In this document: in pieces, positions 1-64,000 of the stretch
How positions within the stretch are numbered: position 1 is the stretch's first letter
Layout of the letters: every line of letters starts with the position of its first letter
Assembly: GCF_964355755.1 (NCBI RefSeq)
Contig: NC_092677.1
Span: 27,825,175-27,889,174, forward strand
From: Antedon mediterranea
Lineage: Eukaryota; Animalia; Echinodermata
DNA length: 64,000 nt
Reading direction: 5' to 3'
Program-made: the position numbers and the translations under genes
Notes under the pieces: generated by a model
Databases searched by the model: none
The model's input: the letters and a program-made list of their open reading frames with translations, nothing else
Told to the model about the DNA's origin: nothing

Positions 1-676
1 AAATTAATGCCTTTAAATCTTGAATAACTATAGGTTATTATAATTATTATATCATTGCTCTTACCTAATCCTCGTAAACCCAGTCGGATTGAATCATTTG
101 ATCGTCAAATATGTCACCATTTCATAGAATAGTTTTGTTTGTTTTATTGGTTTCACCACACATTTTAAAATAAAAGATAAAAATTACAAATTGCAAAAAG
201 AAAATTATGATAAGGTTAAAACAACTTGATATATTTCCAAAAAGGCGTAGTGTTTTATCTTAAAATTTGTTGAATTGACAAGGTATCTTTTCAGTAAACA
301 AAAATCCAAAATATCAACTTAATTTTCAAAAACTTAATTGCAAAAAAGTCAAGAGTCACGTGTCTTTATACTTTATAATTATAAAAAAATATATATATAG
401 AAAATCAGGCTTATTGATTTTATTAAGAAATGAGATTTTTTTATCATCCTTAATTTTGGTAATACTGTTTAATTATCAGAGGAAAGAGTGAAACTACTAT
501 ATTTCAAATATTATACAGATATGTAATATAATAAAATAAAATACATATACAGTACATATTGAACAACTTATTTATCTATGGTCCTACTTATTATAATTAT
601 AAGAGATGGTCTTCTACTTTTATTCGCTTCCAAAGTTTGAAAATCTAAAATTGTAAATGGTAAAATAATTTCTTAC

Positions 677-737
677 CTGCGGCGATAGCAACTGACACTG
701 CAGTAAAGGCGAGGATAGCTCTATACAAGATCGTCAT
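677..737 (-). CDS. First coding exon (signal peptide) of a secreted protein continuing off the left edge; possibly a tandem carbonic anhydrase paralog
   Basis: ATG at 737 in an AAGATG context reads MTILYRAILAFTAVSVAIAA plus 1 nt, then a GTAAG donor (phase 1). Length, phase, start context and sequence resemble the CA signal exon at 18078-18144 (MNTWYILVLAASAVVSIATAST). Identity as a CA is inference. Confidence 0.6.
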
Positions 738-2360
738 CTTGTTACGGCTTACGTATCAGCATACAAATGACATTTCCAATTTATCCTATTTATTGCTATA
801 ATTACGGCTTATGGAGGTCAACATAGATAACACAGTCTCCAGCCAAACAATAGCAATGAATAAGAGCACTCGACACGTATCTGGGGTAGCAGTAATACGA
901 TTAACCTATTAGAAAGATCATTGAATGGTAGTATACAATGTCCATTCATGCCGCTCAATGATTGGTATTTTAGTATTAGACAGATACCAATCAATAAGAG
1001 TCACAACATAGGCCTATTACGAGAGTGAAAACACGATTCAAAGGTTAAAATTCTAATATAAATAATATCTGGAATATATAAATGTTTTAAATTGAAGGAT
1101 ATGCATTGTATTGTGTAGAATTTCGCAATGATGTACCGTGTAGTAGACTTTTAAAGTATTTGCGGTTCGGAGAACAAACGCAACCAATGTTACGTTTCCG
1201 GATCATTGTTCGATCGTATTTTATGGATTTGACACAGAAAACACATCTTTATATATAAAGGGATAAACATAATACAGTAGTGTGGAGTTTGTGAATAAAA
1301 AAATATAGGACAATTTCAATAGACACTCACGTCAATCACGTGACATGATTTTAATCTGATGACGCATTTAAATAGTGATTGTATATTGGTACACGTCTTA
1401 GTGTCATTTGATTAGTTCATTAATTTAAGCATCACGTACTTTACTTTCATACTGAACGAAATGTAATAGTAAGTGTCACCGAGGGGCACCGAGAGCATGA
1501 CAATACTGCGTTATAGTAAACAATAAAACACCATACAATGTTACAGTACAAATATATATTGCGTTTGTTTATGCTTTGGCTCATGTTTAGCCTATTGGAA
1601 CAGTGATTTTAGATAGAAACTTGTATTAACTGCCGCCTGTTAGAAGTCTTCAAATAATACTTGCATACAAATAAATCAAGAAACTTAGAATAAAACACGT
1701 ATATGCAGATGGCACAATTCGACTAATTAGCATATATTTATTTATATATAATTGTCTATTGATCATAAATATATCGGAACTGAAATATTATTATGTTATA
1801 CTATGAAGGAATTAATTCTTCCAAAGTTACAGTCATTAAAGCTTTAAACTAATTACGAACATTCGTATCTTATGAGCTGTTTTTCATAGAGCATTTACCA
1901 CTTTTAGTACAGTACCGTACTTGCAGTGTTGGAATGTAAAGTCTTTGGTTGTACAGTACTGTGAAACGTACACACAACGCAAAAAGTGGCAAATCGTAAA
2001 ACGCGATTGAACGAACGCACAAGGCAATTGACCAATTAAAAGCAATATAAAAATTTAAAAAAATTACAAATATATAAAAACCCACAAAACCAGCAAGCGA
2101 ATAATGACGTCATCAATCAAGTAGATAGCCGGTACTCTTCCCTGCTAATATTTAAAGCCGTTTGATCTCAATCATTAATTGACATAAGCATTAAAAATGT
2201 TTTGACATGCGCAGGACATGGTGTAAAGCGAGTTTTTGAGCAATAGAGGGCGCTAGAAAGGACTGCGTGAAACATTGTCGGTGTTTTCCTATTTTTTCGA
2301 CAAGATCAGAAAAAAAAAATGGTAACAAAAAGAGAATGTACAAAAGAGAATGAGATAGAT

Positions 2361-5300
2361 CTACTTCATAACAGAAAAGATCAAGAAAGTCAAGAACGAA
2401 ACCATAATTGAGGGCGCAATGATATTGCTGTGAGATGGCTCGTAGTCCGGATCAGAGTATATAACTGTGCGGCCGTTGAGGGCTTGTACTGGTCGAAAGG
2501 TATCTTCAATCGTCTCGTTGTGGCTGTTTTGGAGAGTTCTGAACATTTGAATCTGAAAATAAAAAAGTAAATAAAAGTTAGTTTTATGCATACATATCAA
2601 ATTATAAACCAGACCTATGAAAATACCCTCAACAAAATCTTCAGTATTCAGTTAATTGTCAGTGTATCGATTTCGCATGCTCGCCATCGTCAAGCGTGAG
2701 AGCGAATAAACCCCCTGTAAAAAAGCAAATTAACGATGAATAATCGATCGCGATCACACGTCCAGATCACCACAATATGACGTCAAGATTACCACAATAT
2801 TATGACGTCAGGATCACCACAATATGACATCAGATCATTATCATCGATGCGAAGGTGTTTGGAGAAACAACAATCAAAAGATATATTATTCTGACCTGGC
2901 TGCTAGATAGAGATATCGGCTCTTTGAACATTGTCCAGATGATAGCTTCAGCACAATTCGGAGTTGTCAGCGAACCATTATATCGGTAGAATTCACCAAG
3001 ATTGTCTGGTAAAAGACTCTCCAGAGTAAAAACATCATTTGCAGGAATGTCGTATGTAGCTTCTGTTGTAAGAAACCAAATAATATAAATAGTATTTCAA
3101 TATACAACAATTAAGCAGGCCATTTTGCAGTTTTAATTATTTAAAATAAAATAGTTTTGTGGGAAAAAAACAAAAGAAAAAGAATGTTTTCACTTTAAAA
3201 AAAGACAAAAACACTTTAAAATGGCATATTTAAAAAAACAAAAATGTTTTTCATGCGGGCAATATCTAACATACCGTATAATATAATTTATATATAACAG
3301 TTACAGGTTACAAATCAGCTTCATGAAATTTAATTTTATTGATTTATTTCTCCATGGTGTGGCGTAACTTACGTACGAAATACCTCCATCTCGCACATTA
3401 AACAGAACTAACTAACCATACCTTCTTCTTGCACATTCGTTAGAGAGTTCAGAAGAGTTTCGAAATTTGAGTTGTCTTCGTTAGACACCTACAAAGAATA
3501 ATGGTTACGTTCTTGTGAGGGCGGTTCATTGTATAGGCATACTTGAAATGATATTAAGAAATATACACAAAATACATCAATAAAAATTATCCCCTCCACC
3601 CCATTAGGCCTATACCAACTATTTAAAATTAAAGTTTTCTTCAACACGTACCTGGAAGAAAAAGCCAAGTACAGCAAGTCCAGTGCTACCACCTTGTTCA
3701 ATAGCGTCAGTTGTACTTGAATATATGCTATTGTAATGAACCATGTGCATCTAAAATAGAAAACAAAAGTATGCAGAACTTAACAACACATCTGAGAGAC
3801 TCATGAAAAATAGGTCAACTTGAGGGGGCAATGCTTTGGCAAAATTGATTCTATCAAACTTACTCTGCGCATGTCATTTAAAGGTATCGATAATTCATTT
3901 GTATAAAATCAATTTTTTTAATAGTTGCTATTTTTTATAACAACGTGCTTTACATATTTTGCCAAATTATTTGGTTTGGTGTTGTTTAGGACAAATAAAA
4001 TAAATTTGTTATTGTAATTATTTCCAACCTCTGCAGGATATTGAGCGTTGTTTAGCTTGTGTTCAGATCCAACAGCATCACTGCTACCCCAATGAAAATG
4101 AAATTGATCAGTATTATAGGTACCACCAAGTCCACCACCAGAAACTGAATAATCTCCTGTCAGACTTACTTGCACTACAACAAAACAAAATTAGATAATA
4201 TTTCATAATCTAAGTTGATTTGACTAAAGTCCAAATCAGACAATGTCGTACGACGAGGCCTGAGTACGAATCGTCTCGTCGGGAGAAAGTAAAGCATGTT
4301 TAATGTTCTAGCGACGACCTAAAAACTACGCCCGACGCTATCTCAAGACGAGTCGTCTCATCGGGATTCAACTCCGACAGCACCGACGAGTCAAGACGTT
4401 TCGTCAGGACTCGTCCTACGATGCTGTCTGAGTAGGCCTTGATATATACCACGGTATCATTACACATATACTCTAAATACAAGACAAGAAGGCCTGTAGA
4501 GATGAAATCAAGATTTGGTCGATGACGACGATGAATACAATACTCAAATACCCTTAGTCATGTACTTCGTGAGTCATGTCATATAGTGCTTAATTTGTTA
4601 TACTTACATGAATGACCATTGTTAGTTACTTTCATGGATTTTTCTGTAACATCTCCAAATCCAACAAAAGTGAACGTTCCCAAATTGCCTTCTTCTGTAC
4701 TGGAAGTGTCGATGTTAATAGGCGATTGATTTTCTCCGCCACAGGGTGGGTATGATTCAGCCCAGTAAGCAGGACCTATCGAAACACAAAGTGTTACAAT
4801 TGAGAGCCAGGAGAACACGTGGTTAATGTGATGATAAGAGGTAGTAAACTAATGTGTTCTAAAGCGATCAGATGTTTTACTAAACATATTCACGATAGGT
4901 TTTATATAAGTATGACATGGTTATAAATTTAAATATACCATACCGTCATTGCCTGAGTAACTCCAACCTAAAAAAAAAGAGAAAACAAAAATTAATTTCA
5001 TAACCAAATCTGCTAATAATATTGTATACGGTATATATGTGTGTTTTTTACATTATAGTACACTTACAAAAAGAGTTGGTGATTAACAAAAGGAGAGAGG
5101 GAGAGTTTTTTAAGGCACAGGGGGAATGACCGTAAGAGACAAGATGAGGTATGGTATGGTTTTGTTATGTTTTGTGCGTCGGTATGTTCTTTGTTGACTT
5201 ACTTTATTCTAATTCTTATACATTACTACAACATATACAATTGAAACAATGGTTAACCTGAGTTTGAGCCTAGCATCAGCGACTTTTAATAAGACTATGG

Positions 5301-8300
5301 AAGAATCAAGTGTTTGTGAGTCCTTATGCGAAGATATGACATCGGATACTGGATTTCAATATTTTCTACACCCAATTACTTCAACGCCAAGGTGTATAAA
5401 GAAGTCAAGACCATCAAGAGGAAATGTTAGGCCAAAATACTGCGATTCTATAACTCAGACTACAAAAACTAGAACATTTGATATTGGTATACAGACACCG
5501 ATAAGTTGGGATCAAACCCCATTACTGAAGAACAAGATTAAAAGCTGTGAGGACAAAATTGCTGAATCTAAAAGGAAGTTGCAAGAGTACCAAGATGTTA
5601 ACTCTAATTTCGTTCAGCTTGCATCATCTTTTAAGGAGTTATGTGAGCGAAATGCCTCTTTGGAAACTCAGATTGCCAGCCTTCAAGCTTTATTAACAGA
5701 AAATGAGTTTCATACAGCTTCTCATCCCATTAGCAATCCTGTAATGTGTAAGTCAAACTCACAGTCTATTGCACTACACAACTCTTTTAATGCTTTGCAG
5801 AAAGAATTTAAGTCTCCAGCCTTAGCTTCTGAAAAAAATCATGCAGCTGAAAACTTTCAGTCTGATATTACCATACAGAATAAAAGAAACCTAATAATTG
5901 GCGACTCAATGTTGAAATTAGTCAAGACTAAGGGTCTGTGTGACACAGCGGTGAAGACACTACGCGGTGCTATCACAACTCAGGTTTCTGATACTTTGGA
6001 TCAAATGGATCTTAGCAAAGTACAAAATGTCATATTGCACGTTGGCACAAATGATTGTAGTGAGCTGAACTTTAAATTAGATCAGTTAAAGGAGGATTTC
6101 AGTGATCTTATGGTTCGTTTGAGGCATAAAACATCTGGTAACATCTATGTTTCAAGTATTTGCCCGCGTTTGGATGATCCAGAAATAAATATGAGAGTGC
6201 TAGAAGCAAATAAGATGCTGAAATCAGTTTATGGAAATTGTTTTATAGACCACACTCTGGCATTCTCTTCCGAGAAAGGATATGATGCTTCCAAATTTAC
6301 ACGCCATGGTCTCCACCTTAACAAATATGGAACATCTACACTGATAAAGAGTATAAATAAAGTAGTGTCTATTCTCTTCCCAGTCAAGAGACAAGAGCGC
6401 ACAAAATCAGCGAATGTTCGATGTCACTACTGTAGCGAAAGTGGACATACAAATAGAGTGTGTCGGCATGGAGGTCCAGTTATCTGCTGGAAATGCAAGC
6501 AGAGCGGACATAAAGCAAAGCTATGCCAAGTTCAAGACATGCGAAAGTGAGTTATTGGCAAAGAAGATATAGCCGACACAAACTTAATGGTGTTAAACTT
6601 AATGGTGTTAAACGATCAAGAACGAAATGTAAATTAATATAATCAATGTTAATGCTTCACAACCAATTACTATTACTAATGCTAAAATTAATGCTGAATG
6701 TACTTATGATAATAGTTTAAGTAATAATGTAAACCAAAGTGATTTTATGATAGATTCAAAATTAGGTTCTGATAGTAAAAACAAGCTAAACGTATTCTAT
6801 TGCAATGTAAGAAGTGTTAAAAATAAGTTGCATGATATAAATTCTCGATTTAATTCTTCATTTTATGATATTATATCTATGACAGAAACATGGCTTGACA
6901 ATTCCATTTATGATAGTCAAATATTTAATAACGATTATATAGTTTTTAGAAAGGATAGAAACTCACATGGTGGGGGAGTACTTATTGCTGTAAAAACATC
7001 ATTACACCCATCTAAGTGTCATGAACTAAATGATAATATACTGGAGTTATTGTGGTTAGAGTGTTACACTGGTATTGGGAAAATTCTTATAGGTGTATAT
7101 TACAGACCACCATCTTCCAATATTCAATACACAAATGCTTTATACACCAATTTAGAAAAAGTACAAAGAAAAATGACTCAGTACAAATGGGTTTCGCTTA
7201 TTGGTGATTTTAATATACATATTGAATGGAATGATATACAGGTAGATAAAAGTAGTGGTTTAACTAGCCTAGCGAATGGTCTATTAGATGCAACAAACTC
7301 TACTGGGTTAGTTCAAGTCTTAAAACAACCATCGTATATTACACGTGACAGTAAAGGACATTTCTTAGATTTAGTATTTGTTTCTAATCCACTACTGATT
7401 GAAAAATGTCGTACAATTTATAATTTTGAATCATGTGATCATGAAGCAGTTGAGATCTCTGTTAAGGTGTCGTATAAACGTGCTAAGGACATAACTAAAA
7501 CTGTATATGCTCTTAAAAAGGCTGATTTTTCAAAAATGCAGACTATATTAGATAATTTTAATTGGGAGAATTGTTTTCAATATAATAATATTAGTGATAT
7601 ATGGGAAACTATTTCTAGTAATATCAATTTTGCAATTTCAAAATCTGTACCAAATAAGAAAGGTAAAAAATCAAAATCTTTTCCCTGGATAACTCCAGAA
7701 ATCAAAAAGCTTTGCACAAAGAAAAGAAAGTTGTACAAAATTGCTAAACAAGTAGGAACTGAAGAAAGCATAAATAAATTCAAATCTTGTAGCAGGGAAT
7801 TAAAAAAGTCAATATATTGTAGCCATCGGGATTATGTTGTAAATATTTCAAACAAAGCTACAACTGATATAAAACAATTCTGGGCGTATATAAGGTCTAT
7901 AAAAAATGACTCAGATGTTATTAGCTTTAAGATAAATAACACAATAGTATCTGATGCTAATGTGTTGGCTAATCTTTTCAATACACAATTTGTAAACAAC
8001 TTTTGCATAGATAATGATCAGCATTGTGATTTGGATACAATAGATTGTCTTACCAACTTTGAATGTGAACCCTTTGTGATGCCTGAGGTATTTTATGCCC
8101 TCTCACAGTTAAATGTATCCAAATCACCAGGACCTGATTGTTTGCTTCCAATATTCTTAAAGTCATGTAAGGCACAATTGGCTAATGTTTTATGTACATT
8201 CTTTAATTTAACTGTACAAAAAGGTATTTTACCAAAACAATGGAAGGATGCAAATGTTGTACCTATTTTCAAAAGAAATGGAAAACCCAAAGACGAAATG

Positions 8301-11300
8301 AAAAGCTATCGTCCAGTGTCTTTAACTCCCATAATTTGTAAGATTATTGAGAAATTGCTTTGCTATCGTTTAAGGGAATATCTAGAATATAATAATATCC
8401 TTTCAGAAAATCAGTTTGGGTTTAGACAAATGTATAGTACTGAACTTTTACTTTCAAAAGTTTTTAATTCATGGGCAAAGAGCTTAGAACTTAAAGGCTG
8501 TAAAAATATTGATATTATTTTTCTTGATTTTTCGTCTGCATTTGACAAGGTGTCTCATAAAAGATTAATTAAGAAACTTAATAACTGTGGTATTGGTGGG
8601 AACACTAATGCATGGATTACAGATTTTCTTTCAAATAGACGCCAAAGGGTTATTTACAGAGGAGAAAAGTCAGAGTGGGTAAATGTTACTTCAGGGGTAC
8701 CACAAGGGTCAGTTTTGGGCCCTCTTTTATTTTTGATTTACATAAGTGATATTGTAAATAATATTTCTTCTTCACTTTTTCAATTTGCTGATGATCACAC
8801 ATTATCACGTCCTATTTATAACAATAATGATTGTAAATTACTTCAAAAGGATTTAGATTCAATTGCTAAATGGGCAAATGTAAACAAACTTCCCTTAAAT
8901 CCTGTCAAATGCGCCGTAATGCATGTTACAAGATGTAAAGATATAGTTAACTGGGATTATACCATAGAATCAGACAATATTCCTAAAGTTACAGAATTCA
9001 AATTTCTAGGTGTTTATGTAAATATTTCGTTGTCTTGTCATACACAAACTAATTATATATGTTGTAAAGCAAGCAGATTGCTTGGTTTCATTTCAAAATG
9101 TAGTAAAAATATGTCCTGGTTAGCTATGTTGAACTTATACAAAGCTCTATTACTTCCAGTGATTACCTACTGTTGTTCAATGTGGGCACCATTTGAGAAA
9201 TCACATATTAATAGAATAGAAAGTATACAAAGGAAAGCAACAAGGATAATAATGTTTAGAAAGAAAGGTTCCTGGGACACATCTTATTTTCATAGGTTGA
9301 AAGTGCTTGAATTATCTATTGATGACTTGTTTAAATTACATAGACTTTCATTAGGATTTAAGTTATTGAAAGGTTACTGCCCCCATTCTTTCAATGAGTA
9401 TATTAAAACTAGTGAAAGATGTCCGGGTAGGCTTTTACGTTGGAATTCGAAAGGCAATACTTTTCATAATTCTGTATTTGTTTCCTTTCCTAGACTATGG
9501 GAGCAAATACCAAATGACATAAAAGATTCACAAACAATTTCAATATTTAAGGCTGCTCTAACAAAACACTATATTTCATGTTATGTATAGTTTATTTGTA
9601 TTTTTCTTGTATATGGTTTATCTTAACTGTTTGTATTGTATGGAGTGAGTGCAGAATCTGTTTGGGCTTTAGCCTATTCTCATTCCTGGTTATTTTTACA
9701 TTGATGACCAAATAAATATTATTATTATTATTATTAAGATCTGGGTAGAATACTTCAAGCTCATGAATGCTATTCCTATTGAATGGAAGGAAGTATTGGC
9801 ACGACATAGATTAGAGAAAGAACAAGTTAATGTTGATATTAAAAATGAATTATTCAAATCAAATGTTAAAACAGGTTTTTATGATAAGTTTATATTTGAA
9901 CTAAAGACAGTGCCAATCTCCCAAGTAAAATGGGAAGCAGAGTTTTTAAATAAGACTATGGTATGGAACAAAATATGGAATAATAAAGTCAAAGATATGA
10001 AACATATGGTAAAAGTTGCGCAATTCAATTTTAAACTTTTACATCGCATACTTGTTTGTAATAAAAGATTACATATTTGGAAATTGTCTAAAATTAATAT
10101 TTGCGATAGATGTAAGAATGTGATAGAAAACGAAGAACATATGTTACTTAAGTGTAAAGTGATTAAGCCAGTTTGAAGGAAATTCAATAATCTTATTGTT
10201 GAATGTTTTCCTAATGAAACGCCAATACATTGGTTTGATATAGTTACTGGTTCCAAAGATAAACTTGTAAATGAGCTAACATCTATCTTTACGTTTTGTA
10301 TATACAAATCCCGCATAAGGCTTAGTTTATTAGATAACATGATGGGTAACGAATCAAAAAGTATCTTGAATATGTTTAAATTTGAATTAAAAAATCTTAT
10401 AGAAAATGAATACGCATGTAATCAGTATAAAGCAGTTATAAAATGGAATGATGTTAAAATTAAATTATTAGAATTCATAAAATAAGAAAAATATAAAACT
10501 AGTACAAGCTGTAGTGTAAAACTAACACCTAGACTTATACTAAAACTAATACATGATAGAAATAAATGTATTAGGGTAAAACATAGACTGAAACACACGG
10601 TCAAACATATAAGTAAACAAACTGGTAAATGTAAAGGGCCAACATAGTAAGAAAAGAACTTTTAAGGAATAGAAATAGTGGAATGAAACAAATGTTATAC
10701 AAGGCCAAAACATAAAAAGTAGCATAATTATAATGTGTTTATAATAACTAGATTAAACTGATTCGTAAATGTAAATAGGTATATTAATGTGTGTATGTGT
10801 GTATATATTTGTAACGGATGTAATATAAGGTCAAAAGAAATAAAGAAACAAATTGTGAGTACTGATTTAAGATATAATAAAAGAAACAGCTACTTTTTAA
10901 TACATTTCTTAATATAAAGTAAATTTAAATGATAAATAGTTGTACTTTTACTATAACTTGCAATAAACATAAAATGTATGTTTTTAAAGCATACTTTTAC
11001 TCCATCGATTTTATGTACATGTATAGATATAGTGCCTTTTTAGCTGTTATATTGCATTTTATTGTTCTTTATTTTTATAAAAATGTATGTATGTTATATA
11101 ATATATATTTGTAAAAAGAATGAATAAATGTGGGTGACCCCCACGAAAGAGAAAAAAAAAAAAAAAAAAAAAAAGATCTGGGTAGTACGATAGTAGCCTT
11201 GAAATGAAACTTTCCCAGTTAACATTTCAGTTGAGCGGCAAGGGAAAAATCCCCCTATATTCGAACGTTAGGGAGGGGAACTTGAATTACAGTCGGTATT

Positions 11301-14300
11301 GGATAACCAACTACCACCATTTTGAAAGCAAACCATATTTTCCTATGCATTTGACCAATGATTTGAATTTTTGGTTAATATTTGACAAGTGAATTGCCGA
11401 GTGAATTGCTTGGTAAATAAACCTTTTCTAAGGAAATTAAATTGAACTAACTGAAGTAGTACAAACAGATAAAAATAACAAATGGTGAGGGTAGGTTTAC
11501 TATTCGCTATTTTAATGAAAAACCAAATTAAACTGTTGGCTGACTGAAACATCTTTATTAACAGTTTACAACGAAACTGGACAGAACAATTACAAAAAAT
11601 CCATCAGTTATTTTTTTGAATACCAAAATGGAAAACGAATTCCAGATTTGAAAGAAATCATCATAATAATTATTTTTTAGTCACGTGTATTTATTTTACA
11701 ACAACAATCAGTTGTAGTTTTCCAAAAAAAAAGATTTAATTAGCAACATTCCGTAAATATAATTTCTGCTACACACTAATAATCAGCATAGAAAGTGTCA
11801 ATGCCTCAATTGGATCTGTACAAGAAAACATTTGTTATGCAGTTGTTAATTTATAGCCTTGGGTCTAGATTTTGGATTGTATTATTATTGGCTTATTAAG
11901 AGTTGAAGCGTACTGGATGAAACCGAACGTTGAAACGTATCAGTACCTGTTTGTGTCATCAGTCAAAAAAGACAGACAATGTGGAGGAATCTACTGTAGA
12001 AAAGCACAGTTAAACCACATTTTGCGTCACGTCAAAAGCTACATTCTCACGTCTTGTTCCATTTTGCTTTTATCATCAGTCATTAAATACACTTCATGGA
12101 TTTGAATGAATATGAATATGTATTTACCGAAACAAAGTTACTTATAGAATTGAATTTAATTGTAGTATTACCATTTAAAGCTTATGCCTTTGATAATCTA
12201 AGCTTATGCCTTTGATAATCTTGGATCAGCCCCTAAAAAGAAATATACGCGACGAAGTTTAGGCCTTTGATAATCCTATATTTTGGATCATTCCCCTAAG
12301 AAATATACGCGATGACGACACGAATACAGAATAAATGCTTCGTAATTGTCATCCAAGTAAAGTTTAATGAAGGGCCGAGAATGTTTTAAGTGGTGGTTAA
12401 TTTTAAGTGGTGACATATATTATAAACACTTGTATGGACTGTTCAAAGGGTACTCGGTGAAACAATATACAACGGCAAAATTCATCATTGTCGCACGTTT
12501 GTACTTTACACCAATTGGTAAATATGCTAAGAAGGCATTTATCACTGAATACTGACTTTGGAAACAAAAACCGACTGTACCAACAGAATACCGACTGTAG
12601 AAACAGAATACCGACTGTAGAAACAGAATACCGAGTGTAGAAACAGAATACCGAGTGTAGAAACTGAATACCGACTGTAGAAACTGAATACCGACTGTAG
12701 AAACAGAATACCGACTGTAGAAACTGAATACCGACTGTAGAAACTGAATACCGACTGTAGAAACTGAATACCGACTGTAGAAACTGAATACCGACTGTAG
12801 AAACTGAATACCGACTGTAGAAACTGAATACCGACTGTAGAAACAGAATACCGACTGTAGAAACAGAATACCAATTGTAGAAACAGAATACCGACTGTAG
12901 AAACAGAATATCGACTGTAGAAACTGAATATCGACTGTAGAAACAGAATACCGACTGTAGAAACAGAATACCGACTGTAGAAACAGAATACTGACTGTAG
13001 AAACAGAATACCGACTGTAGAAACTGAATACCGACTGTAGAAACAGAATACCGACTGTAGAAACAGAATACCGACTGGATAAACAGAATACCGATTGTAG
13101 AAACAGAAACCGACTGTAGAAACAGAATACCGACCGTAGAAACAGAAACCGACTGTAGAAACAGAATACCGACTGTAGAAACAGAATACCGACTGGATAA
13201 AACAGAATACCGACTGGATAAAACAGAATACCGACTGTAGAAACAGAATACCGACTGGATAAAACAGAATACAGACTGTAGAAACAGAAACCGACTGTAG
13301 AAACAGAATACCAACTGGATAAACAGAATACCGACTTTGGAAACAGAAATCGAATGTAGCAACAACATAAATATTTATTTTTATTTTTGATCTTATTTAA
13401 AAAAAATTGTTTCCTTCTCAGCCAGTCAGAAAAGCTTCCAAGATCAAGTAAAAACTGAAAAAATAAAATAATTTCATTTCATTAATATTATTGCCAATAT
13501 TTATTACCAATGCCAGAATTGCGAAGTAAAAAAACCAATTATAACATTTCGAGATTAAAATCGGACAATAAAATAATATATCAATAATCAATCAATATGT
13601 TTTTTTTCTCTCCTCAGGCAGTACTGTAATCCTATTTCTCTTTCTTTACTCAGGTAGTGTCCGTTTATAATCCCCATTCTCTTTAATTTGGTTAACAGAG
13701 TCAGAAGGTTAAATCTTAAAGAACAATTATGACAGACTGATGAAAACAAAATATTTTATTTTTTCAACAAAATAATTTCCCTTCAATCAAAGTAACATTT
13801 ATTTCTCTTGTCTTTCATAGAAAATAAAATTAACAGTAAAAATTATTAAAATAAGAGGGGCAACATTCCTAAAAAGCAAAGCTTGTATAAGGCAGCCCAT
13901 AGAAAATGAAAAAAAAAAAACAGGACAACACGGGAACCGGAAACAGGACAAAAACAGTAATGAAGACTTTTAGATTCAGGGTACCGAAAAGACTAAAAAT
14001 ATCAAAACTACAATGAGTGAAAGGATAATTAAACATAACTAGATAAGAGGTGCCGTTTCAATTTAAAAGAAAAACTCTTCTTAGACAAAGCACTTTTTAT
14101 ATTAACTGGTACGTTATCCCAAAGTTTAGGACCAGTGAACTTAATGCTATGTTTAAAAGAAGTAGTTTTAAAAAAAGGAATACGTATTTGATTTGCGCTC
14201 CGAGTACTGTGGTTATGAAAATTAAGATTGAAACTAAATAAATCATCAAAGTGTGATGGCAGGATCGAGTTTAGCCATGAATAAAGGAAAACACTTTGTT

Positions 14301-17300
14301 GAAGATGGTTAATATCCTGAATTTTAAGAAGACCAAATGAAGAAAATAAAGGATTGGAATGGGATAAAGGAGGAGCATTTGCTATGTATCTTACGGTTTT
14401 CCTTTGGATCAATAACAGTTTGTTTAAGTAGGACGGGTATGTATTACCCAAATAATATTACAATAAGTGAGGTAAGGGAGGATTAGTGAACAGTAAAGAA
14501 TCCGGAGTATGTTTTGAGGGATGAAAGATGATAATCTATATATGATACCAGAACTTTTGGATATTTTGTTTTCGACTTGAGTAATCTGATGTTTCCAATT
14601 TAGCTTACAGTCCAGATAAACACCAAGAAATTTAGTTTTCTCAACAATAGGTATTAATTGATCTTTAATTTTTAGTTTAAAAGTACTAGTATTTAGTGGT
14701 ATTTGAGAATTTTTGAACACCATACAACAGCACTTCTTTAGATTAACAGAAAGTTTGTTTGCAGAAAAGTATGTTAACATTTTGGGTAGATTTTCGCCGT
14801 TGATATTTTAAAAAGGGAATCTATATTTTTATCAGTGTAAATAAGGGTTGTGTCATCAGCATACAACAGAAAAGAAAACATATTTGAGGCATTATGGATA
14901 TCATTTATGTATAATAAAAATAATAGAGGCCCAAGCAGGGAACCTTGAGGGACTCCACAAATAATAGGAAGAAAATCCTTCCAGTACCGGTAATTTGTTT
15001 TCTTTCAATTATTGGCATGGTCAAGTACTTAAGTTGCAGCGAAACTCAATATATAGTGAACACCACACAACAGGTGTTGTAAGTTTGACCGCCTGTGTCC
15101 AATGTTAGGTCCAGTCGTCGTACTGAAATATGTCACCACTTAAAATGAAGTCACTGTAAATTGGTTCGCGAATAGACCTACAGTACAAAGTTCATATAAA
15201 TCACAATCTTATATACTCATTTTATATACTGTTCATATCAAATTGTTTTGTTTGAATATAGATTATGAAATACTACCGAACGTTTACAATGGTAAAGTTC
15301 AGTCGTTATTTTTATACCGAGGGAGGTGTAGTCACTATCAATACTATAGGCCTACCCATATGACAACAATATTTATAAATTTTGAATATCAGAATTCGTT
15401 TGTAATTGCTGGTATTCCCATGCTATTACCTTAGTTATGGAAGCCAGAGGAATAAATGCATTTTTACACTTTTCCTATATACAGTATTTTCATATAAATG
15501 TATTATTGATTGATTGATTGAAATATTTATTTATACTGGGTAACCTCTTCAGTCAATGACTGGTCTCCCAGAGGGCCCAGTTGGTGATCAGTGGCTGTGA
15601 TGTACTAATACACCGGGGTAACCCCCTACTCGTCTCGAAAGATGTACTAGGTTCTTTAAAGTGCACACGAGCTAGATGTATACACTGGACCTACGGTTTA
15701 TAGTCCTTATCCGAGAATCTTGTTGTTCTTGTCTGCTCTTCTTTTTGTTTTTCTTAAGCTATTTACTATCATTGCTATTGTTTGTAATCTTTTTCTTGTC
15801 TTTTATTATGAATTAATAATTGTGTTTACATAGTACACAGTGTACTCAGAAGAATACAAATTATTGTATTGATTATCACATACTTGGTGTTCAATTTAGC
15901 CTAACTAACGTTGTTTCAAAATGCCTATGGGCGTGGTGTAGGCAATGTTTAACTTTTAATCTTCCTTGTCTTTTATTATGAATTAAAAATTGTGTTTACA
16001 TAGTACACAGTGTAACTCAGAAGAATACATATTATTGTATTGATTATCACATACTTGGTGTTCAATTTAGCCTAACTAACGTTGTTTCAAAATGCCCAAG
16101 GCGTGGTGTAGGCAATGTTTAACCTTTAATCTTCCTTGGTATTCCAAATACCTGGCACCATGCCGATATAAAAATAAAAGATTGGAAGAACAAATGAGAA
16201 AATAAGGGAAAACACAGTAAACTAATGATGTGGAATACATTGGTATCAAATGCCCAATGGTTAATAACACTGAAAAATAAATATTAATTTAAGGAAAGAA
16301 AAATGAAAGGTGGACAAATTAGTGTAAAACAAGAATATTTCTTACAAAAAACGCTGCTCGCTTATTGTTATTGCTAAGGTCAAGTCTGGGGGTCACTTCA
16401 TCACGCCTAGATACTTCAAGTATCCTATTACAAACAAAAACTTCAATGGACTGTTTTGATAATAATTCAATGATTATCTTACAGTGAATTATAGTAATAT
16501 CATGGGACTCATAAATACCAGAAATGCTTTGGGATTTGTCATTAGACTCTTTTCCCAGCCGTTTTTTTGGACTCAACAGGTGGTACCTATAAATTAATTA
16601 TAGTCGAGTTTCCATTTTAACAAAAATATCAAAATGTAATACGGTACTATACTGCTGCTTGATTTCATCTAATGAATGAGTCATCTCGTTTGACGTAGCG
16701 GGCTAGAGCAGCAGCGTGAAAAAAGTACAGATATAATACTATGTATAAATTACTATGTATTAAGCAGAAAAGACTAAGAGTGACATAATTTCATTCTTCT
16801 CTGGTAATAAGCAGGTCGAACCAACCATTTATTTTATTTATTTCAACATAATTTAGTGTTGTTCATCCAGCCGAAGCTGATTAACATAAAACGGGAAACT
16901 ACATTTTAATATAACTGATTCAATTTTGGTTGGTGCTTAAAACAAGCTTTTAAAATGTTGATGATCATAAATATTAGCTTAAAAAATAAGTTAATAGGAC
17001 AGAAAATACGATTTCATAAGAAAAGGCTGTTTAGTTGAATTGGTAAACCTGTCGTTAAAAAATTCCAGTAGTAAGAAACAAACGATTTTTTTTAGATTCT
17101 TCTTTAATTTTTAAAACAAACTAAGTTTTGAATTCTAATTACGTTATAACAAATAATAAATACACACTCCATTAATACAGAATTAGAATAGGCTAGTTTT
17201 AATTGTCTTTATGTTCCTAATGTTATCATTAATAATAATTATGAATATTGTAGCCTATATTTAGATTTGGACCGAGTCCTTCTAAGTACTAAGTACCGTT

Positions 17301-18144
17301 TTTTGACTTATCCTGGAAGACGACAAATGTTACGTGAGGGCGTGTGGCGCATTGTGTTGGACGTTGGACTACCGATCGTCAGACCTAGGTTCGAATCCAA
17401 CTCTCGCCGCATTGCTTGTATCCGTAGGCAAGGTACTTTACTTACGTTGCCTCTCTCCACCCAGGTGTATAAATGGGTACCCAGTTAGATCTAGACACAA
17501 CTGCGCTGGTTACCGGCTGCATTATGGGAGTATGTTTCCATACGTGTTTGATCCCAAAAAATACTGGGGTAATAATGCTTGTAAAGCGCCTTTGAGCATG
17601 ATTACTCATTATTATTACTAACAATTTTATTTTAAACGATGCTGAAAACTAAAATAGACCTAATCCTAATAGTAGGGCCTACATAGAGAACCGTTCCTAA
17701 AAAAACAACTCTCTGACAATAAAAATAATCATAATTGGTCTCAAATGTTGAAAGTTAGACATCGACGTAGGCCTAGGTTGAAATATAGGCGGCTATGGCC
17801 ATTCCATTCACAGGTAAAAACCACTTAAAATTCAAACGATGTTTAAATTTGTACGAGTATTGTACTTATTTGATCATTGTTTGTTAACAAGTCTATTCAA
17901 TTCCCAGTAAAAAATAAAATTTATTAACATTATGTTATTAAATTCCCAATTAATAAATCACCAAATTGGAAAATAAATACACTTTACGGCATGAATAATT
18001 TACTAGACATAATGACATGAAACAAATATTATTATAATATGCTTATTATTCGATTCAGAAAAAAAAACATCAATTACCTGTTGAGGCCGTAGCAATTGAT
18101 ACCACAGCTGAGGCGGCGAGGACAAGAATATACCAGGTGTTCAT
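2361..18144 (-). CDS. Alpha-carbonic anhydrase, secreted and probably GPI-anchored (CA4-like architecture), 8 coding exons
   Basis: Exons 18078-18144 (signal peptide), 4944-4967 (24-nt micro-exon GWSYSGND), 4608-4775 (QSPINI, NNGHS), 4029-4174 (QFHFHWG, GSEH, YPAE), 3652-3750 (MHMVH, LAVLG), 3422-3488, 2896-3062 (FYRYNGSLTTPNC), 2361-2552 (FRPVQALNGR plus hydrophobic C-terminus). All junctions are GT-AG and phase-compatible. The three Zn-ligand His and the proton-shuttle His are present. Linking exon 1 across 13 kb is inferred from phase and content. Confidence 0.92.
4227..4441. mobile_element. Degenerate palindromic MITE-like insertion in a CA intron
   Basis: The left end (tcagacaatgtcgtacgacgag) is an imperfect inverse of the right end (ctcgtcctacgatgctgtctga); it is a GC-rich island in an AT-rich intron. 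Confidence 0.5.
5249..6550 (+). CDS. LINE ORF1: coiled coil, SGNH-type esterase domain and two CCHC zinc knuckles
   Basis: 433-aa ORF with heptad-like segment (LKNKIKSCEDKIAESKRKLQE), SGNH blocks IGDS, RGA, HVGTND, GLHLN, and C-terminal CHYCSESGHTNRVC and CWKCKQSGHKAKLC. Confidence 0.88.
   Translation: MVNLSLSLASATFNKTMEESSVCESLCEDMTSDTGFQYFLHPITSTPRCIKKSRPSRGNVRPKYCDSITQTTKTRTFDIGIQTPISWDQTPLLKNKIKSCEDKIAESKRKLQEYQDVNSNFVQLASSFKELCERNASLETQIASLQALLTENEFHTASHPISNPVMCKSNSQSIALHNSFNALQKEFKSPALASEKNHAAENFQSDITIQNKRNLIIGDSMLKLVKTKGLCDTAVKTLRGAITTQVSDTLDQMDLSKVQNVILHVGTNDCSELNFKLDQLKEDFSDLMVRLRHKTSGNIYVSSICPRLDDPEINMRVLEANKMLKSVYGNCFIDHTLAFSSEKGYDASKFTRHGLHLNKYGTSTLIKSINKVVSILFPVKRQERTKSANVRCHYCSESGHTNRVCRHGGPVICWKCKQSGHKAKLCQVQDMRK
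6747..9590 (+). CDS. LINE ORF2: APE endonuclease plus reverse transcriptase (CR1/L2 group)
   Basis: Uninterrupted 947-aa ORF. Endonuclease motifs NVRS, TETW, YYRPP, GDFN, LDLVF, CDH; RT motifs KSPGPD, YRPVSL, QFGFR, FLDFSSAFDKV, GVPQGSVLGP, FADD, FLGV. Confidence 0.96.
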   Translation: MIDSKLGSDSKNKLNVFYCNVRSVKNKLHDINSRFNSSFYDIISMTETWLDNSIYDSQIFNNDYIVFRKDRNSHGGGVLIAVKTSLHPSKCHELNDNILELLWLECYTGIGKILIGVYYRPPSSNIQYTNALYTNLEKVQRKMTQYKWVSLIGDFNIHIEWNDIQVDKSSGLTSLANGLLDATNSTGLVQVLKQPSYITRDSKGHFLDLVFVSNPLLIEKCRTIYNFESCDHEAVEISVKVSYKRAKDITKTVYALKKADFSKMQTILDNFNWENCFQYNNISDIWETISSNINFAISKSVPNKKGKKSKSFPWITPEIKKLCTKKRKLYKIAKQVGTEESINKFKSCSRELKKSIYCSHRDYVVNISNKATTDIKQFWAYIRSIKNDSDVISFKINNTIVSDANVLANLFNTQFVNNFCIDNDQHCDLDTIDCLTNFECEPFVMPEVFYALSQLNVSKSPGPDCLLPIFLKSCKAQLANVLCTFFNLTVQKGILPKQWKDANVVPIFKRNGKPKDEMKSYRPVSLTPIICKIIEKLLCYRLREYLEYNNILSENQFGFRQMYSTELLLSKVFNSWAKSLELKGCKNIDIIFLDFSSAFDKVSHKRLIKKLNNCGIGGNTNAWITDFLSNRRQRVIYRGEKSEWVNVTSGVPQGSVLGPLLFLIYISDIVNNISSSLFQFADDHTLSRPIYNNNDCKLLQKDLDSIAKWANVNKLPLNPVKCAVMHVTRCKDIVNWDYTIESDNIPKVTEFKFLGVYVNISLSCHTQTNYICCKASRLLGFISKCSKNMSWLAMLNLYKALLLPVITYCCSMWAPFEKSHINRIESIQRKATRIIMFRKKGSWDTSYFHRLKVLELSIDDLFKLHRLSLGFKLLKGYCPHSFNEYIKTSERCPGRLLRWNSKGNTFHNSVFVSFPRLWEQIPNDIKDSQTISIFKAALTKHYISCYV
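9749..11172 (+). mobile_element. 5'-truncated L1/Tx1-clade LINE with poly(A) tail and 13-bp target-site duplication
   Basis: ORF 9763-10176 encodes the L1/Tx1-type C-terminal zinc-binding region (FKLLHRIL...CDRC...EEHMLLKC) followed by a stop. AATAAA and a poly(A) run end at about 11174. AAGATCTGGGTAG occurs at 9736-9748 and 11173-11185. Confidence 0.88.
12545..13350. repeat. Minisatellite, 20-bp unit CCGACTGTAGAAAC(A/T)GAATA, about 40 copies
   Basis: Directly visible tandem array with point variants; it accounts for the ORFs 12403-13368 and 12542-12874. Confidence 0.97.
13800..14975 (-). mobile_element. Degenerate 5'-truncated CR1/L2-group LINE (RT C-terminal half and 3' UTR)
   Basis: Minus strand gives GVPQGSLLGPLLF and YADD near 14850-14960, FLGVYLDCKLNW in 14424-14780 and GPKLWD in 14029-14451, with frameshifts between them. 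Confidence 0.88.
15505..15716 (-). mobile_element. 5'-truncated copy of the Deu/Nin-domain-like SINE
   Basis: Near-identical to the core and tail of the copy at 38405-38714 but lacks the tRNA head; ends in (CAAT)n. Confidence 0.8.
15794..16138. repeat. Tandem duplication of an approximately 170-bp non-coding unit
   Basis: cttgtcttttattatgaatta...gcgtggtgtaggcaatgtttaac...aatcttcctt occurs twice back to back with few differences. Confidence 0.9.
17336..17618 (+). mobile_element. tRNA-derived SINE with CORE-like centre and L2-type tail
   Basis: A-box-like TGGCGCATTG, B box GGTTCGAATCC, central ggcaaggtacttta...ccacccaggtgtataaatgggtacc, 3' tgtaaagcgcctttgagca and (ATT)n. Family assignment is from recalled consensus features. 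Confidence 0.72.
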
Positions 18145-21080
18145 CTTTCAAAGTCGGTTTACCAAATGAAAGTTCTGTTCTGAATCCAATACGTCAGCTG
18201 TGGATAAAATCACTCAAGCATGTCAATCAGTTTACTGGCGGTACAAAGATCACCCGCCAGTTATCATTCAAAGACCACTTCATTTTGACCGTTTCAAAAA
18301 GCATTTTAATGATTACAAAAATTGTTTAAGAACCTTTACTACGAATTATATAGACCTGCATTTTACCTTTTTTGTTTCAACAAGTTATCAAATTCGAACA
18401 TGATGAGCGTACTCTATGCGCATCACATCGATATTACGCGATGACGTCAGGTTCAGGCAGCGTATAAGTGGCAGGAGAGCGAATGGCTCTCTGAGTGGTG
18501 GTGGCAGGAGCGGCAGTCGAGAATAGTGTCACTAGGTCTATACCATTTTGGGAAAATTAGCATATTTATGCTAATTGGTATATTGATGCTGGGTGGCAGA
18601 CACACGTATTTAGGCCTATATATAGCCTATTTGAATATGCTAAGGGTATTCAAAGGCTTTGAACTAAAAATAATTCGAGAACAATGATCAACTTCATTAC
18701 CCGGCACAAATTAGTATATATACACACCACGTAATATAGTAGGCCTACCTGATGAGTTGTAGCCTACACATAACCTTCTTCTCATAGAATTAAAAAAAAA
18801 AAACGATTTAAAGGCACTTGTTCCGGTCTCTGGTTATTCTTTTTTATGTTCTATTCTGTGTGCCAAAATATTATTCTTTTTACCAATAAAATGGAAATGC
18901 ACTTTTATATTTTATATTGCCCTACTAACGCAGATGTTTTGCATTGGGGTTTATAGCATGGGGTAACGTCTACTCCATGGTTCATAGACATGGGCATTGT
19001 TTCCAAAACGAAAGAACTGTAAGAAAACAGAACTAAGTCAGGGGTAATGAAAGAAAGGTAAGAAAGAAATAGGGTTTCTGAAAATATGACATTGTTCCGT
19101 TCACACGGAAAGCAGAAAGCAGTGCATTCATTAAAAAATTAATGAGATGCATCCAGGTCATAAAAAAGATCAGTGAACCCGTAATCAACACTGCCTGCAC
19201 GTTTTGCATCGAATACAGGTGGTCAAACTCATTAAGGAAACGTTTTATAAAAATGATATATTAAATTTTAAACAGAAACCTTGTTGAAAATGTTTTGACA
19301 TTTCGATTTAATAAAGCGATAAGCCGCAATACGTCAAGGACTGTTTCCATTAATCATCCAATTGGAGAAGTTACGGTGCTTAACGTGTAACCCGTATGCA
19401 GTAAATCATTATTTATAAGAGGGCTACAAAACATTTAATGTGTCTACCTCGTCTACTTTGACAGGTGAACCACCACTAGACCATACAGGTATACTAGACG
19501 GACTACTAGCTGACTAGACCTACAGTGTTTTCAACCTTGATCTTGGCTCTGTTTTCAACACCGAACCTGGTTCTCAATTAACTCATTTGTATTTAAAATA
19601 TTTGTACTGTTCTATGTATGTAACTGTTTTATGAGTTCTTTATTTTAGGTATTTTAATGTGACAATGCCAAAGGAAAACAAATTTCCAAAATTTATTGGA
19701 CGAATAAATATATATCTTATATCCTATGACGTCCCAACGCAAACAATTTAACCAATCAAGAGACAGTTTGGGACGATCTCGTACAGAAAATAATCTACTG
19801 ATATTCGTCGTCTGGATTGATCGAATTTTTTTCTTTTCTCGAAACTGAACCGCTATCTACAACTCCGGATTCTGAAACGGGGGCGACGGCCTAAAAATTA
19901 GGCGCTGAACAAAACCTATATTTTAAATTGTAATTTTCGAAATCTACCCCCACCTTTGTATCCGCAAATTACCTTGTATGACCACGTTTGACGAAGACAG
20001 ACAACCACCGGATAACACATAGCGCTACCCCCCGGATCCGCCCTTTGAATCATTTCAAGTTGACCGATTTGTCACCTCGTGTTTTTGAGGAGCCGAAGAA
20101 AAAAACAAAGTTGGCCTATTGTTAACATATTTTAACTTAATTTTATGGGTTTGACACAGATACAGATTTTTATACAAATAGTTAATCTTTATGGAGTAGA
20201 TATAGGTAATAAACAATATAGAACAATGTATGAAAATCTTCCGATGTCTTGATGAATGTATCCTGTCTAGCCTTACGGAACAATGACATAACCACTGTTC
20301 AACCCGTTCAGTTATTGAATGCCATGCTTGTTGTCAAAAATTCCTGAAAAACGCATGACTGCAACAATATACCGATTGGGAACTGTTGATTCCGTAAGTA
20401 AAAGCATAAGTATAAAAGTTTTATTGAGTGATCTTGTTTCTACAGTACATTCAATAGTATTTGGAACTTGTTGTATGGTAGGCATACATGTCGCAGACCT
20501 TATCACTTCATGATAAAATATCGTAAAAGTCTTTTATATCGGCCTATATAATATAATAGACAATATATATATAAGACATAAAGCATGAACTATTATAACT
20601 ATGTTATGACTTTGCTATTAAAATATAATAACCTACCTGTACCCTAAATAGTGCCAAAATCGGCAATAATCAGTATATATATATATATATAAATTTATTT
20701 TAAATAATTATTTATTATAGATTACACAGTTACTTAGGCCTAGAAAAAAATTTATTTGAACTAATTATTTATCTAGAGATAAATGTATATTATATTTGAA
20801 AGAAAACAAGTGTTGAATACGGTGAGACCGCGCTATACAAAATTTAAATCTTAACAGTAACAATATAGGCTAAACAACAAAATATATGTTTAGTTTCTGG
20901 ATGCGTCTAAAGGATAATTTATTATTATACAAGGGATCATTATTTTACTGGAAACATTTGTTTTTGTTTTCAAGGGAGATTTGTCCTTATTGTAAAACAC
21001 TTTACATGTTTTAATACTTTAAAAAAGTCAATAATGTTATGTAAGTTATATTTGTGAGAGTAATAACTTCAAAGTATAAT

Positions 21081-24000
21081 TTAGGAAATCTGGTCGTTCA
21101 TTACATGTTTTTTCTTAAATGTAATCACCACAGCAACCAACATTCCAAGAAACATGGTTATTGATACGGCTAGAATAACTCGATCTGTGCCGATCCCAGA
21201 TGAACTATGTATTCCGTCTCTCAAGCTTAAATCTACCATCGATACATCTAGTAAAAACGGATTTTATCAAAGTTATACGTTTAGACCACAATTAAAATCA
21301 GAACTATTAGGCCTATGTTTCACTTTTTCTTCTTAAATTAATTACATATATTTTTTATCTGGAAGACCAAACTTAAAACCTTGATTTAATGTGTCCTCAC
21401 ACAATTATATTTAATAATTTATCAAATGTTCTGTATATTTTATTATATGATATTGTTTGAAACAAACTTGAACTTGGATATTAATCGCTGCTTAGTCCAT
21501 TGTCGTCAATATCATCACGTCTTATATTTTGTCACTATTGCATTGCACGCACAATTTCGCCTATATTGTCATACTTTTAAAGTTATCATCACTATCATAT
21601 AAAACAACTTTACCACATGCTATCCTCATTAAGAATAGTTATCTTGTTTTAATTTAAAATAGCAAATTGTTACTTACCGTTAATTTCTCTTTTCTTTTTC
21701 CTACCTACAATAATTAAAGAACAACAATAAATATGTTTGATTAATTAATTATAACATATTGCGCATACAATTGACATAGATTAAGATTTTTTTTTTTCTC
21801 TCTTTTGCTATGGATATAATATTATGTCACCATGATATTCCGAAATAAAAAGATGAATGAAATGAATGAAATGAAAATAATATCAATGAATAGAACTTTG
21901 TATGGGAGAAAGTGTTAAATTAAAGTTGCACTTACCAACTACATTAGAACAAGTGGTGCCTGCATACGGTGATGTACATTGACACTCAAAGGAAGTTGTA
22001 AACGAGCTGCAAAAGCCGCCATTTTCACATGGATTACTGCTACATGGATCTGAAGCTGTAATGGTTATGTTTTAAAAGACTCTTGAAACCGAATTCAATC
22101 AATTTACATACATATATATTTTCAGTGGCATATGATGACGGGCGCATGCTAATATTATTTTCATCGACGTTTAAACGCGCGCGTGTCAAGTATGTTGACG
22201 CCATGGTGACAATGTGATGACAAAAACGGTATATTGCACATCAAACGATATTAGGCCTAATAATAGATATGAGATTGATATGATTAATAGATTAATGTAA
22301 TTAAAAAAGATTTTTTTTTCTCTGGTTGCTGCGTACCACAAAAATATATATTATATTTATACATAAACTACATTGAATATTTATAATATATAACATTTTC
22401 ATTAATATGGTTTTATCTATTTTACTATACAAACATAATTGTATTATGTTATTTTTCCATAACTATTTTATAGTACATATGAATAAATAATTGTTTAAAT
22501 TAATTTTGTGATATTTCTTCTTATGCAGATATATTTATATTGTTATAAAGACTTACTAGTGTCAGCACAATGTTTTCCAATAAAACCAGCGGGACAGTCA
22601 CAAAAGAAGTAGACGTTGATATCCAGATCTGTCTGATAGACATTGTAACAAACGCCCCCATTGTCACACACACGCACGCTACACACGTCACCAATAGGAT
22701 CATTCTCTAAAATTAAAGAACGTTCAAATGATATCAATATTCATGATTATTATTTAAATAAATTATTTTTTTCTTCTTCAACAATTTTAATTTTAGAAAG
22801 ATATCAACTAATCCACTGGACTTGTTTAGTAAATAGCTAGCTACGTGGATTATTTTGATATTTTTATACAATTAATACTACCTGGATGAATGAGAATATT
22901 CATATTCTTCTTAAAAAATATGTTTCGGATAAAAATTGTATCAGACTTTAACACTTTGACTGCCAAACACGAAGATCTTCGTTTTTGGAAACACAACGTT
23001 TGACTGCCAAACACGAAGATCTTCGTTTTTCGCGTTTTTTTACGAAATCCGGTAGATAGGTTAATTATTGGTATATACTATAAATATGAACACTATATTC
23101 GGTCTGGACCGTCAATATTTTACAATTTGAAAGTAACTAATCTGGTTACGAACGATTGTCAAAATGGTACCTGTCGAAATAACAAACACCGCGCATCACA
23201 GTAGCGCGTAGAGCGATGGCTTGGCGCATTGTGTATCGGTCGCGCGCTAGCTATGCCGCCGAAGCATTACAAAGGTTTTGTGGATTGACATGTTTGTTTG
23301 TTATCTGAATAAAAAATAATGGAGTCATTTTCAATATGAAGTCTTTAATTTTATTATTGTATGTATACCCTAATTGTTTTGGTGTTTTACTGAAAGTGAC
23401 CGAGTTTCACGAAACAAACTTGTTTTGAAATGGTATGGATATTATCATCAGTTTACTATCTAGGCTAGGCTAGTAGTACTAGGCTAGCCTAGGCCTAGGC
23501 CTAGTCGTAAAACGGTTCCGGACCAACTTTAGGCCTGGTTAACTAGGCCTGGTGTCTTTACTATGTGGATTTTGGCGAAACATTGATATAAGATTTATGA
23601 TTTATAAAATGTAATACATTTTTCGATAGTGATAACTTATTTTTATAGGCCTATCGGTGCCGTGTAAGTAACTTTTTCGTTGTTTGTTGATCTCACCGGG
23701 CGATATTTTCATATTGTAATGTCTTGCACAAAATCGCGAATATCTCGACTTTCTTGCGCGAAACTACGAAAAACTCAAAAAGTGGGTTACTTTCATTTTA
23801 CTATTACGATTTACATATTGTGATTTAAAAATCGTTCTTGATACCATTGTAAAGCTAAAATCTTTATGATTATTTTAGTCTAAATTAAATATAAATCAGA
23901 TCACATAAATGGTTTCAATCAGCTTTAATATAAACATCGAATTGGGCTAAAAACGCTGGCGGTGGCAGTTTCTAACTTGAAAAACCTCTGGCAGTCAAAG

Positions 24001-27000
24001 TGTTAACGGTAGTAACGTGTCCATTGCCACTACTGTAGAAGGCCTAATTCCATATAACGAATTGTTGTCGCATAATGAGCAAAATTCAAATTTGTTTTTA
24101 CTATGAATCGAAATATTATGGAATGGTAAATTAATAGCATCTTTTTAAATATTGACTTATTTCATGATATAATAATATTGTGATCGGACTATTGAATGAA
24201 TATTTATGAGGTCATTATCAAGATCAATTAAAAGATTCTAAGAATGCGCGCCAAAATAATCCGTTGGTGGTAGAACAGACGATATTCATCAATCAACAGT
24301 GTGTTGTATGGCGCGCCAAGCTGTCATTTATTCGGAAATAAAGATATCTTAGTTGCGATATCTCTATTGCTTGAATAAATGACAGCTTGGCGCGCCATAG
24401 TGTTGTGTCAATTTTAAAGCGACTTGTTGTTGTATGCATACAAGGTATTCAGTCAAGAACACACTGATGTTGCCAACGCAATGTTCAATTTAAAATAGAT
24501 CAAATGTTACACAAGTCTAGACATAATTGCCTCAAGCCTTAGTTTTAGTTGTCTTTTGTAGGCCTACTGTGTGTACTCTTTGATTTTGATTGATTATGAC
24601 ACACTATGTGTGCCAAAATACCGGGCAAAATACTAAGCAGATTCGCTGTTTAGAACATATAACTTTTAGTCTTCTAATAAATTCAGGATTGATATTTTTC
24701 GATTTAATTTCTTCAATATTTATTCTTTTCATTTCTTTTGAATCGAACGATGTAACAAAATATAGTTGAAAAATTATTAGAGGCAAAAGCCCTATAATTT
24801 AGACGCATTAACAAGATGTTCGTAGCGCACGCGGATCGAGTTTCTTATTTCTGTAAAATCATGTAAGAACACACGGGAATAAGCATATTATAATTAAGTT
24901 CTACTGACTATGGACCAACAAAGTTCATGTACTAATTTTACTGTAAAGCTTTGTCTACACTATCAAACTTTATGTGACACAAAAATGTGATGTGCCCATA
25001 TAAAGGAAAGTCTTTAAACAGTGATTGGGTTCGCTTGTGACAATCCTGGCTTTTTGTTTCATTATATATTTTTCTGTTGTAATTGTAATGAGCCGATATT
25101 GAATAAATCAAAATCAAATATATGGACATGATGATGTCATATCACTATCATAATTGGTCATATCACTACCATATTTGGGGATATCACTACTATATATGGT
25201 CAGATCACATTGTGTCAAACTAGATTGATAATGTACAGCTTTATGGAGCTTTTGTAGTGTATACGTACGTGTTGTCGACGCACAGTTGACTCCAGTGAAA
25301 CCGGGAGGGCATATACAAGCGTACTGCATCTGGTAGAACCCTGAGTTACCCATACTACTCAGGTAGCTGTTACGACAAGTGGATTCGTTCTCGCATGGAT
25401 CACTAGAACAAGCATTAGTCTCAGGGGATAACTCTAAAAGAAATAAAATATACGAGGTCTTCACGAGTGATCTAATAACCCCAGACATCATAACGCTACC
25501 CCAAAAAACTACCCTTTACCACTATAACCTGTCGTACTTTCTCAAGAGCTTGTTGTTTTCGTACAAAGTTACAACAAATTCTAGACACCTTTTTTCACGC
25601 TTAATACAGACTTTCACTTATGGCTAAAAAAATAGAAAACGTGTAAACAACTACTATTCGGTGATGAACATGCTGGACATTTGTTTTGCTTACCATCACT
25701 TGCACAGTGTTTTTCTGTGTACCCTGGAGCACACAAACACACATAATGACCATCTTCCAGTGTCATGCAGGACCCTCCATTCATGCATGGGTCACTCAGG
25801 CAACTGTCGCTGTTTACGATTGTCGCTGGAGAGAAATTATTAATAATATCTAAATAAATTACTAAAATTATCATTAGTATTTCAATCATGACATAGTATA
25901 CGTATACGTCATCCGATGACTCACTATTCTGACGTACTTATACTGTACGTCAGAATTACACCAGCGGCGGAATCATTCAGGACTTGGTACGTTTAGACTA
26001 GAGTTACGTCGGATGGGGACATTATGGTAATTACGTCAACCGAGAACTACCTATCCTTACGCATTATGACGTCAACATAGAACTCCCTATTTTAACCTAG
26101 TACTGTTACGCACTATGACGTCAACATAGAACTCCCTATTTTTACGTTGTACTGTTATGCACTATGACGTCAACATAGAACTCCCTATCTTAACGTAGTA
26201 TTGTTTTGGACTATGACGTCAACATAGAACTCCCTATCTTAACGTAGTACTGTTACGCACTGTGACGTGAACATAGAACTCCCTATCTTAACGTAGTACT
26301 GTTATGAACTATGACGTCAACATAGAACTCTCTATCTTAACGTAGTACTGTTATGGACTATGACGTCAACATAGAACTCCCTATCTTAACGTAGTACTGT
26401 TACGCACTGTGACGTCAACATAGAACTCCCTATCTTAACGTAGTACTGTTATGCACTATGACGTCAACATAGAACTCCCTATCTTAACGTAGTACGGTTA
26501 GGGACTATGACGTCAACATAGAACTCCCTATCTTAACGTAGTACTGTTACGCAGTACGAAATTAGAGGACTCACTATACTTTGACGTTCGTTAGCGGAGG
26601 ACTCATTATCATAATGTAGAAAAAAAAACCGTCTTACATTGTTCACAGTTTGTTCCAGTGAATCCAAATTGACAAACACATGAATACAGATTAGTTCCGC
26701 ACGGGCCATTATTTTGGCATTCTCCTTGATTTTTACACGGATTTGTATCACATGGTGACAGTTTACCTTTAACAAATATATATATATATATATCTTTTAA
26801 ACATATTCTTAGTGGCATATCTAGAAAGCAAATGGTATATTATAACCAGATCCATGCGGGGATCGTGGTTTCTATTCTTAACGAATTACGGGTTTTTTTG
26901 GACGAAAAGTAAAACGTTTAATTATTCACACTTTATCGTTAAAATCTCTCCCTAACATGAACAACATTTAAAATTCATGATTTAGAATTACCTAAAGATT

Positions 27001-30000
27001 CAATTTTAAGGTAGCCATGATTTGAGTAGAGACAGGTAATACAACAAATAAACAACGAACATAACGTAACATAAACGAAAGGTTTGATTTCAATTGTGAT
27101 ACAAGATATTTTAAGGCAGTTTTCCTATTTATCAAATGCCTCAAATGCGTTATTTTAACTCGAAAGTTCAGTGGAATCATTCATAATTGGGATACTATTG
27201 TCAAAACATCGTTAAGGAAGTACAAACGATGTATAATTATTTACATAAACACTTACGTAGTTCACATCGTGTTCCCTCATAACAATCCTGGCACTCGCAT
27301 TCAAATGTCGTGCAATCAGTTTTGATGCATGTGCCATCGTTGCCACAAGGATTACTAGAGCACGGGTTAGGGAACGCTGAAGCGTAAAAAAGGTAGGATA
27401 ATTAGACGATAAAAGTTCATTCAAGAGGTAGCAAAATAAATTAAAAATAAATAAAAACTAAATAAACAGATACAATAATAATAAAAGAAAATAAATAAAA
27501 AAAATAAGTAAAAAATAAATGAACAAATAAAAAAAAAATAAATAAAAAAAATACATAAAAAAGAAATAAACTATAGGAACCATCAATTCAAAAATTATAT
27601 ACAGATAATTGTTAGATGCCCAATAAAATTCTTCCCGTTGTTATGACGTTTACCATACGTGCGCGCAACGCACGAAATGTAACCAATCACAATTGATGAA
27701 CATTATAGCTTTCTCGTGTGATTGGTCACATTAATTCGTACGTTGCGCGTAGCCTAGAGTGGGAAAATGTATTTTTTTTGGCATTTGCATCTGTCATCTT
27801 TTCAAAAACAAATCCAGCTTACCCATTTCGTCACAAAATTGTCCATGAAAGCACGGAGGGCATGTACAGTTATATCGATAGCATGTGGAGAGGTCTGACA
27901 TGTCTGGTTGACACGTGGCACCATTTACACACAAATGATCACCAGTACTGCATGGATGAATTTCTGAGGGAAACGATAAACAGCTAATATAAATAATAAT
28001 AAATAAAATAATAACAGGATTTTTATAGCGCACATACCACTCAAGAGTGCTCAAGGCGCATTAAAAAAAATAAAACAAATCATACAAATGCCCGACAAAT
28101 AAAATGCAATTTCTTTGGAGGGTCCCCATCCGTTCTCGTTCTGTCGCGGTCCCGGACCCCTACCTAGGTGACCAAACAAAGGAACAGGATACACATTTGC
28201 CTTGCCACAGACGACCGGGTGCTCAGAGACAACAACCAAGACAGAGGCACCCCAAAGATAATGCTGGTTAGGAAAAAGTATACTATACAATTCTAGAACT
28301 TTAAGAAACCTCATGATTTCCATATGCCTTAATGAATAAATGTGTTTTTAATAATTTTTTAAAAGTATCAACAGTTTTGCAAAATCTGATAGAGCTCGGT
28401 AGAGCATTCCATAGACGAGGAGCAGTAACGGTGAAAGCTCTGTCTCCCCATGAGTGGTGAGACTTAGGTTGATGTAGAAGCAGCGTATCACTAGAACGCA
28501 GATTCCGTCTGGGAACATACAGCCAAAGCATGTCAGAAATATATTCAGGAGCCATGCCATTAATAGACTTAAAAACAAAGAGTAATATTTTAAAAACAAT
28601 GCGGTACCTAACAGGAAGCCAATGCAAAGTTTCCAAGGTATTTGATATGTGTGCATATCTTGGTAGTTTTTTAACAACTCGTGCCGCTGTATTTTGAATC
28701 AGCTGAAGCCTGTGGAGTTGTTTTTGTGGTAGCCCATATAGCAATGAGTTTCCCATATCCAGTCGTGAAGTGACAAAAGCATGAACAAGTTGTTTAGCTG
28801 CTGCCTCATTAATAAACTTTCGAATCCTTCGGATGTTTCGTAAGTGAAAAGACGACGTAGAAATAGTTTTTGAGATATGAGAAATCATAGTCATACCTGC
28901 ATCCATTTCAACCCCTAGATTTCTATCCTGCCTAGCCGGGTCTATTTGGGTTTCACCAATGTAAATAAAACTTGGTGGCAGTTTTTCCAACTGCAGCTTT
29001 GATCCAAAGAGAATATATTATATGGTGCTCGTAAAAATTGTGTGTAGGCCTAGAATGACCGATTTATTTATCGAGCATAAAAAGTTACTGGACGTTCTTT
29101 GGAGATTTCAACATTTGAACTTTTTTGCCAAAACTATTTTGTAGTATTCGATTCGAAGTCTTTTTGCTGTTTAGTGGTTGGTATACGTTGTTTCACTTCC
29201 TTTTCCGATCCCTGAAAAAGTTCCGATCCCTGAAACAGTTCCTATTTATTGCTACCATTTAACTAAATGTAAATGTAAATTGGTTTTTTTTTTCATTTTT
29301 CCTGGACTGTCTCAAATAAATGTTAATGTTAATTTTAAAAAAACTGTTGAGCTCATCAGAAAATTCTTTTGCTTTTTGTGGTTTTATCGCACAATTTAGT
29401 TTCTTTGAAAATTTTCTAAAAATAGTATAACTTACTAGTCTCGCATAGATGACCTGTGACACACATAGGGCATTTGCATTCATAGGCGGCGCAATTACTT
29501 TGAGCACGCACACACGTTCCACCATTTTTACATGGATCATTTTGACATCCGATGTTGAAGTCTGTACAAAAATAAAAACAACAAATAAGTCACAGATTGA
29601 ATCACGTCATCACACTTTGTTGTTTTTTTTCCTTTAAATGTTGTTATATTCATCTTATGTGTTTGTTTCTATCGATATTGATTTTTTTTGATTGATTGAG
29701 TATTCTTTATTTTTCACACAAAATTCAAAATATATATCAAAAGAAGAACAGATGCAAAGTGTGAAAAACATGATATCTACAAGCAAGCAAAGTTGTTGAT
29801 CTGTGGCACCCTTAACTTAAAATATAAATTTACATATACATTACAAAATTGTTTTCAAGTAGTAGATTATAAAAATCATATTAGTAGATATAAAATCACA
29901 AAATAGCCGGTAGCCTACCTGTTTCACAGAATTGTCCTGAGTAGCAGGGCGGACAAGTACATGTGTAGTCTGTACAAGAGTTATTTCCTGCGACACATGT

Positions 30001-33000
30001 GGCTCCGTTCAGACATAAATTAGCGGAACATTTACCAATTTCTAAAAGTTTTCAGATGAAAAACAAAATTGGAAAAACTTTTGAAAAAAATCCTTGAAAT
30101 CAGCAGCTGACATAAACTACTTAAAACATTCGGCGTTTTCCGAAATATAAAAAAAATAATTATTAAATCAAAGTCGAAATTACTTGATTACTCGAATATC
30201 TTATTTTTAAAAGTAGACATTATTCTTGAGTAAAACCGTTCTGCTCAACGGTTCGCTTCCAGTTAGGCTACTTGTAGTGAATTAGCGTGTACACTCATCA
30301 CAGATGGATCCTGCCATCAAGGCAGACTAACGTCCTTCCATCAAGGCAGACTAACGTCCTGCCATCAAGGCAGACTAACGTCCTGCCATCAAGGCAGACC
30401 AGGATCCTGCCATTAAGCCAGACTAACGTCCTGCTATTAAGGCAGACTAACGTCCTGCCATCAAGGCAGACTAACGTCCTGCCATCAAGGCAGACTAACG
30501 TCCTGCCATCAAGGCAGACCAGGATCCTGCCATCAAGGCAGACTAACGTCCTGCCATCAAGGCAGACCAGGATCCTGCCATCAAGGCAGACTAACGTTCT
30601 GCCATCAAGGCAGACCAGGATCCTGCCATCAAGGCAGACTAACGTTCTGCCATCAAGGCAGACCAGGATCCTGCCATCAAGGCAGACCAGGATCCTGCCA
30701 TCAAGGCAGACCAGGATCCTGCCATCAAGGCAGACTAACGTTCTGCCATCAAGGCAGACCAGGATCCTGCCATCAAGGCAGACCAGGATCCTGCCATCAA
30801 GGCAGACCATAATACTTGATGACTTCTTACCGGTTTGACAGAGTTGTCCAGTGAAACATCCAGTACATGAGCAACTGAAACTGCACGAGCCATTTTCGTA
30901 TTCACAAGAAGCACCATTCAAACACTCAATACCTTGACACGGACTTATATCTGTTGATAACATTACACTTATTATGATTCAATTCATTTCATTCACATTT
31001 ATTTAGTCATCGTTTTATATTATTATATTATATTGATTACCGCAGAAACTCTTATCCGATGGCAGCCAGCCACACACTACCCTTTCAACCAGTTAGTACA
31101 CTACAGCTATCCATACGAGATGATTTTACGTCACATTAAACGAAGCCTGGACAACTGAGACACTTACTGTAGTAGGTTGTCTTTTACGTTGTCAATTATA
31201 CAATACAATCTATTATTTTTTTAAACCAACCAACAGCAAAAAGAAATTGGCCAATAACAGAAGGGTATTACTGGCTTAAATATAGCAATACTTGCCACAC
31301 ACACAACCTCATTACTTACACGTCTGGCATTGAGTTTCAGCATAGCAAGGTGGGCAGGTGCACGATGGGACGTCACATGGTGTCAGTCCAGGTACGCATG
31401 TGCCTCCGTTTTTACAGCTATCCACGTTACAATCAGATTGGGCTGAAACGACAATAAATAATGGATTCAGTATTTATTCTTCCAGTTCGTTTTTGATATT
31501 TTCAATATAATGTAACCTTGCCCACTACCACTACCAGGCTGTAGAGTTTTATGTAACTTTGTCATTACAGAAGGAGAGAGGTTCCATCATGTGGACTAAC
31601 ATTACAGTGTAGTGTGATAAAACAATCTGAACACAATGTAGACTGTTAAAACATAGCATAATAGGATACTACTTTACCTATCTCGCATAGTGATCCACTG
31701 TAGCAAGATTCACATAAGCAAACATACTGATTACATGTTCCTTCAACTGGTTGACATGTCCCACCATTTTGACATTCATGGTTGTCACATCCTGTTACCA
31801 CTTTAAAGAATGTAAAGGAGTTAAGCTTGGGTTCTCACTAGAAAAAACGCAACGAAACGTAACCGACGCAACGTAATAAAATACTCTTTAAAAAAAATCA
31901 ATTTCGCATAACTTTTTGCGACGTACACAAAGCAGCAGACAATGGTGTTCGGTTCCCAATTTTGACGCGTAACGTTACGTTTTTACGGCACTATGCGTCG
32001 ATACGTTGCGTCTACGTTCTTGCTTCCTAGTGGGAACCAAGCTTAAAGATAAACTAGAATGTATGCATAACCATTCTCTACATTAAACTTTCGTTATACT
32101 TTACTTGCATCATAAAGATAATAATTTAATATTTCCAATCATAAAGTTGGTATATTAAATGATGCTGCAATGATCTTGATTTTGATTAAACATAATTCAG
32201 AATTTAAAGATCATTAAGCGAGGAATATCTAATCCCCACTTACAACTTACATGTTTCACAATATCGTCCAGTATTGCAAGCTGGACATGCACATGTGTAA
32301 ATGGAACAGGAGGCAGGAGTTGAAGTCTGCATACGGATACAAACTCCACCATTTTGGCACTGATGCGTTTGGCATGGGTCAGCAATAGCTGTTACAAACA
32401 ATATTTTAGATATCATTAATTCAATTGATAGTTTAGTCAAAAGTCATTGGTCAAGAGAAGTCTTTTCACACACCAAAGTATCCGTTTGAGTTTCTACACG
32501 AAGTGTACGTTATTGCATAAGGTATAATAAACATAACATTCAAAATCAATGTTTGGCAACACCACTATTTTGATGATTATAATGCCAATATTTGATCAAA
32601 GTGTCTTCTTAACCTCGTGGTCAACCTCAACTGTTTTCAAAGTGCTTCAACCCCCTTCAGCTGGTTAAAGTTTAAGGGAAGTTACCACAATCATTAAAAT
32701 ATATTGCCGCCTAGGCCTACCTATTTCACAACTTGACCCTTCATAGCATCCGTTACATTGGCAGAGGTACGATTGGCAGTTATCAGCTGTCAAACACAAG
32801 CCGCCATTCTGGCAAGGTGAAGATTGGCAAGGGTCTGTATCTGAAATCAAATAAATACACGGTGTATCTTTACAATCAAACTATAGCAAACATTCTGTAG
32901 GTTGAATGTGAGTTGAATGCTATCTAACAATCTTTGTTTCCAGTGCGAATTTTGTTTTTCAATCTGTACAGGCATTGCCACGAATATCAGAATCTTGCGT

Positions 33001-36000
33001 AATTGATGTACAGTAGTGGTACTTCCAACCGCCAGTCTCTCTGTCAAAATTCATACAGTAAGAATTTATGCATTGCATATCACACACGCACACACAAACA
33101 AAAAGATCCTTCGATAGTATACTGATGGTATGATTGTGGATTATTTACTTACAATTTTCACATTTTTCACCAGTGTAACAGCCCGTACAATCGCATGCAT
33201 AATCTTGACAAGTTCCAACAAGATTGGTACAAACTCCTCCATTCATACATTCATGATTTGCACATGGATCGACCACTTCATTCAAAATATAATAACAAAT
33301 CGCCCGAAACGATTGGTCATTGATTAAAAATAAAAGTTATGAAAGTATCAACTTAACTACAAATTTAAGTTTTTACTGAACGCAAAGAAAAGTTTTAACT
33401 CATTAACGTTTACAATTATAATTGATTGTGCCAAAAGATCAACAGTAACAATAATAATGGAAAATAGTTTGGTATAGGAAATTGATTTAGTAATAATTTG
33501 TTCATTTAGTCACAAATTTCACATTTTTCACCAGTGTAACAGCCAGCACAAACGCATTGATAATCTTGACAAGTTCAAACAAGATTGGTACAAACTCCTC
33601 CATTCATACATTCGTTATTCGCACATGGATCGACCACTTCATTCAAAATATAATAACAACAAATTGCCCGAAACGATTGGTTATTATTTAAAACTAAAAC
33701 TACAAAGTTACTGAATGCAAAGAAAAGTTTCAACTCAAAAATTGAAAATTATACTTGATTGGTCATAAAAGAAAAAAGTACAACTAGAATTTAATTCGTC
33801 ACTTTGACGAATTATAGGTGATCATTTTTATCATTTTAATGAAATAAATTTTTTTTAAACATGTACGTACGTTAACATACGATAGGAAAATGTTGATGTA
33901 TGCCATCCTATTATACGCTTATAGTGCTGAGTTATGCCTATTATATGCCATATACAATGTACAGTATATACTGTATATCTATATACAGTGTAGCATAGGT
34001 GAAATTATGGGACACACATCAAGTTCAAATTTTTTGGTATGATGGAATTATCAAAATAAACTCGAAGATGACAATTTCGAAAGATAATGAATTGAGCAAA
34101 TAGATATAAGGATTGGAAGAGAATTTGACACGTAGAAGCGCAATGCGCGCTCTTTGAAATTCTTATAACTTCGACTAAAGAAATTTAAAAACTACTTTTT
34201 AACTTCAACTGGCCATATGATAACATCACAACATCCGATACGCTTAATTTTTATATGAATTCATATCTACATTTCATCAGCTTTCATAATAAATTATAAT
34301 CTTCAAGGTCACCTTTAATTCTGAAGAGCTTTAAGATATTCAAATGTATGGTGTAGCTGAAATTACACGACCTAGGTTATTCAAGTTTTTACGCGTGATG
34401 AAGTAATCAAAATAAAAATGTTGACTACTCATTAGAAAGATAATTAATTGAGCAAGCACATACTAAAATTTGTGCGAAAATCGGGCTCAAATAACGGAGA
34501 TGCGCTCTATTGAATGTGATAACCCACACAAAACGATAAAAATTCCTAATTTCTAAATTCAAGTGGCCATTTGATGACGTCATACCATTTTGTACGTCTA
34601 ATGTGTATATACATTTGTATATACAACTTATTGGCTTCCATAATAAGTTAAAAAAATTGGGGGTCACCTGCCATTCTGAATAGTTATATTCATTTTAAAA
34701 AGTCCTTATTTTTTACCATTTTTAGCACTTTTGTACAATTAAAGTGCGTATTTTGTCATTTTTAACGTGCTCGTATAGCGTTATTTTAAGTCGGAATGGA
34801 CTCAAAGTCGGAGAATGTACTAAGGATTGTGAGTAGAATATGATGTATACATCAAATTTTATTTTTTACCCTTTTTAAAAATCGCGTGCGCAAAAATGTG
34901 TTTTTGCGCAGTAATTTTTTTAAACACACAAATGGCCTATTTCATGCTCTAAATTGATAAAAACTAAATTTTGAGCTTTTTAAAATTTCAACGCGCGATT
35001 TCACGTGCATGACCTTGAAACGCCCGAGTTTTTATTTGCTAATATTTTTTACCTTGACCTCAAGTTTACGTGTAGTGATTTTCATTAATATGTGATAATG
35101 AATTATGGAGATATGATTGATAATGTGATTTCACAAAATGGCGTATACGTGACGTCACGGATGAGTGATCACGCTGAAAAGCTTATTAGGACTAAGTTAA
35201 CGTATTTGAAAGACATTGTGAAATTTTGGTAATCATTAACATTAAACTTTTTGAGATATTTGTTACACAAAATCTGTACAGAGAGAAATAAATAATAAGA
35301 ATAAGAATAAAGATTTCATACAATAACAATAGGTGATCATTTTATTCTAAATGATCACCTAATAATAATGGAAACTTTTGTATAGGAAGTTCATTTAGTA
35401 ATAATTTGTTCATTTACTCACAAATTTCACATTTGTCACCAGTGTAACAGTCAGGACAAACGCATTGATAATCTTGACAAGTTCCAGCTAGATTAAGATT
35501 GGTAGGCGTACAAACTCCTTCATTCATACATGTATGATTTACACATGGATCGACCACTAAGTTAAAACATAATTAATAAGTACATACATTTTCCCAAAAT
35601 GTTATATAATTATTATTATTACGAATAAAAAGTTCGATTTTGACTGAACGCAAATAAAAATTTCAACTCAGTAAAATCAAAGACTGTGCCAAACTATCTC
35701 GCTTTAACAGCAATACTTTAAAAATGCATTATATAATGGAGAAAGCATTCGTATCTGAAATTGATTTAGTAATAATTTGTTTATTTACTTACACATTTCA
35801 CATTTGTCACCAGTGTAACAGTCAGGACAAACGCATTGATAATCTTGACAAGTTCCAGCTAGATTAAGATTGGTAGGCGTACAAACTCCTTCATTCATAC
35901 ATGTATGATTTACACATGGATCGACCACTAAGTTAAAACATAATTAATAAGTACATACATTTTCCCAAAATGTTATATAATTATTATTATTACGAATAAA

Positions 36001-39000
36001 AAGTTCGATTTTGACTGAACGCAAATAAAAATTTCAACTCAGTAAAATCAAAGACTGTGCCAAACTATCTCGCTTTAACAGCAATACTTTAAAAATGCAT
36101 TATATAATGGAGAAAGCATTCGTATCTGAAATTGATTTAGTAATAATTTGTTTATTTACTTACACATTTCACATTTTTCACCAGTGTAACAGCCCTGACA
36201 ATCGCATTCATAATCTTGACAAGTTCCAACTAGATTGGTACAAACTCCGTCATTCTTACAAGCATGATTTAAACATGGATCGACCACTAGTAGTAGAAAA
36301 ATAACCAACTTATTACTGACATATTTATGCTAGTAACAGCAGCATGTACTACTGTCAGGTCCAGGGAACAAATACTGAAAAATCTAGTTTTTTCGGATCG
36401 GAGTTTTTCATCAGAAAAAGCAGCTAAAAATATAAAATTCAGGTGTACATACCGTCTTCACAAAATGTTCCTTCGTAGCATTCAAGACATAAGCATTTGA
36501 ACTCGGTACAACTATTCTCCGTGATTAAACACGTACCACCATTTAGGCATTCATTTCTTTCACATGGAGTTGGTATGGCTAATCAGAAATACATTTAATT
36601 CATTCACGACTTCAAATAAATTAATTAATTGCCTTTAATGAATTATTCACTCACAAGTTTACGACATTTAATAATAAAAAATGTTTTTTGCTTAATGAAG
36701 TTTTCGGTTTACTCATGAAAAAGCAAGATTCCTTCTCTAAAAGTGGCAGATGTTTGTATAATTACAAATTCAATTTTGATTTTGCTATAAAAAGAAGTAA
36801 ATTGATGAGTTTCAACCATTATCAAGCTCATAGCCAGTGCTGGTGTGTTTAATAAACTCCTTTTTCTTTAGTTCTATTTTGAAACTAGAGAGGAAAGTGA
36901 TGAAAATAGCCTTAACATAATGGCGATGTCTGCGGAAAGTGTTTTGTTTAAAAAAGTGCCATTTGTGGAAAAGGTGTCTTTTTGTGGAAAAGTGCCATTT
37001 AGGGTAAAAATTGCCATTTAGGGTAAAAAGTGCCTTTTGTGAACAAAATCCCCTGTACAAATACTATACTATGCTACGGGATTGACCATGTATACTTACG
37101 TAGTTCGCACTTAATTCCAAGGAAGCAGGGAGGACAAGTACATAAATATTCTGTACAAGATCCAGTCATTGGTGTACATACGCCACCATTCATACATGCT
37201 TGGTCTATGCATGGACTAACAACTGCAATAGTAAATATTAAACTAATTTCTAACTAACTGTATCATTAAATTAAGTGAAAAAAGATTTGTTATACTGTAT
37301 ATTCAAAACAAGATTGATGTTCTTCCATTTACAAAAAATTATTATTATTGGAAATTTTGTTCACCGTAGTTCTTCTCTCAATTTATGGGATTATTTTTTG
37401 CTGGTTGTTACTTTCCCATAGTCAATTGTTTCAGAGATTGTGGATCTTGGGTGAAGATAAAGTGGTACGAATTGCATACATGCTCCAACTTAATTTTAAT
37501 CATTAATATTTTTTTTACTTTAATGAAATAAATGCATACACTGTTCACAATTTGGTCCTGTATAACATGGGGTACAACTGCAGGTATAACGGTTACAGAG
37601 GATAGGATCATCAAAACACTGTCCGCCATTTTGACACAACATACCAGAAGTTGAACAAATAGATGTAATAACTGTAAGAAATAACAACATTATTTTCTTC
37701 ATTCAGGCATTTTATAAAAAGCTATTGTAAATATTCACAAAATCATATATATGTTAGAAGGCTTAAGTGTTTTACAGAACGCGTCACTGTCAGGCACGAC
37801 TATTTTTGTTTGTTGAAATATTGTTTTACCAATAAAATTTGAAATACACTACAATATACGTACTTGTGGCACAGTATTGACCGGTGGAACATTCAGGACA
37901 GACACAGGTATAGCCAGAGCAATCGGAAGCAGGTACGCATGCGCCACCATTTTGACACAGATGACCGTCACATGGGTCAAACTCTGAAAATAATCTAAAT
38001 ATGTATTTGTTTGTATTCTCTTGAAATGTTTATGTTTTATCTGGCGGAACTAGCCTTAAAGCATTCTGGGCTTATTTACGTTTCTTCAGCCTATGTGCAT
38101 TCTACTTTTTTAAACTTTATTTTTGTTATTATATATTATGATGTATCATGAGAATAAAATAAAATTGAAGTATTTTGGAATAGTTGTATACGTAAATGTT
38201 GAAGAATGCTAGTAGTAGTACATCGAGATTTACCTATTTCACAGTTGCTCCCTGTATAGCATGCTGGACAAACACAAGTTGAACTCGAACATGTGCCAGG
38301 AAGAGTTTGGCATATACCTCCATTCACACAGCCAGTATTTGCGCAAACAGCAGGAGCTGTAATTCAAAATGAAAACCAACTTATGTGTGAAACAACACGT
38401 AAAATGTTTGTTTGTTTGTTTGTTTTATCTTTATACTGGGTGACCTCTTCAGTCAAAGACTGATCTCCCAGAGGGCCCAGTTGGTGATGTACTAGTACAC
38501 CGGGGTAACCCCCTACTCGTCTCGAAAGATGTACTAGGTTCTTTAAAGTGCACACGAGCAAGTTGTGTACACTGGACCTACGGTTTATAGTCCTTATCCG
38601 AGAAGACTCGTTCTACCACCAGAACCATGGAGTGAGTGAGCCTCGAACCCCTGCCGATGTTATGGCTACGTGATTACGGTTCCACTGTCTTAACCGCTCG
38701 GCCACTCACTCACTACATAAAAAAAATAAACATATAAAAATTAATTTAGTTTATAGCGGTAATTTTAACTATAAAATGTTTAAAAAAATTGCGTACGTAA
38801 TTCACAGAAATCGCCTTGATAACAACCTGAACAGATACAAGTTGCCACCGAGCACGTAACGTCATGGTAACACTGTCCACCATTTTGACACGGAGATGAG
38901 CTACAAGCCGGAGCTTTAAATATAATAAGTAAAACGTGTGACGACACAAGACGTTTGGGCGCATGTATGTTTGAATACGCGCCAGTATACGCGCGTCAAT

Positions 39001-42000
39001 TAATGATAGCGTATTGTACTTACGAGTGGCACAGAATTGACCAGTGAAACAATTTGGACAGACACATGTATATCCAGAACAATCTGAATCAGGTACGCAT
39101 GCGCCGCCATTTTGACACTGATGGTTTTCACATGGTGGTATCATCTCTGAAATCAATTGATTCGTTTATATGTTATTTTTTTTTTTCATTTATGACAAAA
39201 AATACTTTCACAGAGACCTGGGCCGAATTGCATACACTTGTGACCATATAACTTAATATTTATATACCAATAGGCCTACTATATAATGAATATGAATATA
39301 ACAAATAATATTTTAAAATAAAATTTCACAATATCATCCATTGTAACAAACAGGAAACTGACAGATACTACTGAAAATAATTGAAATGAGGTGTGCGGCA
39401 GGGTGAGATTACTAACCTATTTCACATCGAGATCCAGAAACACACGATGAAGTACATGAACAAATGAAACTATTAGACTGAGCCACACAAACACCATCAC
39501 TGGAACAAGGATTTGATTCACATGGATCCACAACTAAAATAATAAATATGTAATGGTAAAACATAAATATGGAAACAATTCAGTGTCCGTTCAATCACAA
39601 CGGTTCAAAATAATAAAATCAGGTACCATAAAACCTCGAAAGAAGCCCTCTGGCCCCACCTATTTATTTTTCCCCCTAAAGATGCCCATCTTTAAAGATT
39701 TAAGCCCCTCTCTTTAGTTTACAAAATCGAGAACAGAAGCGCCACCAAGTTATGGTCTTTTTTATTTATTTATTTATTTATTTATTCGACTTCTCACTAA
39801 CACAGTTAGTGAAGGATCTGGACCAACTCTAAAACGGTCCAGTCCCAATTTGCAGTGGCTGTGTGTGACAGTGGCTGTGTTTGTGTGAACTAGTACACCG
39901 GGGTAGCCCCCTACTCGTCTCGAAAGATGTACTAGGTTCTTTAAAGTGCGCATGAGCTACGTGTACACTGGACCTACGGTTTATAGTCCTTATCCAAGAA
40001 GACTCGTTCTACCACCAGAACCATGGAGCGAGTGAGCCTCGAACCCTTGCCGATGTTATGGCTACGTAATTACGGTTCCACTGTCTTAACCGCTCGGCCA
40101 CTCACTCTTTAAAGTTGTTACGGTATTAAGCTTATAGCACGTAAACAAACGGGCATTATATTTTAAATATGCATTTACTTTACAGGTGTGTGTGCAATCT
40201 AGGTATTTCGCGCGTAGACTGTGATAATCGTGTCCTATTTTACGCATGTATCTTGTGGTATGCTTAATATTTTGACTAATTCAATTGAATATTTATAATG
40301 TCCACTACTATGTTTACCCATGTAGAATAATTCTGTGATAATAGATATGAAATACAATACATTGGAACTCACCGAGTTGACATTGTGGACCGTTGAAACC
40401 AGAGGGACAAGCACAGAGATAATGGTTACCAGAAGGTGTGCACACGCCACCATTTAGACACGGGTTGTCCGTGCAACCTGAAAGATAATTCAATTCATAT
40501 AAATTGTTATTCTCTTGGTTGTTAAGACGTCCGGTGACCAGTGCAAAAACTTAGAACCTACTAAAATGTAGAATTCAGATTTAGTAGCCTACAGTCCCAT
40601 ACATGCGGTCTCTGTCTCCGCACATTGTTGTTGTATACTTCTTAAACTGCTGCTGAGCTCGCTCTATGCTTAATTTTCCACTGCAAATACTGTTATTACG
40701 TACGTCATAAGGTTATTCAAAGCGAAACTTTACGAATGGTTGCATGCAATGATAGGAGTGCTGTGGACAATTACCAGACAAGCACAACATTTCAATCTGT
40801 TTCAATGTGGAAATACAAACAAATCGCTCGGTTTATTTATCAGAAAGAAAGTTTTTGAACGATTATGTATTGTAAATATAGTTTGCAATTCAGCCAGACA
40901 GCAGTGTTTTATTTTCTTTGTAATTTTGCTTGTTTCAATAAAAAAATCCATTATATATTGTCTTTAGTGATAAAAGTGAAAATTAATGAATATAGTAATT
41001 GTTTTCCGATTTTCTTCCAAGCGGCTTTCTAAATGTAGGCCTAATTATCTATCTCACTGCAGTACTTCTACGACTTTTATCAAACCCGGACGCCGCACCC
41101 GCGGACGCAACGCAACGACGTCGTTCGTAAGCACAACGCAAGTAATTTGACAAATCACAAGCGATGGATACAAACTGTCGTTTGTCATTAGTCAATTCGC
41201 TTCTTGCGTTGTGGGCTTACGTTATTGCGTTGTGTCACGGATGTAGGCCTACGCTAAACGAAAGTAATTTGATAACGTCATAATCTGTTGCTTGTGATTG
41301 GACAAAGTACTTGCGTTCCGTTCAATGGTAAACTTTCACAACTTATATTTAGGTTTACTCAAATACCAGATTTCAACTCATCCTTAAAAATCAATTGATA
41401 CATTCGTGTCTATTCATGGTGGTATTTTGTCAGCGATAAATAACTGTTTATTGTGAAAATATAAATCAGAAACGATATAGATATATAATAAATACATTTT
41501 CTATAAAGAAATATTGTCAACATTATAAGTAAAGATTGATTCTCACTAGAGACGCAACGCAAGCGAATTGACAAGCGACTGTTGTTAGAATAATCCATTG
41601 CTTGTGATTTGTCAAATCACTTTGCGTTACGTCCTTGCGTTGCGTTTCTCGTGAAAACCAAGCTTAATAAAAGCTAATAATACATTTAAGTTTATATAAA
41701 ATAACAAAATATTGATACTGGCTGACCTGGTGGACATTCAAACATTATATCGCCAACTTGACAAAGGCAAATATACGACGAATCACTGGAAATTGAACAT
41801 ATTCCATTGGTGTTACATGGAGAACTTGCACACGGTGAAACAGATGCTGTAAAATAAATAAAATAATTAAAATAGACAATAAAACATTTACAGATGTGTC
41901 TAGTTGCTTGTCGTCTCACTAGGACACAATGCAGCAAGGGTGTAGCGCAACGTAAGTGAGTTGACCAATCACAAGTGATGGATTATTCGTGCTGTCGCTT

Positions 42001-42276
42001 GTCATTTGTCAACACGCTTGCGCTGCGTTTACGTCTTTGCGTTACGTCTTAGTGGCAACCAAGCTTAAGAGTCGGCGCGTAAAACGTTGTGATAATCTGT
42101 CTGTTTTACGCGCGCATGCATGTTTGTTATCTTAATGTTTTGATCAATACAAAACAATACATGCATCCAAAGTCAAGTTACATTGCGTAGATTTTTGAAT
42201 AAAGATTATTCTTACCTTGACCAATAACGACATCAACAATCGCAAGAAAGACAACTACAGAAATTGACGACATCAT
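21081..42276 (-). CDS. Type I membrane multi-EGF protein: signal peptide, 29 EGF exons (one with a stop), basic cleavage motif, TM helix, 11-aa tail
   Basis: Signal exon 42216-42276 ([20 protein letters not shown]). Phase 1-1 EGF exons: 41727-41846, 40373-40477, 39417-39533, 39024-39146, 38797-38913, 38234-38356, 37864-37983, 37540-37671, 37100-37222, 36453-36578, 36164-36286, 35793-35927, 35422-35556, 33514-33636 (internal TGA), 33153-33275, 32721-32840, 32251-32388, 31678-31800, 31320-31442, 30831-30950, 29919-30041, 29436-29561, 27823-27963, 27257-27376, 26638-26766, 25694-25825, 25269-25433, 22557-22706, 21936-22055. Then 21678-21704 (GRKKKREIN) and 21081-21247 ([32 protein letters not shown]). 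All internal exons are GT-AG with lengths divisible by 3. Confidence 0.9.
22952..24002. mobile_element. Non-autonomous piggyBac-like DNA transposon
   Basis: TTAA on both flanks (22948-22951, 24003-24006); 14-bp TIR CACTTTGACTGCCA / TGGCAGTCAAAGTG; a 32-bp left subterminal direct repeat; no transposase ORF. Confidence 0.85.
24307..24399. mobile_element. 93-bp near-perfect palindrome (mini-MITE or hairpin element)
   Basis: tatggcgcgccaagctgtcatttattc ... gaataaatgacagcttggcgcgccata gives perfect 27-bp arms, with further inner pairing; gtgttgt is repeated on both flanks. Confidence 0.75.
24945..25242. mobile_element. MITE family A copy, degenerate and interrupted
   Basis: Ends aaagctttgtctacactatcaaact and attgataatgtacagcttt; internal catgatgatgtcatatcacta motif shared with the copies at 50855, 51367 and 56974. 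Confidence 0.7.
26063..26552. repeat. Minisatellite, 49-bp unit, 10 copies, 9 containing TGACGTCA
   Basis: Unit ACTATGACGTCAACATAGAACTCCCTATCTTAACGTAGTACTGTTA(T/C)GC repeated in tandem in an EGF-gene intron. Confidence 0.95.
27985..29012 (-). mobile_element. 5'-truncated L2-clade LINE in an EGF-gene intron
   Basis: ORF 28301-28990 has L2 ORF2 C-terminal motifs ([36 protein letters not shown]). The 3' end reads gcgccttgagcac...gtgcgctataaaaatc followed by (TTA)n. Confidence 0.9.
30304..30808. repeat. Minisatellite, 24-bp unit with two interspersed variants, about 21 copies
   Basis: CCTGCCATCAAGGCAGAC followed by TAACGT or CAGGAT; each unit holds the inverted repeat CTGCC-ATCAA-GGCAG. Confidence 0.96.
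31821..32046. mobile_element. MITE family B
   Basis: Ends ttaagcttgggttctcactag and ctagtgggaaccaagcttaa; related degenerate copies at about 41535-41668 and 41910-42068. Confidence 0.72.
33514..33636 (-). pseudogene. Disabled duplicate EGF exon (pseudo-exon)
   Basis: In-frame TGA at 33575-33577 where sister exons have GGA (Gly); donor GTGACT versus GTGAGT or GTAAGT in sister exons. Confidence 0.75.
33783..35363 (-). mobile_element. Non-autonomous Helentron/HINE-like rolling-circle element, copy 1
   Basis: On the minus strand: 5' subterminal IR TAGGTGATCATTT with an adjacent inverted copy, a microsatellite-like tract, 3' AAAATGATCACCTA, stem-loop AATTCGTCA-AAG-TGACGAATT and terminal CTAG. 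No TSD. A second copy lies at 43724-45126. Confidence 0.78.
35424..36165. repeat. Essentially identical 371-bp tandem duplication of one EGF exon plus intron
   Basis: 35424-35794 matches 35795-36165 through both exon and intron by eye. Confidence 0.92.
38405..38714 (-). mobile_element. Full-length tRNA-derived SINE with Deu/Nin-like central domain
   Basis: Minus strand: A box TGGCCGAGCGG, B box GGTTCGAGGC, core GGATAAGGACTATAAACCGTAGGTCC...TTAAAGAACC...GAGTAGGGGGTTACCCCGGTGT, which resembles the DeuSINE/AmnSINE conserved domain as recalled; (CAAA)n tail. Confidence 0.82.
39762..40107 (-). mobile_element. Same SINE head and core with a different 3' tail
   Basis: 39890-40107 is near-identical to 38492-38710; 39762-39860 is unrelated to the other copies' tail and ends in (TAAA)n. 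Confidence 0.82.
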
Positions 42277-43723
42277 TGTGGATGTTCTACGGTAAAAGAT
42301 GGGTCACCAGTCGACTGCAGCGACTGTTAAAATGCGGAAACCTACTTCGTACCTGGTAGAATTTCTGTCAACGATCGACAACAAAAGAACCTATATGCTT
42401 CATTTTATCTTATGTATTTCATTGTGTTTACTGCACGCCAATTAGCCGATACGAAATTTGTAACGAAACACGATGTAGGAATGACACGCAGAGAGGCGGC
42501 GATTTTACTTTCACAATGGTCGATGATGGAGGTTACTCAATAGAAAGATTGTCATGATTTCAAAGAACCCCATATTGTTAGATAATAATGATGATAATAA
42601 TAAGTAAGGATTTAATTTAGAACGTTATGTAATGCCTACTAAACGTAGCCGATCTGATTCTTTTCTTTTGTTGTAGTTAGCTTTATGTTTCAATCCGCGC
42701 CGCGTAAAATGTGTAAAAGGACGTGCGCGTGCAGGTTTCACCAAACTTTTCAATTGTGCGCATGTGGGACAATCACAGCCCTGATTTATTTGCTATCTTG
42801 AGAAAGGCACCCATAATATGTGGAAATAAGACAACTTTAGACCAATGCGCATATATAAACATAAACATTAAACGCTTAAAGGGGACAGAGGTGACCTAAA
42901 CTGCAGTAAATAGAAAAAGATAAATTCATCAAGAAAACGGAAATAGACAGAAATTACTAACAATGAATTTAAATGCCTGGGCATTTGTGTAATTTGATAA
43001 CATACAATGTGTGTCTTACACAATGAAATTAGTTACTCTTTCAACCAATGTATTGCATCCTGTATAACTAGTTTAATATTAAAGAATCACATTTTATTAT
43101 TGAAACTCATATGATAATAAAATAAGCATAACAAACAGCTAGGATTTCTAGAGAAGTTTTGAGTTACACTTTGTCACGAACTCAGTCAGTTTAGATTGTG
43201 AAACTCAAAAGATATTCTTCGCTTGAGGAACTGTTAACTAAATTTGAAGTAGAGAAGTTTTGACAGAAAACAACCCCGTTGGTTGAGTTTCTAGAAACGT
43301 GTTGATGAACGCAGTACGTTCACACTATGCATTACTTAGTTTTGTTCCGGTTCATTCGATCATATTAGCACTGGCTGGTTAGATGTAAGTCAGGGTTACC
43401 ATCCATTCATAACATGTATTATACAAACATAGCGGCGTCAATAAACCTACAGCATATACATATCTGTATGCATATTCACCCTGGAATTGACCTTACATGT
43501 TCGATAATTTGATTAAGATTAATAAAATATCGAAAACTAATCATAATAAATATGGTATTCTTTTATTAGGACAATGAAACGAAATGACGTTTAAGCGCAA
43601 CGTAAGTTGATTAATCAAAATGGATCATTCGAACAGCTGAAATAGTCTATTTTTTAGTCCATTTATAAACAAACGCAAGACAAACTAAGTTATTAAACCA
43701 GCAACAAATAAATAAAAGATACA

Positions 43724-45126
43724 ACTAGAATTTAATTCGTCACTTTGACGAATTATAGGTGATCATTTTTATCATTTTACTGAAATTAATTTTTTTTAAA
43801 CATGCACGTACGTTAACATACGGTCGGAAAATGTTGATGTATGCCATCCTATTATACGCTTATAGTGCTGAGTTGTGCCTATTATGCCATATACAATATG
43901 TACAGTATATACTGTATATCTATATACAGTGTAGCATAGGTGAAATTACGGGACACACATGTTCTAATTTTTTGGCATGATGACGTTATCAAACTAAACT
44001 TTAAGATGACAATTTCGAAAGATAAGTAATTGAGCAAAAAAATATAAGATTTGGAAAAAAATTTGGCACGTAGAAGCGCTGTGCGCGCTCTTTGAAATGT
44101 GTATAACTTTGAGGAAAAATATGAAAAAAAGGTAACCTTCAATTCTGAAGACCTGTAAGATATTCAAATTTACTGCGAAGGTGAAATTACACGGCCTACG
44201 TTATTCAAGTTTTTACGCGTGATGACGTCATTAAAATGAAAATAGTGTCAACTCATGATAAAGATAATTAATTAAGCAAGCACATACTGACATTTATGCG
44301 AAATTCGAGCACACATAACCAAGATGCGCTCTGTTGAATGTGATAATCTACAGAAAAAGATAACAAATCCTAATTTTTAAATTCAAGTGGCCATTTGATG
44401 ACGTCAAAACATTTTGTACGTAAAATGTGTACATGAATTCATATCTACAACTAAATGGCTTCCAGAATAAGTTAAAAAATCGGGGGTCATCTTGCATTCT
44501 GAAGAATTATTTTCATTTAAAAAAAAACCTATTTTTCACCATTTTCAGAACTTTTGTAAAATTAATGTGCGCATTTTGTCATTTTTAACGTGCGCGTATA
44601 GCGTTATTTTAAGTCGGAACTGACTCAAATTTGGTGAATGTACTAAGGATGGCGAGTAGAATGAGATTTGTAAAAACAAATTTTTGAAACAGGCAAATGG
44701 CCTAATTCATGCTCTAAATTGATCAAAACTTAATTTTGAGCGTTTTAAATTTTTAACACGCGATTTCACGTGCATGACCCTACGTGCGCGTGCGTTTTTA
44801 TTTGCTAATATTTTTACCCTTGACCTGAAGTTTACGTGTAGTGAATTTCATTAATATGTGACAATGAATTATGGAGATATGATTGATAATGTGTTTTCGC
44901 AAAATGGCGTATAAATGACGTCACGGATGAGTGATCACGCTGGAAAGCTTATTAGGATTAAGTTTTATTATTTGAAAGATATTCTGAAATTTTGGTAATC
45001 ATTGACATTAAACTTTTTTAGATAATTGTTACACAAAATAGTGTACAGAAACAATAAAAAGAAAAAAAAATAAAGATTTCATACAATAACAATAGGTGAT
45101 CATTTTATTCTAAATGATCACCTAAT
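43724..45126 (-). mobile_element. Non-autonomous Helentron/HINE-like element, copy 2
   Basis: Same termini and colinear interior as 33783-35363, with internal deletions. Confidence 0.78.
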
Positions 45127-45710
45127 TAAAGCCACACGTACCTCAATTACACAAAATAAATAAGCGACAAGTCATAATCTATTGGATGCCATAGAATTCG
45201 CGATTAATAACCATATAATTTACATAATTTTCAGGTCAAATCAGGTAAACGATGACGATGATTACCTTAATGTTTACCAATATAATATCAAATTGATGGT
45301 AGTAGAGTAATTAAATTACAGTCGTCTTATTAATAAACGGTTAAAGTCTATTTACACGATCTATATTAATAAGCGGTTAAAGTCTATTTACACGATCTAT
45401 AGATATAGAACTTAGCTTGCAGATGTTTGCCTGTAATAAGTATCATGCGTGATGGTAAGTGATTATGACTTAAGTCACGAGTCAAAATCCTTCATGTTTA
45501 TGATGGTCTGAGGTAGGTCTACAACAGTTACCAAGGAATTAATAATCATACATGAGTAAGTATGAAAACGATGTTCTATAGTTTAAGAATGTTTATGATG
45601 ATTATTGGGGGGGGGGGGGGGCGGAGGAGAAAGACTAAGAATGAGGAGAAATACTAACAAAAATATCAAAAGTACGGTAAATTTACAATAGTATACACAC
45701 GGCAACGAAT

Positions 45711-45790
45711 AGCTATAGAATTGGTCTAATGGTTAGGACATCTGCATATCAAGCAGAAGGTTCCGCGTTCGCATTTTGGTTGGGGCGACT
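45711..45790 (+). mobile_element. Degenerate tRNA-like SINE head
   Basis: A-box-like TGGTCTAATGG and decayed B box GCGTTCGCATT; no intact acceptor or T stems. Confidence 0.45.
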
Positions 45791-47619
45791 TTTTCTCATT
45801 CTCACAGATATTTCCTCATCTTTATCGTTACAAATTAATTCATAAAAAATGGGCGGTTTAGAATGAATGTTCTGTGCCTGATCTCTTTATATAAATAACT
45901 TCAATATGAATCAATACAATTTACATTGTATTGTTTTTATATTTTCCCCCCTCAGTCTCTCTCTCTTTTAAAGATGAATTTTAATAACTTTTATTATACC
46001 CAAAATCATTTGCGTTTTTACTTTGATGCATGTAATAAGAATCATTAATTTGTAATTAAACTTTTCTAGGCTTCGCTAGTTGTCGCTCAAATATCATACT
46101 AATTTACTTAAGTAACTGTGCTTAAAATTAGATGTTAACACATTAATGTTAAATACTTCATCGGTAATGACAATTTGGTATAGATAAGTATGTTTATCCG
46201 GTTGTCTTAAATTTGTTACAAATAATGATTAGTGTTCTACTAAATAATTGCTTTGCTTTCCTCTCAGATTAGTTATTCTATCATTTGGAAACAATAAATC
46301 ATAAAAATAATACAGTTTACGAAACAGAACATTTCAGAAGCTTAAGATATTATTATATAGGCTATTTCTGATAGCGTGTTAATAAAAAAATTTATAAATT
46401 ATTCTTTACAAGTATTGTTTAATCATTGTACATAACAACGATTCGGGCTATAATATCTCGAAACTTGTTAGTTAAATGAGATATTGTAAATCAAATATTT
46501 TACATGCATTCAATTTGTTACGGTATTGTATCTTAATGTTTATGACTGGTTCGAGATCGGTAGCTTACAGTGAGAAAACGATTCATATCGACATTTTAAT
46601 TTGTTTTGAATTTATAATTCTGTAATAAAACATTATCTTAAAATAATAAATATACTATCGACGTCTTCCCAGCTCTTTATTATTTATTGGGTTTCTCAGC
46701 ATTCATACCAAACAATGTAATAGCAACAACAACATTAGTAATATACGTCTGGTAGACATCAGAGATAACAAGGCCATATACAGTAGTCGCGCGCTCAAGT
46801 TAGTGTTTACCGACCAACCGACCGACCGACTGACATAGTGAGCTGTAGACTAAAAAAACACTATGTTTTAGCGAGGTTCCTCAAACGTTCCACAAGCTAT
46901 AAATCCTTATTAAGGTTGTTACACTGTGAAACAAACGATATATTTAACCGCGTTGTTCACGAACAACTCTTAATACGACGTGGGTAATTTATTGGATCTC
47001 TCACTGTACTGTACATGATTATTATAATAGTTATTAATTCAAAAGATCATCATATTATAAATAAGAAACCCCAGAGAAAAGTCATGTTCTATAAACGCTT
47101 CTAAGAATGTTCTTAGATTTCCCGTAAGTAATTTTTGTTCAATTCAAATAATACTAATTTGGATAAAATGCTAGAATAAGATCCGGACAAATCGATGTGC
47201 TACTTTTAGTGATTACTTTTTACACAAAATCTATCGAATCAACAAATAAGAACTAATTATAATATTCTGGAAAAAAAATTAAACAATGTAACTTAAAACA
47301 TTACATTAAAAAAAGATCAATAAAATTAATTACAATACAATGTTGTTTCTTTTCAGAAAGATTTCAAATTAATCTGATGATACAGAGAGGACAATAATCG
47401 CACAGCAAAATGGATCATAAAGTAGTTTGTTACAAGTGAAGCCAGGCTATAAATTGATGCAATAATTATACATTAACTCCTTCGATAGGTATACACTTAT
47501 TAAAACCCTTTAATTCCAATTTCGATCAGTTTGTTGAACATCATCAGTAAACTAACCGTAGAACTTGCCGTAGTGGATTCATATCGGTTTAATATCAGTT
47601 TCAGTTTCAGTTTTTATTT

Positions 47620-48105
47620 TCCAATATAAACAAGTGTAATGAGTATATGCAAAAATGGAAGGATGACCAAACAAAGAGCAAAGCTCGTACAGTATTTGGC
47701 CACCTTAACAAAATAATTAATACATGATACAAACATAATTGAAGCACAGGACGAGACAATACTAGCTAAACATGTTGGCATATGAACTCAAAGATAGTGC
47801 GATAAAACCAAAAAAAGCAAAAGAACAATGTAAATGTAAACATGTTTGTAACACTCATTGATAAGTTAAGAGCAAATTATTTTTATACAACTTTTTAAAT
47901 ACTTTGACAGATGATGCATTACGAATAGAAGCATCAATACTGTTCCATAAAATTGGACCATGTCCTCAGATAGTGTTTCTACCCATATCGGTAACAAAAT
48001 TATAAGGACGATAAGTATCAAAGGACCTATGCCATAATTATGAACTGAGTTTACTCTAACAAAATAATTAGAAAAGTTAGCTGGTAATAAATTATTCTTA
48101 AATTT
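47620..48105 (-). mobile_element. 3' fragment of a CR1/L2-group LINE abutting the GPCR coding region
   Basis: FKNNLLPANFSNYFVRVNSVHNY resembles LNSILPSHFDDLFSFNLNFHNH of the 14029-14451 LINE fragment; similar 3' UTR motif (gcaaagct.gta). Confidence 0.65.
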
Positions 48106-48182
48106 GGACCGGCAGCAGTAAAGTACGTCGTTATACCGATAAACAAATTTTGTGTCAACGTGGAGCTCCAAAAACGATAAAA

Positions 48183-49289
48183 ATGTCCACCAATAACTCG
48201 ACTATTTTACCAAGCAATGTTGATAATGTTGGTTTCTCTACTGTATTTGGAATAAACACTCCGTCAATCAATGGAAGCGGCTTAAATGACGACGGCGGCG
48301 GCGACTATTCATTTTACGCATTCCCGCTACCATCAGCAATTGTACTATCGTTCATTTTGTTTTCGTTGTGCGCTGTAACTATATTTGGAAATCTTCTGGT
48401 GATACTTAGCTTCATCACAGATGTCAATATCAGAAAGCGATACGACAACTGGTTCATTTTAATGCTGTCTGTAGCGGACCTTATCGTAGGCGCAATCTCC
48501 TTACCGCTCAACTCGCTCTGGGTTCTGAGCGATCATTGGCCGTTTGGCAAGAGTGTATGTCAGTTCTTTCTTGTAGCGGACTACATCGCATGCTTCATGT
48601 CTGTCATATCAATGGTGTTTATCAGTTTGGACCGTTATTGGCTCGTTACGAAAGAGTTAAAATATTTTAAATTCCAGAGTCTGACACGCGTCTTAATCAT
48701 GATAATATCCAGTTGGACGATGGTGATAACATTTTACTTGTTAACAGTGTTCAAGTGGACGATATGGATTGGTGAAAACTGGGTGGATTATACCCAAGAG
48801 TGCGAATTGGAAGCGCTTGGTAGCGTGGCGTTTAATTCAATTTTGTTTGTAATCGAATTTGTAATTCCATTCACAGCGATTGTCGTTTTTAATGTAATAA
48901 TTTATATTAACATTCGTAAAAGATCGCAAGGTTTGGTTAGTAAAAACCAAGTCGCGTTCGTTTCTGAAAAAAGTAAAAAATCAAACAACACTCAAATGCT
49001 GAACAAGCACAGACGAGCAGCTAAGAATCTATCGATTTTAGTGAGCGCGTTTTTAATTTGCAGACTTCCTCTTTACATCATTTCGATAACGTCAGTGACT
49101 TGTGATGACTGTGTTAGCAACACGGTTTGGGAGTTGGTCAACTATGTACTCTGGTGCAACTCAACCATCAACCCGTTGCTTTATGCCATAACAAAACCAA
49201 TATTTAAAAATAACTTTAAGAAGATCGTCTGCCGTTGTAAAAGATTTAAAACAGATGTAACTAATTTACAGATATCAAATAATTCTTAA
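48183..49289 (+). CDS. Rhodopsin-family aminergic GPCR, histamine H3/H4-like, uninterrupted ORF
   Basis: Seven hydrophobic segments; GN (TM1), LSVAD (TM2), WPFG...C (ECL1/TM3), Asp3.32 in ADYIAC, DRY, EFVIPF (TM5 Glu as in H3/H4), NSTINPLLY. First ATG at 48183; N-terminal N-glycosylation sequons. Confidence 0.92.
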   Translation: MSTNNSTILPSNVDNVGFSTVFGINTPSINGSGLNDDGGGDYSFYAFPLPSAIVLSFILFSLCAVTIFGNLLVILSFITDVNIRKRYDNWFILMLSVADLIVGAISLPLNSLWVLSDHWPFGKSVCQFFLVADYIACFMSVISMVFISLDRYWLVTKELKYFKFQSLTRVLIMIISSWTMVITFYLLTVFKWTIWIGENWVDYTQECELEALGSVAFNSILFVIEFVIPFTAIVVFNVIIYINIRKRSQGLVSKNQVAFVSEKSKKSNNTQMLNKHRRAAKNLSILVSAFLICRLPLYIISITSVTCDDCVSNTVWELVNYVLWCNSTINPLLYAITKPIFKNNFKKIVCRCKRFKTDVTNLQISNNS

Positions 49290-49854
49290 ATTAAGAAAAC
49301 AATTGTGACATTCTATACAAACAAACTTTGGGAAACGTTCCTTGACAAACTGGGATTGTAAATAAAAGTTTGTCAGGGTAGACTAGACTTATATTGAAAT
49401 GTTCTGCTTTCTGTCAGTACAAAAAAAGTGTTGTAATGAAGATAAAATTTGGATTACATTTATTAAAATTTCTATTATATCATATTATATACATTTACAA
49501 TCATTTTTATATACGGCCAATAAGCCTAAATATTTAAATAAATTATAACATTTTCAATTTATTATTAAACAACATTCTATTTATAATTGTGTATAAATAT
49601 AATTAATGTATTAAACTAAAATTAAATATTTGAATTGTATTGTGTTTAACAAAAAGTATGTTTGAAAGTTAAAGCAAAATTAAAAATTTAATGATTTCTA
49701 TCAAGGTTGGAAGGATAAGATAAATGAGACAAAAAAGAATTACCTAAAATGTTCTAAACTGCTTTGAATTACCATATAAGGAGAACGAATCAGACTATCC
49801 TATGACATCATAGTTAACAGAATCAAACGGAAGTACTCAAAATAAAAATGTAAG

Positions 49855-50115
49855 AAAATGACATGTTAGAATTCAATTCAATTAAAATGACATGTTAGAA
49901 AATAATATTTAGGAAAATGATATGTAAGAAAATAATATGTAAGAAAATGATATGCTTAACAATAATATGTAAGAAATTGATGTTAGAAAATGATATGTAA
50001 GAAAATGATGTTAGAAAATGATATGTAAGAAAATGATGTTAGAAAATGATATGTTGAAAATGATATGTAAGAAAATGATATGTTAGAAAATGATCTGTAA
50101 GATAATGTAAGAAAA
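49855..50115. repeat. AT-rich degenerate tandem repeat (AAAATGATATGTAAG-like)
   Basis: Visible 13-15 bp periodicity. Confidence 0.85.
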
Positions 50116-50507
50116 GCTTTAAGATAACTAAAAACTACCTTACAGAAAAACTTGAAATTGGAGAGTGGCACTTTCTTGTTTCTTCAATTAGCACACAATC
50201 TGTCATAGAGTGACAGCACTTGTAAAGGGTCCAGGGATGACGGGGATAACACCTTGACCCTTGACCTCAACATTAGGAAAATAAAGTAAAATAACAAGAT
50301 AATAAGATATTATATGTTGGGCAATGTTTTCTTGAATTCTCATATTGGTTGATTCATTTTGAAATCATACACAAAGAACAAACACATAAAAAATGGCATC
50401 AATGTTATGGTCTGAGGGATAGCCCTCTTAATCACAAAAAGTGGGTTTACACCTTGAGGGGTTCCCTTTACCCCTTTTTAGAAATCACTTGTGTTGTTGA
50501 GATTTGC

Positions 50508-53500
50508 CTAGACAAGTCGTTCAATATCAAGCTCGATGTAGCCTGTAACGTTGTTGATCTGATCACAGGTAAAACCAGCAATTAATGTTTGATGACCTCC
50601 TTTAATTAATCTTAGCTTCATCTTTGTCTTCAGATTTTGGAATGGTTCAATATCTCTACAATAAAACATAACACACACAAAATAATAACATAATAGGAAA
50701 TGTAAGTAAACATGAAAAGCAAATGCATAATGGAGAAAAACATTTATAAGAACTCCTTTTCTTGGATCACATGCAATCTACATTGAATTTTGTAATATAA
50801 ATTGAAATATACCTATTTAAGACTTGTAGAAATAATACTGAATACTGCATAGTTGTTTGACAAAAAAGTGTGATGTGCCCAAATATGGTAGGGATATGAT
50901 CAATTATGGTAATGATATGACATCATCATGTCCATATATGGGCATAATATTTTGTTGTCACATAAAGTTTGATAGTGTAGACAGAGCATTATATTAGGAC
51001 TACTCAAAGATTGCAGCATGCTTTACTAATAGGAGGTGTAAAAGGCAATGAGTACAGGTTAGTTTAAATGACAACAATTTCAGTTACCCACATCTATGGT
51101 TTAACAATTTATAATGTAATGAAAGGTGAAATATACATTCTGTTCAGCATGTGAGTGTACTTACGGTAGGTCAACTGACTTGACAGCCTCTACACCACAA
51201 CCATCAACTGATAACTTACAATTGGTGAGTGCCATGCTCACTGGGTTCATGAAATGGAAGACAGCAAAGAATATCTCGTCAGCTTTCAATCCTTCTGTGT
51301 TCTTAAGCTATAACAAGATTTAACATTATTTTATCAGAGTTGGAGACCTCAGAAAGCAACATACTAAAGTTCTGTCTACACAAACTGTGATGTGCCAATA
51401 TAAGGACATGATGATGTCATATCACTACCATATTTAGGCATATCACTACCATATTTGGGTACATCACACTTGTTTTGTCAAACTAGTTTGATAGTGTAGA
51501 CAGACCTTGGCTTACTAACATTATGAAAACATTTGGAATTCGATTTGGCAGATCTATTTTGTAACAAAATCGTTATTATCCTACTAATGTACTACTTGTT
51601 TTAGCCAGTTTTTTTTCAGATGACTTCTAACACTTCTAATGGCTTCTTTTTAACAAGAAAATCTTTAAATATAAAAAACTATCTTACTGTTATTTCAAGT
51701 TGAGGACGAGCAAGGCACATATCCGATTGAGCGATGAGCTTCGTTTTAGTTTCTTCAAGTGTACCAACCAGGTAAATCTTTAAACAACTGTGATCTGCTA
51801 GTTGCATCATGTAGTCTGATGCAGCCATATGTACAACTGATGAACTAGCTTTAAATGAACAAAAATAAAAATACCTAAGGACAGAGATTGATCAATGATG
51901 TAGCCACAAGAAATAAAGTGGTCCGGTTTTCGGAAGAAAATGGGAACAATCTTTGTTCAAGCCACTGGGTTGTCAAAGGCCTCTGTGAAAAAGTGGTCAG
52001 GTTGAAACAATACCAACCGCACTGGTTGCTACAGCCATGATAATATGTATGTGTGTCCTTCTGTACTATTTAATGAAGGCTCAACCTGAGAAACTAGATG
52101 GAAGCAGTAGTATGTACTAATACTGTTAGGTACATACCAGGTTGCACAATCAATTCTTTAGATGTCTCACAAATTAAGTTAAATAATGGTACACAGGAAT
52201 GATTAAATTAGTGACATTTAATATCCTTATTCTTATCATTTTGAAAATACTATAAATCAGTATGATAAAGATTTGATTATTTAAAACTTACTTTCACTTG
52301 GTTTTAAATTAACAGCTAGCAATTCCTCTTTGCATCGTGCCTTGGTAACACCAGTGTAGAAGCATGCCTAAGAAAAGAAGACCAATTAAAAAAAAACCAA
52401 TATTTTTTGTGCGAGTTTTAGCAATTGTCTAGCCATCGCCAATACAGTCACACAACAAATTCTTTTACATTGCCTAGAAAAACTCTGCAGTATACACACA
52501 CAAAAACGCTGGTGTTTGTGAAAATGATATAATATTTACTTGTAAACTATTGTATAACAAAGTCAAATTGCTTAGAATAACCTTAAATCACATTTGGAAA
52601 CAGTTTAGACTATTTTGATCATTTCGATAACACTTTTTCACACAAAACATCAACGTCCTTAGACTCAAATCGCATTTGGAAACAATTGGCATATAGAAAC
52701 ACCAAAAGAATAGAATTTTCTTTTTGAATATTTTCAACTGTATTTTACAAATGGATAACTTACAAACACCAAAAGCTTAGCATGTACATTCCTCTCCTCT
52801 GAACTTGTATTATGCATTGTGATAGTTATATCAAAGTCTTCCGCTACAACTACATCACTAGGTGTCTCAATTGTGATGATGACATCATGTATTTGTTTAT
52901 CATTTCTTTCCTCAACTGCTTGGATACCTAGTTCATTTGCTGTCTGCATCGTCATCTTGTAATCTTTGCTTCCTGTTAAATAAGACACCATGATAGATCA
53001 TTAATGTGGAATGTAGGGGAAAGGAAATAGCCATAAGGAAATCTTAAAGGGATTGATGGTAGCATTATGTTTTTCCTAATGATCACCAATTGTTTTAAAT
53101 ATCAGAAAAGATTAGGTTTCCTTAAGGATTTCAATGAAGTAGTGAGGTTTTTTTTAACTTTAAAGCAAGATGAAGAATGGTAATTAATGGTTATAATTAA
53201 TAAATAATCAGGGGCGGATTTAGAGGGGGGGATTTAAAGGCAGACGGTCCCCCCCCCCCCTTTCTGTAATACGGTATATATATATATTGTGCACCCATTT
53301 ACATACGATTTTATCAACGATTTTACAGGAAAAGGGGGTACAAATCAACATTAAAAATCGTTAAAATCTTCAATTTTTAAAAGAAGTTGAACAGAGTTCA
53401 ACTTCAACCTTACGATCGGTAAAACTGACTGACCAATCAAATAGTTAATAAATTACGTCATCATTGTTTGTGACAATTCTTATTTTTTACAACGCGACGA

Positions 53501-56500
53501 TGTTTTTTGTGCTCTTTTAAAGTCTAATATTTCAAAATAACAAGTGTAAGTAAAACTAAATTTTAATATAAAAACACTTTAATTTAATGTTGTCTTTACT
53601 GTAAAGACTAGATTAAGATATCAGCGAAAATATGTCCTAGGCCGGCTGGGTTAAAGCATCAAAACCCGTAACTTTTTCAATTTTCACACGGGCCCGGCTG
53701 CGCGTGACCGGCCTTGGCTTTGCAAAACTTCACGTCCATGTGTCCCAGCAACGTTGAAAGAACCAAGAAACCAACAATCGCGTAAAAAATATGTAAAAAT
53801 TCGCGACAAAAAAACACGCTTCTACCGTATAGTAAATATTGTCTATAAAACCCACTATATTCAGATAATTATATGACAAGAATCGACTGGCCTAAACGCG
53901 TCAGATGCTATTTCCGGGCGTCTAGAAAAAATTCCGGGGGAGGGGGGGGGGCGCATGCCACCGGACCCCCCCTAGACAATTATTTTTCCTATATCTGCCC
54001 CCTCTTTTTCAAAATCCTAGATCCGCCCCTGATAATTGTTTTGAATAATGGTACCTTTAGGATGCCTGTACAGGTTTGTAATATCCTCTGGTTCACCCTT
54101 TCCTGGTTGCTTTGTGAAGACGGATTGACCTTTGACATCATCTTGCTGTGCCATAGTCATATTTCTGTACACACCAAATTCTTCCAAGCAAGTCCAAAAT
54201 GTTGTGAGTGAGTTGACTGAAGTAAAAAGCTGATTGGTGTCGTGTGGGTAATATAGATGACCTTGTTTTACAGCATTTAATGGTACTGGACCAATGCTAC
54301 GAAGACCTGTTTCAATTTATAAAAAGCTGTTTAAACTTCTCTTCAGAAAACAATTGATTGAATAATCTGATTGGTGTCACATGGGAAATATTCTGTAGAT
54401 GCTCTTGCTTTATAGCATTTAAAGGTACCGGTTTCAATTCATAAAAACAGGTAATAAGTCTCTCAACTTGGGGAAAATAAACAGAAATACCTTTGTTAGT
54501 TTCTTGAGGGGTCGGGTCAAGTGCTTGCCAACCGTCATAGCCTTGCGGTAGATCCTTTCTTGTCATCCACACCTCGTTCCAAACATGGAAGAACCTACGA
54601 AGTAATCAAACATCAATTAGTTAAATTCGATGTGCATTGCCTGGCAAAGACTTAATTTTCACATGTGTGTTCTATTTTATTTGTTTGCAAGGTTAAAGTT
54701 AGTATAAAGAGCTTACCAAAGGGATTGGTCATTCAGGTTTTCTATTGGTTGATTTGAATTGGAATCAAAATGGACGTTAACTGTTGTGTCTTGTTCGGTG
54801 TCATGGTTACAGTTGAAGCTGGTGACGCACCGTGAAGGAATCCCAATGCAGCGACACACTGAAAGAGAAATGGTGGATATTATGATGAATTAGTGAAATA
54901 AATACTAGGAATCGCTGATAGTCTGAACTACAGTACGACTGAAAACATCACAAACAAAATGGTTGATTTGTTTTTAACTTTAAGTGAAGCGATCCCATTT
55001 GTTCTATTTGGTATAGGCTGGAATTTAGTGGAAATCAAAAATCATTGTTATCCGGCTAACAAGTAAAACTGTACATGTATGAGTTTAGATATACAATGAT
55101 TAACCGTACTTGTGGTCAGTAATCCAGCCAGTGTCCAGCATTGTCCATATCTGACCGGTCTCTGGGTTCGCATATACTCTTCCAATATCATACGGCTACT
55201 GTTCCATGTTGTTGGAGGAGTTGCAAAGGAATATTTATTATTGTAACGACTTTCCATAACACCGTATTCATTATGACCATTTAGCTGCAGGTGAAAAAAT
55301 AGAGAGGCAATCTGTGAGTTTATACACACTCACATAAAATGCCCTTGAGGTGTGTGCTATTTACAGATTGCAAAAGGTCCACATTTTATAGGGTCTTAAA
55401 ATAAATAAGTACTCAATATTATGAAAATAGTCCAAAAATATATTAATCCCCCCCCCCCCTGCGTACGGCTCTGCTGATAATCATTACTAATAATTAGTGC
55501 ATAAATTGATATTTACCACATCACATAGAATTTGACAGACTTTAACTGGATCATTTCGTGCTGCAACTTTGACTCTAGATTCAATCATGAACATCATACA
55601 CCTCACAACTCCTTCATCAAACTGAAAAAAAGAAGAAGTTATCCAACAAACATTAAAATGTTTTTTATTATTTGCAATCAACAATGCTGTTACCAGCATG
55701 ATTATTCAAACAGCTTACAGTATGTTAACAACTTTGACCAGTTTAGTTAAGAAAACAAGACAAGTTAAAGAAACCTGAGCAAGGCAAACCAGATAAAACA
55801 AGTTAAAACAAACCTGAGCAAAATCCCAAGCTCTCTTTCTGAGTTGCTTTGCAGTTCCAAACCAGATGAAACCAGTATCGCATTGAATATATTCTTTCCG
55901 TTCAACATCTGTGCCGAGATAAACAGCATCATCTATGAATGAAACAATCTTGAAAGATAAATAATAAATATTTCAAAAACTAGAAGATCTGCTTTTAAAC
56001 CATTTGAATTTAAAAAGACTAGTTACAAGTTTTTCGGGTAAAAAAAAAATCTTTTTTTAGAACTTTTCATTAATTTTGAATTATGCATTAGGAATGGTAT
56101 TGTATTTTAATTGTATATTATTATTATATCTTCCTTTTCTACATGGTAACCCAACCTACTTACAGTATTTCATGTATTACTTATTTCTGTACACCATTTA
56201 CATAATAGCTTTTATACTCAATAACAGTAAAAAGGTTTAATGTTGCACTTTGAACTAGGATATTGCCGATCAATTGTAATCAAGTTTTACTGAAACTGTT
56301 TCATTTCAGATTTGGTGAACTCTACTTATTAACAAAGCAATAATAGTTATTACATTAAAATATAATTCATGTATTATTCTATGATGGGTTTTTAATCAAA
56401 TATAGTGATTTCAGAATGCTCTACTTGGAATATAATGAAAATAATCTGAAACTTTGTGCAATACAATGAATAATATTCTACTCAAAAACAATCGTCAGTT

Positions 56501-58159
56501 TATTTTTCAAATGGATTTATCATAAGTCAAATTTATACCAAATACAAGAGACAGAAATACAAATGGTAAGGAAATAATAAACAGGTATTAACAACTTATA
56601 TCAGTTGGTTACCAACCCTGAACACATGGTGTTTCATACCTACAGACTTGGGGCAAGTCTAACATAGAGACTACCTTTACCTTCACACCAGGGGTTAAAC
56701 AGTACATAGATAGGTTCTTCTTGTTCGTATATAAACACCCTCTCGGGAAGTCCTTCTCGTTGTACTCTTGTTTTCATCATCAACTTATACCTCCCAACTA
56801 GTGCTTCTACTGGACACCAAATCATCAAGGTTAAACAGCAATTCTCAATGCTCTTTATTATAGCATTCCAACTGATTTTATTTGATTCTTTTACTATTGG
56901 TATTGGAACTAATGTGCCATCACTTATTTTATGAACTGTTCCTGTAAATGTAGAAATATTATATTTTATTATAAAGCTCTGTCTACACTATCAAACTAGT
57001 TTGAGAAAAAAGTGTGATGTGCCTAAATATGACAGTGATATGCCCAAATATGGTTGTGATACAACATCATCATGTCCATATATGGGCACATCACATTTTT
57101 TTCACATAAAGTTTGATAGTGTAGACAGAGTTTTACAGCATTTAAATGACCACAAAGTTATTTGTTTGAATTTACCAAATTGTTACTAATTTTCAGGCAA
57201 ATGTACGAGTATGTATGAAAAAGAAGATTCTTTGCTGTTAAACTGAGCTAAGAATAAGTAGTAGAGACACAATACCTGTTCTCATTTGTATGTTAATAAA
57301 GTCGGTGTTTTCTTGATATGGACGGTCTAACAGCACACTAATCTGGAAAGCCTGACCACGACGGATGATCAAATCCTTTGTTTGATATTCCTCGGTGCTG
57401 TGGAACCCTTTGTTGGTCAGACAATGGAGCTCAATTGCCTTAACAAACAACTGCCCACCTGAAAATAAAAGTTACAATTTTATAATTAAATAAACATTTT
57501 ATGGTACATAACATGCAACACAGCGTAATGTAGTATTTCAGGTTCTACATGAGAAATTCCTAAAAGCCTGTACCTGTGTCTGGGGGCGCTTCCAGCTTCC
57601 ATGGTTCAAGCTTTCTTGGTGACATCCTTCCATCGTCGCTATGGAAACGGTTAGCAACAGGCCCATTTATCAGTCCTAAAATATTGAAAACAATCAGAAT
57701 TTACATGAAATAAGTCTTCAAATTTAGATTAGAAAGCGAGGGAGGGAGGTTGATTTGTTTGAAGGGAAGTCCATCTTTGGTTATTTTTTATCAAATTTTG
57801 ATTCAAGATTGCAAATATATTGAAATGTAACAATGAAATAAGAAATTACTTCAAATCTGATTTACTTTATAAAGTGGGGTACTGTTATGGAATGGGTGTG
57901 TCTCTCTAACTACTGGCTAACAATAACACAGGTAGGCCTACTTAGAGATGAGTATACCTGGTGAAGCTTGCTTTTCTGGGCCTGACGATTTGAGAGATGA
58001 ACGAAGAGAGCCTGTCTTGGGTGTCCCTGGTGATGGATGCTTCTTCTTTCTTCGACCTCCACTGCGGAAGTTACTCTTTCTAAAGTAGTTTGATCTCCTG
58101 AGTGGCGAGTCTTTACTTAAAGCCCCATTGCTCTTTTCACTGGATGGCTGGTTACCCAT
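50508..58159 (-). CDS. Transglutaminase (protein-glutamine gamma-glutamyltransferase), 15 coding exons
   Basis: Exons 57958-58159, 57574-57675, 57276-57458 (LIIRRGQAF), 56681-56941 (LFNPWC), 55814-55932, 55517-55621, 55110-55284 (YGQCW), 54717-54858, 54491-54594 ([16 protein letters not shown]), 54055-54306, 52764-52972, 52292-52367, 51688-51848, 51165-51307, 50508-50655. All GT-AG and phase-compatible; the Cys-His-Asp triad is present. Confidence 0.93.
50855..50988. mobile_element. MITE family A copy (partial)
   Basis: Right end agtttgatagtgtagacagagc and interior match 56974-57133. Confidence 0.72.
51367..51507. mobile_element. MITE family A copy
   Basis: Ends aaagttctgtctacac and agtttgatagtgtagacagacc; opposite orientation to the 56974 copy. 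Confidence 0.75.
53209..54031. mobile_element. Non-autonomous TIR DNA transposon in a transglutaminase intron
   Basis: TIR CAGGGGCGGAT(T/C)TAG at both ends; ATAAT directly repeated on both flanks; no transposase. Superfamily not assigned. Confidence 0.75.
56974..57133. mobile_element. MITE family A, best-preserved copy
   Basis: TIR aaagctctgtctacactatcaaact / agtttgatagtgtagacagagttt, plus inner IR aaaaaagtgtgatgtgcc / ggcacatcacatttttt. Confidence 0.82.
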
Positions 58160-58470
58160 GATCTAGAAAAAATACAATATTTGATGATTATGAATATTAT
58201 CAACCAATCAACTTTATTTCATCCTTCATGAGGCAATTGAAAAGGGTTACATCAGTGTACCAAATGTTAATAGAACAAATTATGTTATATCATTTATCAA
58301 GTTGATTTATACGTCATTTATTATCATAAAAAAACTTTTAAAATGTTAAAACTATAATAACAATGATGATAATAAAATACTATAAAAATAACAGCAACTG
58401 ATGATATAACGAAAAATTATTCATTTGAATGAGAAATATAAATTTGATGAAAATACTGACAATATTGAAA

Positions 58471-59457
58471 CACATGTTGATGATGATAGTATGAAGTCCC
58501 TATCATAAATATATCCCTACACATGTTGATGATGATAGTATGAAGTCCCTATCATAAATAGATCCCTACATATGTTGATGATGATAGTATGAAGTCCCTA
58601 TCATAAATAGATCCCTACACATGTTGATGATGATAGTATGAAGTCCCTATCATAAATAGATCCCTACATATGTTGATGATGATAGTATGAAGTCCCTATC
58701 ATAAATATATCCCTACACATGTTGATGATAATAGTATGAAGTCCCTATCATAAATAGATCCCTACACATGTTGATGATGATAGTATGAAGTCCCTATCAT
58801 AAATAGATCCCTACACATGTTGATGATGATAGTATGAAGTCCCTATCATAAATAGATCCCTACATATGTTGATGATGATAGTATGAAGTCCCTATCATAA
58901 ATAGATCCCTACACATGTTGATGATGATAGTATGAAGTCCCTATCATAAATAGATCCCTACATATGTTGATGATGATAGTATGAAGTCCCTATCATAAAT
59001 ATATCCCTACACATGTTGATGATGATAGTATGAAGTCCCTATCATAAATAGATCCCTACACATGTTGATGATGATAGTATGAAGTCCCTATCATAAATAG
59101 ATCCCTACACATGTTGATGATGATAGTATGAAGTCCCTATCATAAATATATCCCTACACATGTTGATGATGATAGTATGAAGTCCCTATCATAAATAGAT
59201 CCCTACACATGTTGATGATGATAGTATGAAGTCCCTATCATAAATAGATCCCTACACATGTTGATAATGATAGTATGAAGTCCCTATCATAAATATATCC
59301 CTACACATGTTGATGATGATAGTATGAAGTCCCTATCATAAATAGATCCCTACACATGTTGATGATGATAGTATGAAGTCCCTATCATAAATATATCCCT
59401 ACATATGTTGATGATGATAGTATGAAGTCCCTATCATAAATAGATCCCTACATATGT
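58471..59457. repeat. Minisatellite, 49-bp unit, about 20 highly homogeneous copies
   Basis: Unit ACATGTTGATGATGATAGTATGAAGTCCCTATCATAAATAGATCCCTAC with very few variant positions. Confidence 0.97.
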
Positions 59458-60539
59458 TTATCAAATGTGTACATTAATGCGTAGTTATTTTGCAAATATC
59501 CTGATTTCTGATGAACTTTAAAAACAGATTAGTAAAAGATGGAGATTGAAAAGGATTATTCCTGTGTACATTCACGTCATTAGTGAGACTCTGTATAGCC
59601 GTGTGCATAAGGTACTTGATTACACAAGAAAGACCCGGTTCAATTCACAATAAAATGACTAAAACTAAGCTTTAAGTACCTAGTTGAATGCTAATGCTGA
59701 AGTTTTAATACGATTGGCTCCTCTAGTTTATTTCACTACACTATGTTTAGAACGATACAGGACTCGCTCTCTAGCCAACGTAGAGCCTACAAATACTGGA
59801 TAGAAAACTAAACAATAAACTATTGTAAAAGATTCAATGACAATATGACGAACTGAATCTGTATATACATGCACTTATCTACAGTACACAGATGTTTTTG
59901 AGTCTCACCATATGGGCTTCAATATAGCTCAACAGACCTGTTTCTCATAGCATATCACTTATACAATTCTATCACATTACTTTGTATAGCCATAGATATA
60001 GTTCACTAAATACAGTAGTATCTGAATAGCATACCATTTCAGCCTAAGCAACAATAAAGGCAACCAATGGAAAACCTACCTGTAAAATTACAACCAAGCC
60101 AATACTTTGTATTGATAACTAAAGCCTTACCTATCAAAAAAACATCAAATATTACCTCAACTCAATAGATAGCAAATTCCTGAACGAAGAACAATACAAC
60201 ACACACGGCCCACTTCATCTATAGAATTCAAATGAAAACAGCAATCAAATGTATATGTTGAATCTTTATCTATAACAACACATAAAGATTGTAATCTATT
60301 ATTATACAGTCAAAACCAATATAGGTGAACAAAACCACTGAATTCTGTTCGACATTTAATGGACTTTGTTCCGCTTTTGAGGAAGTGTTTACTTTGTATT
60401 TACTGTATATAACAGTAGGTTCCTATTGAAAACATTGAATACAGACAGAGGATGTTTATAATGTCTATAATCAGACATTAAAGTAAATATGATAGTAACT
60501 TGATATGAGCTATATGTGATGGTTATCAGTGGGTAAATA

Positions 60540-60770
60540 AGAAAAATGCTTGGGGAAGAGAGAGGGAGAAACGAGAGATGGAGAGGGGAAACGGGGATAG
60601 AGAGGAGAGGAGTAAGGAGAGAGAGGGAGAAAGTTGGATAGAGAAGGGAAACAGGGATAGAGTGGGGGAAAATGTAGATAGAGGAAACAGGGAGTGGTAA
60701 AAGAAAAATGGGGATGAAATGAGAAAATTGGGGAGTACAAAGAAACAATGTAAAATGAAGGGGAAGAAAT
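60540..60770. repeat. Purine-rich low-complexity tract
   Basis: Mostly G/A on the plus strand; it accounts for the overlapping Leu/Ser/Pro/Phe-rich minus-strand ORFs. Confidence 0.85.
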
Positions 60771-63700
60771 AATACCATGTTACCAAGTTAATTACACGCA
60801 TTAAAACTAATTATTGTGATACTTACCATCATAAAAACTGAAAAGAATTAAAACAGGTAGTCTTTCTGCTGCAGTACGTACACACTCTCTAGGTTTGTAC
60901 TTAAGTATGGACCTGTTATTCTCAAGCACTTGCACTTTAAAATGTGCACCAACAGTATTTATAGACAATAAGAACTTTAAACCCAAGGATTAATTCATCA
61001 ATGATATTACTCAATTATTCATTTGTTATGAGTTTGACTATTGTACTGTAAACAATAGAAAATATGGCAAAAATAACGTATGTGTTCATATGTGTTTGTT
61101 GTGAACTTTGAAATATTCAAAACAGGATGTAAAGCTAGCAAAAGCTGAACTACAAATACATTGTTTAAATCCATAGCTGCCTTTTTGGTACTGTATCTAT
61201 AATTTATATCCTACAGTAGGCAAGTTATATGATACAGTGACACATGTGATGCCTGTAATAGGCCACAAGCAACAGGTGCATCCCACACACATATGTGACA
61301 CAATATTATAGAACTTGCCTATCATACTGCCATATGTGGACACATAATATAGATAATTTTGTGCAAGTGCAACATTGTAATTTTTTTACATTGAGAATTT
61401 GCTTTGCCGTGAACAAGGTTTTGAGTTTGGGTAAACACTTTGTACACACAAAGTAATGAAACACCTGCATACTGTGTAAGTAGCAAGCTTTATTTGCATA
61501 ATATCCACCTGTACATAACAAATGTATACAACTTTGTAAAATATTTTACACATTATGGTAAACCCCAAAACATTCTGTAAAACCCTTTTCATAAAAATAA
61601 TTATATTCTTTTCTTACAATTCTTTGGGTTAAAATATGTATTCTTTTATAATTTGAATTCATTTTTTAAATTACAATTAACATATTATATTAAAATTGGG
61701 TATAGGTGACTGTACTCAATACTAAATATTTTTTACACCAATTTAAGACCCAAAATGTTTTAGTGACACAAAACGTTTCACTTATAAATATTTTGAAATA
61801 TCTGATGATTATACACAACTAATCAAATGCACTGTGTTAAAAAAAATAATGGTACATTTAACAAATTTATTTATTGTCAGCTCCTGTTTTGACGGACTTC
61901 TTTGAGAGTTTTTTCTAACTTTCAAGATTTATACCGAAATTTTAAAGGGGCGATGTCGCAAATAATGTTTTCGAACCTTCTGACAGCATAGCAGAATTAG
62001 AACGAACTTGAGCTTTATGATAAACTATAATTATCTATGACATCACCTTAAACACTTCTGTGTCAATTAAGGATTTTGCTAAAGTTGGAAAAACTTTAAA
62101 ATAAATCTGTAAAGTAGCAGCTGACAAATTACTTTAAAATTTGTAAACGCTTTCCAAAATGTATTAATGATAAATTTGTAGACTTATTCTTGACATTCAA
62201 GTGTGACATTAAAATACATAAAGAACCCCATACTCTTGTTTATATGGAATGTTTACCATTTGCTGTTTGTGGCTCAGTGGCCACTTAACCTCCGCTATAA
62301 CTTTTCAAGGAAGCCATCTTCACAGAATATTACATTCCTACAAAATATCCAAACATACAGTAAGTTCATTCTAAATCACCGTAAACTGGTCCAATTTCAC
62401 TTTTACCTAACCCATGTTGGATCAAGTATTGAGGTACAAACTAATTATTTGATACTTCCATGTATCAACTGAGTTTTTTATATCTAGATATAGAATTCTG
62501 TAACATCTGACATACAACCCTATGACAATTCTATAGCCTTTTCTTGGTCAATATACTGTAGCTGGTGACTCAGTTAATTTTAAGAACAAATAATTAATTC
62601 ATCATCTTCTTCATTTTGATCCTGTATTAATATCCTGTACCCATCAACCCACAAATCAGCTGATATTTACAAATTACACAAATTAATCTAAAATATTACA
62701 CTTGAAATACAGCGACAATTAAAACAAATATTCCGCAACTTTACGCTGGTTTTTTAATACCTAGCTTAGTTTCTACAGACACTTGCCCCCTCCTGCCACA
62801 CAATACCAGGATCTCTCTTTACCTCACGGCCTAAGCCTTGTGTACGTCCTCGGCACAGAAGACATCAGTCTGTTTCTTGGATTTTATAATCACTTGTTAA
62901 AATAATTCTCTGCCACAATATACCAGGATTTCGCTCAACCTCATGACCTAAGTCTCGTTCAAAAATCAGTAAGGCATCAGTCTGTTTTCCAAATAGTATA
63001 TCGAGAGTTACAATATAATATTTGTTTTTAGTTGTTGAAAAAGCAGGTTTCACGTCACCATTATATAAACACATATTTCAATCTTTTGAGTCTAAATTAA
63101 TAAATTAATTTCCTTCAATACACAAATATTTCAGTAAACTTTTAAAATAAATTAATTCTGGTAACAATCAAATTCATGGCATACTGTACATACATCAGAA
63201 TATCAAGTTAAATTAGCATCTACAGTAGGCCAGGTGTTTACAAAGATTTACATCATGACATTTTTAATTAATACAGGTGTAGGACAATGGAAGAAATTAC
63301 AAATCTATTTCAGACTGGAATATGAGGAACAGATTAAAGTATAATTTACATATTATTTTGTACAAATATGTAGACACAGTGTAATACTTTAGTATATAAA
63401 GAGACCGGGCCCTCCTGTACAAGAATATCAAGACAAAATATAAGTACCTCAATGACAGATTAGCAACATTAAAGACACCTTCCCTACAATTTGTGACGTT
63501 TTGTAAAAATAATACATATATATTACTTTAAAAACATTAAACCAGGTCATTCCTTGTCTTAAATGTACGTTTTATGGTAAATTATGATAAAAAGTGAGAA
63601 ACAATGCACTACCTAAGTAGCTCACGGCGACTGACCTCCCGTGGACGGTCTTTAGGCAGCCTAGCTAGGCTTAGTTTTGTAGGCCTAGCTGGTAAACATC

Positions 63701-64000
63701 GGTAACGTACGAACATCGTACGCTAGCTATATACCTAGCCTGACGTTGTATAGTTGCTGCATTAATTGTCTTTCTATTTTCGCCAGACTCCGTTAATACA
63801 AATTGGGGGAAACCCGGTTTTTTCGCTGAAAAGCTAGGAGTCTTCCATTTGTTTTGGCCTCACGATCGATCGAAAAGTGGGTGAATTACAGAAGAAAAAC
63901 AAAAATATCAATCCGCGCGCAATGCATTTTGGGATTTATAGCGGGCCGCTATAATTATTAGAATTGACTTATTTTTCACATTTTTAACCGTTTAAAGACG

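Follow-up and report, generated by a model that had tools for sequence, protein, structure and literature searches.

Cysteine pattern of a long EGF array in Antedon mediterranea suggests disulfide bonds between neighbouring modules

A minus-strand gene in the 64-kb stretch of DNA analysed here (the window) encodes a tandem EGF array whose modules carry two extra cysteines, one in the C5-C6 loop and one in the C3-C4 hairpin. Judged from sequence and predicted models, the loop cysteine of module n likely forms a disulfide, here called a staple, with the hairpin cysteine of module n+1.

Gene structure and predicted protein

Exon analysis of the window assigns 29 EGF exons of phase 1-1 to the gene, and the codons at the junctions between them add no cysteine. 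The product is a predicted type I membrane protein in which a signal peptide precedes 28 EGFs, with a furin-like site and a membrane anchor after them. We refer to modules with only the extra loop cysteine as L, to those with only the extra hairpin cysteine as H and to those with both as B. The features are as follows.

42216..42276, minus: first coding exon, predicted 20-residue signal peptide, phase 1 donor
41727..41846, minus: EGF module 1, 6 Cys
40373..40477, minus: EGF module 2, 6 Cys
39417..39533, minus: module 3, L type, 7 Cys, sole extra Cys in the C5-C6 loop (C5+4, C6-6)
39024..39146, minus: module 4, B type, 8 Cys
38797..38913, minus: module 5, B type
38234..38356, minus: module 6, B type
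37864..37983, minus: module 7, B type, 80% nucleotide identity to module 4
37540..37671, minus: module 8, B type
37100..37222, minus: module 9, B type
36453..36578, minus: module 10, B type
36164..36286, minus: module 11, B type, member of the recent duplicate family 11-15
35793..35927, minus: module 12, B type, within a 371-bp tandem duplication
35422..35556, minus: module 13, B type, 99% identity with module 12
33514..33636, minus: module 14, 8 Cys, in-frame TGA at 33577-33575, weak donor, likely a skipped pseudo-exon
33153..33275, minus: module 15, B type
32721..32840, minus: module 16, B type
32251..32388, minus: module 17, B type
31678..31800, minus: module 18, B type
31320..31442, minus: module 19, B type
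30831..30950, minus: module 20, B type, hairpin Cys at C4-4
29919..30041, minus: module 21, B type
29436..29561, minus: module 22, B type
27823..27963, minus: module 23, B type
27257..27376, minus: module 24, B type
26638..26766, minus: module 25, H type, 7 Cys, sole extra Cys in the C3-C4 hairpin (C4-7), Gly at C6-6
25694..25825, minus: module 26, 6 Cys, first of four plain EGFs, which also follow H in echinoderm homologs
25269..25433, minus: module 27, 6 Cys, long hairpin, best matches the equivalent module of P0302 and P0143
22557..22706, minus: module 28, 6 Cys, best matches P0236 and P0307
21936..22055, minus: module 29, 6 Cys
21678..21704, minus: 27-nt exon encoding RKKKREIN
21081..21247, minus: last coding exon, short stalk, predicted transmembrane helix, 11-residue tail, TAA

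The predicted transmembrane helix has a mean hydropathy of 2.85 over 19 residues, and RKKKREIN is, by its motif class, presumably a furin-type basic site. A tblastn search of the window with 13 homologs, 7 of them of the HYR type, yielded no HYR, fn3, 7TM or ASC exon, and none of the 1,861 matches fell outside the 29 EGF exons.

The first-pass annotation had counted 21 modules with eight cysteines; its coordinates, numbering and cysteine counts hold, but the in-frame stop in module 14 leaves 20 intact ones. Module 14 is 92% identical to module 15 and has the weak donor GTGACT. A DNA contig of run X2, possibly from the same sample as the window, spans the TGA without differences. A selenocysteine reading of this codon is less likely, the aligned residue being glycine. 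At the duplication of modules 12 and 13, contig depth is doubled. The only run presumed to be RNA extends over introns and is therefore DNA. This near-identity and the stop in module 14 would fit a decaying or mis-assembled repeat locus whose pattern has no meaning for the protein. Such a reading is scarcely credible, however, as 28 of the 29 exons have an uninterrupted frame, AG/GT ends and a single phase and are accompanied by signal peptide and anchor, DNA contigs match the window sequence over the 5' half of the gene, which was the part compared, and the pattern recurs in other phyla.

Cysteine pattern of the array

Six cysteines are present in modules 1-2 and 26-29, seven in modules 3 and 25, and eight in modules 4-24; the array thus consists of one L module (module 3), 20 intact B modules and one H module (module 25). 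The loop cysteine has a constant offset of six residues before C6. Module 3 does contain seven cysteines as annotated, but its extra one lies four and not three residues after C5. The hairpin cysteine lies five residues before C4 in 19 of the 20 intact B modules, four before it in module 20 and seven in module 25. Across 19 aligned modules (modules 13 and 14 were omitted), C4, C9, C15, C22, C27, C29, C32 and C38 are invariant despite a median identity between EGF exons of 52%, which argues that the pattern is not due to chance.

The window modules conform to the hEGF spacing, with six cysteines, C4-x-C5 and an 8-residue C5-C6 loop, and both extra cysteines fall inside this six-cysteine frame. 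The exons stop 2-4 residues past C6, the linkers from C6 to the next C1 are free of cysteine in every window module, and the next cysteine is C1 of the following module.

Order of modules in homologous proteins

We surveyed 455 fetched proteins, the modules of which were typed by a parser that passes over some modules and mislabelled P0281 and P0391. A module with the loop cysteine is followed by one with the hairpin cysteine at 94 of 96 junctions, compared to 23 of 5,739 other junctions, although these counts are not independent, the homologs being related and drawn from about eight gene contexts. Transitions from plain to B, B to L, H to B or L to L were absent among the 455 proteins. Complete L-Bn-H arrays, with n from 0 to 6, make up 19 of 28 runs and come from echinoderms, hemichordates and one rotifer. 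The expectation that arrays open with a module extra in the loop only and close with one extra in the hairpin only is thus borne out in these 19 runs, and B never follows a plain module. Proteins of sea urchin, starfish, acorn worm and rotifer all show the same succession of start, middle and end modules, and the pattern is conserved across phyla.

Pairing schemes were compared by the number of extra cysteines left unpaired in 13 representatives, which amounts to 6 for module n+1, 28 for the same module, 36 for n+2 and 46 for n-1. With shuffled module order, 57.6 +/- 4.6 remained unpaired, with a minimum of 38 in 20,000 shuffles. Hence, pairing with the next module describes these proteins better than pairing within a module.

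A fourth disulfide within each module, with modules 3 and 25 as decayed copies, is very improbable. While 80 of 107 parsed loop-cysteine modules also carry the hairpin cysteine, such a bond would leave two free thiols per complete array, in always the same order. Moreover, two Seison (rotifer) proteins and P0295 have minimal L-H pairs and not a single 8-Cys module; the extra cysteines of these pairs would all be unpaired, so that intra-module pairing cannot explain them. The packing described in PMC4826273 also places the C5-C6 loop at the end of the EGF fold opposite to the hairpin turn.

Several proteins depart from the rule. P0158 has a final 9-Cys module followed by a plain EGF, P0306 an L before a plain module and P0129 two L modules ahead of non-EGF domains; in P0392 the first B is preceded by a module with an extra cysteine two residues after C6. 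In P0279 the closing module is a B, with a lone cysteine seven residues after C6. Since its hemichordate relative P0393 has a normal H end, the end of P0279 may be a gene-model error.

Geometry of the junctions and structural models

At the 94 homolog junctions the loop cysteine invariably lies six residues before C6, though its offset from C5 varies from +3 to +7, and it is followed by F, Y or W in 91. The hairpin cysteine lies five residues before C4 in 87 and four in 7, with an offset from C3 of +5 to +20, and the linker measures 6-7 residues in 91. The position of the hairpin cysteine in module 25 (C4-7) is without counterpart among these junctions.

In tandem EGF pairs an aromatic residue of one module packs on the hairpin of the next, a premise of the first-pass annotation that is found in print (PMC4826273). 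From their sequence positions, both extra cysteines map to this known packing surface and face the n/n+1 interface. As the hairpin is three residues longer than that of Notch and HMMER puts the hairpin cysteine in an insertion, this cysteine corresponds to the packing residue only if positions are numbered from C4.

An AlphaFold2 model of the P0302 cassette (pLDDT 90.4, pTM only 0.45) shows canonical strands, with the hairpin cysteine in the turn and C3 seven residues off in the first strand; the predicted cassette thus has the major hairpin and minor sheet of the EGF fold. Its module 1 superimposes on Notch EGF12 at 0.8 A and three modules on Notch EGF11-13 at 2.9 A over 117 residues (Z 9.9), whereas the superposition on the bent Notch EGF4-7 is poor (15.1 A); the rod match could stem from Notch structures in the AlphaFold training set. 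A single-sequence fold of P0393 reached a mean pLDDT of 44.9 in the EGF part, and only the membrane helix was confident. The location of the extra cysteines on the packing surface, together with the Notch-like model, makes the n to n+1 disulfide likely.

The loop cysteine of module n could instead bond C1 of module n+1 and the hairpin cysteine take over C3, in which case the C1-C3 bond is lost and the junction stays linked. This isomer would follow the same L-Bn-H order, and the lone cysteine at the end of P0279 occupies the C1 position. The EGF-like domain of alliinase (PF04863, 1lk9), in which a C-x-C-x-x-C-aromatic loop makes an outward bond between the cysteines three residues past C5 and seven residues past C6, is a weak fold match (Z 3.3) and a weak Pfam match in 1 of 19 modules (E 0.12). 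Alliinase, however, has a single module and its partner cysteine after C6, not in a following hairpin. The isomer is quite improbable, since the hairpin cysteine keeps within 4-5 residues of C4 but varies in its distance to C3 from 5 to 20, C3 and the hairpin cysteine are well separated in the P0302 model, and P0393 closes normally.

Bonds between the loop cysteine of one chain and the hairpin cysteine of another, which would yield a covalent coat or adhesive network, are improbable as well. Many of the homologs are HYR-rich matrix proteins, and the EGF-like repeats of scallop Sbp9 are described in PMC13348336 as having surface cysteines for inter-domain and intermolecular exchange. Interchain links nevertheless give no reason why L should strictly come first and H last or why L and H should occur as isolated neighbours, and both cysteines face the n/n+1 interface.

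Calcium-binding sites

The calcium-binding EGF consensus comprises D/N-x-D/N-E/Q before C1 and D/N at C3+2 (PMC12979247). As the first-pass annotation had stated, it is absent N-terminally in all window modules; it likewise occurs at none of the 94 stapled homolog junctions, compared to 2,319 of 5,741 others. In three staple-bearing proteins, however, only 1 of 134 unstapled junctions carries it. This control within the same proteins gives no support to the idea that staples substitute for calcium, and such a replacement is unproven because the unstapled junctions also lack calcium sites.

Comparison with known EGF arrays

The best sequence and fold matches are tandem EGF arrays of the Notch, Crumbs and fibrillin type (hEGF/cbEGF; PF00008, PF12661; 2vj3), which share the six-cysteine core and its spacing, 6-residue linkers, the aromatic after the loop position and one exon per module. 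At E up to 1, 15 of 19 B modules match PF00008, most of them scoring under the cut-off of the profile. The window array differs by two extra cysteines per module, the longer hairpin and the missing calcium consensus. While the rigidity of Notch, Crumbs and fibrillin arrays is attributed to Ca2+ plus packing (PMC12979247 and PMC4826273), that of the window array would likely stem from a covalent bond.

Integrin beta I-EGF modules likewise have eight cysteines and a fourth disulfide at the inter-module face. Their fifth cysteine lies in a very short hairpin, and its partner directly follows the last cysteine of the previous module and is not in the C5-C6 loop. The window modules have no extra cysteine at the N-terminal junction, both extras being in hairpin and C5-C6 loop. 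PMC12383024 gives the I-EGF disulfides as 1-5, 2-4, 3-6 and 7-8, with an interdomain bond at EGF1-EGF2. The I-EGF Pfam models had no match to 19 modules at E up to 1, at which 15 Pfam families matched, and the integrin stalk was not among the 50 fold matches listed.

Laminin-type EGF modules also have eight cysteines and form calcium-free tandem rods, the fourth bond closing an added C-terminal loop. The window modules have no extension after C6 and hence lack this C7-C8 loop, and the Laminin_EGF profile matched none of 19 modules. PDB sequence and fold searches returned only ordinary EGF proteins among the matches listed, with neither integrin nor laminin chains, and the ESM Atlas returned generic EGF clusters only.

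The L-Bn-H cassette itself is shared with echinoderm hyalin-like HYR/EGF mosaics (XP_041472953.1, XP_038068280.1), where four plain EGFs matching window modules 26-29 follow it, and with hemichordate EGF membrane proteins (XP_077981950.1). These homologs have 2-6 B modules, often among HYR repeats, in contrast to 20 and no HYR in the window gene. They are automatic annotations, uncharacterised for the staple feature. No description of the loop-to-next-hairpin pattern was found in the literature searched: the available parts of PMC10381214, PMC13434639 and PMC3498292 held nothing relevant to it, that of PMC10381214 being without the word 'hyalin', and the part of bioRxiv 10.64898/2026.05.07.723680 available concerned an engineered bond only.

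Proposed architecture and wider reading

We infer the splicing, bonding, stiffness, shedding and role of the array as follows. Each module would likely retain the normal EGF fold with its three internal disulfides (1-3, 2-4 and 5-6). A fourth disulfide, between the module n cysteine that precedes C6 by six residues and the cysteine at the major hairpin turn of module n+1, would likely link 22 consecutive modules (3 to 25, minus 14) head to tail and covalently fix the aromatic-on-hairpin contact otherwise made by packing. Of the 22-23 domains proposed earlier for the rod, 22 is the most that can be reached. With an EGF module measuring about 3 nm, the staples could yield a stiff, calcium-independent stalk of roughly 60-70 nm that would hold two plain EGFs off the cell surface and might be released at the furin-type site.

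Since B exons are of phase 1-1 and contribute one cysteine to each neighbour, they could be duplicated, lost or skipped without creating a free thiol as long as the L and H ends stay, which would explain why the number of B modules ranges from 0 to 20 while the ends are fixed. The same logic would account for the twentyfold exon amplification.

According to PMC4826273, sequence does not allow one to predict if an EGF junction without calcium will be rigid, bent or flexible; if staples form, their two-cysteine signature would constitute a sequence rule for junction rigidity. They would also define a third four-disulfide EGF type beside those of integrin and laminin, offer a natural template to lock chosen junctions of Notch-like receptors and probe stiffness versus signalling, and suggest that coat and matrix proteins of echinoderms contain a mechanical element. 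More tentatively, and with somewhat more doubt than belief, we consider an unrecognised EGF locking code, ancient in bilaterians, in which the loop-to-next-hairpin disulfide can be polymerised by copying one symmetric exon. This would build rods that need no calcium, bear load and can be tuned in length (22 modules in the window gene). Matrix proteins, an adhesion GPCR and an EGF-plus-ASC channel would have reused them as a stalk, and a second geometry, from the C2-C3 turn to the next hairpin (P0391), may exist. As to its spread among bilaterians, single L-H pairs are seen in the rotifer and chains in echinoderms and hemichordates.

Exon structure and cysteine pattern of the EGF array

A six-frame scan combined with a splice-site search of the window located 29 EGF exons on the minus strand, from 41846 to 21936, all of phase 1-1 and bounded by AG and GT; a Cys-encoding junction codon was absent at every EGF exon junction of the gene. 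With C1 to C6 as the standard cysteines, the modules read as follows.

Modules 1-2 and 26-29, minus strand: six Cys each (plain)
Module 3, minus strand: seven Cys, the extra one in the C5-C6 loop (type L)
Modules 4-24, minus strand: eight Cys each, carrying both extras (type B)
Module 25, minus strand: seven Cys, the extra one in the C3-C4 hairpin (type H)

The exon scan agrees with the first-pass annotation on the two seven-Cys end modules and on the six plain ones. The annotated count of 21 eight-Cys modules stands for the pattern, but an in-frame TGA in module 14 leaves 20 intact B modules, and the loop Cys, placed there three residues after C5, lies four after it (C5+4) in module 3 and is constant only relative to C6 (C6-6). 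The hairpin Cys is located five residues before C4 (C4-5), except in modules 20 (C4-4) and 25 (C4-7). The Cys total over the 28 intact modules is even, at 210. Among modules 1-29, the O-fucose consensus motif occurs in 10 and the O-glucose motif in 8.

Module 14 is 92% identical to module 15. Because it carries the TGA (33577-33575), which a DNA contig covers without any difference, together with a weak donor, it is likely a dead copy that is skipped. Modules 11-15 arose by recent duplication (81-99% identity); of these, 12 and 13 lie within a 371-bp tandem repeat, which the doubled depth of the DNA contig suggests to be real. A high-copy interspersed repeat, which DNA runs cover very deeply, is inserted between modules 13 and 14 (about 33700-35350). 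The sequencing reads compared with the window came from four runs, all of them DNA.

A predicted signal-peptide exon lies 5' of the EGF exons, and a 27-nt exon with RKKKR lies 3' of them; the last exon encodes a hydrophobic helix followed by a tail of 11 residues. From splicing as we infer it, the predicted product comprises about 1,270 aa with module 14 excluded. A tblastn search of the window with 13 homologs gave no matches beyond the 29 EGF exons.

Order of module types in homologs

Homology searches yielded 465 proteins (P0xxx handles below; names are automatic annotations of the source databases), and the 455 left after removal of ten isoform-like duplicates were split into modules. The background consisted mostly of Notch, Crumbs, SNED1 and fibropellin-like proteins with plain EGFs. 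The pattern was present in sea urchins (Lytechinus pictus, L. variegatus 'hyalin isoform X45', Diadema), starfish (Patiria, Asterias), the brittle star Amphiura, sea cucumbers (Holothuria, Apostichopus), the crinoid Anneissia, hemichordates (Ptychodera, Glandiceps, Saccoglossus), the rotifer Seison and three further records. That it is an artefact is scarcely credible.

The proposal that arrays start with a loop-Cys-only and end with a hairpin-Cys-only module was borne out by a complete L-Bn-H order in 19 of 28 runs, a run being any stretch with a B module or an L-H pair; 14 of these contain two to six B modules and five contain none. The nine incomplete runs comprise one parser error (P0281), five that end at a sequence end or gene-model break (P0325 twice, P0369, P0373, P0434) and three exceptions (P0158, P0279, P0392). 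P0158 (Anneissia japonica, XP_033111997.1), a partial model of an adhesion GPCR, carries five B modules N-terminally; the final one contains an adjacent CC, and a plain EGF comes next.

Echinoderm cassettes are set among HYR repeats and are followed by four plain EGFs resembling modules 26-29; the best matches of modules 26-28 are echinoderm proteins. Hemichordate cassettes (P0301, P0332, P0393) immediately adjoin a membrane anchor, an arrangement shared with the window gene. P0332 (Ptychodera flava, XP_070564509.1) reads fn3, L-B6-H, membrane helix and the start of an ASC (DEG/ENaC) domain, a combination of EGF modules and channel like that of nematode EGAS proteins, and may be a fused gene model. 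P0129 (Lamellibrachia satsuma) has two L modules (residues 997 and 1372), each followed by a non-EGF domain.

Probable pairing register of the extra cysteines

Across the 455 proteins, a loop-Cys module leads into a hairpin-Cys module at 94 of 96 junctions, counts that overstate independence since the homologs are related; the rule rests on about eight gene contexts. Only 23 of 5,739 other junctions enter a hairpin-Cys module, six of them in P0391, which has a different pattern. The link within modules is weaker, with 80 of 107 loop-Cys modules carrying their own hairpin Cys. When the window gene and 12 representatives were compared by register, six extra Cys remained unpaired for n to n+1, 28 for the same module, 36 for n+2 and 46 for n-1, and shuffling of the module order never left fewer than 38 (20,000 trials). 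The first-pass preference for pairing with the next module over pairing inside a module is therefore upheld, and the latter, with its 28 unpaired cysteines, is very improbable. As the sequences read, the strongest single point for n to n+1 pairing is the isolated L-H pairs, because they contain no eight-Cys module.

P0391 (a JGI record) shows alternating EGF pairs at residues 62-376, with a Cys in the C2-C3 turn of odd modules, a hairpin Cys at C4-4 of even modules and linkers of 4-5 residues, possibly a second staple geometry.

Interface geometry and predicted fold

In the EGF-EGF packing described in PMC4826273, the loop aromatic of module n contacts the hairpin of module n+1, and the interface His falls at C4-5, counted on the chain sequences with that paper's six-residue linker. 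Among 2,287 plain EGF-to-cbEGF junctions, 78% have a hydrophobic residue at C4-5 (C4-4, 2%; C4-3, 6%). Of the 94 putatively stapled junctions, 91 have F/Y/W directly after the loop Cys; the hairpin Cys occupies C4-5 in 87 and C4-4 in the other 7. Since these positions match the aromatic-adjacent loop site and C4-5, both extra Cys map to the known interface. This placement is qualified by a hairpin three residues longer than that of Notch and by HMMER treating its Cys as inserted.

The P0302 cassette was modelled with AlphaFold2 from a 14-row alignment (pLDDT 90.4, pTM 0.45), giving canonical strands with the hairpin Cys in the turn. The model superposes on Notch EGF11-13 at 2.9 Å over 117 residues, with Foldseek concordant, versus 15.1 Å for the bent EGF4-7. 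This rod-like match possibly reflects a training bias of AlphaFold2 toward Notch rods.

Calcium sites

The cbEGF consensus was found in none of the 94 stapled junctions compared to 2,319 of 5,741 others, and the window array is devoid of predicted calcium sites, in line with the initial description. An origin of the staples as a substitute for calcium is not supported by a comparison within proteins, since unstapled junctions in three staple-bearing ones are site-poor too (1 of 134).

Relation to known EGF types and proposed architecture

The window array is of hEGF type; it belongs neither to the cbEGF nor to the laminin class, nor, by Cys position, to the integrin class. Wouters et al. 2005 reportedly described laminin and integrin EGFs as carrying an added interdomain bond. 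None of the 15 Pfam families matched models the stapled variant, and a C5-C6-loop-to-next-hairpin chain was not found in full-text searches of a largely open-access literature. Disulfides between neighbouring EGF modules as such are known from integrins (PMC12383024). The EGF variant, probably with four disulfides, is real, conserved and apparently undescribed. EGF1 of SNED1 orthologs (P0002, P0115 and others) has a hairpin Cys, and a spare one lies seven residues ahead of C1, which suggests an integrin-like junction bond in this vertebrate matrix protein.

We consider the sequence evidence for inter-module bonds strong. Each module would fold normally and be bonded to the next, and modules 3-25 very probably make up a single stalk, linked covalently from module to module and held by a membrane anchor, with possible shedding at the basic RKKKR site. 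That the stalk is stiff is somewhat favoured. B exons would act as self-complementary units, so that their number could vary freely and the dead module 14 be tolerated. Cross-linking of different chains by the extra Cys has a precedent in scallop Sbp9 (PMC13348336) and is improbable here; a C1-swapped disulfide isomer is marginally less probable still.

Other elements in the window

An apparently intact LINE element occupies 5213-9587 of the plus strand, and four minisatellites are present; the long open frames in the 20- and 24-bp ones are likely spurious.

5213-6547, plus strand: LINE ORF, GDSL-like esterase with C-terminal zinc knuckles
3' of the 5213-6547 ORF, plus strand: second LINE ORF, endonuclease/reverse transcriptase, 985 codons
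12547-13364: 20-bp minisatellite
26057-26553: 49-bp minisatellite
30309-30807: 24-bp minisatellite
58470-59458: 49-bp minisatellite
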